A program made the translations under genes and the position numbers. Of a stretch of 64,000 nucleotides of DNA, positions 1 through 64,000 are shown piece by piece. The notes beneath the pieces are model-generated. The model searched no databases, was not told the DNA's origin, and was given only the letters and a program-made list of their open reading frames with translations. Source of the stretch: Octopus vulgaris (taxonomy: Eukaryota); contig OX597814.1 of the NCBI GenBank assembly GCA_951406725.2, positions 165,850,001-165,914,000 on the forward strand. Direction: 5' to 3'. Positions within the stretch are counted from its first letter, which is position 1. Each line of letters starts with the position of its first letter.

Positions 1-235
1 TCCCACAAGATTTATCACTAATGTAATTAAAGACAGAACCAAATTGAAGAACCTTTAAGAGCTCTTATAGACTTCAAATATTTATACGTATTAATTCCAA
101 CACTAGATTCCTAGATTCTCTATGCATCTTTCTACCACTTTCAAAAGTTGGAATTATACCCAAACATACATTTTACACACATACACACACCTATTTTACA
201 TGCAAATATCCACATTATTTGAACCCAAAGTTTAC

Positions 236-587
236 CTGAATCATTTTCTTCAGTCCACTGTTTCAATATACTCACTTGGTCAGCATACCACCCACCTTCA
301 CGATGTTGGCGACTGGCTATAACAGATACTTCGTTACCCACCTGTGGCCGTTGGCTTCCAACAACAACATTGTATGAGAAATACACATCACCATCTATCA
401 AGCCATGATTTCCAAATAGGTTAGTGATGTAGCCAGTAAAGGTACGAGTATTCTCCTCACAAGATTTGGTCCTCTCCCAGCTATGGGAGCGTACTACTAC
501 ACCATCAACAGAACTGCTGAAGGACTGGCGTCGAGGAACATCCTCTTTCCACAGGAAATTGGCAAACTTTGTTAAGGCATTAAACAT
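236..587 (-). CDS. MOV10L1: MOV10L1/Armitage-like piRNA RNA helicase, first coding exon (gene continues beyond the left edge of the window)
   Basis: Translates MFNALTKFANFLWKED...TFTGYITNLFGNHGLIDGDVYFSYNVVVGSQRPQVGNEVSVIASRQHREGGWYADQV. This resembles the MOV10L1 N-terminal S1-like repeat (human ...[20 protein letters not shown]...VGQEV). Acceptor ttttcag at 598-604 lies just upstream of the ATG; donor CAG|gtaaa at 236/235; phase 1. Confidence 0.8.
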
Positions 588-1470
588 TCTGTAGACTCTG
601 AAAACAGACATCAAAGGATATTCATCACCAAAGTTAATAATACAGAATTTCCAGAACAACTTTTGGAAATAACAGGAAAATAGAAATGAAAAACTTTAAT
701 GAATTTAGTCAATGTTTTACTTCATAGTACTGTACAAGAGAGGAGTAATTACAATGGTTTGGAAATATGAATAGATGATATGAAAGAAATAGGTGGGTAG
801 AAAAGTACTATTAGCTGGTTCATGATGGTAACTAAAACATATGGCTTGAAAGAACTAGGATTATTGGCTGAGAGTAATAAAATTAAAAGTAACTGGAAGA
901 TTTTAGGTAAAATTGTTTAATTCTGCTAAGGTAAACCTATATTTAGAAGTAATATCAATCTATAGTCAGGTTTAAAACCATGTCATAGATGCAGTATTTA
1001 GAGTCAGATAGGATACAAAGCAGTTGTCAGGGATTATTACACAAGTTTTACCAACCAGTCTGTTTTTGTACAACTGAAAAGCCATTGCTGAGTAGTAACA
1101 TTTAAGTTTCGATATCTTAAAAGTAGTTGGTGATTGCACAGAATCCAGTCCAGTATAATTCTTGATATTGCAGTTAGATATTTTAGTATCCGTGCATTTT
1201 ATATGTGTGAACCAGGTTAGAGAGAGTTTTTAACTCAAATATCACTCTGGAGTGCTGTTGATGTGTCTAGATGTTTTATGACAGCACAAGTATTTCAAGA
1301 AGCTGTGGTGCTGGCAGTACTCACATGGAAAATGTTAATATGACAGAATTTACTTGGAAGAGTTAAAAATGGTAGTTGGAATAACATGGGCAGTGACAGA
1401 AGATAGGAAGTGTAGAGCGGTTATATATGATATGAGACACGTAGGATGGGAGAATGTTTGCATTCAAAGA

Positions 1471-1690
1471 TTAACCCTTTTGTTACCATGTTTCTGCTGA
1501 AATACAATGCCTTAGTTTCAATGTTGAAAATAATGAAACACTTAGTAAAATAAGCAATCATTATTAAGCTGGTATTTGGAGTATAAATTAAAGTGAAATG
1601 TTGATGGGAATTTTGATTTAAATCACTTCAAAACAAAGTGTGTCAGAGAACCAGAGTTAGTCTTAAGCAGGTTGTTATGAAAAGAGTTAA
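1471..1690. mobile_element. TTAA-flanked piggyBac-type MITE
   Basis: ttaacccttttgttacc ... aaaagagttaa; related copy at 35427-35636. Confidence 0.6.
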
Positions 1691-2200
1691 TAAACAAGTA
1701 GGAAGCCTTTTTTTTATATATATAAGCATCATGGAGAGGAAATAAGGGCCAAAACTATAAGGATCTCAAAAGATCATAGATTATCAATCATCATAACATT
1801 CATTCTGCATTAATAATTGACAAGTAGTCAATAATATATATTCACTATCATTACTATCATACCCATCATCAATGCTAATGACAGGAAGGCTCCCAAGACA
1901 ACAAGGGAGCCTCTTTTGTGGTCACTCAACCTACTAAAAGTACTATACCTAAACACAAATAAGAAGAAAAAAAAATGTCATGGCTCAAACACGTTTCTTT
2001 GATCTGAAGTTAAAATGAACCATCAACAGGAAACCTCTATGCAGCCACTAGACCCGCTATAATTGCAACCAAATTTTTATCAAATCACACCCATCATTTT
2101 AAAGAAGAATACAATGGACAATATAATTTCTTGATATTCATATAAAAAGATATTAAGTTTAAGGCTGGAATCCTTTTAATTACTATTTACATACATTAGT

Positions 2201-2591
2201 GGAGTGGCTGTGTGGTAAGTAGCTTGTTTACCAACCACATGGTTCCGGGTTCACTCCCACTGCGTGGCACCTTGGGCAAGTGTCTTCTAATACAGCCTCG
2301 GGCCGACCAAAGCCTTATGAGTGGATTTGGTAGACGGAAACTGAAAGAAGCCCGTCGTATATATGTATGTGTATGTGTGTGAGTTTGTGTGTCTGTGTCC
2401 CCCTAGCATTACTTGACAACCGATGCTGGTATGTTTATGTCCCCGCCACTTAGCGGTTTGGCAAAAGAGACCGATAGAATAAGTACTGGACTTACAAAGA
2501 ATAAGTCCCAGGGTCGAGTTGCTTGACTAAAGGCGGTGCTCCAGCATGGCCGCAGTCAAATGACTGAAACAAGTAAAAGAGTAAAGAGTAA
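2201..2591 (+). mobile_element. tRNA-derived SINE (abundant family), MOV10L1 5' region
   Basis: ggagtggctgtgtggtaag (A box)...ggttca(c/g)tccc (B box); central TA/TG microsatellite; 3' ...gactgaaacaagtaaaagag. Several copies in the window. Confidence 0.85.
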
Positions 2592-4340
2592 AATAGTAAT
2601 ATACAGGCAACAATATGTGCATGGGTGGAAGAAGTTGGTCAAGACAGGTTGGCAGGTCTAAAGAGTTTCCTTTACCTGGTCACAGTTCTTATTCAGAATT
2701 ACAGCACACCTGCCCTGTTGCTGATGGAATTCATATTTACCATTCCCTAGTTCCTTTTTGTTTGGCATGGTTGATGTTCTCATTCAAAGTTACTGCGATC
2801 CCAGAGGGGTTACCTCTAGTGTCTCTCAGTAACTGCTTATGACAATAAAGGTAAAAGATCTAACATTATGTAGGTAGGAGAGAACATCTAGCAGCAGTCA
2901 GGGGACAGGTTAACTCCATGCCTTAGATAGGGTAGGGTTTATTTACTGATGGAACTAATGGCTACTGGACAAGTATAGAGTTTAGTACACCTTTTAGGCA
3001 TAATAGGTAAGAGAGTCAGTTGTTTATATGCCTCCTTACATCTCAATTTTCTTCCCAATTAGCTAAAAGTTAAACTCTTTAACAAAGAGGTAGACAGATT
3101 AAATCAGAGAGGAGTCTGCTTGAACCAAAACAAGTGGAAAGGCTGTGGCATATCACATACTATGAGATTAATTCACAAGATTAGCCCAGATTATCAACCA
3201 CCTACAACTTTACACTTACATAAAAAAACAATTAGTTGATAATCATCTTACAGAGATCAACTTTAACTCTGAGTATATGTAAGTGCCATAAAATAACTGA
3301 TATACTCAAAGTTTAGGCAATATTAACACCTCATTTAAAAATAAATAAATATAATCATGAAGGTGACAAAAAGTTAAATTCCATAAGCTTTATAAACCTA
3401 TATGTAGTCATTCAAGCTGCTAGAAATAGCAGTAAAAATCTTCATTAAATCACACATTGCCGTCTTCAAAGCTGCTCTGGATTTTAAACATGAATTGAGG
3501 AAATATGCTATTGTTATGCATTCTTTAGAGACATAATTACGATTTCTTTTTTCATGGGAGCAGGTTATGTACACAGGGGCCTACCCCATATGAAACGTTT
3601 TCAAACCTACTTTGGTTCACATCTACCATGAATCTATACAACATTCATTCATATATTTTGTTATGTTATCTAAAAAGTGAAAATAAAGCACGAAAAACTG
3701 GTAAGTGAAGAAACGGGAAATAGGAACCAACGAAAGAGCATCTACGAAATAGCTCGAGATAGTAGAAACAGCAGCCAAATCCCCCTAAATCATACTCTAC
3801 TTTCTTAATTTGACAATGAAGTCTGAAACACAATATTTGGTGGGTGGTGGAAAAAGAGGGTTAGCAACAGCATATTTTTATATCACTATTGTCATATTTT
3901 AGGCATAAAGCCAAAGGAAATCATGCTATATCGAAATGGAAATGAAACCAACATTACAACTCTTACAAACTGACAAGAATATAAGTAAATATATATGTTG
4001 TATCAACAGGAGATAATCTATCCGACGAGTCTGTCAGTCGCTAAATTACCAATAACATTTTGTTCCAATATGTATCGTATACACCAATATAAATATACAG
4101 GTGTGGAATGTATTATAGTTTACGAATCATTTTTGCTCGCCGGCCGTAGTCTTTCACTCATGTCATTAATGCCTTTGAGAAGACAAACATCATAACTATT
4201 ACTTGTTTTCTCGTTGTGTATCATTTATCAATAGATATTGTCAGTTTGAAAAATAATGAGAGGGTAAGAGTAAGCTGACATGTAAAAACGTCAAATTAAT
4301 CAGAGAGAATAGAAAATAAATTAGCCAGCAACCTATCACC

Positions 4341-5005
4341 TTTCTTAAAGTGCGTCCTTCACCAAATGCATACTAAAGTTCACATGCCGTGAGATGTGAG
4401 CTCAGAAGCATATACAAACAACAATATGCATCCAAATTCCTTTATATGAGAGGAGTCTGGATGGGGGTGCTTTTATTTCCGTAACATGTTTCCGGTTCTG
4501 CATGTGGATACGGGTAGATGAGCGCACTTTACAGGTATTCGGGTGGTCATGGTTGACCGCTGCGGCTTCGTCTGCTGCATGTAAACGACTGCCGTAGGTG
4601 GGGGCTGCCGCTTATCATCTGAACCATATAAATAACTAGCGCCAAATGGAATTATTGATATTAAAAGAAAATGGTAATTTTATATCTATAGCAATTTCAA
4701 AAAGCAGAAAATATTTCCAATTTTGTCACGACTTCCTACAAATGGAAATAGAAGGCCACACTATTTCATTTCAAAGAAAATACACATACTTCACTGTAAA
4801 TAACCAAAAAATAAGTTATAGATAGATACACACACGCATGTAAAACGTCAGAAATTTTTTTCCATTCTACGCGGTAATTAAAAAAAATACACACTACAGA
4901 TATAAGAAAGATGGGTATTTTTCTTTTTCCTAGTTTAACAACGTTAATTTCAATAAATTCACATTTCAAACGCATATAATATAAAGTAAAAGACTTGCTG
5001 TGAGT
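4341..5005. promoter_or_regulatory. Putative bidirectional promoter and non-coding first exons of MOV10L1 (-) and TSR2 (+)
   Basis: CpG-enriched patch at ~4480-4650; E2F-like GCGCCAAA at 4639-4646; candidate minus-strand donor AAG|gtgata at 4341/4340; candidate plus-strand donor gtgagt at 5000-5005, followed by a long pyrimidine-rich stretch. Confidence 0.4.
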
Positions 5006-5797
5006 AAACTTACATATAATTCTCAGCATGAAGATGTATATTATTCGTCGAGGTTAAACTTTCGCTTTACATCATTTCGCTGCTATTTGTATTTATTTCC
5101 CTTCAGTTTATACTTCCGTTTAATGTCAGAATTTCCTCCCTTGAACTTTTTTCTTCTCCTTATTTAATAAATACTTTCATACTTATCTTCTCTTTCTGTT
5201 TTATTACATTACAGCACCCCAACTTCTTTCTTACATCATCTTTAATTTATCATCCACGTTTTTTTTTTTTTTTTATAAATTATCAACCGGTGTCATATTA
5301 AAATTGTGTTTCTCATATTCATTTTCCTTTCAATTTCCCTCTTTTCCCCCTTATTCTGTCTTTATAAAGAATTAATTCTGCTTTTGGTTTTTCTCTCCTT
5401 CTTAAATATGAACTTTTCCTCTCTTACTTCCATATACGACTTTCTATTAACTCTGCTGTTTTAGTCAACTTTCAATTACCTCCCCTTAGTTCAATCTCTC
5501 TAATTTCTCCCTCACACTCTCTCTTTTACTCTCTGTGTCTTTCTCTCTTCCTCTTTCGGTGTCGTTTACTTTCACACTCTTTCCCTGTCTTTTACTTTCT
5601 TGATCCCACTTCGTTAAATATACGTCCCTGTCTTTTAGTCTATTTGTTATAAACGTTTAATTTTAGCTGAATTCTTTTCCTCTAAATTCTAACCGTGAAA
5701 CATACAGAATTTTCATATCAATGGAGGCATCTAGTGCTTTTTATTATTAAATAGAATCGAATATTTCTCGACTTCACCCACGTGTATAGGCTCCAGT

Positions 5798-5872
5798 ATG
5801 TCAGAATCTGTTACTACAGAGCTATTCCAGACAGCAGTTGATAAACTTCTGAATAGTTGGACAGTATTACAG
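5798..5872 (+). CDS. TSR2: Pre-rRNA-processing protein TSR2, coding exon 1 of 6
   Basis: MSESVTTELFQTAVDKLLNSWTVLQ, followed by donor gtaaat; matches the TSR2 N-terminus (...W.ALQ.AV..GFGG). Confidence 0.9.
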
Positions 5873-7619
5873 GTAAATGTTTCTTACTTCTTCCTTAATA
5901 TATATTTTAAAATTATTTGATTCCTCGCCACTGTCACAGATACAGGAACGATACTTTTAGTTGTGTACAAACGACAATTGCTCATCTGAAACATCGCTGC
6001 CCATATCAATTAATCAAAACTTCAGGTGTGATGATAACACCAAATCCTTTAGTTGTCGTCCACATTCATAGCCTAAGCTCTAACTAAAATATGTTAGTAA
6101 TGATAGTAAAACATAAAGCAATAAAAGTTTATATACGCGGTCCTTCTGAAACTAAGACGTTGTCTTGGTCATTCGTAGACCCGTTATAGAACATGCTGGT
6201 TGAGTATGGATCCCATATAAAAAGGCGAGAAATATCAATAATTTGGAATTGTTACAAAGAAAGGTTTTCGGATGAGTCTCAAACTTGTCAAGATTCATTC
6301 GTTAGTTTCCACGTGCGTGACAGCACATACAGAAAGGTTGATATTTGGCAACACAAACGAATGACTGGTGGGTGGCCAGAGAAATTAATTGGCCATAGGT
6401 TTAGACGACATTCTGCTCGTTACATCAAGGTCCGAAGTAGTCACTGAATAGTTCCCCCATTTAGCCCATGTTTAGCTCCAGCTCAGTTCCGATCGAAAAA
6501 CCATATGATCAATGACATTCCGTCCATAAATATCTCGTCTATTTGTGATCAATGCAACGATTCTCACTCGTTAACGAAAACAAAAAAAGAAAAACAGCCT
6601 GCTAGGTGTTACCAACTGTGTAGGAAACGAATATGAAAAAAAATTGCGCAAAGGAACATAGATTTTTTTTTTCTACTCTTAAAAGAGAGAAGACAGGGGT
6701 TGTCTGTTGGAAGGCGACAGAAATGGGAATCTGATCAATAGGTATATATGCTAGAAGTACTGCTAAAAGTTGAGGTTTAGCAAACATCAAGAGAGAGTAT
6801 CATCCACTAAATAAGTGTTACACTTTGTGAAGGAGTAGATTTCTTAATTTTGACGTTTAAGTCTTTACTACAAATCCAATGAGGTTTAGGAAATTATGAG
6901 AAGTGGATGGCAGTTTTAGTGTGTGCTCAAGGAGAATATAAATGAGGTAGGAGCAAGTGTCTAAGTTTTAGAACACAGTGGTAGATGATGTGATAAGAGA
7001 CATAAGAAAGTTGATGGAAGAGTTCAAGTTGTTGGATAGGAGTTCTTGTTTAAAGTGGGAATTATTAATGAGACAGGTAAAGCAAGGAAACAGTAAAACT
7101 GGCCAGAAAAGCAGTTTAGAGTGAAGATGGAAGTTGTTAGACCTGGTCAGCCCTGTTCAAGCTGACCTATGATTAAAGATATCAGTCACTGGCACATGTG
7201 AAGGTAAAAGGATGATCTGGGTTTTTATAGATTTGTGAATTTAAGGAGAGATAGTGGCAATTCAGTGCACTTCATATTCACAATTATTTCTCTAGCTTCA
7301 ATCCATTACCTCTTCCAAACTTGCATATACCAATACATACTGATTCTGTTAACACTTGATATTTTTTTCTCCCTCTAATTATATGTCCTTGTGTGTGTGT
7401 GTGTATACACACATATATATATTTATATTTATATATAACTGAAATCTTTGAGTTAAGTTCATGTGTGGTGATTACTCCCCTATATTTCCCATATTTTTTC
7501 TTACATCCATTAACTTCATTCCCTTTTCATTTCTCTTCACTGTACACAAGCTTATCTTACTTTTACCAAACCTCATGAAATTTACTTGTGGAAACTAACA
7601 AGATTTGTATCTTCTCCAG

Positions 7620-7710
7620 CTTGCTGTAATGCATGGATTTGGAGGATGTCAAAGTAAAGAGAAAGCTGCATGGTTGTCTTATGCCATTGATACCTGGTTT
7701 AAGGAAAACA
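7620..7710 (+). CDS. TSR2: TSR2 coding exon 2
   Basis: ctccag acceptor; LAVMHGFGGCQSKEKAAWLSYAIDTWFKEN; gtaagt donor; contains the conserved GFGG...EKA.WL motif. Confidence 0.93.
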
Positions 7711-7818
7711 GTAAGTTGTTTACCAAACACTTTTGAGCATTATATAGTGTGTTGCTTATTTTATATTGGTGGAACATGGATTATACAAATGAGTTAAGTA
7801 TGGTGTGTGAGGAATTCT

Positions 7819-8112
7819 GAGCACATGGCCTAGTGGTTAGAGCAGCGGACTCGCGGTCGTGGGATTGCGGGTTTGAATCTCAGACCGGGCGATGTGTGTG
7901 TTTATGAGCGAAACACCTAAGCTCCACGCGGCTCCGGCAGAAGGTAATGGTGAAACTTCTACTGACTCTTTCGCCACAGCTTTCACTCTTTCCTCCCGCA
8001 TCTTGCAGCTCACCTGCAATGAACCGGCATCCCGTCCAGGTGGGGAACCTATATGCCAAGAAACCAGGAAACCGGCCCTTATGAGCCAGGCATGGCTCGA
8101 GAAGGAACATAC
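7819..8112 (+). mobile_element. Second tRNA-derived SINE family in TSR2 intron 2
   Basis: gagcacatggcctagtggttagagcagcggactcgcggtc...gggtttgaatctc: tRNA-like head with A/B boxes, followed by a GC-rich body. Confidence 0.7.
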
Positions 8113-9448
8113 AAAAATTCAGAGTTATGAAAGTGGTTAAGCCTCAAGTGAATAGATGTTGGGTGAAAAAAGATTGTTAATCATGTAATAATCATGCAGT
8201 AGAGGTAAAGTATGAAAGACCTGAGAATACTGGCCTCACATAAGGCAAGATACAAACAGAGATGGTGTGGTGTTGTATCGCAGATACTAGTGATACTTAC
8301 TAGCATGGAAGAGTGAACAGTTAAGTTTTGGTGGCTACATTTATTTTTCTTAAAATGGCAAACTGGCAGAATCATTACTGCACCAGACAAAATGTTTAGC
8401 TGCATTTCTTTTAACTTTATGTTCTGAGTTGACTTTGCTTTTCATCCTTTCAGAGTCTATAAAGTAAGTACTAGTTGATTACTGGATCAATGTAATCAAC
8501 TTGTCCTTTTCCCTGAAATAGCTGGCCTTGTGCCAAAATTTGAAACCTTTTTTTTTTTTTTTTGGCACCAAAGAGCCATGCTAACCAAAATCCATGGACA
8601 GTTGCTTCTGTTATAGAGGTGTTGTTTCTTATTTTGTTTTCATGGTTATAAAATTGCCAAAATTACATCTGAAAGACTTGGACTTCTTCAGGGCCTGAAA
8701 ATATTACCCTGAACTGTAATTCACATACCTGGAACAATGCATTTGCAAGCTACATTATATACCATTTCCAAAAATGGGTTATTACAGTGATTGGCAACTA
8801 CTAACATACACATATTGTGTACTATCTGTTGCTCCCACATGTCATCCTTATTGTCTCGCTCTTCAAACTTTGTAATAAATACTTTAACTTATCCCATCAG
8901 AACTGCAAATCCTCTGTATTGGGCTCACTAGTAAGAGAACACCTTCGTTGCTGCTACTTACAAGATTACAGTGGCCTTAGGGTTTATATCTTCATCTGTC
9001 CTTAAAGCACAAATATTACTTAGAAGATTTATCTAGGATACTCAACTATAGTTTCTTACTTCCAGCCTGGGGCCTAGTATTAGTCATTTTCATTATTTGA
9101 TTGCTATTTTACTTTATCACCCTTTAGAAGAATGAAAGAAAAAGCTGAACTCAGAACAAATACCACAAAACATTTTGGTTAATGGTTTGTTCTTCCACCC
9201 ATCTTCATTTGAATTTTATGTTAAAATTGTCTTCAATATGAACTGAAATAATAAAATGGATTATATAATAGTCCCTCATCACTAGAGTTCTGAGTAATTA
9301 TTTTAATGACTACATAATTATACATGGAGATTTTAAGCAACAATTAATTAGTGTAATGTCCTTCTCAGAAGGCCTAAACATCTGCACCACCATATATATC
9401 TCTGTTTATAAGCTTTGTTTTCTAATATATTTTTACTTTTAATCCTAG

Positions 9449-9540
9449 ATCATCTTGACCCATATGAAGTTGAAGATTTCCTCACAGATGTTATGAACAA
9501 AGAATTTGACACAATAGCAGATGATGGTAGCGTTCCTTTG
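9449..9540 (+). CDS. TSR2: TSR2 coding exon 3
   Basis: cctag acceptor; NHLDPYEVEDFLTDVMNKEFDTIADDGSVPL; gtatgt donor; phase consistent. Confidence 0.93.
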
Positions 9541-10913
9541 GTATGTTTTGGGGGAATTTTCATCATGGATTGCATAAATCTTTTCATTTAAATAGTTAGA
9601 ATATGTTTAGTTTGATAACCTTCTTAGTACTAACCATGAAGCAAGCCTCAAGATGACTGACTACAGTCTCATATGCTAAAATGGTTTAGTTGACTAGGAC
9701 ATCTATCAAACAAGTAAGGTGTGTCTTGAATGAGAAATTTATGATAATCTCCAGGACACATCACCTAATAAACAGATCTTTCAGAAACAAGCAGCATACT
9801 GGAAGTTGTCAAAAGAGATCCTTGTAAAATATAGTTCAATGTAGTCACCTACTCACCAACTTGTTCTTAAGTCACAAGAAATTATGAATGGCTGTTAAAA
9901 TATACAGCTAACTGAACAACAGAGTGTTGATAGATGAATAGGTGATTGTTTAGTCTCCAACTGAATGGTTTCACTATCATCATATGTCTATTTTCTCATG
10001 CTGGCATATGTGGAACAAGTCAATGTATCACCACTTCATCATCTGGCATATGTGGCAAGAGAAAAACCTTTTTTTTTCCTTACTTGCTTTGCCTGGCAAA
10101 GGAGGTTGCACTTTTAGCCTTCCCGTGAAACTGTTGCCATTAATGTTCTTGAAACTTTGTAAAGCAATGTCTATAGGAGAAGGCAAAGAATTCCAGAGAG
10201 TTGTTATTTCCACGATGAACAGGATGTAATGATTGGTGCGGGACTTGAGGGTGTTGGACACAACTTGGGTAACAAAAAAGCTAGAGATGAGGGAGTGGGG
10301 ATGGAATGAAGAATGCCCAAGTTGGCTGGCATGAGCCCAGCTGTCGTCAAGGAGCAAAGACCATCATAGTTGCAGGAGAATTGACAAAAACAGTGTACTG
10401 GTGGGCCAGGGGTTGGAGCATGGATGAGTAACTTAATGTAGTTGAGTGGCCCTTTTCTGGTTATCTGCGCATACAGCAGCAGCGCTATCATGAATGTGAG
10501 AGCAATACTCCATTACTACTTGTGTTATAGGTTTGCTGGATGCCCTTCATATCACCAGTTTCCTTACAGGATGGATTTGACACATTTTATTGTGCCACTA
10601 GCATTAGAGGAAGAGTTTGCAGCAGGACTAAAGAAGCCCCTTAAATCCTGGGTCTTATGTAGTTTACATCCCTACTTTTTGGTTTTATGCTAGATGTGTT
10701 CTATTTACTTTGAGACATATTTTCATTTTGAAATAGAAATGGAATGTAGTGTCCAACTGAATAAATTGTATGAATTAACATTCCAATAAATTTTCTTCTA
10801 AAATCTAATACTTTAACCACTATATATATTCTCCCTACTGACCGTCATCCTTACTTAGTATCCCCCATCAACTAATGACTTGCATTCCATTCTTTATGAA
10901 CCCCTATATCCAG

Positions 10914-11051
10914 ATGGCAGCTGAGATTTGTACCATTTACAAACTCTGTCAAAACAACAATGTGGAAGAGGTTAACAAACGGATTGAGAGGTTACCAAAA
11001 GCAAATATTCAGAAATCTGTGCGTGCTGATAGTGACGAAGAAGAAATTGGG
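10914..11051 (+). CDS. TSR2: TSR2 coding exon 4
   Basis: ccag acceptor; MAAEICTIYKLCQNNNVEEVNKRIERLPKANIQKSVRADSDEEEIG; gtctgt donor; phase 0/0. Confidence 0.85.
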
Positions 11052-11894
11052 GTCTGTAATTCTTTTTACCTTTGTATTTTAATTCAGTTATATATTTATT
11101 CATACTATCAGAGCAACACTTCTAAATGTAATGTAAGAATTGCCTTTAAAAAAAAATGGTTTTCTTTAATCACTTGTATGTATCTAGACAAAGGCTTCAA
11201 TAGTGCTTCATTGACTATATCACTTCAATAGATTTGATAGGTCTGCAGTAACTAACTCCAAGCTAACTATAACCATGTTGTTAAATTATTACCAAACCTT
11301 TTTTGCTTTAGTAAAGCAGCCTTATTTTCTTAAACATTACACAAGCTGCAACCTTTAAATTTAATTACTGCAGTTGCTCTTTGGACATCACTTGGTGTCT
11401 TGAATGTGAAATTTATGATAATCTCTGTGAAATTTATGATAAAAACAGCTGGGGGTTTTTTTTAATAATCTTTTCTAATACATTCTCATTACTTCCATAC
11501 TATCTTAATTGTCCATGTTCAATTTTCATTTAACATCTACTGAAATTCAGTTGCTTCCAATTCCTGAATTAAATTCATCACATTTTAAACTGAAATAGCT
11601 CAAGTTGCTTACTCAGCAAATATGAGTAATATTTTCTGTTGATTATTTCATTACTTTAGAGAGGCTGTCCATGATTTATATTAGAAGTGTTGATGACTAA
11701 GTTATTAGGATATTTGACAAGCAGCCAAGGAGTCAGCAGTTGAACAATCTGCTATGGCTGTCTCTGCTTTGCTGCAGATGTGAACTGCAGAGTAAAAATA
11801 CTTAGTCATTCAGCTTAGGTGTGTAGATTCTACCCAGCAGATTTGCTTTTGATAAGCTATGTCAAGACTAAGGCTTCAGCTGTACTTCATTGAC

Positions 11895-12101
11895 TTAACC
11901 CTTTAGCATTTAAACTAGCCAGATCCAGCCAAAATATGTTACCTGTTTTATATTCAAACCAACCAGATCCAGCCTCTCACACTTACCCTTCAATGTCATT
12001 CTAAATATATACAACCATATCAAAGTAATGCATGAGTAATTAAATACAATGTGAATGAAAAAGCATTACATTTGACAATAATCTGAATACTAAAGGGTCA
12101 A
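11895..12101. mobile_element. TTAA-flanked MITE (CCCTTTAGC family)
   Basis: ttaaccctttagca ... ctaaagggtcaa; family members at 12991-13206, 29951-30180, 30552-30972 and a partial copy at 27632-27760. Confidence 0.65.
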
Positions 12102-12555
12102 TCATTTCGATAGATTTGATAGGTCTGCAGCTAACTATAACCAAGCTGTGGCTGTATGCATACCGTATGTGACTGAGGTGAGTTTTATGGCTGCATGTGC
12201 TGACTCAAATTTGTGGAGAAAATTATTATTTGAAAGTGTGAAACAAACACTTTGATAACCATTTATAATAAGATCCACTTCGATTGTCCATAAGGAATAA
12301 ATATTTCTCATCTTCTCTCCCCTTAGATTGATTCTTATAAAAGGAGTTAATCTAATGGAATAGGAGATGAGAAATAGGGTTTTTCTACCTGAAACCAATG
12401 TTATATTTATATCCTCCAAAAATACAATCCTGAAAACATTTGCACCTCCAAATCAGGATTGTACTTAATTATTATAGTTGTCTTAAAACAAAATTTCAAG
12501 GGTTTTTTTTCTTTTTTTGTTCATGAATTTATCAGATTTTTTTTGTGTTTTACAG

Positions 12556-12655
12556 ACTGAGAGTGATTGTTTACCAAATGGAAATAATTCCATGGATTCT
12601 ACAGCTAAAGATACTGATGTTACAATGGATGAAATAAATACAACTGCTCCCTCAG
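12556..12655 (+). CDS. TSR2: TSR2 coding exon 5 (acidic linker)
   Basis: tttacag acceptor; TESDCLPNGNNSMDSTAKDTDVTMDEINTTAPS; CAG|gtaaat donor; phase fits exons 4 and 6. Confidence 0.8.
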
Positions 12656-12698
12656 GTAAATGAACGTTTGAATTTGCCTACTATATCATATCATTTAT

Positions 12699-12902
12699 AG
12701 GCGGCAAGCTGGCAGTAACGTTAGCATGCTGGGCGAAATGTGTAGCCGTATTTCGTCTGCCATTACGTTCTGAGTTCAAATTCCGCCGAGGTCGACTTTG
12801 CCTTTTATCCTTTCGGGGTCGATAAATAAAGTACCAGTTTGCACTTTGTCTGTCCTTGTTCGTCCCCTCTATGTTTAGCCCCTTGTGGGCAATAAAGAAA
12901 TA
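12699..12902 (+). mobile_element. SINE with a 17-bp target-site duplication in TSR2 intron 5
   Basis: TSD TATATCATATCATTTAT (12682-98, 12903-19); internal gagttcaaattcc B box; A-rich tail. Diverged relatives at ~8400-8545, 14630-14810, 23985-24130 and 38220-38910. Confidence 0.85.
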
Positions 12903-12990
12903 TATATCATATCATTTATGTTAAGTTTGGTCATTATTACATAATTGCTATACACCCTATATAAGCAGTTAACTTTTCCCTTGAAATAGA

Positions 12991-13206
12991 TTAACCCTTT
13001 AGTGTTTAAACCGGCTAAAATATTCTACCTGTTTTATGTTCAGACTAGTCAGATATAGTCATTCATAGCTATTTTATTGTCATTTTAAAAATAAAGAATC
13101 ACATCATTGAAATCTCAAAGCCATGAAATGATGCAAGATTAATTTTACATGGTGTGAATACATAAGCTTTACATTTGACAGAATAATCTGAATGCTAAAG
13201 GGTTAA
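12991..13206. mobile_element. TTAA-flanked MITE (CCCTTTAGC family)
   Basis: ttaaccctttag ... gctaaagggttaa, ending ~36 nt upstream of the last TSR2 acceptor. Confidence 0.7.
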
Positions 13207-13242
13207 AAATATTTCCTTAAAATTGTTCTTAATTTATTCCAG

Positions 13243-13313
13243 AAGACCAAGTCATGGATGCTGAAGAAGATGGTTGGCATGTGGTGAGAAAAAATAGACA
13301 GAAGAAGACATAG
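13243..13313 (+). CDS. TSR2: TSR2 coding exon 6 (last)
   Basis: EDQVMDAEEDGWHVVRKNRQKKT*, containing the conserved C-terminal DGW..V.K motif; joined CDS is 567 nt = 188 aa. Confidence 0.9.
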
Positions 13314-15182
13314 CTGAATTTATCATCTTCACATGCTGTCATCTTAAAGATTCAATTCAAACATCCAAAATGAGCTTATGAGTATCTTGAATCATAATCA
13401 TCTTAAATTATTTTGATATCTGCAACTATAAGATCAATGAAATATTTATAATTAATGCTGGACCTTTTAATCTGCACACAGTGCTCTACAGTTTAATCAA
13501 ACATTTGAAGCATGGAACTATAAAAGTCAACTCCAAAACAGGATGAAGCTGAGAATTTATGCTGTGCATATTCAAGATTTAAACCATTTGATTGTCTATA
13601 AGCTAATTTGGAACTTTGTACATACTTTAACTTTGTAATAATACTACAGAGTTCTGATGAACCAAAAATTGTTGAGTTTTGTTTCTTGACTAAATTATGT
13701 AGTTTGTTTTTATGAACATAACAATCTGGCTGTTTTTCATTTTTAAAATGTATCTACATTGGTTTTGTGTACGAGTATTCACTTGTTAGATTATCAAAGC
13801 CATCTACTCATAGAATTAGCTTGTAAGATTTTGGACCTTCTGATGAATTACAGATACAGTTGGCTTTCACAGTTTGTCTACCCAATTTTACTAATATGGC
13901 TTAAGTTAACTTGAGGCTATGGTAAAAGATACTTGCCCAAGGCACTATGCAGTAGGATCAGCAACCTGAAATCTAACGGCAGTTCAGCCATGCTGCACTG
14001 TGTTGTATTAAGGAGAATAAACAGAGGTACTTCCTAAAGTAACTTTTTCTTGTATTAGTAATCAACGGTCACTTGTACAAGCAGAAATTGCAGCATGTCT
14101 TCTACAAGAAAAGCCTATTCCAATTACAAACAACTAATAATTCAGGTATAAGCAGCTGGCTATGTCATAAGAGTAATTCTATTTATCCTAATCCAGCATC
14201 ATGTTAACTGTAAGCAGGAGAGATTGAATAACTGAAGAATATTTTAACTTGCAATTAAACCGATTATCTTGTATGGACAAACCAGCATATAAACTGGAAT
14301 AAAGTTCAACTGGTTTCATCTTTCTGCTCCAAGACACATAGTAATAAGTAGATGGTGGCGATCATAGTAGTCTAATATGAATTAAAATCAGTCTTTTTGT
14401 TCAACCAAGCATCACATCTCTATGGATCAGAAAGTTGGTAGTGTGTTCTTTTCTTCTTAGTGGTACAGTAGCCCAAACTGATATATATATATATATAACC
14501 ATTCCCACAACATTAGCAAAATTTTTGCCATCCCTACTGTACATGACAAGATTTGCATCCATATAATTCTTCCTTTGGCATGGCATTAGGTAAGTTTACA
14601 ACCATCTTGATATTAATAATGAAAGGGTGATGAGCTGGCAGAATTATTAGCAAATTGGACAAAATGCTTAGTGGCAATTCAGCCGGCTATGTTCTGAGTT
14701 CAAATGTTACCAGGGTCAATAAAATAAGTACCAGTTCAGCACTGGGGCTGATGTAATTGACTTACTGCTTCCCCCACAATTGCTGGTCCTGTGCCAGAAT
14801 TTGAAATCAATATTATTAAACATGATTTATCTTAATCTTTTGAATTCTCACAGACCCCTTTCCACTTGTATGATGATAAGGATGGTTGATTGAAATCAAT
14901 GTGGTTAATGTTCAGTTTGAATTAAGTTAGTGGTTCAAGACTAGAAGCGATTCAGTGGAATGTATTTTCTTCAGGGGAGGATAGATTACAAGATTATTAG
15001 GGCAATGGTTTTTTTCTTTTTCAGTTGCATGCCTTTCTGCCCAAATGTGATGTAGTAATGAAGCATGCCAACCAACACAAACAGATATTTTAACTCTTAA
15101 TCATAAGGTCATTAGTACAGTACATTTGTCATACCTACTGTGATTCATAACTAATTACAGCTTATGAAAGTCTTAAATAACC

Positions 15183-15557
15183 ATCGTGATCTGCCTCTAC
15201 CTGGGATGTAGCCAATCCACCTATGCATACCTTTCCTTCTTGGGACACAAAACTCTACTTGTGAAGACCTGTTGAGGCAAGTGAAAATCAAAATCGAAGT
15301 CGATCAACATCAATGGAAATTGTAGCTGTGATACCAGTGCCAGTGGCCCGTAAAAAGCACCATCCAATCGTGGCCATTTGCCAGCCTCGTCTGGCACATA
15401 AAAAGCACCCACTACACTCACGGAGTGGTTGGCGTCCAGCTGTAGAAACTGCCAGATCTGACTGGGCCTGGTGCAGCCTTCTGGTTTCCCAGACCCCAGT
15501 TGAACCGTCCAACCCATGCTAGCATGGAGAGTGGACGTTAAACGATGATGATGATGA
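15183..15557 (+). mobile_element. (GAT)n-tailed non-LTR retroposon 3' end (RTE-partner SINE or LINE UTR)
   Basis: aaaaagcacccactacactc...cccatgctagcatgga...gatgatgatg; multicopy in the window. Confidence 0.75.
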
Positions 15558-15725
15558 GCAACATTCTTTCACGTGTTGAATGTAGAACTTTCAGTATGAT
15601 CAGAACAATATATGGACACATTTACAGTGGCAAAAACACTCCATTTCTTTCACATATATACACACACTTCAAAAAACAGGAATTGATATGTCAATTAAAT
15701 TTAGTCTTGTAAGTATAAAAAATTA

Positions 15726-15731
15726 TTTATT
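15726..15731 (-). terminator. Probable polyadenylation signal of HSPA14 (AATAAA)
   Basis: AATAAA on the minus strand ~90 nt after the stop codon. Confidence 0.5.
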
Positions 15732-15817
15732 TATGATTTCTGAAAGCCATTGACGATTTTAAGTAAAGCTGTTAAAAGTTCCAATTACTTTTTTTGTCTA
15801 ATCTCTTGCTGCCAATA

Positions 15818-15893
15818 TTATCTGACAGGAATTTGTACAGTTAATTTCTTGTTTGTTGTCTCTTCTTGGCAAACAACTTCTAGGAATTTATCT
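15818..15893 (-). CDS. HSPA14: HSPA14 exon 14 (last)
   Basis: DKFLEVVCQEETTNKKLTVQIPVR*; no EEVD/lid, as expected for HSPA14; joined CDS is 1584 nt = 527 aa. Confidence 0.85.
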
Positions 15894-16555
15894 CTGAAGA
15901 AGAAAAATGAAAAATAACAAGTGAATATTTAGAAAGAGAATGTTGAATCAAAGAAATCGTTAACACTGTTACATTTCTACAAATTGGATCTTTGAAATTG
16001 ATAATGCCACATTGTAAACAAAAGTGTCAGTGGGTGAGCTACTGTGAGGGTCCCAAGTTAGTTTAAAATAGTACTCAAATTTTTCTGTCTTACAACATGA
16101 GATATGTAAGGAGTATTATATATAAGACAGACCAGCATTACTGGAAAGTCTGAAATATACTGCATTACATTTCATCTAATGCACAAACATGCCTAAAAGT
16201 TGAACAGGTTTAAATTTATGGTACAAAACTCTGCTAAAATTCAATTCACTCAATGCTCACCACAGTACCTACATTTAAATTCAGTCACAAAATAGGCATT
16301 TTCTAGTACATGGAACTTACACAATTTACTAAGTCACCTTCTAATCACTTCCCCTGCCAGAGACAACCAAATCACCATCAGATCTAGGAAAGGATGCAGA
16401 TGTTATCTTCATAACCCTAAATAGATATGATGGCCACCATTTAAATACCTTTAATCACAGGTTTGCTTGATAACAGTTGACTGGGGCCAAATAACAATAC
16501 TTTTAACTAGATATTAAATATAAATTACAAAATTGTAAATGAAGTTTGTAAATAC

Positions 16556-16614
16556 CTTGTTAAAATAAAAGACGTTGATATAGGAGCTTCTTGAGCAATA
16601 TTTTTCATTACAAC
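16556..16614 (-). CDS. HSPA14: HSPA14 exon 13
   Basis: VVMKNIAQEAPISTSFILTR; phase 0/2. Confidence 0.82.
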
Positions 16615-17541
16615 CTGCATGAGAAAGATTATCAAATTACAATTAATTTTATTGGCATATTCTGTGCCACATCTGAAGCATAAAAATACATGTGGAAGAG
16701 AAACTAGAGAAGAGATTCTAAAAAAAGGAAACAAAACCTAGGTTTCAAAATAAACCTATCAAAGGAACAGATCTCAGCAGGAAAGAAGCTATGCTAGATA
16801 TACTGAAAAGGAATAGGTAAGAACTCTGTTGTGTACCCAAAATAAACAAAGTACACAGGTTAGCTGTAAGAACATCCAAGAAAAAAATTTTTTTCAAATG
16901 CTCAGGCTTTGATAATTCGTTGATAACTTCTATTATCTATATGACCTAATTAACAGCAGCAGGTGTTCTTAAAACAAAGCTAAATTAAGAATGAAGTGGA
17001 AAAAATTCGGGGGTCTATTTACTTCTGCTAGCAACTTAAGTAGAATAAACCTGCAGAAGAGACTCTGGGGAACAATGAGGATAAATATCACTAAATATGA
17101 TTTAAAGACTGCAATAAATAGACACCAGTTGAAGAAGACCCATGCATGTTTAGAAAAACATACATAAAATGAGGATTATGATGATTACCTGACCAATGGT
17201 GTTTTTACTACTGGGAACACTTCAAGGAAAAGTATATTTAAAAATGTATTTTGTCTTATTTCTAACTAACTTTTTTGTGCTGTAATATTTACAATGTAAT
17301 GATTATCTTAATTTCATAGTCACTATTACTAACAAACCAGAAGTTATAAAATGTTGTTTTTTTTTATTCATTGATATATATAATTCCCACTGCAAATAAA
17401 TATATGAAATAATGTATAAATAATGGTTTCAAGTTTTAGCACAGAGTCAGAAGAAGGGGTAAGTTGATTGCAGCAACCCCAGTCTTCAAGTGGTATCAAT
17501 GTAAAAGGCATCAGAATCAACAGAAAATATAAACTACTTAC

Positions 17542-17739
17542 CGATGCAAGAAGTTTATCACTATTCTCATCACCTTCGTCTCTTTCAGGACAATCATCCA
17601 ATTCCAAAACATCAAGAAAGAATGCACTTTCTTGAGACGAAGCTGAAAAGACAAATTTCTGGTGGGAAGGAATTGGAGTAGATTTGCTAAATACAGTCTG
17701 GAAATCCTTATAAGTAGTTTTGTCTCGATTCTCTCGCAC
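17542..17739 (-). CDS. HSPA14: HSPA14 exon 12
   Basis: VRENRDKTTYKDFQTVFSKSTPIPSHQKFVFS...DKLLAS (substrate-binding-domain-like F..xTP.P); AG/GT. Confidence 0.88.
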
Positions 17740-17892
17740 CTGAAAAACATTTTATAAAAATTATGCATTTTAACCTTCATTTCAATCTATTTTCTGAATT
17801 AGCATTGGTATGACAATGAGGAGGGGAAAAGCTTAACAAAATTAAGATTAAGTACCATCATTTCAGAAATTATAGAAATGCTAATGACAATC

Positions 17893-18230
17893 ATTACCAG
17901 CGTCGCCTTACTGGCATGTGAACAAAACATTCGAGCGAATGTTTTGTTAATATAACACGATCTTTAAGAAACTATTATGAACTACATAAACGTAAAAAAC
18001 ACCCTATGAGCGTGGCCATTGCCAGTACCACCAGGATGGCCCTAAAGCCAGTGGCACGTAAAAGCACCCACTACACTCTTGGAGTGGTTGGCATTAGGAA
18101 GGGCATCCAGCTGTAGAAATTCTGCCAGATCAGATTGGAGCCTGGTGCAGCCATCTGGTTCGCCAGTCCTCAGTCAAATCGTCCAACCCATGCTAGCATG
18201 GAAAGCAGACGTTAATTGATGATGATGATG
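17893..18230 (+). mobile_element. (GAT)n-tailed retroposon copy
   Basis: Same family as 15183-15557. Confidence 0.75.
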
Positions 18231-18417
18231 AAAAGCAAGAGGTACAAAGCTTTTAAATTAAGTTATTGTTACTCTTACGTAAATTACACAAGACTGTCAC
18301 AACAGCAACAGTATAATATCATAAATTATAGCTAGGTGTCTGAAGTGATATAGCAATAGTTTACACCTGAAAACTATAATACAGCATAGATAAAAATTTA
18401 TATAACACTATCTTTAA

Positions 18418-19513
18418 CCCTTTCGTTACTATTTCTGACCAAAATACACACCTCATGAGTTTCAATTAAATTCTAAAATAATCATGAATCTCGGCTTGTT
18501 TCATTAAATAACTGTAACTTTTTTACTTATCAACATATTAATGTGATATTGGGAACATAATTAAAGAAAGGGTTCTTAATCAATTCTATTGCATAACTTT
18601 TGTCTCGAAGTGACTTTAATTACAGGTAAATTGAGCAAAAGGTAAAAATATTAAAATTTTAAATTGAGCAAAAGGTAAAAATATTAAAATTTTGTTTAAA
18701 CATCACCATAGAAAATGAATCATCAGCTAATATTCAAATGGGTATGCAACAAAATTTTGATAAAGAAGAATTGTGCACATCACTATATCATCAGTTGAAT
18801 TTAATGCACAACAGGTATACCATAAAGGTGGAATAAAGTGAAATACTGGAATCCACTGGAAGTTTGACCGAACTAAAGAAATCGGTCAAAAAATAATATA
18901 CGGCCCTGGTTATGGTATGGAAGTGATAAATTCCAGACCACATCGTTCCCTAGGCCATGCTGACTAACATTATTTTCCCTGTATAAAAACTAAATCCACA
19001 CAGTACCCAGTATTTGCTTCACAAATTTTCCAAAATTTGAACCCCCATTTTGTGTTTGTTTACATTTTGCGTAAGTTTGTTTCCGCATTGATCGCATCAA
19101 ACTATAACTTCCAGACCACATCATACCCTAAGCCATGCTGACTAACATTATTTTCCCTGTATAAAAACTAAATCCACAACAGTACCCAGTATTTGCTTCA
19201 CAAATTTTCCAATTCGGAATCAATGCTTGATAACATGAAACTCCAATCCATTTTCAAAGTTGAAGAAAAATCGATGCCGAAAAAAATGTGGAAAAAAATC
19301 TCCCAAAATTCAGGGAATTAAAATTACACGTCGATCGTTGTACAAAACTGTAGATTAACTGTTTACGAAGTATAATCACATGTTTTCACGAATGTACTAA
19401 AGAGATTTGCTCTGATATTCTCATTTAAATATGAATAGGTAAATTTGGGCGGGTTTGGTCACATTAACCAACATTTTTTTCGGGTGGCTTTGGGCGGTTT
19501 GGTAACGAAAGGG
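18418..19513 (-). mobile_element. piggyBac internally deleted DNA transposon
   Basis: TTAA on both sides (18414-17, 19514-17); TIRs CCCTTTCGTTAC/GTAACGAAAGGG; minus-strand transposase scraps TKWGFKFWKICEANTGYC and GRILFFD.F.SSVKL; internal ~100-bp direct duplication (18931-19032 and 19109-19212). Confidence 0.9.
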
Positions 19514-19612
19514 TTAAGAACCTATTATGAACTACATAGAATTTACATGGATCAAACATAAAACAATTACATGTCAAAATTCTGCAGAATCCAATAATTT
19601 ATCAAAACTTAC

Positions 19613-19705
19613 TTTTACTGCAATTGCTTGAGACAGAATCTTCACTTTATTTTGATGTTCACTCTCAGGAATTAATTTGTTTTTAAAAGCTTTCAAAATA
19701 CTGGT
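19613..19705 (-). CDS. HSPA14: HSPA14 exon 11
   Basis: TSILKAFKNKLIPESEHQNKVKILSQAIAVK; catcag acceptor, gtaagt donor, phase 0/0. Confidence 0.82.
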
Positions 19706-20299
19706 CTGATGGACAGAAAAACAAAATCACTTAATTACAATTTAGCATCTCTTTTAAATATTATTTAAAAATTATTTTCTTTCTATGCAAATATTCCATA
19801 CTATCCAATATAAATACTGTCAAATACAACCAACCCAATTTGGCAAATTTGGACATTTCAGAAAGAAGTATTTCTTAATACAGCAACATGTCTAATACAG
19901 GATTTTCATTCATGAGTAACTGGTACTTGCAAATGAAAAGAGAAAGACTGAGGTGCTATCACATACCAACAAGATTTACCAACTGAAAGAAGAAAATAAC
20001 CCCATTTTATATTCAAAATCATCATTTACATTTTTTTTACACTAGCATTTATTGGATAAGACAGCAATTCTTATCAATGTACCCAATCTACCCTACTCTT
20101 TTTTGCTCAATGTAACTTTCAGGATATTGTTTCATTCATTTTTATCACAAGTCCAAACCAGACATAGTTTAATATTTGTACATTGCAACTCCTGTATTTA
20201 CTGATAAATCTTTCCCTGTCATTAAATCATTCAATGTCCCTTCTTTGATGCCTATTTTTTTATTGACTATCCAGTAATTAAGGTTTAAGGCTGTCTTAC

Positions 20300-20428
20300 C
20301 TCTTTAGCTGCCCCAATAGCAATGACCTCATCTGGTGGAATGTGATTCAAGAGTTTGGCATTTGGAAAAGTTTCAGACACCATCTTCTGCACCAATGGAA
20401 CTTTGGAGCCACCACCGCAAAGTATGAC
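20300..20428 (-). CDS. HSPA14: HSPA14 exon 10
   Basis: VILCGGGSKVPLVQKMVSETFPNAKLLNHIPPDEVIAIGAAKE. Confidence 0.95.
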
Positions 20429-20531
20429 CTGGATAACAAAGTATAAAATATATCTCAAGTCGTAAATAAATTGCAAAAACATTAAAATATACACACACAT
20501 GCATATCCAAAAACACATACATACAACAATA

Positions 20532-20895
20532 TCTCTATATATATAAACGGCAAAATGTCAGTGTGTGTGTCCTTTATACAAATCCACAATTTTTCAGTTA
20601 GAGGGCTCGCACTTTCTATGGTCATTCAAAACTGTCCAAGGGTGGTCATGCACATCTTTACATTTCCCCAGTCACCCTGTAGAGCCATTAAAAAATCAAT
20701 AGAAGTAGCTTTTTTGTGAATTTTCTATCCAAAACCCAATCAAAATGCCCGAAACTTGATATGCCAATTGAATGCCAGCTAGCTGTATGTGATTGGTCAG
20801 AGATTTGGATAGTACTCGCATGTATGTATGCACACAAGCAGCTGTATATGCATGCACTAGCACTATGACCCGGCAATACCGGCTCATAGTGCTAG
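20532..20895 (+). mobile_element. Non-autonomous Helitron
   Basis: 5' A|TC(TA)n...; 3' hairpin CCGG-caata-CCGG, then CTAG|T; no TSD. Confidence 0.75.
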
Positions 20896-21073
20896 TATAT
20901 AATACAGACTGACAAGGTAACATTCAAGCATAAATTTACTTGCTATTGAAGCTTGTTTTAGCTATCATGGCTAAGATCATGCTAGATCACTGCCTTCAGT
21001 ACATGTATATACACATACACACACACACACACACCTGTCAGATCCCATCATTATAAATTAACAGATACTTTAC

Positions 21074-21176
21074 CTTTTCAATATCAGATTTCTGTAAATC
21101 TGCATTGCTAAGAACTTCTTCAATTTTAGCAACACAACGGTTCTTCAAGGAGGTACAAAGACTCTCAAATCTGGCC
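21074..21176 (-). CDS. HSPA14: HSPA14 exon 9
   Basis: ARFESLCTSLKNRCVAKIEEVLSNADLQKSDIEK. Confidence 0.95.
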
Positions 21177-22971
21177 CTGTTCGGGGAAAAGAAATTAAGT
21201 AAACCAATCACAACACAATATTTTAGATACAATATCAGTTTTTTTTGACAGGCAGACAGTTGATTAAAATACAATTTATCAGAAATGGTTTAAAAAAAGA
21301 AAGAAAAAAAAAAACAAGCAACCAATATAATAGTTGCTTGAATCAACAATTGAATTACAGCAGATATTAAAATAAGGTTATTGAGTTGAATGTTGTATGT
21401 TACCTAGTCTTGAACGTCTTGCACTAATTAAAAAAAACTTTGCTGTGACGTTAATTTGCAGTCTTCCATGAAAACATGACCAGACTAGAGAAAAAAATAT
21501 TACCTTATTGGGGGAGGGGATCTCCTGGTCTTGACATCTAGTAAAGATTATAAACACTCTTCACTATCATACAAAGGGTAACATTTATTTGTAGTCCTCT
21601 GTGAAAGAATATCCTGATGAGGGGAAATATTACCTTCCTTGGAAAAAGGTGATGGTTGGCAACAAGAAAGCAACCAATCATAGAAATCACTGTGAGTGAG
21701 ATGAGATTTATTGAAACAGAGTTATGATGATAGCCATATTAAAATATATTTATTAAAATATCTTCTTTATAAAAATGTAAAAACCAATGTAGCTTGAACG
21801 TGTGCACATATGTCTATCATGTTTGTTTACAGTCTAAAAACTAGTGATAGATCATACTTCTGTATTGCAGTCACCATCTCAACACTGAAAGATAAGATGT
21901 AGCATACGGCAGGTAATGTTGAGACATATGTAACAATGTCAAACAGATTCTAGAGTTGTATAAAACATGTGGACTAACTGTGTTAGACATTAGGCTACCA
22001 GCTCATAGTCTGTAAATTCATATCCTCTGAAGAGTTTTTGTGGTATCACTGAAAAGGATTACTTAATTTTTCAGGCTTTACTTCAACAAGTAGTTGGGAA
22101 TAGGTACTGGATCTCCTGAAAATGTTACTTTCAATAGATTGGTATCTTGTCCAGGTAAGTATGATCTCTCATCTACTAAATATTACAGAATCCTGTGATG
22201 AATATTAACTGTATGATGACATTTAACCCAAAATTAACCCTGATCAAAAGTGCTCCAGCAGAAATTGTCTCACCCTTTTAGGTTAATATAAGAATACAGT
22301 ATCTAATATATCCTTTTATTTAAGATATTATATTGTAATTTGAGGGAGATTTGGCTACTATTCAAAGCAGGTTGAGCCACCATGGAGAGATTCTCTCACT
22401 GGCTAGGAGAGATATCCTTTCATCACTGCTGATTCTTACCTAATGCACACTGGGTAAGCAAGAAACTACTAAAACACCAAACAATATAAGAAAATTCAAT
22501 GTACCAAAATATACTCCTATGACTAAAACTTATATAGAATCTTGCTGTAAAATGAAACTTGGAAACAGTACTAGAAGCTATTAGGTATGTCACAAGTAGC
22601 CTTAGTTTTGCATGTCAGATCTAAAGTCAGAATAACTAAACAACAGGATGTCATTTTGCTGATTTGGAACAATATGGAAACTTGCTTGTTACTTTTCTTT
22701 CACCTTTTAATTTTTCTAAGACCAGACTATGAAAACAGGACACTAAATACAAACTCATGACTAGATCACAAATTCAAACTGAATTAGAGACAAGAAGTTT
22801 CAGTTAGAACATACATATACCTGTACTAAAAAACAAATTCCACTTCATACTCAAGTGGCTATCTATGGGAGACATGGTATTTAAAGAACTAACCCATCAA
22901 TCCTGACATTAAAAACATATGTGAAAACAATAAACATTATTAAAACTATTTGAATACTAAAATGAACTTAC

Positions 22972-23127
22972 CGTGAAACAGAAGTTGAGAAGTCCATACC
23001 ATCATAGAGTGATTCAACAGAACAATGGGAGTTATTAACAGTTGATAAGGCATGTTTGCACATCTCTGCACCTCGCTGCAATTTTGCAATTGACCGACTG
23101 TTATCACTGATGTCATGCCGGCACTGC
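22972..23127 (-). CDS. HSPA14: HSPA14 exon 8
   Basis: QCRHDISDNSRSIAKLQRGAEMCKHALSTVNNSHCSVESLYDGMDFSTSVSR. Confidence 0.95.
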
Positions 23128-24824
23128 CTGAGAAATTAAAATTTATTTTTAGCATGTCAAACAACCTTGTATATAATCATCATTATGAACAACAGTAGCA
23201 ATTGATTATTGGGAATCGAAAGTAAATTAGAGATTCACTCATTGACGTATAAGTCAATAGCTAATTATTCACTCAAATAGTATAGGAAAGTACAATACTC
23301 AAAGACTGATGTAGCAATATTCACATCAATTACAACAAAGACAAAGGAGTAATTACAGAGGTCTCAAACTGTTAAAATTAGCTGAAAGAGCTTAAAATAT
23401 ATTCAGCATTGGGCTAACAAAAATGCAGTTTGGGTTTACTGAACGTGACTATAGAAAAACATGGAAAAAGTTCAAGAAGCAGTTACCTATGTCAACAATG
23501 AAGGTTTTTACAAAGTATGATACTACATAGAAATGAAACAATTAAAACACAGGAGACCAGCTGACATAGCAAAGGAATGTTTCACTAACACACACTCTAG
23601 CTTTTGCTATACAGATATATTGTCTCCTTTTTCCCACTATCATAGTGGCTTCTCCTCCCAGAGCTGGCTGGTCTTGCACCATATCTGCTCAAATAAGTGA
23701 GACAAATACCTGACTCACTTATCTCACCTTTTGTCACCCACATTATGTCCAGCCCTTCAACCATATTTCATGCCTTGCACTAACTATTAGCCTTTCTCTC
23801 CAGAATGTTAGGTTTCTAAAATGTTCACCCAACACATTTTTCCTACAGCTATTAACTTGCAACTGTTCAAGAAGAATGCTAACGACAGTGTTGTTGGTCT
23901 CAGAAGGTCTGCAAAGGCCAAGGTAGAGCTCCTTCCTCCAGTCCCCGCACCAAAAATAAAAACCAACAAAATTACACATATATGGTTTCAAATTTTGGCA
24001 CAGAGCCAGCAATTTTAAGGGGAGCGGTAAGTCAGTTACATCAACCCCAGTGTTCAACTGGTACTTATTTTATCAACTGCAAAAGGATGAAAGGCAAAGT
24101 CAACCTCTGCAAAACTTGAACTCAGAACATGAAGATAGACAATTGGATGTGTAATACTATCATGCATAAGAAAAAAATGATGAGTCAAATTAGACAATTT
24201 GCTCCAGTGTCTTTACCCAGTGTTTTTATTGCATTTAGTCAAATCTATATTCTATATGCCAAAGTAGATGCAATAGGGCCAAATGGTTAAATTTTTTTGT
24301 AACCAGAAGGTACTGTGCGGCAGGTTGAACAACTGTCATTTTCTAGAGCCTCAGAATGACTCATACTTTATGAGTGACACTGAGTAGACAGTAAAAACTT
24401 GTCTATTACACATTGTGTTATGCTGATTCTATGTGTGAAATATGTAAAGAGTACATATGTTAGTGGAATGCTCAGCCCCTTAGTGTTAATTTAACAGCAT
24501 ATTTGATTGAACAACTGAATTCTCAATGTCAAACGATAGAAATCCATTGCTGTGTCAAACTTTGAAAAGCTATGGTGATTCCTAAGTTTCTTGGATATAT
24601 TATGGTAACATTATGTTACCAGCTTTGGTAACATTGTACTACCAGCTTTGCATCCATGATAAAATAACTGTTACACTATAAAACCAATTGGTGTTTCATT
24701 GATATGCAGTACCAAGTTCAACTATCTCATAGAAGTCACCTGAGGAAGTGTTGGATGTCAGTAACAAGGCAGTAATCAATACAAGGGGAAAATGTTGCAA
24801 TATTTTTTATATGAAAACATTTAC

Positions 24825-24986
24825 CTTTTGAATTCTCCTTGAAGATGTTGCAAGAGAACCTCAGTAAAGTTGTCTCCACCCAGACTGTAATCTGACACCC
24901 CTGCTACTATAGAGTAGATCCCTCCACATAACTTGATCAGTGTCACATCACAGGATACACCACCAAGTCGAAATACAAGTACATAC
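24825..24986 (-). CDS. HSPA14: HSPA14 exon 7
   Basis: YVLVFRLGGVSCDVTLIKLCGGIYSIVAGVSDYSLGGDNFTEVLLQHLQGEFKR. Confidence 0.95.
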
Positions 24987-25157
24987 CTACAATAATAGAA
25001 ATGATATTAAAAATGTATCTACCAAAAAGACACACATAAAATATGTAATCACACACCTACATGTATGTCCACAATCTTTACACATTAACATTTATATGAT
25101 AAAACAAATTTTGTTGTTGAAAAATATGTAGAATTCAAGCAAAAAACTATTACAAAC

Positions 25158-25262
25158 CCTGAAATGCAGGATTCATCTTGTTGCACATCATATGCTAAAG
25201 CAGCAGCTGCAGGCTCGTGAATTATTCGTAGAACTTGGAAACCAACTTTTGTAGCAATCTGT
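25158..25262 (-). CDS. HSPA14: HSPA14 exon 6
   Basis: QIATKVGFQVLRIIHEPAAAALAYDVQQDESCISG, containing the Hsp70 VLRII.EP.AAALAY motif. Confidence 0.95.
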
Positions 25263-25578
25263 CTGTAAATAAAACAAAAAAGTATGGCAATGATATTTTA
25301 TTTGAACTTGATGTAACATTATATAACTTTCCATGCCTGTTTTTCATGTAAAAAATGTTTTTTTTTAATTCCATGTGTTCAAAAGCACAGAGCAACTGGT
25401 CATAATGTCAATAAAGAACGTAAACAATCATTTGACATTTCACTCAAACGAAGACATGAAATATCAGCATTCACAAACATTTGCACAAATACCCACATAC
25501 ATATTTGATAGTATATTACGCATATTATATAACAAAGTATAGCTGATGGATGACTGAAAGAGTTTTCTTTTTCCTTAC

Positions 25579-25669
25579 CGAAGTAGATTTTCTTGGTCTG
25601 TCGTGAAGCTAACCGGTACAGCAAGTACAGCATCAAAACAGCCTTTACCAGCTTTGCTCTGACCAATCT
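25579..25669 (-). CDS. HSPA14: HSPA14 exon 5
   Basis: EIGQSKAGKGCFDAVLAVPVSFTTDQENLLR, containing the Hsp70 AV..VP..F motif. Confidence 0.92.
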
Positions 25670-26689
25670 CTGTTAAACACAGCAGGAATAATCATGAAAT
25701 AATCAGCAGATAAATGAAAATGATACTTTTTATCACAGATGTAACTACTAAGATGATATCACTTAGAAATAGTAATATATATATATATATATATAGTAAC
25801 CATTAATACTGTTAGCAGTTATGGTCTATGAAAAGTTAATTCATTGACAACAGGGTTGACAGTTAAGAGAGTAAGAGTAATTAAATTGTGTTGTCAGCAG
25901 ATTTGAAAAGTAATGAAAAATAAAAAGTTTAAGAAAAGATTTTCTTTAAAATTTAGCATATGAATATAAATTAGTATTCTGTGGTGACTCTTATAAACAA
26001 TGAAAATAATTAAAATGGTCAGCAATTGAAACATCCCACCCCCACCTCGACTTTGTTGCTTCATAATTTCCAGAGAAAAAGGATACTTTTTAACGAAATT
26101 TTCAACAAATCCCACTTAGATGCTGTAGATTCAGAGTATATAGGAATTTATAGGAAAGAATTTTTCTGAGGCAGTGTGGAGAGGAGTTTCGGAAAATTCC
26201 CACGACCTGATTTTTTCCCCTCATAACTTTCAGGAAAATGGTATTTTTAAATGAAAGTTTATACAAATACCTTTCAAAATGCATAGATTATGATTATAAA
26301 GAAATTTGTGGGAGAAATGTTTTTCAAGAGTGTGGGGAGAGGAGATTTGAAAAAAAGGGGTTTTGGGATCAAGACAACCACAAAAGTTCATTTTCTTTTA
26401 CTCTATCCCCACCATCCCCCTCTGGACCGATTTTGGCCAATTTTTTTTTGGCACTTAAAAACTATGGGAGGAGCCTTTTCAGTTTTCTCGCTCTTGCATG
26501 TATTATGTTTTTCGATATTTTTCTCCCCGCTATATGTATTTTTGTTTGTTGTGTGATGTTTGTTCATTTATAGACTGAAGTACTTAGAGATCATAGATCA
26601 GAAGTTTTATGCACCCATGATATTATTGGCCAGCAGGAAACAAATAACTTTCAATATTCATAGTAGAATTTTGCCAGCTTATAGGAGTA

Positions 26690-27134
26690 GGAGTGGTTGT
26701 GTGCTAAGTAGCTTGCTAACGAACCATATGGTTCTTGGTTCAGTCCCACTGCATGGCACCTTGAGCAAGTATCTTCTTCTATGGCCTCGGGCTGACCAAA
26801 GCCTTGTGAGTGGATTTGGTAGACAGAAACTGAAAGAAGCCCATCGTATATATGTGTGTGTGTGTCTATATATATATACACATATATGTGTGTGTGTGTG
26901 TGTGTGTATGCATGTATGTATGTGTGTGTGTATATGTTTGTCTGTGTTTGTTCGCCAAACATCACTTGACAACCGATGCTTGTGTGTTTACATCCCATTA
27001 ACTTAGCAGTTTGGTAAAAGAGACCAATAGAATAAGTACTAGGCTTACAAAGAATAAGTCCTGGGGTCGATTTGCTCGACTAAAGGCGGTGCTCCAGCAT
27101 GGCCACAGTCAAATGACTGAAACAAGTAAAAGAG
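26690..27134 (+). mobile_element. tRNA-derived SINE, same family
   Basis: Full-length similarity to 2201-2591. Confidence 0.85.
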
Positions 27135-27347
27135 CTTTCCAACCCAGTCAATGACAGGTGTTTCTGCTAGTGTGTGTGTGTGTGTATATATATAGCATCT
27201 AAAAACAGTTGAAACAATATAGAAAAACAAAAGAAGAAACTAAAAGCATAGAATGCTCTCTCTCTCACTCACTCACTCCATCTCTCTCTCTCTCATCTGG
27301 TAACAATATATCTAAGAAATATGCAACAGTAATATATAATTACCTAC

Positions 27348-27453
27348 CAAGTAATTTCTTAAATAAAATCTCTAAAATCTCTGATACTGAGAAGACAGTT
27401 ACTTTGCCTTTAAAGTCCACCTCAAAAGCAACATCTTCCTTCCGGTTGACAAC
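27348..27453 (-). CDS. HSPA14: HSPA14 exon 4
   Basis: VVNRKEDVAFEVDFKGKVTVFSVSEILEILFKKLL; 106 nt, phase 0/1. Confidence 0.9.
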
Positions 27454-28328
27454 CTTAAAATATAAAAGTTACATGAAGTTGAAATAAGATTTAACAAATA
27501 TTGGTTTCAAGTTGCAGAATTTGAAGTCAGAAACATCAAGATAGACGAAATGCTGCTAAGCATTTTGCCCAGTGTGTTAGTGGTTCTGTCAGCTTGCCAC
27601 CTTAGATTTAGCAAATATTGAAAGATAAGCATTAAACCTTTCAGCATTTAAGCCAGCAAGATCAGGCCCAATTATTCTACCATTTTATGTTCATAGCACC
27701 AACCTACCCTACAACGTCATTCTAAAGATAAACAATTACATCACTGAAATCAAAAGTTCTCATTTCTAATATGTTTCTAAACAATCCCATATGCCAATCA
27801 TCTTGAGAACATATAAAGAATAGTAAATCATTAGACAAGGTATTCTTGTCTCAAATAACCAACACAAGAGTAGGCAGAATGATTTAGTAGTGAAGCACTA
27901 AATTAATTGGAAACTAATGTGCTAAGAGGTCTGTAGTGATCACTTTTTAACACAATGAATGTCCATTAGATGTCACTTAGTATAGTTCCTTTAGAAAAAA
28001 AAAAATGATAAAGATCCTTCTTGAGTCATATAGACTCATAGGGCCAGTTTTCCGGTTTCCATGGCATAAATATTGCCCCCTGGATAGGATACCAGTCCAC
28101 CCCAGGATTATTCATTTTTGCCAGATGAGTGAGCTGGAGCAACATGAAATGAAGTGTTTTGCTCAAGAACACATGTCACCCAGTTTAGGAATTGATCTTA
28201 CTATCATGAGTCCAACATCCTAACCACTAAGCCATGCACCTCCACCTAGTTCTTTTATGACTCTGTAATGTCAAGGTCCTGTAAAAACTTTAAAGAAAGT
28301 CAAGCACGAAAAAAAGTACAAAATTTAC

Positions 28329-28460
28329 CTGAACCTGTTTTTTATTCATGAACTGTTTTGTAGTTTCATCTTGGAAAGGTTTGCCTAATAACTGTTTGAC
28401 GTGGTATATTGTGTTCTTTGTGTTCCGTACATAGCCCTGCTTTGCAGCGAAACCAACAGC
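28329..28460 (-). CDS. HSPA14: HSPA14 exon 3
   Basis: AVGFAAKQGYVRNTKNTIYHVKQLLGKPFQDETTKQFMNKKQVQ; AG/GT. Confidence 0.92.
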
Positions 28461-28647
28461 CTGAAACAAGGAAAGAAATATTTAAATGTAAAAGAATGTT
28501 CTTAATGATGTATTTTGTCACAGACTTTATCACATCCCTCTCATGACAAAGATGCACGTTGCTGCTTGATAATATCACAAGTAATATCACAATATTTCAT
28601 GGCTTGATGATTAACTGATGCTACTATATTCTGTGAATTGATGATTA

Positions 28648-28906
28648 CCATATTTGATGGCCTATAAGATGCACAAATGCATAGGACACTTACCTGTATA
28701 ACTTTATGTTATTACCGGTAATTATGAGCAATTTATTGCATCCACATTCAATATAAATATACCGTAGGCGATTTTTCACCAATAGATGGCAACATGTTTT
28801 ATAAACATACATACTGTTTTCAGCCTATATTGAGTGCATTGGACACAGGGATTTTTAAAGCCATTTTGGGGTAAAATAGGTGTGTATTATAGGCCATCAA
28901 ATATAG
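28648..28906. mobile_element. Tc1/pogo-type MITE with TA flanks
   Basis: TA|ccatatttgatggcctataa ... ttataggccatcaaatatag|TA inverted termini. Confidence 0.65.
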
Positions 28907-29204
28907 TAAATGAAATACAAAACAGATATTGTATATAAATAATTAAAGAACCAGCAAGACAATTTATATTATGATATAAGCATCACCAGCAATTTAATAA
29001 TTGTTTTCTTGATGCCACAGATCAGTCTTAAAGTAAGTTCAAAAATTTTTAAATAAAGTTTTAGTATCTCATTTCAACTAGAACATATGAACAAATGATC
29101 AATGACTAAAAGACAGTAAGAAATTAGCAGTATACCATGGAACAAATAATTCATCATATCATATTTTATCATATTTGTGAGTAGGGAATAAAAAGTTGTT
29201 TTAC

Positions 29205-29285
29205 CATATCATGTTCTGTGAAAGCCACAAAACAAGGAGTGGTACGATCACCAAGATCATTTGCAACAACATCAACTCGTCCATC
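29205..29285 (-). CDS. HSPA14: HSPA14 exon 2
   Basis: DGRVDVVANDLGDRTTPCFVAFTEHDM; canonical AG/GT. Confidence 0.93.
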
Positions 29286-29950
29286 CTGAAAAAGTAAAAT
29301 TTTTAAATGTTACAAAATTTCAAGTGCTAATTTAATTGTTTTTTGCTTTTCGACAATAACAACAAATTTAAACAAAAAATATATTTAAATATTCCAAATC
29401 ATGCTATTCACTTTCATTTGTATTTTATAAATGGCCTTCAGAAGATTGGGTATCCTCACTTTGGCTAATTACTTTTGCCAGCCAGCATTAGTTACATCCA
29501 GCTTCCTAAACTAAAAATGAACAGAATATTTTCTCATTCATTTCTCTACCTTTCCCCACCTAGAAAATACAGATTCTATAAGAAGAGCCCTTACTCTTAA
29601 AACCCTAAAAGTGAAGCAAAAAATGATAGTTTCAAACTTATATTAACATAAATAAACCTTATCAGAGCTTCCTTAACATCAAACGAAAGGACAAACAGCA
29701 GTGATACAGCAAGAGAAAGTAGTCATCCTTTGGTTACAGATGTGAAGTAGACAAAATTTCCTGTCTTACTGCACCTGTTAATTTAGATAGAGATGGTAAA
29801 AGTTTTTGCTCTTCAGGTTTTCCTAAGAATCCTTTCTACATTACTGACAGTCAGTAGGTGTTGACAGGATAGATAGATAGATACAGCTAATCGATATCAT
29901 CGGATAGATGTGACACAACAAATGTTGAACTAGACATTGTTGTCAGAAGT

Positions 29951-30180
29951 TTAACTTTTTAGCGTTTCAAACTGGCCATATCTGGCCCAAATATTTTACC
30001 TGTTTTATGTTCAAACTGACCAGATATGGCCTCTCACACCTACCCTACAATGTCATTCTAAAACTTAAACAATTACATCATGGAAATCTCAAATATATGA
30101 GACAATGCTTGATTAATTCAAAACCATATGAATAAATAAACATCACATTTGTCAGAGTAATCTGAATGCTAAAGGGTTAA
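29951..30180. mobile_element. TTAA-flanked MITE (CCCTTTAGC family)
   Basis: ttaactttttagc ... gctaaagggttaa. Confidence 0.7.
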
Positions 30181-30756
30181 ATCAACTCCTAAGAAAATGT
30201 TAATTCAGAGCAAGTTGAAAACAAAATAGTCATGACAACAAAAAAAAAAACCCTGACATAGCCTTTGATTGATTCAATGTCACATCCACACTTCTCTCAT
30301 CAAATTCACGTTTATTTTTCAAATGAGAAACAAATGATTAAATACTACGCCCTAAGACAATGTACTTTGTAACATAGATGAGATGCCCCACCACTGGCTC
30401 ATGATTAGAAATACCACTTGAATATTTCATTTGTTCATCAAACAGAACTCACAAGAATATATGATAGTAACCTACTATCTCAGCCATCTACATAACATTG
30501 TTATTCCTCTGGTTTATTGTTGGGATTAAAAAGTCACTAATTTTCTTGTTATTCTTTAGTGTTTGAACTGGCCATATCTGGCCCAAATATCCTATCAATT
30601 CTACCAATGTTCAAACCAGCTAGATCTGGCCTCTCACATCTGCCATACAATGTTACTGTAAAAATAAATAATCATATCATCAAATGTCAAGACCATGAGA
30701 TAATGCACGATAAATTCAGAACAATATGAATACATAAGCATTACATTTGATAGAGT

Positions 30757-30940
30757 CATCATCATCATTGTTCGACCGTGGTCGAGACAATGGAATTTAT
30801 CATGCTACGCCAGACTTCATGGTCCATCATAGCATTACGGAGGTCCTGTTGCTGGATGCCTGTATCCCTGGAGATTACATCAGGGTAGGAGAGTGTGTGC
30901 CCTCTGGTATCGCGAGTAGATGGCTTCCAGAGAAGAACTC
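30757..30940 (-). mobile_element. 5'-truncated RTE/RTEX-type LINE 3' end, inserted into a TTAA MITE
   Basis: 10-bp TSD TTGATAGAGT (30747-56, 30941-50); encodes VLLWKPSTRDTRGHTLSYPDVISRDTGIQQQDLRNAMMDHEVWRSMINSIVSTTVEQ*, followed by a (ATG)n tail. Confidence 0.8.
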
Positions 30941-31195
30941 TTGATAGAGTAATCTGAATGCTAAAAGGTTAAATTAGAGATAATGTTGCTAAATTAAATA
31001 CAGAAACTATGTTAGAGATATATGAGAGTAAGTAATGGAAAGAAAGCCTAACACCGAAAGCAAGTAGAAACCCATCAATACAGGGCTTGTTATAAAGGAT
31101 GTTGTTGCGAGAAATACAAATAAATTCATGTTGTTGAAACACAAAACTTTTGCAAAGCAAAAACAAAAAAAATGCTTCATGTGGTTAAATCTAAT

Positions 31196-32058
31196 ACTCT
31201 TTTACTGGTTTCAGTCATTTGACTGTGGCCATGCTGGAGCACTACCTTTAGTCGAGCAAATCGATTCCAGGACTTATTCTTTGTAAGCCTAGTACTTATT
31301 CTATCGGTCTCTTTTGCCGAACCGCTAAGTTACGGGGGATGTAAACACACCAGAATCGGTTGTCAAGCAATGTTGCGGGGACAAACACAGACACACAAAC
31401 ATATACACTCACATACATATATATATATATGTATAAAAATTATATATAAAAAATACAAAATGGGACAAGAACGCAAAGAACACAAAGAGACGACACAAAG
31501 AACGGACGGGTCATTCGAAGCCTCTAATCTTCAGTCGGGAACCGGATCGTCCTAGCAAATTTCGGCTAATTAATCCTATATATATATATATATATATATA
31601 TATTTGCCAGCCTCACCTGGCCCTCGTGCCGGTGGCACATAAAAAGCACCATCCGTTCGTGGCCGTTTGCCAGCTCTGTCTGGCACCAGTGCGGGTGGCA
31701 CGTAAAAAGCACCCACTACACTCACGGAGTGGTTGGCGTTAGGAAGGGCATCCAGCCGTAGAAACACTGCCAGATTTGACTGGGCCTGATGAAGCCTTCT
31801 GGCTTCACAGACCCCAGTAGAACCGTCCAACCCATGCTAGCATGGAAAACGGACGCTAAATGATGATGATGATGATGATGATACACACACACATATATAT
31901 ATGACGGGCTTCTTTCAGTTTCCATCTACCAAATCCACTCACAAGGCTTTGGCCGGTCCGAGGCTATAGTAAAAGACATTTGCCCAAGGTGCCATGCAGT
32001 GGGACTGAACCCGGAACCATGTGGTTGGTAAGCAAGCTACTTACCACACAGCCACTCC
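31196..32058 (-). mobile_element. tRNA-derived SINE, same family, interrupted by nested insertions
   Basis: Reverse-complement copy; its central microsatellite carries a foreign fragment (~31432-31576) and a (GAT)n-tailed retroposon (31606-31881). Confidence 0.85.
31606..31881 (+). mobile_element. (GAT)n-tailed retroposon copy nested in a SINE
   Basis: Same family; sits within the microsatellite of the 31196-32058 SINE. Confidence 0.75.
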
Positions 32059-32753
32059 TAATGTTGATTTCTACTCAATTCCTGGTAGAAAAGGTGTCAT
32101 CAAAGATTAACTATTGCTATATAGATCATCTTTTGTCAGTATGAAAGCAGTGGTTCCTAACAATGAGATTGATGAAAAATTATCACCGGAAAGATTGTAA
32201 TTTTTGTATGTCATTCAAGATAGAAAAGCCTTTCATGACAAAAAAAGTAGTGTTAACAGATATCTGCAAGAAATGTAAGTTTGCTGTCATAATTATTTAT
32301 GAAAGTATACACTTTACAGTTGTGAAAATTTCAATTACAGTTGGGAGATACAAGATTGGGTTGTAATGTAAATAAAAATTGCATCACTTTCTGACTCACC
32401 CACATACATTAATTTGAATAAGTATGAGGTCATAAATGTACAGTTACATACTTTAGTTGTTGAAAATGAAATGGTTCTTGGTTTTCACAGTGTCAAATCT
32501 ACACTGTGAGAACGAAACTTCTTTAGACAATATTACTGGATTTGCAAGATAAATGTTCACAAGTGGGCTCTAGACATTACTGAAAGATGATATGCCTCCT
32601 GTTTTGTTAAAAGTGCATCTGTCATTCTCTTACTCTTTGTACTGGCCATGTTAGCAGCATATTGTTGTTGGGTTTCAAGGTTTTCTTAAAAGATTTAACA
32701 CCTTACTTTCTTCAAAGCAGAGAAAAACAATTTATTCAGAAAGATATTGCAAC

Positions 32754-32893
32754 AAATTAATAGTTATCGCCATACTAATATGGCAGTCTTATAAATATAA
32801 GACTAAAGCTGTCGCTGATTAGCTCTATGAGGCCACCGCTTTAGTCTTATATTTATAAGACTGCCATATTAGTATGGCGATAACTATTAATTT
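32754..32893. repeat. Perfect 56-bp inverted repeat within a 194-bp insertion that has a 13-bp TSD
   Basis: Arms 32754-32809 and 32838-32893 are exact reverse complements; GATATTGCAACAA is duplicated at 32743-55 and 32950-62. Confidence 0.9.
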
Positions 32894-34433
32894 CCAGTAA
32901 CGCTGCCGTAATCTCCTTTAGAGAGACTTAGTAATTTTAATATTTCTATGATATTGCAACAACTTGTCAGAAAATACCTAAACTTGCACAAAAAAAAGGT
33001 GGCTTTCTTCAGAAAGTTATTACAGTGATATTACAGAGTATTTGTAAATACAAAGTGAATGGGAAGCTGACAAAAGTTGATGGTGCCAGGAAAATTTATA
33101 ACTGCAGAGCCAAGCACATGCTACTTTTCCTTTTATATAAGAGTTTCCTGGATATTGAATTCCAGTCCGAATATTTCAGGTTGCATTTTCTATATTCATC
33201 CAAGTATTGAGTAACTATAAAAACAATGGTGTAACCTCAGAGGAAAAGCAACAACAAATTTAATTAATAAACTTTTTAATGATTTAAAACAGACTGTCCA
33301 AAATTCCAAGCAGATCTTTATATTCAAATAAGAGAAAGGTTTCTTTTCAATGGTGGAATTACTGCTAATCTAAAGGTATTTTACCCAAATGTAGCTCACA
33401 ATTTCAGCAGATCTCCTACATTTACTATTCCAGTAGCTGTTTGTTCATTCCCCCTCCACTTAACCAAAACAGACTAAATCTAAATGATATGATGATCAGT
33501 AGATGAGTAATTATTTAACAACAAACAATTATTATTAGTCAAATTAAACAAATAATCAATTAGTAAGTTGGATATTTAACCAACTGACTAATTATAAAGA
33601 AGTGAAATTGAACCAGTGCGTGTGTTAATAACATTGGCATAATGACTCTCCCTAGGCACAACTAAATGTGTTTCAACACACGAATTCACATAAAGAATCT
33701 TGCACACCAGATACGAAAACGAAATTAACTGATCACTATGGATAATATTCCAGAATATTATTACAAGTTAGAAACGTCATTTCACAATGTAAATTATGGA
33801 TACTGTGGTAAACTGCATGCTTAAAGTAAAACCATATGACTTGTAATCAAATTTAATGAGTAATCTTGCCACATTAGTTAGCATGCTTTGAAAGAATACG
33901 CTCACAAATGAAGGGTGTCAAAACAAAAAATACTAATTCTTTAAAAGCAGAGCATGTAATATATAATTATTTGCTAGCAATGATATAGAATGCAATATGT
34001 GGCAGGCCAGAAAAGAATTAATGAAGAACTTGGAAGAAGAAGCTGAAAATAAAAGATAGTTGGAAAGAATTTTGAAAGGAAAAAGAACAGAACAAATTGT
34101 TTACTCTACTAAGAGAAAATTGAAGAAGGATGGCGAGTAAATACAGTTATACTAGTTGTCTTCTTAAACTTTGTATTACTGTAAGGACGGTGGGGTGGGG
34201 GTCCTTCGACACGGGGTTTTCCTGCCCGCCTGATCTGGAGTTTCCTTAAAATTTCATTGGGTAACCCTGCTGCAAAGTAGCATGTTGCAGAGCCCTCAAT
34301 GTAAATTCAGGACTTGGTTTAAAAGACTGGATTAAAGAGTAATGTCCACTAAATAAATGAAGAAATTTAAGACCAAAACTAATATCTCTTAATAAATTTT
34401 GAGGCTATATTTTATCGGCCTCGGAATAATGAA

Positions 34434-34704
34434 GGTACTATTTAAGAAGTGTGGTCCCGGTCCGAGCACTCGCGCATCCGTGCTAGCTAGTAGTCCTACA
34501 ATGACTACATCTCCTATAAAAAAAAAACCTATTTGTTTAAAAAAAACCCATCTATGTTATGATGGGGGTACCAAACTTTTATCTAATAACTTTCAACTGA
34601 ATTTGTACGAACATTTGTTATAGGATAGGTAGTCGTTGTAGGATCGACTAGTCACGACTAGGTAGCGCGGAGCGCGAGTGCGCGCACTCTTCTTAAATAG
34701 TACC
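34434..34704. mobile_element. MITE with long TIRs and a 9-bp TSD (Mutator/MULE-like)
   Basis: TIRs GGTACTATTTAAGAAG.../...CTTCTTAAATAGTACC extending imperfectly over ~85 bp; TSD AATAATGAA at 34425-33 and 34705-13. Confidence 0.8.
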
Positions 34705-34715
34705 AATAATGAATA

Positions 34716-35099
34716 GGAGTGGCTGTGTGGTAAGTAGCTTGCTAACCAACCACATGGTTCCGGGTTCAGTCCCACTGCGTGGCATCTTGGGCAAGTGTCT
34801 TCTGCTATAGCCCCGGGCCGACCAATGCCTTGTGAGTGGATTTGGTAGACGGAAACTGAAAGAAGCCTGTCGTATATATATATATATGTATGTGTATGTG
34901 TGTCTGTGTTTGTACCCCTAGCATTGCATGACAGCCGATGCTGGTGTGTTTACGTCCCCGTCATTTAGCGGTTCGGCAACAGAGACCGATAGAATAAGTA
35001 CTGGGCTTACAAAGAATAAGTCCCGGGGGTCGAGTTGCTCGACTAAAGGCGGTGCTCCAGCATGGCCGCAGTCAAATGACTGAAACATGTAAAGAGAGT
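34716..35099 (+). mobile_element. tRNA-derived SINE, same family
   Basis: Full-length similarity to 2201-2591. Confidence 0.85.
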
Positions 35100-35825
35100 A
35101 ATGTCGATTCCTAGTAAGACTCATAAACAGTCACCATTTCGACCACCCGTCCCACCCAAATAAATATTTCAACTAACTATCACTAGGCTTTGCAAAATAA
35201 TAATCGGTAATGTAATGATCAAAATCCTGTATAATTCCAAAAAGGAGGCGGGGGAGTTAAGACCATATCGAAGCACTTTTATATTCGACAACGTAAATCA
35301 CCGTCAATTTATAGTTAACGTATTTACTCAAAAGTACAGTAAGTGCGTTCACGTGACCTGTTTGTTTAGAGATGTTATGTAAACAAACGCACGTTGTGAA
35401 TTCAGTGGTACGCTTTCAGACATACTTAACCCTTTCGTTACCGTATTTCTGTTGAGATGCTCTGAGTTTCTTTCAATTACTTTAAATGTAACAAAGAATT
35501 TAGTAAATAACTTAGTTACCATTCAGCCGGTGTTAGGAACATAAATAGTGACTAAGATTTGGTGGAAGATTTTTATTCAAAACTGATGAAAACAAGACAT
35601 TTGTACTCAGAGCCAGAGCCGGTTTCAGCCGGGTTAGAGGCGTTTTTACTTCTGTTTTCCTTTAAAGAAACCCTTTATGTTTGTTAGTGAAGGGTCTTAT
35701 AGCAACTATAAATGTATAGGACAAAGGCATAAGCGGATGAATAAATACCTGTTAGAGATTAACAGCCATACCTCCCTCAAATTACCTACCTACTTTAAAC
35801 GGAGAGATTTTTTTTTCTTTCTTTA

Positions 35826-36039
35826 TTCTTTTATTTGTTTCAGTCATTTGACTGCGGCTATGCTGGAGCACCGCTTTATTCTTTGTAAGCCTAGTACTTA
35901 TTCTATCGGTCTCTTTTGCTGAACCGCTAAGTTACGGGGGACGTAAACACACCAGCATCGGTTGTCAAGAGATGTTGGGGGGGGGGGGGCAAATACAGAA
36001 ACACAAACGTATACACACACACATATATATATGTGTATA

Positions 36040-36094
<55 letters not shown>

Positions 36095-36258
36095 ATATAT
36101 ACGATGGGCTTTTTTCAGATTCCGTCTACCCCATCCACTCACAAGGCTTTGGTCGGCCCGAGGCTATAGTAGAAGACACTTGCCCAAAGTGCTACGCAGT
36201 GGGACTGAACCCAGAACCATGTAGTTCGTAAGCAAGCTACTTACCACACAGCCACTCC
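35826..36258 (-). mobile_element. tRNA-derived SINE, same family
   Basis: Reverse-complement copy with a long (TA)n core. Confidence 0.85.
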
Positions 36259-37189
36259 AACGCCTATACTGAATATATATTCATCCTCATCATCATTTAA
36301 CATCCACATTTCCATGCTTGCAAGTTTCAGACGGAATTTGTTGAGGTAGATTTTCTACATCTAGATGCCCTTCGTGTCATGAACCTTCACCAGTTTCCAA
36401 GTAAGGTTAAATTTCCCCATAGTCAGACATGCTTTTTCATGGAAGACTGAACATGGCTTGTATGATGATGATGCTCATTTACAACCACCACGTAGTATCT
36501 AAACAAAGGGTCCATACAAACACATACAAATACATGACAGCTTCTTTCAGTTTCCGTCAATCAAATATTCTGACAATGCTTTGATCCGCCCCGGGGCTAT
36601 AGGAGAAGACACTTGCCCAAGATGCCGCACAATGAGACTGAATATATAAATACATTAAAAAAACTTTATAGCGGACTGCGGTAACTACCTGTTAGAAGTG
36701 ATGCAATGGGATCTGTACCAGGATTTGGTGAAGGTGCACCCAAAATTGTAGCTGAGAGTACCGATGATATCACATAACACTGGGCGTTGATGCAAATGAA
36801 TGTCGTAACAAGTTTTGCATGACAGAAATCACGAAATGTTAGAAACTACTGTATTATAGTGTGGATAGATGGATAGTCTAACAACTACGTGGACATAAAC
36901 TTTCGATTAACACCTGCACGATTTTCACTATTTACCCTTCGATACGTACTCGCACAACACCTTGCAGTCCACAGGAAATTTCGGTAACACTATTCGAGTG
37001 TGCATAGACAAAGCATTAAGAATACGAGTATAGGGAGGAAATAATTTGCTAGCGAAACATTAGCCCCGTCACACACACACATACCTGTTTCCGAAAAATA
37101 AATTTTTATGAGGCAGAAAAAACAGAGAAACTTGATAGTTTTCATCATCACGTACGTGGTTACGTGCATATTGTAATAGGTTACGTGCA

Positions 37190-37552
37190 TCTCTCTCTAT
37201 ATAAACGGCAGTTTGTCTGTGCGTGTTTCTGTGTGTCTGTTTGCTTGTACCCTCACCCTGACCATGGCTTTCAACCGATTCTGATGAAACTTGACACACA
37301 CATAGCCCAATGTCATAATTCAAAACTAACGCAGCGAAAATTTTGAAAAGTTCCCCCAGTTCTGAAAAAATCGATAAATTCGACATGGGGTCGAGAATCA
37401 GAAACACGAACCACAAACTGTCTAGGGGACGCAACTCCACTTTTTTAAATCTCAATAAAAAAATTTACCATCATTTTTTTCCAATAACTCTCTAAAAATG
37501 CTTTATAGTTATTTCCCTTACAAACCTGAGCAACGCCGGGCGATACTGCTAG
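37190..37552 (+). mobile_element. Non-autonomous Helitron
   Basis: 5' A|TC; 3' hairpin cctgagcaacgccggg, then CTAG|T; an adjacent duplicate of the empty site confirms the A|T insertion point. Confidence 0.85.
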
Positions 37553-39164
37553 TATTGTAATAAAGTAAATAATTACATAAGCGTTTATCACGAGGGACAG
37601 CACTCACTAGAGGAGCTTGTAAGAATGAAAAGGGTAGACCAACAAACTGACATATTTAATACAAATTCCAATGGTTTTCAACTTTTTAAACTTGTCCAAT
37701 ACTATGAGAAAGAAATAAGAAGTAGGAGGATGCAAAATATTTTGTCACCGCGTTAATACAAAAGAAGGATGTTACATTAGCCCTAATTTTGGTGGTGGTG
37801 GTGGGTGGACCTAGTATTTGTCAGTTTCAGTACCATTACACTAAAACACAATCTCATATATGCACAGATACACAGAGGACATTACTAAATCATAAAAATA
37901 CTGATGCCAGGGATCACTAGGAAAAGAAATACCTCCTACTCAACTTACCAGTCCCAACAAGTGACAATGTATCTTGTAACAATGAAACAGGAGAAATTAT
38001 CCAGATAAACCTGAGTGTTAAAGTCTAAAAATTGAAATTATCCCAACAAGTGTCGAGGGAATGATGAAAAAAAAAACAGGCAAAAACATAGCCAAAATCC
38101 TAGGACTTAAATATGCACAACATACAGAAACTAGCACTACAAGACACAGCACATACCTAAAATACACAAGTGAAAGCATGCAATAAAAATAAGACACCAG
38201 AAAAATAATAATTGCTTCTAGCATAGGCACAAGGCTTGAAATTTGGGAGAAGGGTTAGCTAGTACCATTAACTCCACTACTTGATAGGTACTAATTTTAT
38301 CAAGCCTGAAATGATGAAAGGCAATGCTGACCTTAGCAGGATGTAACCTCAAAACAAAGAGCTAGAACAGATACTGCAAATCATTTTAACTAAAGCTTTA
38401 ATGATTCTGTTAACTCACTGCAATAGGAATAATAGTAATGCTTTGTAATTTTGGTACAAGGCTAGCAATTTTGAGAAGAAGTTACATCACCCTCTAGCAC
38501 TTGACTGGTACTTCATTTTATTGAACACAAAAGGTGATAAAGTTGACCTTGGAGGATTTGAACTCAGAATATAAAGAGCTGGGAAAAATACCACTAAATA
38601 TTTTGTCTGATGCAATTCAGCCAGCTTAATAATAAGCTTTCTACTAAAGGTACAAAGCATGAAATTTGGGGAGAGGGGGCTAGTTGATTAATACCTAATG
38701 AATTGGAAGAAATGCCACTTAGTATTTTGTTTGGTGTGCTAACAATTCTACCAGCTTGACGCCCAGAAAATAATAATTCTTTCTGATTTTGGCATAAGAC
38801 CAGCAATTTTGAGAGTAGGGGTCAATTGATTACACTGACCCCAATACTTGACTGGTAGTTTGTTTTATCAACCCCTTAGTGATGGAAGGCAAAGTTGATT
38901 TAGATGGGATTTGAACACTAATAATGATAAAGAAAAAATGTGAACTATAATTAGTATACTCAATTTACTTGTTATGTGGGGGAAAAAAACAGAAATTTGA
39001 ACACTAGGTCAATTTTGCAACCCTCCTGCCCATACACTTTCAGTAGAAGCTTTAATGAGAACTTCATGTCAGCATCAAAATATTGCTGATGAAGACTGGA
39101 TTACAATTCAGGAACCTAAGAGATCCAAAAACACAATGAATAATCATAGATATAACCAGTTATA

Positions 39165-39325
39165 ATAATGAAATTATTGTATACAGTGCTCAGGTGCACC
39201 ACAACTTGTCAGAAAGTGTGTATAAAGTATATGCAGTAATGTACAAATGTCTGGAAAGCGAACAATGTATGAGTCAGATACATGCTTGTGTGTATGGAGG
39301 GGAGAAAATCAGGTGTAGTGTTGGC
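39165..39325 (-). mobile_element. CR1 LINE 3' end fragment
   Basis: Reverse complement of the 3' UTR of the 51955-53225 element (..caagttgtggtgcacctgagcactgtatacaataatttc). Confidence 0.85.
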
Positions 39326-39379
39326 ATTGTGAACATAATGTGAAAATTATGACACTATGTGGGACATAAAACAACACTC

Positions 39380-39920
39380 AAACGATATGAAGTTTGCTGC
39401 AGGTGTCCATGAAGAAATGATAGAATTGTGCTTAAAAGTAGAAAAGGTTGTTGCTTATTTTTAACAGGGTGGTTTAAGGTCTCATCTCAAACTATGACAA
39501 ATTCTTAGTCTGAACAACTTATCTGCATTGTAATATGCTAGATTATTTCAGGGGTTATCCCAGAACATAATCAAGCATGAGCTCAAAATTAATAGCAATT
39601 TAGGGTGGTCATCAATTATGTCAAGATCTAGCCATGGAATACTTTCCAAAAAAGCAAAACCTCTAGCAAATATGACAGACCAGAGGTTACTGTGGAAATT
39701 AACAAATATTTGTTTGTGCTTTGCACATATCATATATTACAAGAGACCAGTATAACTTCAGAAGCTCGAAAGAAAAGACTTCATTATCCCCAATGATTAC
39801 AAAAGTGATGAAGCAATAATACCAGGACTATTCCAGGTCCAATCATTGGGTAGATTATGTGGACAATTTTAGCAATCATCATGGTATCATTAACCACTCA
39901 ATATATGTACATCCAGTTTT
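39380..39920 (+). pseudogene. Possible highly decayed hAT transposase relic
   Basis: Fragments LCLKVEKVVAYF*QGGLRSHLK and VEINKYL resemble hAT (Hermes-like) transposase segments; many stops and frameshifts. Confidence 0.3.
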
Positions 39921-40690
39921 GAGTCAGAGTAATCCAAATGTTAGTACATTTAATGTAATCTTCTGGCAAACTCAGCATTGGGTCTTTGAATGAGGGTACA
40001 GTTTAACAGATGGATTTTCAGTTTCCATCAAGCCAATTTTACTCACAGGCTTTGGTCTACACCTAAGGTTATGTAGGTGTTGACTAGTGAGACTGAAAAG
40101 GTTAAACTATTCAGCCATGTGTCTACAAGAGCCACTGAGGGAGCCTTTATTTGGTCACTCAACTTACTAATAATAGTAACTAAATCTTCAGATCACACCC
40201 TACTGGCTTGAAAAAAGGGAAGGACACATTTTATAACTTATTCTTAGATACCCCTAAAGAGAAAATGTGGATGGGTAAAAGGCCTTTGACCAGTGGTGTG
40301 AACTAGAACTAAACCACAACTTGCGTAAATTGTACTTTCCAGACCAGCTATGTCTCATAAACTCTCACTATATATAATATACAATTGCAGTTACTATCAT
40401 GAAGACAATGAAATTTTAGTTTTAACTGCCACTTATAACAAAAATAAAATAAATCTTTTATTATTGAGGAGTTAAACTAATTATGTAGATAAAATTTTGA
40501 CAATTATTTTCTTCGTATAGTATTCCTTATTTTTTTTTTTCCAACCATGAATAATTTGCAGTCTCTTTTGTAACACCTAGCAGTAATAAAGATCCCCAAC
40601 ATAGATTTATTTCTAAATCGCTTCTTCGTTTCCATGATCCCATGAAAGTGAAAGTATAAAAGTGTTTGTTCGTCATGATGCTGACATAAG

Positions 40691-40789
40691 TTCCTTGTTT
40701 TTCCTGATGAGAAGACGGCATAATGCACCCTTTATTCCTTCGGAATTAAGAATATGCAGTCTTCAAAACATATGTCAAGAATAAAGGAA
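40691..40789 (+). ncRNA. Type-I hammerhead ribozyme motif, degenerate (G12A), probably from a Penelope-like element or retrozyme
   Basis: Helix I 5' strand 40691-40703; CTGATGA 40704-40710; helix II GAAGAC/GTCTTC (40711-16/40759-64), extended by GCATA/TATGC; AAAAC in place of GAAAC (40765-69); palindromic loop ATAT; GTC cleavage triplet 40774-76; helix I 3' strand AAGAAtaAAGGAA. Confidence 0.7.
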
Positions 40790-40935
40790 TTTTGTTAAAT
40801 CGTCGTTCGACTCCATTCTTTCTTTCATTTATTTATATATATATATATATATCAACAATTGAGGGTAAAATTAATTAATTAATCAATTTCACCAAGTGTT
40901 CAGTATGTAAAAGGACCATTTAAGGCGAATTCAAA

Positions 40936-40994
40936 ATATTACATTATATAATTAGGGCTTAGTATATTTTACTAAGCCCTAATTATATAATGTA

Positions 40995-40998
<4 letters not shown>
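40936..40998. repeat. Perfect 29-bp hairpin
   Basis: ATATTACATTATATAATTAGGGCTTAGTA-tattt-TACTAAGCCCTAATTATATAATGTAATAT. Confidence 0.9.
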
Positions 40999-41033
<35 letters not shown>

Positions 41034-43696
41034 TATAGATATGGGTTGCCAACTATTACAACTATTAGGCTGTGGATCCTTTGGTAACAGGCTACACAAT
41101 ACGAATAAATTTTTTAATTTTATTTCTATTTTATTAGCTATTGTTTTATTGTAAAACAACATCGTTGACTTACACAACAGTTTTTCTTGGAAGATGACAA
41201 TTTCTTGCGACAAACTCTTTTGGTACAGCTCCACAGTATCCACCTGCACAATGTGGGTCTTCAATGAGCTCACCACACCCATAAAGAAGTTGAATACAAT
41301 GAGGGTCATAATTTATCAGAAAAGCAATTATGACTCTGGTATTTTATATTCGTTATTCTAACTTTCTTCTATTAATAATCAATAAGCTAACATGATTTGA
41401 ACTCAGAATGTAAAGAGCTGGGAGAAATGCCACTAAATATTTTGTCTGATGCAATTCAGCCAGCTTAATAATAAGCTTTCTACTAAAGGTACAAAGCATG
41501 AAATTTGGGGAGAGGGGGCTAGTTGATTAATACCTAATGAATTGGAAGAAATGCCACTTAGTATTTTGTTTGACACCCAACTTGACACCCAGAAAATAAT
41601 AATTCTTTCTGATTTTGACACAAGACCAGCAATTTTGAGAGTAGGGGTTAATTGATTACATTGACCCCAATACTTGACTGGTAGTTTGTTTTATCAACCC
41701 CTTAGGGATGGAAGGCAAAGTTGATTTAGATGGGATTTGAACACTAATAATGATAAAGAAAAAATGTGAACTATAATTAGTATACTCAATTTACTTGTTA
41801 TGTGGGGAAAAAAACAGAAATTTGCTTTGCAATGTAATCAAAATATTTGCTGGATCCAACTTCAATAACTGTTTTAAAGTTTGGCACAGTGCCAGCAATT
41901 CTGGGGGAGAGAGGGTAAGTTGATTACATCAACGGCAGTACTTGACTGGTACTTTATTTTACCGACTCCGAAAAGGATGAAAGGTGGATGCTTTAAAGTT
42001 TCAAGGCGGCATTCCACTGTTCATTTTTGTTCTTTATTTCATTCTGTAAGAAAACATTTTCACTTAACGGCCTGGAAAATACATCTGACAAGCAATTTTT
42101 TTACTTTCATGGACCCTGGAAACAAAGAAGCACCAGCACAATTTCACAAATTTTGAACAAGGGAATAGTCAAATCGATCTCAATACTTAATTGATACTTA
42201 TTTTATAAATCTCGACGTGGTTTGAACTAAGAACGTAAAGGGGAAACAACTAAGTATTGAAAACTGCTTTATCGATTCTTTCATTCATCACTAATAATTT
42301 CTTTAAATTTTGATAATTTTTTTTACAAATACACCTGCCTCACAATGAGAGGGTGGTTTACCAAGAGAACGGGTGATTTTCGATGATTTTGAGATTCAGA
42401 TTCATTCAAAATATATAAAAAAACAAACTTAGGACAAACATAAATATCACCTTCAAAATGAGATAAGTGCAACAGAAAAAATTTACTTTTTATCTACTAC
42501 AAAATTTGATGGAGTGTGTTCGATCAAATCGACCACAGTACTGCATTAATAATGAAAGATGTGTGTGTGTGTGTGTGGAAGTGGGTACGTGTGTGGCGCG
42601 CCTGTTTCGCTTTTAGACTCGAACTTATTTTATAAGGATGGGATATAGAAACTTTGCGACGCTCGTATCTTCAAATTACACAAAATAAAATACCGTCAGG
42701 ACTGAATACAAATTGAGGAATTAGTGATATCAATTGTAAACAAAAAAAAATATTCAGTTATGTAGAGGAATGTACGGAATAAGGAACGGTACGGCTAATG
42801 AGAATGTGCATTATTCATACCATTTCTAACGGTATTACGCAACAAACAGAAATGGAATCTTCACAGCTAACTACGAATTTATTACAAGGACTCAAATTTA
42901 TTAACAAAGGAATTAGATATTCATAATTTCCTAAAGAGTGTTAGCAACTTGAAGTAAAATAACTTTTTCAGGTCACTTAGCTCTACATGTCAGAGAAAGC
43001 ACGTGGTCTGTCCCAGATGATATAACGCATCACAATCTATTCTAAACAAAGAGATATATCAAGAGCTAACGGTTTCACTTCTGTATTTTATGAAGTGGAG
43101 TTTTATTTACATGATATATAATAAATGTGACAAACATTAAAAATAATTTTTCTTTATATATTTTTACCATCTGAATGACTGGTTATGCACGTCCTATTTT
43201 GTGATATACATTTGGCACAAAAAATATTTTTGTGATCAGCAATATCTGTGAAACTGAGTAGAAACAGAGTAATCTCAGCTGTTTAATAAATTATTACACA
43301 CTTATTTCTGTTTTGAATATTTTTTTCATCTCTTGTTTGTCGTAAACTCAACAATACATAGATAGCAAGCTAACAAAGGCACACACATACATTGATAGAT
43401 ATTGATAAAATAAAGACACTCATATACATAAATATGAGATTTAGCACGAGTTACGTGACAAGTGACACTGGCTAAACTCTGAGTAGTAACCAGTACCTTC
43501 AAACATTAATAGCGTGAGCACACGGGGCTGTGCATGTGTGTGTAATTGCTAAAGGGCCTATGAGACCTTCTGACTACTAGGATGTCCTCGAACTCTGCAG
43601 CACTCATCACCAAGAAGGAAGTAAATGAAACTGATTTAAAAACTTAAACAGAAGAAATCGAGAAACGATAGATTTTTAAATTGTTTAAAACGTCAC

Positions 43697-43789
43697 CTTT
43701 GTAAAAGCAACACAAGCAGCCGATGAACCGAGATGTAGGCCGAATCCTGCAGAGCCCACCGCTCCAGCCTGCACAGCCGGTGAAGCCAT
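43697..43789 (-). CDS. HSPA14: Heat shock 70 kDa protein 14 (RAC subunit), coding exon 1 of 14
   Basis: MASPAVQAGAVGSAGFGLHLGSSAACVAFTK, then gtgacg donor. GxHLG in place of GIDLG is typical of HSPA14. Confidence 0.9.
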
Positions 43790-44553
43790 GGCTGAGACGA
43801 TAGAAAGCTTTTCAGTGTTAAGTGTTTCCTTACTTTCTTCTCTGGATTCTTTGCTTTACTTAAGAAGATTATGATGATGATGATGACGAAGGGAGATAAT
43901 CGGTGCCATCATTTTTTTTTTCATAAAGTGGAACTCTCTAATTTAGACGCCACTTCGTTGACTTGAAGAAGTTTAGACGAGAATCTCGCCGAATAAAACC
44001 GGCATCAAGAGATGACCAATGATTGAACGCCAAGTCTACTGACGTCACAGAGTCAACACGCTGACGGGGCACATTGGCAGAGGCCCACATATACAGAAAG
44101 TGACAGCGCTGAAATAATAAGCTTGACAATTCAGTCCGCATAGCAGAAACATATAAAATCGGCTACGCGTGTGATTTTTAAGACAGTAAGCAATATACAT
44201 CGCGAGTGTAATCAATTGGAGATTAAACCCAGTATATATCTCTGTAAATAGACAAAAACACATATAAATACATAACACTCGAGAAGTACAAAAAAAATTA
44301 TTGCAGACGTTATAATACAATATCTCATTAGTTTAAAATATATTCCATTCCGTAATTGAAAGTATCCAAGAAAAGAAATCTCTACAACAAAGCGATTGCT
44401 CCACGGAGTTTGTAATCATCCCTAGCATATTTCCGATCTCCGCCCCTACAGAAAGAAGGAAAATCTCAAGATCTGGTTACATTGTCAAGTGACAAGTTGT
44501 CAACGTCTCTTCTTTCTCATTCTCTTAGTTTCATCGATCCGTTTGATTTTAAA
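43790..44553. promoter_or_regulatory. Bidirectional promoter region shared by HSPA14 and MANF/CDNF, with CRE and ERSE-like elements
   Basis: 764 bp between divergent ATGs, CpG-richer than the flanks. CCAAT-N9-CCAAG at 44016-44034, TGACGTCA at 44040-44047, TGACGGGG at 44062-44069, ATTGC-T-CCACG at 44395-44405. Confidence 0.65.
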
Positions 44554-44641
44554 ATGAAGTTATTGCTACTGGTAACAGCTTTGTTTGCTGTCTGTAACAT
44601 TCTGTCGGAGACTCTGGTCGCTGCTGAAACCCGGTGTGAAG
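44554..44641 (+). CDS. MANF: MANF/CDNF (ARMET) family neurotrophic/ER-stress protein, exon 1 of 4 (signal peptide)
   Basis: MKLLLLVTALFAVCNILSETLVAAETRCE: hydrophobic signal peptide, then the first conserved Cys; G|gtaagt donor. Confidence 0.88.
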
Positions 44642-45099
44642 GTAAGTGTACATAGAATAACTTTGTGAAGTAACTTTAAAGTGCAAGTTTGATGTACTTG
44701 TTCACACACATAATGTGCGTGTTGAAATATACGTGTATATTCTTATAATCTGATGCGAATACTAATAGGTGTGGCAAAAACTTTGCACGTCTTAAAGTCT
44801 TTCCATCTCTCTGTGTGTATGTATACATATATGTGTGTGTGTAAGAGAGCACACGCACAACATTCATATGTATACAGAGCAAACACTATCCAGTCAGATT
44901 TTTATTATGTAATCCTCAAATTGTCATCATATCGCTAAATGTACTTTTGCGGGTCTCTGGTTTTCACTTTCCATGACGTAACTTAGACTATATCTTTAAC
45001 CTATCATTTGCTCGCTCGGGAATAAGATATCTGTATGTACTTCCCAAAATTTACCTCTCTATATACACACACACAACATATCTATATATATATACACAC

Positions 45100-45139
<40 letters not shown>

Positions 45140-48100
45140 AACATAAATACATACATACACGCAGGCCTATACACGTTTTTTTAAAACTTCTGTGCCGCGT
45201 TTTAATCCAAATGTTTTTGTGCGTATAAAGTATAGGGAAAAAGAAAACCTATAACGACAGATCTCTCGTATTTTGGAAAATAAATGACAGACTTTTGAAA
45301 TATCCGTCCCTCGAACTCCCATACTTCATAAGAAAAGTGTGCGCAAAGGAGGTGGGGGCAAAAATGTAAAAAGGCTTCTTTTTTTTTTTTTTTTTCCTTC
45401 TTCAAATTCCAGGGAACAAAGAAATTTCACATAACTGTTTGGATCCTGTATTTATTGATTTATGTGGTGGTAAATTATTCCTACGGTATTTAGTTACGGC
45501 CCTTTCTGTTCGGTGCTGAAACCTTGTCTGTCATCTTTACCTTTCATCCTTGCGGTGTTGATAAAATAAAGTACCAGTTAACTATTGTTTTTATGTAATG
45601 TTCCTATAAAGCATCCTAGATGTGAATGGTATTATGATCGAAAAGACATGACCGTATATTTGGTAAAAGTGATTTACATTTTTTTTTTTTTCATCAATTT
45701 CTTGGAGGAGAATAAGTTGTCCATGACCTTTTCAGGGCCTCCGTGATTGATGGAAAAGGAATAAATTATCCTCAGTGACCGAGGGCTTATATCGGATCAT
45801 TTTTGATTCACCTATTTGAACAAAACCGGACACAGCGAACAAAAAGCAAAAAAGTTCCCTTGGCCCAAAGACCTGCCAACAGAGGACTTCGTCGAAAGTA
45901 CTTGCGGGGCCTTGTGCTTTTTTAAACCTCTCACCCAAGAAAAGACTCTTCTACAGACTTTCATTCAGTGTCCGAATACTAAATTTCACTCGTTGAGACC
46001 GCTTGACCCGCAAATGTAGTAGAAAACACTTTCCCAAGATTTGCGCTTTTGAATCGAACTTGAAACCGCAATTACGAAGGTAACTTCTTAATTGCATAAC
46101 TGTGTCTGTTCCCCAAGCACATCTTCACATTTTGTTCCAAATTTCTGTACAAGCAATTTAGCAACGTATCCACCAGGTATTGCAACAATGCCACTTTCAA
46201 CGTTGAACATATCGATCCACTTTCACTTTGTCATTTTCGTTTAGCGGCCGACAGTCCTGGAGTGAACTTTCAGCAGATTGGCACGCATTTACTTACAATT
46301 ATTTGAAAATATATTTGTGTGTTGTCCACTGTTCATATTAAGTTTTCCGAAGTCCATCTTGGCTCAGGATACAGTTATTACAAATCTTGGCTCTATCCTG
46401 ATATCCAGATTGGGCTCACTAATGACTTAAATATTGGCGTCCTTTTCAAAGTTCTGACCAACTTTTCTAAGTTGGAGTTAAGAATTCTCTTATTTCTTAT
46501 TCGAGGGCTAACCTTTCATATCCAAATGAGCCATCTCAATATATTAATGGTATTTTACCAATACGCTGAAGAATGAACAGTTAAGTTGACATCCTGTAGA
46601 CAAGGGAGTGGGTGCAAGATTAGTAACCGGGGTAAAATGAGTATTTTCTGATTACTCGTTATTTTCTCCCTACCTATTTGAAATCATTACATTACAAGTA
46701 TTGCATCATCATTTTGTACTGTTGCATCATCTTTAAAGGTAAAAATTGGTCAGTTGTTGATGTTGAGCAAGTTTGGAAAATAGTCAAGTACTTTTCTTTT
46801 TTCAAGAATTTTTTCCTCAACATTGTAATGAAGGTTGCTAAAATATCTGGATAATTTTTGGTGTTTAACACTCAATATTCTTTTCTCTGAATTTCAAATC
46901 AATTTTCCCCCCACATTAATGTCTAATTTGATGATTTTCAATTTTCAAAAAATGGTGTCAAAAATGGGGTAAAATGAGTTGTGCCTAATTTCAATAATTT
47001 CCTCTCTTCAACTGCATGATGCATAAATATATCATGAAAAGAGCCACTCCAGTAGATCATGAAGAAGCTATAGAATATGTTTTATGTTGAGTTTTTTGAT
47101 TTAGCCAAGTTTTGTTAATTTTATATCATGTACCATTTTTCCATGATACTCATTCATTTGATCTAGATATTTAAAATTTTTGTTACATTTCTGATCCTTC
47201 TGATGTCTATGAGTCTATTTTCAGATATAATTCTGAAGAATTGAAGCAGCAAATTTACCATATCTTGGCTTACTCATTTTGCCCCAGAGAATGGTGATAG
47301 TTTTCTGAAATAGTGTTCAGATTGTTATAATGTTTCTAATGCATTTAGAGAAGGTCATTTGCTTAGCTGAAATAGTTTTTATTAGGTTGTGAACCTAATA
47401 AAATATATTTTTTATCACAGTCAAAAATGCAGTATAAACTCTTCATTGTTGCCACACACCCCATGTAACTAGAGTGAAGAACTGCAACCACTGTATTGTA
47501 GTTTACTCAATCATTCAAGTCTTTTACTTAATATCTTCCCAGTACCTATTGCATCAGTTCTTCTATGTTTAACATTGAGTAGTTGTAGAAATCTATAAAT
47601 ATTGTCCATTTGTATTATGACCATCAAGGAAAGAGTGATATTGGATCAGAAACTAAGATATAAGATTGCTATGATTAATATGGAGCAAGAAGTATTGAGA
47701 GATTAATGTACTGAGAAGTTAATGGGGAGCAGTCTCCAAAATAAAAATCTTTTGTAAGGTTTGTTTTGTATGAACACAGGAAAGAGCTGGAATATTTCTT
47801 GATTCTAAAAAGAAATTGATGCAATTTTGTCATTATTTTTAATGGCTCTGTTGTGTTTGTGGGGGAAGAATAAGTAGGTTCTATAAGACGAATGGCAGAT
47901 GTGTAGTGAAGAGGATCTTATAAGCTAATGATTGTTCTTCCTGAGCAGGAAAGCTTTGGTAACACTTTGTCTCCTACGTTTACTGTTCAAAATTGTTAAC
48001 CATTACCTAAAAAAGGAAGATATGTGAATGCATCCATATTCATTGTTGTAAAAATAAAATATAGAAGCTGCTTAAAATTGGGAGGATGTAGAGAGTGTAC

Positions 48101-49035
48101 GGTTATGTCGTGTGCATGTTGGACATAGGGATTGGCAAATTGTTAAAGTAGAAAGCAAGCTTGGGAGCCAACATGCTATATAGGATAATGCTGTATTTGA
48201 GGAGTGTAGAATTAAGGAAACACTTTTGAAGTGAGTGGATCTGATGCAACCAGCAAGAAAGTTTCAAATGTAGGGTATTTGTTTTGGGCTTAATCAAGAT
48301 TCTCTAGAGTTCAAGACCATTTTTATATCCTAGATATCATTTATAGAAAAAGCTCAATGCTCATGATCATTAGTGATTAGCACTTTTTTATCTCAGAAGA
48401 CTTGTTCTCTAAGTTTGTGCTATATTCTTCTCTAAAACACTTGTTCTTCAAATGCTTTACATGTAGTAAGACATCATGGGTAAATTATTTTCTTGACAGA
48501 ATATAAAAATTATTGAAAGTGAAAGGTGTTAGCTGTCTCGACAACAAACAGTGATATACCAATGTAATTGCTCTACCTTTTAGAATTAACATAAAGACAC
48601 ACAAACTTCCAGAAGATTGGTACACATTTACTTAAAATTTTGGAAAAAAAAATTGTGTTTGTCAGGACACAGCTAGCACAGATCTTGACTCTGTCCTGAT
48701 ATGCAGTTTCTACGAGATGAATTCACTAATGCCTTGAGGTGGGTTGATCTGAAAGTCAATGCAACCAAAATAAAAGTTTTATTAACTGGCTTTACGAGTG
48801 AGCAGAAGTGTGTTCGTACATGCCTCAATTACAGTAAATGGATGGGTTGGTTTAATTCAACTCTCCATCCCTACCAACCAACAAATCCAACAAGTGACAC
48901 ATAAATATAACCCATGGTACTATAAGACTGGCATGTAGTCCATATTCCTGAAAAGGCATCACACACCATATTAAGATCTAGTATTTAGTTCTTTGCTGCC
49001 TCTGTGAAATTTGATTTATATATACTGTCATTTAA

Positions 49036-50103
49036 CTCTTTCGTTACTATATTTCTGACCAAAATACACCCCTTATGTGTTTCAATTAATTTCTAACATA
49101 ATCATAAATTTAGTCTGGTTTCATTAAACAACTATAACTTTTTTATTTATCAATATATTAATGTGATTTTTGGAAGATAATTTAATGAAATGTTCTCAAC
49201 CAATTCTATACTATAATTTTTGTTGCAAAGTGACTTTAATTGCAGGTAAATTCAACAAAATATAAAATTAATAAAATTTTGTTCAAACATCGCTATAGAA
49301 AATGGGTTATTAGCTAATATTCAATTGGGTATACAACAAAATTTTACGATAGAATTTGTTATTCTGGGTAACTTTCTGATACCCATAATAATATTTATGG
49401 CAAAATAGTCTTAATTCCATTTAAGGTTGTGGGAAACCAGTAACTATCCTTTCTTTCGCTTTGTTTACATTTAGCGTAACGGTTCGTTTCCGCCGTAATG
49501 ATTTCAAATAGGCTCATTCGAAAAAGTAAAAAGAAATAGTCTAAGGCTTTACTCTCCTGGGAAAGTCTGTGGCTTGGTCCAGTTTCTTCAGAAAAATCGC
49601 CAAAAGAAACAGTTTTTAAATTTTCACTCCATTCAGGTGCCAATTCATTTTCTTTATCGCTGTTGGAGCTCTCGGATTCACTGTTTTCACTTTCGGAAAA
49701 TGAAGCCTCAGATTTATTATCAAATACCATGTGCTTTTTTTTTTCAGTCATAGAGTTAGATTTATCAAGGTCTTCAGTAGAAAATCCTTCGAATTCTGAC
49801 TCGCTGCTTGATATAATGAAATTCGTATCCAATTTTTGTCAGAATTACAAATTTTGAAAACACAATAGGAACAAATTTCGGGAAAAAATCTCCCAAAATT
49901 CACGGAATTAAAATTACACTTCGATCGTTGTACAAAACCGTAGATGAACTGTTTACGAAGTATAATCACATGTTTTCATGAATGTACTAAAGAGATTTGC
50001 TCTGATATTCTCATTTAAATATGAATAGGTAAATACGGGCGGGTTTGGGCGCATTAACCAAAATTTTTTTCGGGTGGCTTTGGGCGGTTTGGTAACGAAA
50101 GGG
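49036..50103 (-). mobile_element. piggyBac internally deleted DNA transposon (same family as 18418-19513) in MANF intron 1
   Basis: TTAA flanks and matching TIR/subterminal sequence. ORF 49395-49832(-) encodes an acidic piggyBac N-terminus plus ALDYFFLLF...IITAETNRYA...WFPTT. Confidence 0.9.
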
Positions 50104-50401
50104 TTAAAGGTATTTGATAACAGATGTTTGAGAAAAATATTGCATGTTCACTTTGTTGATCAAATGCAGGTGTTTGCATTTGTGAATCCACTGAACCCAT
50201 CCTAGATATTTTACCCACCCTAGATAGATATTCATTCTTGGTAGTCCATTGATCTCCAGTGAAGACGGTCTGTGGTGTCAGCAGTGAGAATGCATGTGGC
50301 ACTGCAGCCCAAAGCCAGAAGCACACAGGTGCCCACGGGTTGGACTCTGGTAGTCTGTGATCAGGACTGAGGATGATGCAGCCCAGTGACATTTGTCTCA
50401 T

Positions 50402-50830
50402 ATCATCATCATCGTTTAATATCCGCTTTCCATGCTAGCATGGGTTGGACGATTTGACTGAGGTCTGGCAAACCAGATGGCTGCACCAGACTCCTATCTG
50501 ATCTGGTAGAGTTTCTACAGCTGGATGCCTTTCCTAATGCCAACCACTCTGAGAGTGTAGTGGGTGCTTTTATATGCCAATGGCACGAGGGCCAGTCAGG
50601 CAGAACTGGCAGCAGCCACACTTAAATGGTGCTTTTTATGTGCCACCTGCACAGGAGCCAGTCCAGCAGCACTGGCAATGACCTCACTCAAATGTTTTTT
50701 TTTCACATGCCACCAGCACAAGTGCTAGTAAGGCGACACAGGTAACGATCGCGCTCAATGGTGTTTTTAACGTGCCATTGGGACGGAGGCCAGCTTGTTG
50801 CTCTGGCAACGATCTCACTCATATGGTACC
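50402..50830 (-). mobile_element. (GAT)n-tailed retroposon copy
   Basis: Reverse-complement copy with internal sub-repeats. Confidence 0.75.
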
Positions 50831-51058
50831 CGTGTATATATATATATATATACATACATACACACTCACACACACGTGTGTGTGTATAATATTTACAATG
50901 TGGACAAAACCGTTCTGAACTTTTCTACACAAGTCAATAGAGTTCATAGGAATTAAGTAAAGGGGTACAATGAAGGATGTGAAAGGGGGATATAAGAAAA
51001 ATATAAATGCACATCTCTCTGTTATTTTATCTGAATATTAATGTTTATATCTTTGCAG

Positions 51059-51183
51059 TGTGTATAAAAGAAGTTGAACTATTCCTTAAAACTGTACCTC
51101 CTGAATCCAAGTCTAATTTCAATGAACTGAACAAACTCTTTAGAGAATTCTGTAAAGGTTCCAAAAGCAAAAGAGAAAGATTT
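51059..51183 (+). CDS. MANF: MANF/CDNF exon 2 (saposin-like domain)
   Basis: VCIKEVELFLKTVPPESKSNFNELNKLFREFCKGSKSKRERF; AG/GT; CEVC motif spans the exon 1/2 junction. Confidence 0.92.
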
Positions 51184-51954
51184 GTAAGTAAAATGATAAT
51201 CTTTGTTAAAATTTTTTATGCTTTTATTTTACGATATACAGTGACCTTAAGGACTTGGTTATTGTCCGCATGCTTATATATCCAACCTTTGCTATTGTTT
51301 TGTGTATATTGCCCTGCCTCAGTCTGTTTGACTGCAGGATGTCAATATCTTAAAACAACTGAATTTATAAAATTTATCATTCCCATGCTAGCTTTGAAAA
51401 ATGAATAGAAAAGAATCCTCATCATCACCATCATCATTTTAATGTCTACTTTTCCATGCTTGTATGGGTTGGATGAAATTTATTGAGGCAGATTTTCTAT
51501 GGCCAGATACTACTCTTGTTACCAACATTCACTTGTTTCCAAGCAAAGTGATGTTTTCTCATGGTCCAGACATTTTTTTCACAGATTGCAAACAATACTG
51601 TTTGAATGGTGGTGACATTTGTTTACAGTAAGTGTACAATGTCAAGACAAAGTAACACACAAACTCAACAGGCTTAGTTTTTATTTTAATTTCTGCTTTC
51701 CAAATTCAACCACAAGGCTGTGCCCTGCCCAGAGCTTTAGTAAAAGACTCTTGTCCACCAATATACTTCACAGTGGGACTAAACCTGAAGCCACATAATT
51801 GCAAAGTAAAACTTCTTATCTGTACAGCCATACCTGCATTTATCCTTTTTTTAAATCATTTTTGTATGCTTTATATTTGTTTTTTAAAGGTTACAAACAC
51901 TTTCTTTTAACTATTTAAAATTCATGAAACTGGTTTCACATTGTTAGTTGTTCT

Positions 51955-53225
51955 GACCATCACTGATTGCGGATCCTGGGTGGATGTTGTTTACCTGGAC
52001 TTTGCTAAGGCTTTTAACTCTGTGCCACACAAAAGACTTATGGTGAAGCTTTCTGCGTTGGGTGTAAGAGACGAACTCTATAACTGGTTGAAGTCCTTTA
52101 TTTTCAGCCGAAAAGAGGTTGTCACAGTTCTAGGACAGCACTCTTCGCCCTATGAGATGACATCTGGTGTACCACAGGGATCTGTTCTTGGCCCCCTTTT
52201 ATTTGTTGCATATGTTAATGACATAGATGCCAACTTAAAGAATGCCACAGTGCTGAAATATGCAGATGACATCAAGCTGTACCTCGAAATAAAGAGGTCA
52301 AATCCTGTACACTATAGATCTCTATTGCAAGCAGACCTGGACACAATGCAGCAGTGGATCATGGACTGGCAACTCAAGCTGGCTGTGGATAAATGTACCA
52401 CCATGCATTTTGGGAGGAGAAACCCAGCGTCCACCTACTCCCTCCACAACACTAGTCTCAAAAAGTCTTCATGTGAACGTGACCTGGGTGTTATTGTCGA
52501 CAGTGATTTGCGTTGGACAAAACACATCGCTAAAATTGTCAAGAAGGCTGAGGGTGTCTTGGCATCACTCACCAAATCCTTTGTGAGCCGCTCTCCGGCT
52601 ATCTATCTGCGGCTTTATATAGCTATGGTAAGACCTCACCTGGAATTTGCATCACCGGTCTGGAACCCCTATCTTGCCCAGGATATCAATCGTCTGGAAG
52701 CTGTCAGCGACGTGCAACCAAAAGAATACCCTCCATCAGGCATTTGCCATATCCTGAACGCCTTACTTCCCTGGGCATGGACACATTGAAACTCCGACAT
52801 CTGGCAGCTGACTTGGCAGACACCCATAAAATTATCAACCATTGTACAAACAATAACTCTGAGCACCTTTTCAAACTCCACCCATCTAACACCCATGGAC
52901 ATATTTACAAAGTAAGAAAACAGCACAGCTCCCATGACTTCAGGAAACATTTTTTCACGCTGAGAGTTGCTGAAGCATGGAACAAACTGCCGGCATCAGT
53001 TGTTAGTTGTCGGAGCACTGCATCCTTCAAAACTTCCATGCTTCCTGAGATTCGCCAACACTACACTTGATTTTCTCCCCTCCATACACACACAAGCATG
53101 TATCTGACTCATACATTGTTCGCTTTCCAGACATTTCTACATTACTGCATGTACTTTATATGCACTTTCTGACAAGTTGTGGTGCACCTGAGCACTGTAT
53201 ACAATAATTTCATTATTATATTATT
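51955..53225 (+). mobile_element. 5'-truncated CR1-type LINE (reverse transcriptase, frameshifted) in MANF intron 2
   Basis: ORF 51941-52789 has VDVVYLDFAKAF, SGVPQGSVLGPLLF, YADD and ERDLGV motifs. It continues in another frame (YPERL..LG..TL...FFTLRVAEAWNKLP), followed by a 3' UTR and (ATT)n tail. Confidence 0.93.
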
Positions 53226-53704
53226 GTTATGGATCAACCATGATTGTATAGGATGACTTAAAAAATCCTTTTAGCATGTCAATTTTATATGTGATTTCAA
53301 TACAAAAGGGACTTCGGAATCACTTTGCATAATTTGGATGAGACTGGAAATCTTGCAATTGTGAAATTAAGAGCAGTAGAATGCCTATAAATATGAATTG
53401 ATTTTAAATTGTTTCTTAAAGAGAGTGGCAGGCAGGAAGGGATGAGTCAGAATTTCATTTTATTTCCATGTCATAACACTTTCTATTTCATTCATCATTT
53501 GCTGACCATTGCTGTTTGAGAAAATGTACATCTGGCTGAAAAGTGAACATTGCACAGACTCATCCATCTTTGCATAGCAGAATGGGAAAATGACTATTGT
53601 TAACTGTTTCATTAATAGTAGTATTTCATAATATTTAGTAATTTCTTTGGCCTGTTCGCTGCTGATTACTCTTTCTGGTTACAAACATTCTTCTCTCATT
53701 TCAG

Positions 53705-53846
53705 TGTTATTATATAGGAGCTTTAGAAACATCAGCTACCAACATTATCAATGAGATGACTAAACCATTGACCTATAGTCTACCAGTTGAAAAAGTTTGT
53801 CAAAAACTGGAAAAGATAGATCGTCAGATCTGTGATTTGAAATATG
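53705..53846 (+). CDS. MANF: MANF/CDNF exon 3
   Basis: [47 protein letters not shown], containing the family-hallmark CYYIGA...AT.I..E..KP...P.EK.C.KL...D.QIC.LKY. Confidence 0.96.
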
Positions 53847-54755
53847 GTAATTATCATCTTTTTTTATTTTATTTTATCAATGGTAGATTTAGATACATGG
53901 ATTAATTTTCCTGTGAATCCTCTACTTAACCTGGATTTGATTCTTGAATTGCTGAAGCAAATCTTATTCTTTCATAGTTCCATACTCAGTTTTACCCAAT
54001 CATATTAGGCTCAGTTTTTATTTCACATCAATGCATATTTATCAAATAGCTGAGTTGCCTTCATTGATGTTCCACAGTAATCATTAGCACACACACGTAT
54101 TAATGGGGTTCTGCAATGTTCGTCCCTCAGATTCTACTAACAACTTATTACTCAACCTAAGGCTATGGTTAATGGATAATTACTCAAGGTTCTATATAAG
54201 GTGAGCAAGCCCAGAACCATTTGGTTATTAAAACAAACTTTTTAGCTACAAATACATTGAATCAGAAAGGATGCCATGTCTTACTAAGTAAGACATGCTC
54301 TTAAACCTTTAGCAACTTTTTATAGAGGGCCATCCCTCCATAAGTACCATAATAGTAGCTAGGTATGCCGTATACCTTTGAATAGCTTCTCTATGAAGTT
54401 TCAGTGAGTGGATATTTTAACTTGCATAAACATTCAAAAGCCATTGTTAGAGAGAGCATCTAGGAAGGACCTTTGGGACTATACAGAGTCCTAGAAGTTT
54501 TGTTTTTAACACTTGAATTATGTAAAATGAGTCTTATAAGCCACTGAGTATAAGGCTACAATGATCTATTTAAGAAAAATCTATTACCATGTTGCTGTTA
54601 CTTATAGTTGTGAACTATACCAGCATCTAATACCTATTTTACAGCTAGATAGACAGGTCACAGACTATGTCCATAGAAAAAAAATTGAAGATATTAAAAT
54701 ATACTTGTAATTATTTCCGGTTGACTTAACTATTTATTCCTATTTCATTTTTCAG

Positions 54756-54952
54756 AAAAAATGATTGACTTAGCAAAAACGAATTTGAAGAAGCTGAAAG
54801 TTAAAGATTTGAAGAAGATATTATCACAATGGGGAGAAGACGGAGCATGCAAAGGATGTGCTGAAAAATCTGATTTTATCAAAGTCATTGAAGAACTAAT
54901 GCCAACTTATGCTCCTGAAGCTTATGCTGCTCGTCAGAATGTAGAATTATGA
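54756..54952 (+). CDS. MANF: MANF/CDNF exon 4 (SAP-like domain, CXXC, ER-retention-like end)
   Basis: [65 protein letters not shown]; joined CDS is 552 nt = 183 aa. Confidence 0.96.
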
Positions 54953-56052
54953 CACCTCAAACTATATAATTTTGACATTTACCACTTCTCTGTATTTTGT
55001 GAAAACTTAACCAAAACATGGTCAAACTGTGTTTCAACATACACACAAACTTTATAAAATTTCCCAAAGTAATCAGATGTTTGAAATGTGGGGGGAAAAG
55101 AATATTCAGTAGTTTAAAATTCTCATTCTAATATTCTTTTATCATTTCTTTGAAATTACCTCTGATTTCTTCATAAAGCCTCTTGTAAGCAACTCAAGCT
55201 AGTTGAAGTCTTCAATGTGATGCTATTTATTGCTGCAACTAGCTTTATTTTCTATACATTCACCCTCTCTCTTTGTTTCTCATATTTGACTAAAAACTCC
55301 AGAATGAACTGATATAATGTTTATTGCAGCCTGTACTTCTAAGTTATCTACAATGTCATATCATCTTTACTACATTCAAACAAAATTGGGAAATTTCAAC
55401 TGTGGCCTATACTGTACAAAAATCCACTAAAACAAAACTACAGAAAATTTACTAAAACAATTACAAAAAGAATTTTTGTTGTTTTTTTTTTTGTCATTGT
55501 GAAAATATTGTCCCTCCCTCTAAACATTCGAACTGTGGTGAAAGATCTAGTTTGTTTCAAATTTAATATTTCTAAAATAAATAATGTTTATTTCCATTTG
55601 ACATTTTTTTGTTCTTTCAATTCTTCTGTTTTAATTTATTAACTTTAACAGACAATTTAATTGTAGAACACAATTTAACATTCATTACTATGTATGAAAA
55701 TTCTAAAAGATACTGAAAGAAGTATCTGAAGCATTGGAAGGTTTTTGTCTCTTCTACAAAATTCTTATTCATCTGTTCATTCTCAGGTTAATTACCTAAG
55801 ACTATTTGGTGAATATTTTAATGTGTGCGTGTGTGTTGAGAGTTCAGATAAAATTCTTTTATGAAAATGTTTTTTGAATAATAAAACCATTTTAACTTAA
55901 ATACACAATTTTTGTTGTTTTTCTGCAATGAAGTCATTTATTTCTGCAGTTGTTTAGTTCCAGGTCAACTTTGACAGAGAAGATGGCATTCCAGCCACAA
56001 CCATCCCATTATTACTTAATGTATCTTTACATAAGCTTGTAATGGGCTTTTA

Positions 56053-56298
56053 GAGTTGCTGAAGTATGGAACAAACTGCTGGAATCACTTGTTAGTTGTC
56101 GGAGCACTGCATCCTTCAAAACTTCCATGCTTCCTGAGATTCGCCAACACTACACCTGATTTTCTCCCTTCCATACACACGCAAGCATGTATCTGACTCA
56201 TACACTGTTCACTTCCCAGACATTTATACATTACTGCATATACTTTATACGCACTTTTGACAAGTTGTGGTACACCTGAGCACTATACAATAATTTCA
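56053..56298 (+). mobile_element. CR1 LINE 3' end fragment
   Basis: Near-identical to 52962-53212. Confidence 0.85.
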
Positions 56299-56453
56299 TC
56301 ATCATCATCATCGTTAAGCGTCCGCTTTCCATGCTAGCATGGGTTGGACGGTTCAATTGGGGTCTATAAGCCAGAAGGCTGCACCAGGCCCAGTCTGATC
56401 TGGCAATGTTTCTACGGCTGGATGCCCATTCCTAACGCCAACCACTCCGTGAG
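56297..56453 (-). mobile_element. (GAT)n-tailed retroposon 3' fragment, tail-to-tail with a CR1 fragment
   Basis: catcatcatc...ccatgctagcatgggttggacg. Confidence 0.7.
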
Positions 56454-56777
56454 TATTATTTTATAGAGAGATTTGGCTGCTGTTTCTAGCAAGTCGAGCA
56501 ACCATGTTTCAAAATAAGAGGAAGAAACATGTTTTTGCTCATTAATCATATCAGGGCTGCAGTTAATGAGGACATGTGGTGGAAATGCAAAGTGAAACAG
56601 TTTACTTTTAATGAAAACATCTATGTGGAAAACATTAGCTACTGATGCAGACACTAACTTTTGAAATGTAAAGACTGTCTCAAACAAGACAAATGAAGTT
56701 ATTATATAAGTTGATCTATTTCTTGTTTGTGTAGGAATATCATTACATGCCATGTTTATTTCTTTGGACATTGGTTA

Positions 56778-57173
56778 TCTTTATATATAAAAGTGAAGTT
56801 GTGTGTCGGTCTCCTACGATTTAGATTCCTAACTACTCCCACATTTTGCGGTGCAGTGTAACCAAAAGCGGGTATCTTATAGTCGTGATTCATATCGAGC
56901 CCTTCTGGGTATTAGCGCGCGCGTCTACGATGAGTCTACGATTTTAAAAAAAATTTACCATCATTTTTTTTCCCATTTTTTAATGCATTTTTTTGCTATT
57001 ATATAAGGGAAGTAACTCTCTAAAAATGTATTATTAAATCTCAGAACGTAAAAAGCTACAGTAACACCCCTCTTTGTGGTTAGCCATATTGAGATATTAT
57101 ACTTTACATCTCTAAAAATGCTTATATAGTTATTTCCCTTACAAACCCGAGCAACGCCGGGCGATACTGCTAG
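56778..57173 (+). mobile_element. Non-autonomous Helitron
   Basis: 5' A|TC; 3' cccgagcaacgccgggcgatactgCTAG|T, shared with 37190-37552. Confidence 0.8.
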
Positions 57174-57207
57174 TTTAAAATATTAGGGTTTTCTAACGTA
57201 TAGGTGC

Positions 57208-57734
57208 AGGTATGGTTGTGTGGTTAAGAAGTTTGTTTCACAACCACATGGTTTCATGTTCAGTCCCACATTGTTGCACCTTCAGCAAATGTTTTTTTAA
57301 GAATAAGGCCTCTTGGCCAACCAAGCCTTACAAGTAGATTTAATAGCCAGAAACTTTAAGCCCTGTGTGTCTGTTCATATCACCTTGTCTTGACCCCACA
57401 GGCTAAGTGTAAACAAACATCACTCATAAAAGCAGTATCATACATTTGTAATCTTCTGTGAAAGCATGTCTGGCCATTGAGCTGTTCATTGTTCAAAGGA
57501 ATGGGGGAAATATATATATGTATGTTTGTGTGACTGTGTTTATCCCCCTAGCATTGCTTGACAACCGATGCTGGTGTGTTTATGTCCCCGTCACTTAGCA
57601 GTTTGGCAAAAGAGACCGATAGAATAAGTACTGGGCTTACAAAGAACAAGTCCCGGGGTCGAGTAGCTCGATTAAAGGCGGTGCTACAGCATGGCCGCAG
57701 TCAAATGACTGAAACAAGCAAAAGAGTAAAAGAG
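57208..57734 (+). mobile_element. Composite/diverged tRNA-derived SINE copies
   Basis: Diverged 5' tRNA-like head at ~57208 and a well-conserved 3' half at 57510-57734. Confidence 0.65.
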
Positions 57735-59112
57735 TATGCAAGCATAGAAAAGTGGACACTAAAATGATGATAATGTAAGCCTTTTCAGTTTCTTTGTTTT
57801 AGTTTTTTATGTACATTTCTTGGCAATATGCTAGCCTGTACTTGTCTTCAAGTTAGATATTTCTCATTCATAGGTCTTTACACATAAAAACTGCCAATCT
57901 GTCGGATATAAGGGACATAAATACATATTGCTACTGTTCCAAGCAGTCTCAATGCAAAGACAAACATACTTGCATCACAAACACACACATCAAACATCTA
58001 GTTTTTGTTTACCAAATTTCACTCGCAAAGAATTGGTTAGTCCAAGACTATTTAGTAGGTGTCAGACAGCAGGACTAAACCTAAAACAATGTACTGTGAA
58101 CTTCCATATTTCACTTCGACCAATCTTAGAGACTAGCATCTAAACTGGTTACCATTTAGAAAAGCAATAAATTGAAGACTTCTCTAACATGTTTTTTCTC
58201 AATGTATCAGATACAATATATACTCAAGTATTGTGATGTCATCTTCGTTTTCAAACAACTTTATTTACTAAAGGAGCTTTTACATGCTAGACTTACCAGC
58301 CAGATTCCTTCAACATTCTACCAGCAAAAAAGCAAAGACAATAGGATGGCCACTGCTAGAATGTCTTTGAGCTATTAGAGCTGACTTGTGGTTAACCACT
58401 TTCTGGTTGGTATTCTGCAGCCAAGGATTGTCATTTCCTTTGTATAATTCATGCAAGCACTTGTCAAATGCTTATAACTCTAATTTTACTCTACATAAGA
58501 GTAATAATCTCTTTTCACTCTAAAGCAAGATCTTTATAATAGTAACAGATGAACAGAATAAATTTTGAGTCTCTTGATAACAGATAATTTCGGTGCCTTT
58601 ATAGAAATTGAGCATCTCATGACTTGCAAAGATTCTGACCACCTTTGCCGGATAAATAACTATTTGTGATCTCAATTGACACCAACAATAATATATGATG
58701 GCTTCTGCATCTATAAGTCCATTACACCAAGCCAGAGTAAAGCCTATTGTCACATAATCTCCAAAGGTTTGGTTGATCCTTCCAGTATAACAATATCCAG
58801 ATGATCGGAACATGTGACTTGATAAGATTGGGATCCTATTTGTAAACCCAAGCCCCACTCTATTCCTGTCTTCAAAAACCCATCCTCTGAAGATGCATTG
58901 AAATTGATGTAACCAGAGAAAAAGCTGGCACGAGCAAAAATGATTACATTTAGATATAAATGAAAAGCTTTATGTTTATATCACAAGGAAGTATTATGCA
59001 ACTTTTCCTAAAGAACACATGTGAGGCATATCCAGCAAGCAAATAGATGGCATGTTATGACTAACAATTTGAGAATTTACCACTATGCAACTGTAGACAT
59101 CACAATATGATA

Positions 59113-59347
59113 TATTGGGTTAATGCATAATTATTGCAGCTTTTTTTCAACAAATTTTATTCAACAAAAACAATAATAACATGTAACATCAAAATCTTTA
59201 AATGATGATTCTGGAACATATTCACCATCTACTTCAATTACTGCTTTTCATTTGCTTGGCAGATGGTCAGACCGTCATTTAAAGATGTTTTTGTTAAATA
59301 TTATTGTTTTTGTTGAATAAAATATGTTGAAAAGGCCGCAATAATTA
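59113..59347. mobile_element. Mariner-derived foldback relic
   Basis: ~50-bp inverted repeats (59127-59178 / 59299-59347); minus strand encodes a mariner C-terminus-like DHLPSK*KAVIEVDGEYVPES. Confidence 0.7.
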
Positions 59348-60919
59348 CTTCTATTAGATTGTACTGAATTTATTTGGAGACAGATTAAAATATTTCTCCT
59401 TTACATTTACTCCTTTGATACACAGCCTACTGACTAGTTTTCCATTTCTCTATTTCATATAAGCTGGTACTGCTGTTGGTAAAGAGTCCCTCTATCTAGC
59501 TATCTGTCTGTCTTAGTCTCAGAGACTAAGATAGAGATGTGTTGTTTTTTGGTACCAGCTCATAATGTGTTTGGTGCCAGCCACATTGTCTGATGTAATC
59601 CTGCTGCCTCTGACTGCCCAAGCCACTGTATAGACTCCCCTACCTCTTTTTTTTCTGCTAACCATTTATGAAGCTCAAATCTGAGTAACAATGGAATGCT
59701 CTACATGTGCAACAGAGCTGCTTCTACAAATACACACACTCCAACAGTCTTGTCCATAAAGGTAGTCTCCTCACTCTGCTTTTCTGTCACTATTACAATG
59801 ACTTCTGGCAGCTGGTTGTTCATTAGCTATTGCCATTCAAACCCTCCTTATTTCTTCTCATTTTTCATATTCAAGTCCCATGCTCATTCTCAACAGCCCC
59901 TAGATACAGCTCTCACCTCCACACTATACCTTTAAAAAAGGAGAAAATTGTGGTAAATCTGATCAAATATACCTGAAATGAATATTTTAAAATTATAATC
60001 ACTTTCACCAGCACAGACTGGTTGAAAGAAAAACAAAGTGCAAAAATCATGTTCGCTTCTATAGTATTAAATTTATTAGGCAAAATATATCTGTTCTCTG
60101 GCAGAGTCAAATTTTGAACGAACAAAGGCTAAATGCTTGTAAGCTTACAAGAACAATTACGAGATCAAACAAGTTGTTTTAAAATAGATTTCACAGAAAA
60201 TAATATATAAATAAATAATAAAGGGAGAATAAAAAAAAAAGTGGATGGAAAAATGAAGGAGAGAAATCTTACTGAAGTTGAAGAAATAGGATTTAGAGAA
60301 GAATAAATTATTCAAATCAGAAAGAAATAAAATAAAAACAAATAAATACATGCTCCTGTTTTTTTAAGGGTTTTTTGTTATTTTTTTTTCAATAAAATTT
60401 AATAAAATTTCTGTATTGCAAACTTCGCAAATATAGTCATGCTCTTTTTTTCTTTTAATTTATATTATTTTATTTCAATTTATATGCTGCTGTATGAACT
60501 ACAATGGAAGTAAACCAGTGTTTACACTTCGATGACCTAGTTTATAAAGATGAAAAATTTATAGATGAGTCTCCAAAAGAAAGAAAAAAAAAATAAGAGA
60601 ATGATTAAATGTATGACTCTCCTGCAATATATATATATTTCTATGTACACATAAAATATTAGTTCTCCCTCAGAAAACACAAAGCCTGTTAAATTTCTGA
60701 AAAACCTCAACCCTGAAATATAAAAATGTAACAATTTAAATATATTGATGGAAAAATATAACAAGGAATTTCATAAAATCCACCTTTAAACTCACTAGAT
60801 TAGGTTTGATATTAAGCATTCCTCAATAATTTAGAAAACAATTCTTTAAAAAGACAAGCAGTTTATACCAAAAATATCATATTTTATGGTTATTTCCCAT
60901 TGAACATATGGAAGAGTTT

Positions 60920-61370
60920 GTGTGTATGCGCACACATACACATGCACGCACACACGCGCACAGATATATACACTTCAATATATACATTTGCATGTTTATG
61001 TATATATATATATATATATGCTTTCTATATATAAGTGTGTGAGTTTATATAAATATATATATATATATGCACACATATATACATATATATTACGCATACA
61101 CTTCATATAAATGCTTGCATGTATATGTATATATACATATGTGTGTGTGTGTATGAAAGATATATTTATACACACACCACACACACACATATATATATAT
61201 ATATACATCCATCCATATATATATATCTATATATATATACATATATATGCATACATTCATTCATATATACATCCATCCACACGCACACACACACACATAT
61301 ATATACATACATACACATTCATATATATATATATAGGTGTGTGTGTGTGTATTGTTTCTCACACACACAT
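60920..61370. repeat. Compound (TA)n/(CA)n/(TG)n microsatellite array
   Basis: Visible directly; produces spurious YIYI/THTH ORFs. Confidence 0.9.
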
Positions 61371-61793
61371 AAGATAGGGCTAAACGTGACAGCAGTAAGA
61401 TTGTAGGTAACATGACACAAAGTAAATCTGAACAACACTAATATTAGAATATTAGGAACAATAGTGGAAATTTCATTCATTCACCAATTAAGTTTATTTT
61501 TAAGTAATATACATATACTTAAAAAATATATAAAAGTTTTCTTTTATTTTTTTCAACTGTTTTAAGTGAAACTGCCTTACAGTAGTAATTCAGTTATATA
61601 TTATTTATGCAAAATAGTTTCCATGAAAGAAAGTATAGCTTGGCAAGGGAACTTTAAACATTAAGGGGTTGCATTGGAAACTTCCGTAAGTCTATGGAAG
61701 GGAAAAGAAGAAAATGACCTAAGACAAGAGCATGATTGCGATTAGGTTAGAAGTAAAGACATCTAGTTCCTGGAATATAAGGAACAGTAGTGT

Positions 61794-62040
61794 GGTATGT
61801 GTGTGTGTGTGTGTGTGTGTGTGTATGAATGAAATAAAAGCAGCTCTAGTGTAACAAATATATATATATATTTACATATATATATATATACATACACACA
61901 TGTGCATGTATGTACATATATATAAATGCATATATATCTATATATATACATATATATATAAATGTATGTATGTTCATATATGTATATGTGTGTGTGTGTG
62001 TGTGTATATATAGATATATACACAAACACACACACATATC
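61794..62040. repeat. Compound (TG)n/(TA)n/(CA)n microsatellite array
   Basis: Visible directly. Confidence 0.9.
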
Positions 62041-62052
62041 TCAAAAGTAACT

Positions 62053-62578
62053 AGACACTCCTTATTATACCATTTTATCTGTATGGACACTACTTGATGC
62101 TTCAAACTTGTTAATATATTATTATTTTCCATATTAGATTAGAGTAAATGACTGTTTATAGCAACTGGCCTTGATGCGAACACCAGAAGCAAAAGAGTTG
62201 TCTGATCTTCAAAGAGGGCATATTGTGGGGCAAACTGAGGGAGAACTTAGCTGGCATAAGATTGCACAAAACCTTGGCATTCTTCTTGCAACAATCAATA
62301 GAGTGATTGAACAATTCACCAGCAAATGAAAGGAATCAACAACATCCTGCTGAGGTCGACCTGGGCCCTTAGACAGGTATCTTTGGGGTTGCAAGCAGAT
62401 TGTTGAAATGAAACAGTCCTCTTGTAAGGCAGCTAATGTCGCAAAGTAACTCCAAATGAATCAGAAAACTTCTGTGAGAATTTCTATTGACCTGGCTACT
62501 GAATTGAAAGTAATAATATATTAAGTTTTAAGCACTACATAGTGTCCACACAAATGAAACAGTATAATGAAGTATATA
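62053..62578 (+). mobile_element. Tc1-family transposon deletion derivative (pseudo-transposase)
   Basis: From ATG 62174: [48 protein letters not shown]...GRPGP (HTH + GRP motif, with stops); degenerate TIRs at both ends (..ggacacta.. / ..tagtgtcc..). Confidence 0.75.
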
Positions 62579-64000
62579 TACATACACAGAAATTTTTGAA
62601 GTGTCTATTTAAGTATATATATATATATATATATTACACCTACAAAAATTTAGCGAGTCATAAGAGCTAATACAACTATTCATAAGAGCTAATAATTTAT
62701 TTACCAGATAATAATTTATTTAGCTAGCAAGTATTAGAAAATATCTCCAAAGCAAATACTCAATATAATGCTCATCAATTTCATGGATTAAATATCTTCA
62801 TTTGCCTTGATATATACACCTTTATTCATCAACAGGGTTAAACTCTATTAAAAATGTTAACACTGCTACCAAGACTACTGAGAAGTTAAGGCTTAAGTTG
62901 GTGACAGCAGTTAAAAAACAGGATTGCAAAAATAAATTGCTTCACTGAGCTGATGGCAAAACTTGGTATCTTGGCTTCACCTAATTAAATACTCAGTTCT
63001 GTTTATAAATAAATGGTAATTAATGTAATACAAAAATAGTCATCCATTAAAATTTTTATAAAAATAATTTTCCTGGCAGCCCCCAAGAACTAAATCATCT
63101 ACTTTCTAACAAAAACTGAAGACAGTGAAAAGGGAAGGAGTGAAATGTTTTCATCTAACACTATTTCCAGAGTGTTCAGATTACACTCTAATTATTACTA
63201 TTATTATTATTATTATTATTATTATTATGAACCATATTAATCAGTCTTACATTCAGTTAACTACAAGAACTACATGCCATTCAATGTTCAACTCTACCCA
63301 GCAGATGGGAGTCATATTCTTCATTCATACTTTATAATTTATCAATACCAAGATAACGTATTTTTGTTTGTTTTTTTTTGTTTTGTTTTTGTTTTTATCC
63401 CAAAAGATTCTGTTAACATTTCATACTAAAAAAATTATTAGCCACATAGTGGTAGATATTCTTCAATTATAAACCAAAGTGTATATAATAGACAAAAATC
63501 AATAAACACGTTGTTGCACTATGTCCCACAAATCTACAGTAAACAATGGAAATCAAAGATATTCTCAGCAAAATCAGCCAGACATAATAGATGTCAATAT
63601 ATCAACAAAATAACCAACATAATTGCTATTCTGGGAGTGGGAGTCGTATGGGGGGAAAAATTGCAGTTTTGTGATATTGTCACTTATTTTTCTTTTTTTT
63701 TTTTTGTTTTGTTTTTTTGTAATATTTTATATTTCATATATGCACCCAGAACCATGATAATAGTTTAGGAGTGAAATTTAGGATTTCTCAGTTTTCTGTG
63801 AATCGATTTTGATAAAACTTTTCCCAGCTGGTTTGCATACTATGGCAATACCATTGTTGTTATGTTTTCATTATTCTGTGTAACATCCTTCTTTCTTTAT
63901 TTCAGATTCTTCAGTTTTTGGGTGAACCACACTAATAGTGTCTCTCCTCTCTAAGAACAATGGGATGTGGAAAAGGCCTTAATGATGAAGAGAAAGTCTG

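What the first reader, a model, noticed from the sequence alone, without database searches (positions are those of the whole stretch)
43697..44641. HSPA14 and MANF/CDNF are head-to-head, as CDNF and HSPA14 are in human
Seen in sequence: divergent ATGs at 43789 (HSPA14, -) and 44554 (MANF/CDNF, +), 764 bp apart, in a window where the other intergenic gaps and many introns are kilobases long. Established knowledge: in human, CDNF and HSPA14 are adjacent head-to-head on 10p13, and invertebrates generally have one MANF/CDNF gene. Inference: the linkage may date to the bilaterian ancestor. If so, vertebrate CDNF (not MANF) occupies the ancestral locus, and a ribosome-associated cytosolic chaperone has long shared a promoter with an ER-lumenal BiP cofactor.
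Basis: partly seen in the sequence, partly recalled or inferred. Interest (0 to 1): 0.72.

Follow-up and report, generated by a model that had tools for sequence, protein, structure and literature searches.

The report
Ancient head-to-head HSPA14–MANF/CDNF gene pair
An octopus ribosome-chaperone gene (HSPA14) and its single MANF/CDNF stress-protein gene point away from each other 764 bases apart, as they do in two DNA fragments from non-mollusc animals and as CDNF and HSPA14 do in humans, so the pair likely dates from early bilateral animals and likely shares one small promoter.

Summary
Confirmed and extended. An Octopus HSPA14 (14 exons, 527 aa, minus strand) and the genome's only MANF/CDNF gene (4 exons, 183 aa, plus strand) have ATGs 764 bp apart. 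Spliced RNA contigs and a 532-nt ATG-free stretch point to a long MANF leader, leaving a likely shared core of about 150-300 bp; start sites are not mapped. The two genes share a scaffold in 14 of 16 mollusc species (2 not comparable) and have consecutive accessions in 6 of 14. Two metagenome contigs from non-molluscan animals show them head-to-head (306 and 1124 bp). A 2010 table lists CDNF-HSPA14 as divergent in fish, mouse and human only. The tree makes the octopus gene a co-orthologue of MANF and CDNF: MANF-like in sequence, CDNF-like in neighbourhood. Ancestral bilaterian linkage is likely (~0.85). Invertebrate deuterostomes and ecdysozoans are untested; Nematostella is inconclusive. Correction: CDNF kept the old neighbour, but MANF's locus may be equally old if the two arose by genome duplication (recalled, untested). 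A new member of a known kind.

The parts
15818..43789 (-). HSPA14 (Hsp70L1, ribosome-associated complex subunit), 14 coding exons, 527 aa; first intron 14,411 bp
   Evidence: HSPA14 clade in tree
43697..43789 (-). HSPA14 coding exon 1 (31 codons), spliced to exon 2 at 29285
   Evidence: splice seen as loose end in 6 of 8 runs
43790..43908 (-). ATG-free stretch upstream of HSPA14 (119 nt): likely main 5' leader; separate RNA contigs end at 43779, 43785 and 43838
   Evidence: inferred, start not mapped
43909..44062 (.). Likely shared core promoter (about 150 bp; up to about 300 bp by contig ends 43838-44142)
   Evidence: inferred from contig ends and ATG-free leaders
44016..44034 (+). CCAAT box; one mismatch to the ERSE consensus (CCAAT-N9-CCAAG)
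   Evidence: P about 0.02 in shuffles, uncorrected; absent from L020 and L022
44040..44047 (.). Perfect CRE palindrome TGACGTCA, the only one in the 64-kb window
   Evidence: P 0.006 uncorrected; function untested
44022..44553 (+). 532-nt ATG-free stretch, the longest of 2751 such gaps in the window: likely long unspliced MANF/CDNF 5' leader; separate RNA contigs begin at 44063, 44067, 44072, 44131 and 44142
44395..44405 (+). ERSE-II-like element with one mismatch (ATTGC-T-CCACG), 159 bp upstream of the ATG; GC box at 44440-44445
   Evidence: P about 0.023 uncorrected; absent from L020 and L022
44554..44641 (+). MANF/CDNF exon 1 (hydrophobic signal-peptide-like N-terminus and first Cys)
   Evidence: splice in 8 of 8 runs
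51059..51183 (+). MANF/CDNF exon 2 (ARMET_N)
53705..53846 (+). MANF/CDNF exon 3 (ARMET_N)
54756..54952 (+). MANF/CDNF exon 4 (ARMET_C/SAP-like domain, CKGC, C-terminal NVEL, stop)

Best explanation
HSPA14 and the single MANF/CDNF gene are transcribed away from each other in this octopus, and the pair is likely an arrangement inherited from the bilaterian ancestor that is likely kept intact because both genes start from one 150-300 bp promoter. Shown: gene structures, splicing, transcription of most of the gap, adjacency across molluscs, head-to-head order in two non-molluscan contigs and in vertebrates (CDNF). Inferred: a housekeeping-type core (CCAAT, CRE) fires in both directions, giving a short HSPA14 leader and a long, ATG-purged MANF leader. 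A break in so small a shared region would cripple both genes, so the pair is rarely separated. After the vertebrate duplication, one copy (CDNF) kept HSPA14 and diverged faster in protein sequence. The other (MANF) lost the partner, kept the slower-evolving sequence and carries the ERSE-driven stress response. The two proteins need not work together.
For: Same scaffold length for both proteins in 14 of 16 mollusc species, including a 329,608-bp scaffold in Haliotis rubra; the other 2 are not comparable. Accessions consecutive in 6 of 14 and within 12 in 9 of 14, covering octopods, scallops, an oyster, a clam and a snail. Head-to-head in L020 (ATGs 306 bp apart, whole HSPA14 present) and L022 (1124 bp, with a likely 5'UTR intron). 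Both lack the 2-residue insert found in all 13 named mollusc proteins including the window's; L020 HSPA14 falls outside the starred mollusc clade. CDNF-HSPA14 is listed as divergent, distance <0, in zebrafish, mouse and human (PMC2871058 Table S5 row) and adjacent on a sole BAC (PMC6579814). Vertebrate MANF+CDNF form one clade at 100/100 that excludes octopus. One RNA contig spans the whole gap in 3 of 8 runs; in the other 5 the MANF-side contig begins at 44063-44142. No plus-strand ATG in 532 nt, against about 8 expected in 491 nt, P 0.0002; the opposite strand has 14.
Against: Start sites are not mapped: contigs show neither starts nor strand, and no DNA control run was laid. Accession order shows adjacency, not orientation; 5 of 14 species have gaps of 82-908. 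No data for amphioxus, echinoderms, hemichordates or arthropods. In a Nematostella gene table the ARMET-like genes are flanked by an unnamed gene and carbonic-anhydrase-like genes, with two ids missing and no row named HSPA14 anywhere: inconclusive, leaning unlinked. None of the octopus CRE or ERSE-like motifs recurs in L020 or L022. The phylum of L020 and L022 is not fixed. A GC box and ERSE-II-like site near 44400-44445 could mark a second, MANF-only promoter.
Confidence: 0.68

Rival explanations
1. The linkage is ancestral, but the genes have separate promoters and stay together only because a sub-kilobase gap is a small target for rearrangement.
For: Promoter motifs are not conserved among the three sequenced gaps. 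A MANF-proximal GC box and ERSE-II-like site exist. The proteins act in different compartments. A second divergent pair lies in the same window.
Against: The gap stays short in a 2.8-Gb genome where both first introns are 6.4 and 14.4 kb, is 306 bp in L020 and <0 in the human-anchored table. RNA covers nearly the whole gap.
Confidence: 0.13
2. The shared promoter is kept for function: it co-regulates a cytosolic co-translational chaperone and an ER-lumen regulator that act on the IRE1/BiP stress pathway from opposite sides of the ER membrane.
For: MANF binds BiP and the IRE1 lumenal domain (PMC10405524, passages). HSPA14 is a subunit of the ribosome-associated complex, and a cited title links that complex to IRE1 activation (PMC13757519, passages and reference list only). 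The octopus gap holds a CRE and two one-mismatch ERSE-type sites. L022 continues with HSCB and a Jiv90-domain (DNAJC14-type) gene.
Against: The motifs are imperfect, chosen among 17 tested, and missing from L020 and L022. The strongly stress-induced vertebrate paralogue with ERSE-II is MANF, the one reported without the element being CDNF (PMC6095968, passage). No co-expression data were seen. The IRE1 paper itself could not be read.
Confidence: 0.12
3. Convergence: the genes became neighbours separately in lophotrochozoans and in vertebrates.
For: No invertebrate deuterostome was observed. Nematostella does not show the pair. The pair was picked after the fact from thousands; PMC2871058 puts chance recurrence of an oriented pair in two species at 0.002-0.01.
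Against: It needs the same two single-copy families, the same orientation and a sub-kilobase gap twice, each then fixed across a whole phylum.
Confidence: 0.07

Closest known systems
Vertebrate CDNF-HSPA14 divergent pair (Davila Lopez et al. 2010, PMC2871058, Table S5 row 376)
   Same: Same two gene families, divergent, under 1 kb apart; listed as a potential bidirectional promoter
   Different: Listed only for zebrafish, mouse and human. Here the partner is the pre-duplication MANF/CDNF gene in molluscs and other invertebrates, more similar in sequence to MANF (48-55% against 39-49% identity; 165 against 139 bits to PDB chains)
Ancient conserved microsyntenic pairs with co-regulation (Irimia et al. 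2012, PMC3514665; abstract seen)
   Same: Unrelated genes tightly linked across bilaterian phyla, likely through a shared regulatory region
   Different: Whether this pair is on their list is unknown: the supplement could not be read
HSPD1-HSPE1 (Hsp60/Hsp10) head-to-head chaperone pair (PMC2871058, passage)
   Same: Conserved divergent pair of protein-folding genes
   Different: Hsp60 and Hsp10 form one machine in one compartment (established knowledge); HSPA14 and MANF/CDNF lie on opposite sides of the ER membrane with no known contact

Membership tests
HSPA14 / Hsp70L1 (RAC subunit) | Hsp70-family fold with orthology to HSPA14 rather than canonical Hsp70 or BiP | tested here: met
   Pfam HSP70 on 5 of the 6 HSPA14 exons scanned; within the HSPA14 clade, SH-aLRT 100, against 8 canonical Hsp70/BiP/DnaK rows
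HSPA14 / Hsp70L1 (RAC subunit) | Short C-terminus without the EEVD or ER-retention tail | tested here: met
   527 aa ending QIPVR against 655-676 aa ending EEVD or HDEL in the outgroups
HSPA14 / Hsp70L1 (RAC subunit) | Heterodimer with DNAJC2 on ribosomes | not tested
   established for mammals (PMC13757519); not examined for octopus
MANF/CDNF (ARMET) family | ARMET_N plus ARMET_C domains, eight conserved cysteines, CXXC, signal peptide, KDEL-like end | tested here: met
   Pfam; 8 mature Cys invariant in alignment A1; CKGC and NVEL; the signal peptide judged by eye only
Vertebrate CDNF (one-to-one orthologue) | Groups with CDNF to the exclusion of MANF | tested here: not met
   MANF+CDNF clade 100/100 excludes octopus; octopod+CDNF clade rejected, p-AU 0.009 (this test also breaks mollusc monophyly)
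Vertebrate MANF (one-to-one orthologue) | Groups with MANF to the exclusion of CDNF | tested here: not met
   octopod+MANF clade rejected, p-AU 0.0008 (same caveat)
Bidirectional promoter | Divergent genes with starts under 1 kb apart | tested here: met
   ATGs 764 bp apart with unspliced RNA cover up to both first donors
Bidirectional promoter | Mapped start sites flanking one core | tested here: inconclusive
   contig ends and ATG-free leaders suggest 150-300 bp; contigs cannot show starts
Bidirectional promoter | Shared elements drive both genes; co-expression | not testable with these tools
   needs reporters, deletions or expression matrices
Ancient bilaterian microsyntenic pair | Tight linkage in both protostomes and deuterostomes | tested here: met
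   molluscs and two non-molluscan contigs; vertebrates from published tables
Ancient bilaterian microsyntenic pair | Present in intermediate lineages (invertebrate deuterostomes, ecdysozoans) | tested here: inconclusive
   supplement searches for amphioxus gave no rows; Nematostella table unclear
2R ohnologue pair MANF/CDNF | Both genes in paralogous blocks from whole-genome duplication | tested here: inconclusive
   tree fits a vertebrate-only duplication; ohnologue tables not found in readable supplements; the 3p21/10p13 paralogy is recalled
ERSE / ERSE-II stress element | Exact CCAAT-N9-CCACG or ATTGG-N-CCACG (consensus recalled) | tested here: not met
   one mismatch each in octopus; none within one mismatch in L020 or L022

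The most novel reading that the evidence does not exclude
For over 550 million years one tiny promoter has jointly set the levels of the ribosome-side chaperone HSPA14 and the ER-lumen BiP/IRE1 regulator MANF/CDNF, coupling co-translational folding to the ER stress response. Vertebrates split the ancestral gene's two regulatory modes: CDNF kept the HSPA14-coupled basal promoter and MANF the ERSE-driven one, both of which are still side by side in octopus (distal CRE/CCAAT core, proximal ERSE-II-like site).
Probability: 0.15. Interest if true: 0.8.

Novelty: new member of a known kind. Interest (0 to 1): 0.5.

Why it matters
It gives the MANF/CDNF field an evolutionary frame: invertebrate 'MANF' genes are co-orthologues that look like MANF but sit where CDNF sits, a case of sequence and genomic context sorting to different paralogues. 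It predicts that edits, variants or silencing at the CDNF promoter can change HSPA14, which bears on knockout design and association signals at that locus. It also adds a testable ancient promoter pair joining two protein-folding compartments. The kind of arrangement is well known, which caps the surprise.

Tried and rejected
Literature: searches for CDNF+HSPA14 (9 papers, listings only, two later opened or none on evolution by abstract), MANF+CDNF+synteny, CDNF+MANF+amphioxus+duplication, CDNF+bidirectional promoter and wider term sets showed no paper on an invertebrate linkage. Irimia 2012 supplements were unreadable and may list the pair; the large tables S2 and S4 of PMC2871058 may be cut in the copy searched. 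Supplements of PMC11136973, PMC4504502 and PMC7269912 had no rows for the genes. Two papers were not held. Earlier scan notes: nothing on this pair. No RNA holder on record was listed; the runs were judged RNA from their splices. X20, laid as a hoped-for DNA control, proved spliced, so there is no DNA control. Atlas searches did not place L022 or name the ORF at 58523-58915. The bacterial promoter scan is irrelevant here. Haliotis rufescens (accessions seem to come from different releases) and H. asinina (MANF accession not seen) were left out of the accession count. No fold or complex job was sent: no binding is claimed.

Full report
Observation. The minus-strand gene has 14 coding exons from 43789 to 15818 and gives 527 aa identical to a record named HSPA14 of Octopus sinensis. 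It falls in the HSPA14 clade against canonical Hsp70, BiP and DnaK rows and lacks their C-terminal tail. The plus-strand gene has four exons and gives 183 aa identical to a record shared by O. vulgaris and O. sinensis, with ARMET_N and ARMET_C domains. It is the only ARMET_C match in the 2.8-Gb genome (1 of 39 candidates scored). The window is therefore from an octopus of the vulgaris group.

Transcription and promoter. Eight public runs, kept as contigs and not on record as RNA, were laid on 43150-44800 (8 of 24 listed). All eight show the MANF exon 1 to exon 2 join and six the HSPA14 join, so they are RNA. In three (X1, X4, X17) one contig covers 43696-44641, which shows that transcripts reach across the gap but not that there is one transcript. 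In the other five the MANF-side contig begins at 44063, 44067, 44072, 44131 or 44142; the HSPA14-side contig, seen in three of them, ends at 43779, 43785 or 43838. Contigs cannot map starts. A separate sign agrees: the plus strand has no ATG from 44022 to 44553, the longest of 2751 ATG-free gaps on both strands of the window. Shuffles of 44063-44553 give 8.0 on average (P of zero 0.0002), and the other strand has 14. On the minus strand the ATG-free stretch above HSPA14 is 119 nt. I infer a long MANF leader, a short HSPA14 leader and a core of about 150-300 bp. That core holds a CCAAT box and the window's only perfect CRE; one-mismatch ERSE and ERSE-II look-alikes lie at 44016 and 44395. The P values (0.006-0.023) are uncorrected over 17 motifs, and these motifs do not recur in L020 or L022, so they are leads only.

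Molluscs. No relatives' genomes were available, so linkage was read from database records. Sixteen mollusc species yielded both proteins. Fourteen give the same scaffold length for both, among them a 329,608-bp scaffold in Haliotis rubra. The other two (O. sinensis, Magallana gigas) cannot be compared because their MANF sequence is shared with a sister species. Accessions could be compared in 14: consecutive in O. vulgaris, O. bimaculoides, Argonauta, Pecten, Argopecten and M. gigas; 5, 6 and 12 apart in Gigantopelta, Mya and O. sinensis; 82-908 apart in the other five. That accession order often follows gene order is my own knowledge; it gives adjacency, not orientation, and large gaps do not show separation. 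O. vulgaris and O. sinensis are not independent of this window.

Beyond molluscs. A metagenome scan with a MANF alignment gave 21 loci. Two hold the upstream side of an intron-bearing animal gene, and both have HSPA14 head-to-head: L020 (whole HSPA14, ATGs 306 bp apart) and L022 (HSPA14 exon 1, E 8e-10 to an exon-1 profile; ATGs 1124 bp apart, with a likely 5'UTR intron). All 13 named mollusc proteins, the window's included, have five residues between the Trp and the CXXC motif. L020, L022, Lingula, Tubulanus and vertebrates have three. L020's HSPA14 lies outside the mollusc clade, near Lineus; L022 is unplaced. So the order is seen in at least two non-molluscan animals, probably lophotrochozoans. 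For vertebrates I saw one table row of PMC2871058 (Table S5: CDNF-HSPA14, divergent, distance below zero, zebrafish, mouse, human) and a passage of PMC6579814 listing cdnf next to hspa14 on a sole BAC. For Nematostella, a gene table of PMC10946136 shows three ARMET-like genes among carbonic-anhydrase-like genes, an unnamed gene on one side, two ids missing, and no row named for HSPA14. That is inconclusive and leans against linkage. Invertebrate deuterostomes and ecdysozoans were not observed.

Paralogues. In a 65-protein tree, vertebrate MANF and CDNF form one clade (100/100) without the octopus protein, and CDNF has the longer branches. Grouping octopods with either paralogue alone is rejected (p-AU 0.009 and 0.0008; these tests also break up the molluscs). 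The octopus protein is closer in sequence to MANF, as a review states for invertebrates generally (PMC10405524, passages). So the invertebrate gene resembles MANF but shares CDNF's neighbour. If the two are genome-duplication copies (recalled; searches did not confirm it), both loci descend from the ancestral one and the HSPA14 copy beside MANF was lost.

Mechanism. Most likely (0.68) the pair is ancestral and held by a compact shared promoter that cannot be split without harming both genes; the proteins need not cooperate. Rivals: separate promoters and passive persistence (0.13); selected co-regulation of the ER stress pathway (0.12); convergence (0.07). The co-regulation idea rests on MANF binding BiP and IRE1 (PMC10405524, passages) and on a cited title tying the ribosome-associated complex to IRE1 (reference list of PMC13757519; the paper itself was not held). 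Against it, the ERSE-II element is reported in the MANF promoter and not in CDNF's (PMC6095968, passage). Taken together, ancestral linkage has about 0.85-0.9.

Novelty. Ancient head-to-head pairs are a known class (PMC3514665, abstract and opening text; PMC2871058, passages), and the vertebrate pair is already tabulated. I found no paper on the invertebrate linkage, but the supplement of PMC3514665 could not be read and may contain it, and most subscription papers are not searched. Verdict: real, well supported, a new member of a known kind; interest 0.5.

Noticed in passing
window 141-695 (-) and 5798-11050 (+): A second divergent pair: an S1-like-domain gene (MOV10L1-type, name recalled) and TSR2 (Pfam WGG). 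A GC-richer patch at 4300-4650 with possible splice donors on both strands may be a shared promoter with non-coding first exons.
   Followed up: partly
L022 5081-6251 (-) and 8840-9187 (-): Downstream of HSPA14-MANF lie HSCB and a Jiv90-domain (DNAJC14-type) gene: four folding-related genes within 9.3 kb.
   Followed up: partly
L020 10990-11069 (+): Probable first exon of prefoldin subunit 5, 2.3 kb after MANF; weak match only (E 0.49).
   Followed up: partly
window 54824-54853 (MANF exon 4): A two-residue insert before the CXXC motif is shared by all named mollusc MANF proteins seen and absent from Lingula, Tubulanus and vertebrates.
   Followed up: yes
window 44554-44641: Octopod MANF is a few residues shorter before the first conserved Cys than squid-type and other mollusc proteins, and has a long stem branch.
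   Followed up: no
window 51911-52789 (+): LINE-type reverse transcriptase remnant in MANF intron 2 (Pfam RVT_1); a shorter similar piece seems to lie near 56040-56160.
   Followed up: no
window 43856-43924 (-): A 22-codon upstream ORF over a short GAT repeat would be present on longer HSPA14 transcripts.
   Followed up: no
L003 1-1614: MANF with an intronless coding region and an apparent 5'UTR intron in a non-mollusc-type animal contig.
   Followed up: partly
Mya arenaria records: Two accession sets each for MANF and HSPA14 on one scaffold: the pair may be duplicated as a unit or assembled twice.
   Followed up: no
Nematostella table, NV2.900-906 and NV2.985: Three ARMET-like genes close together; a DCLRE1C-like gene, a neighbour of human HSPA14 by recall, lies about 85 ids away.
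   Followed up: no
window 58520-58980 (-): Coding-looking open frames with no Pfam or Atlas assignment.
   Followed up: partly
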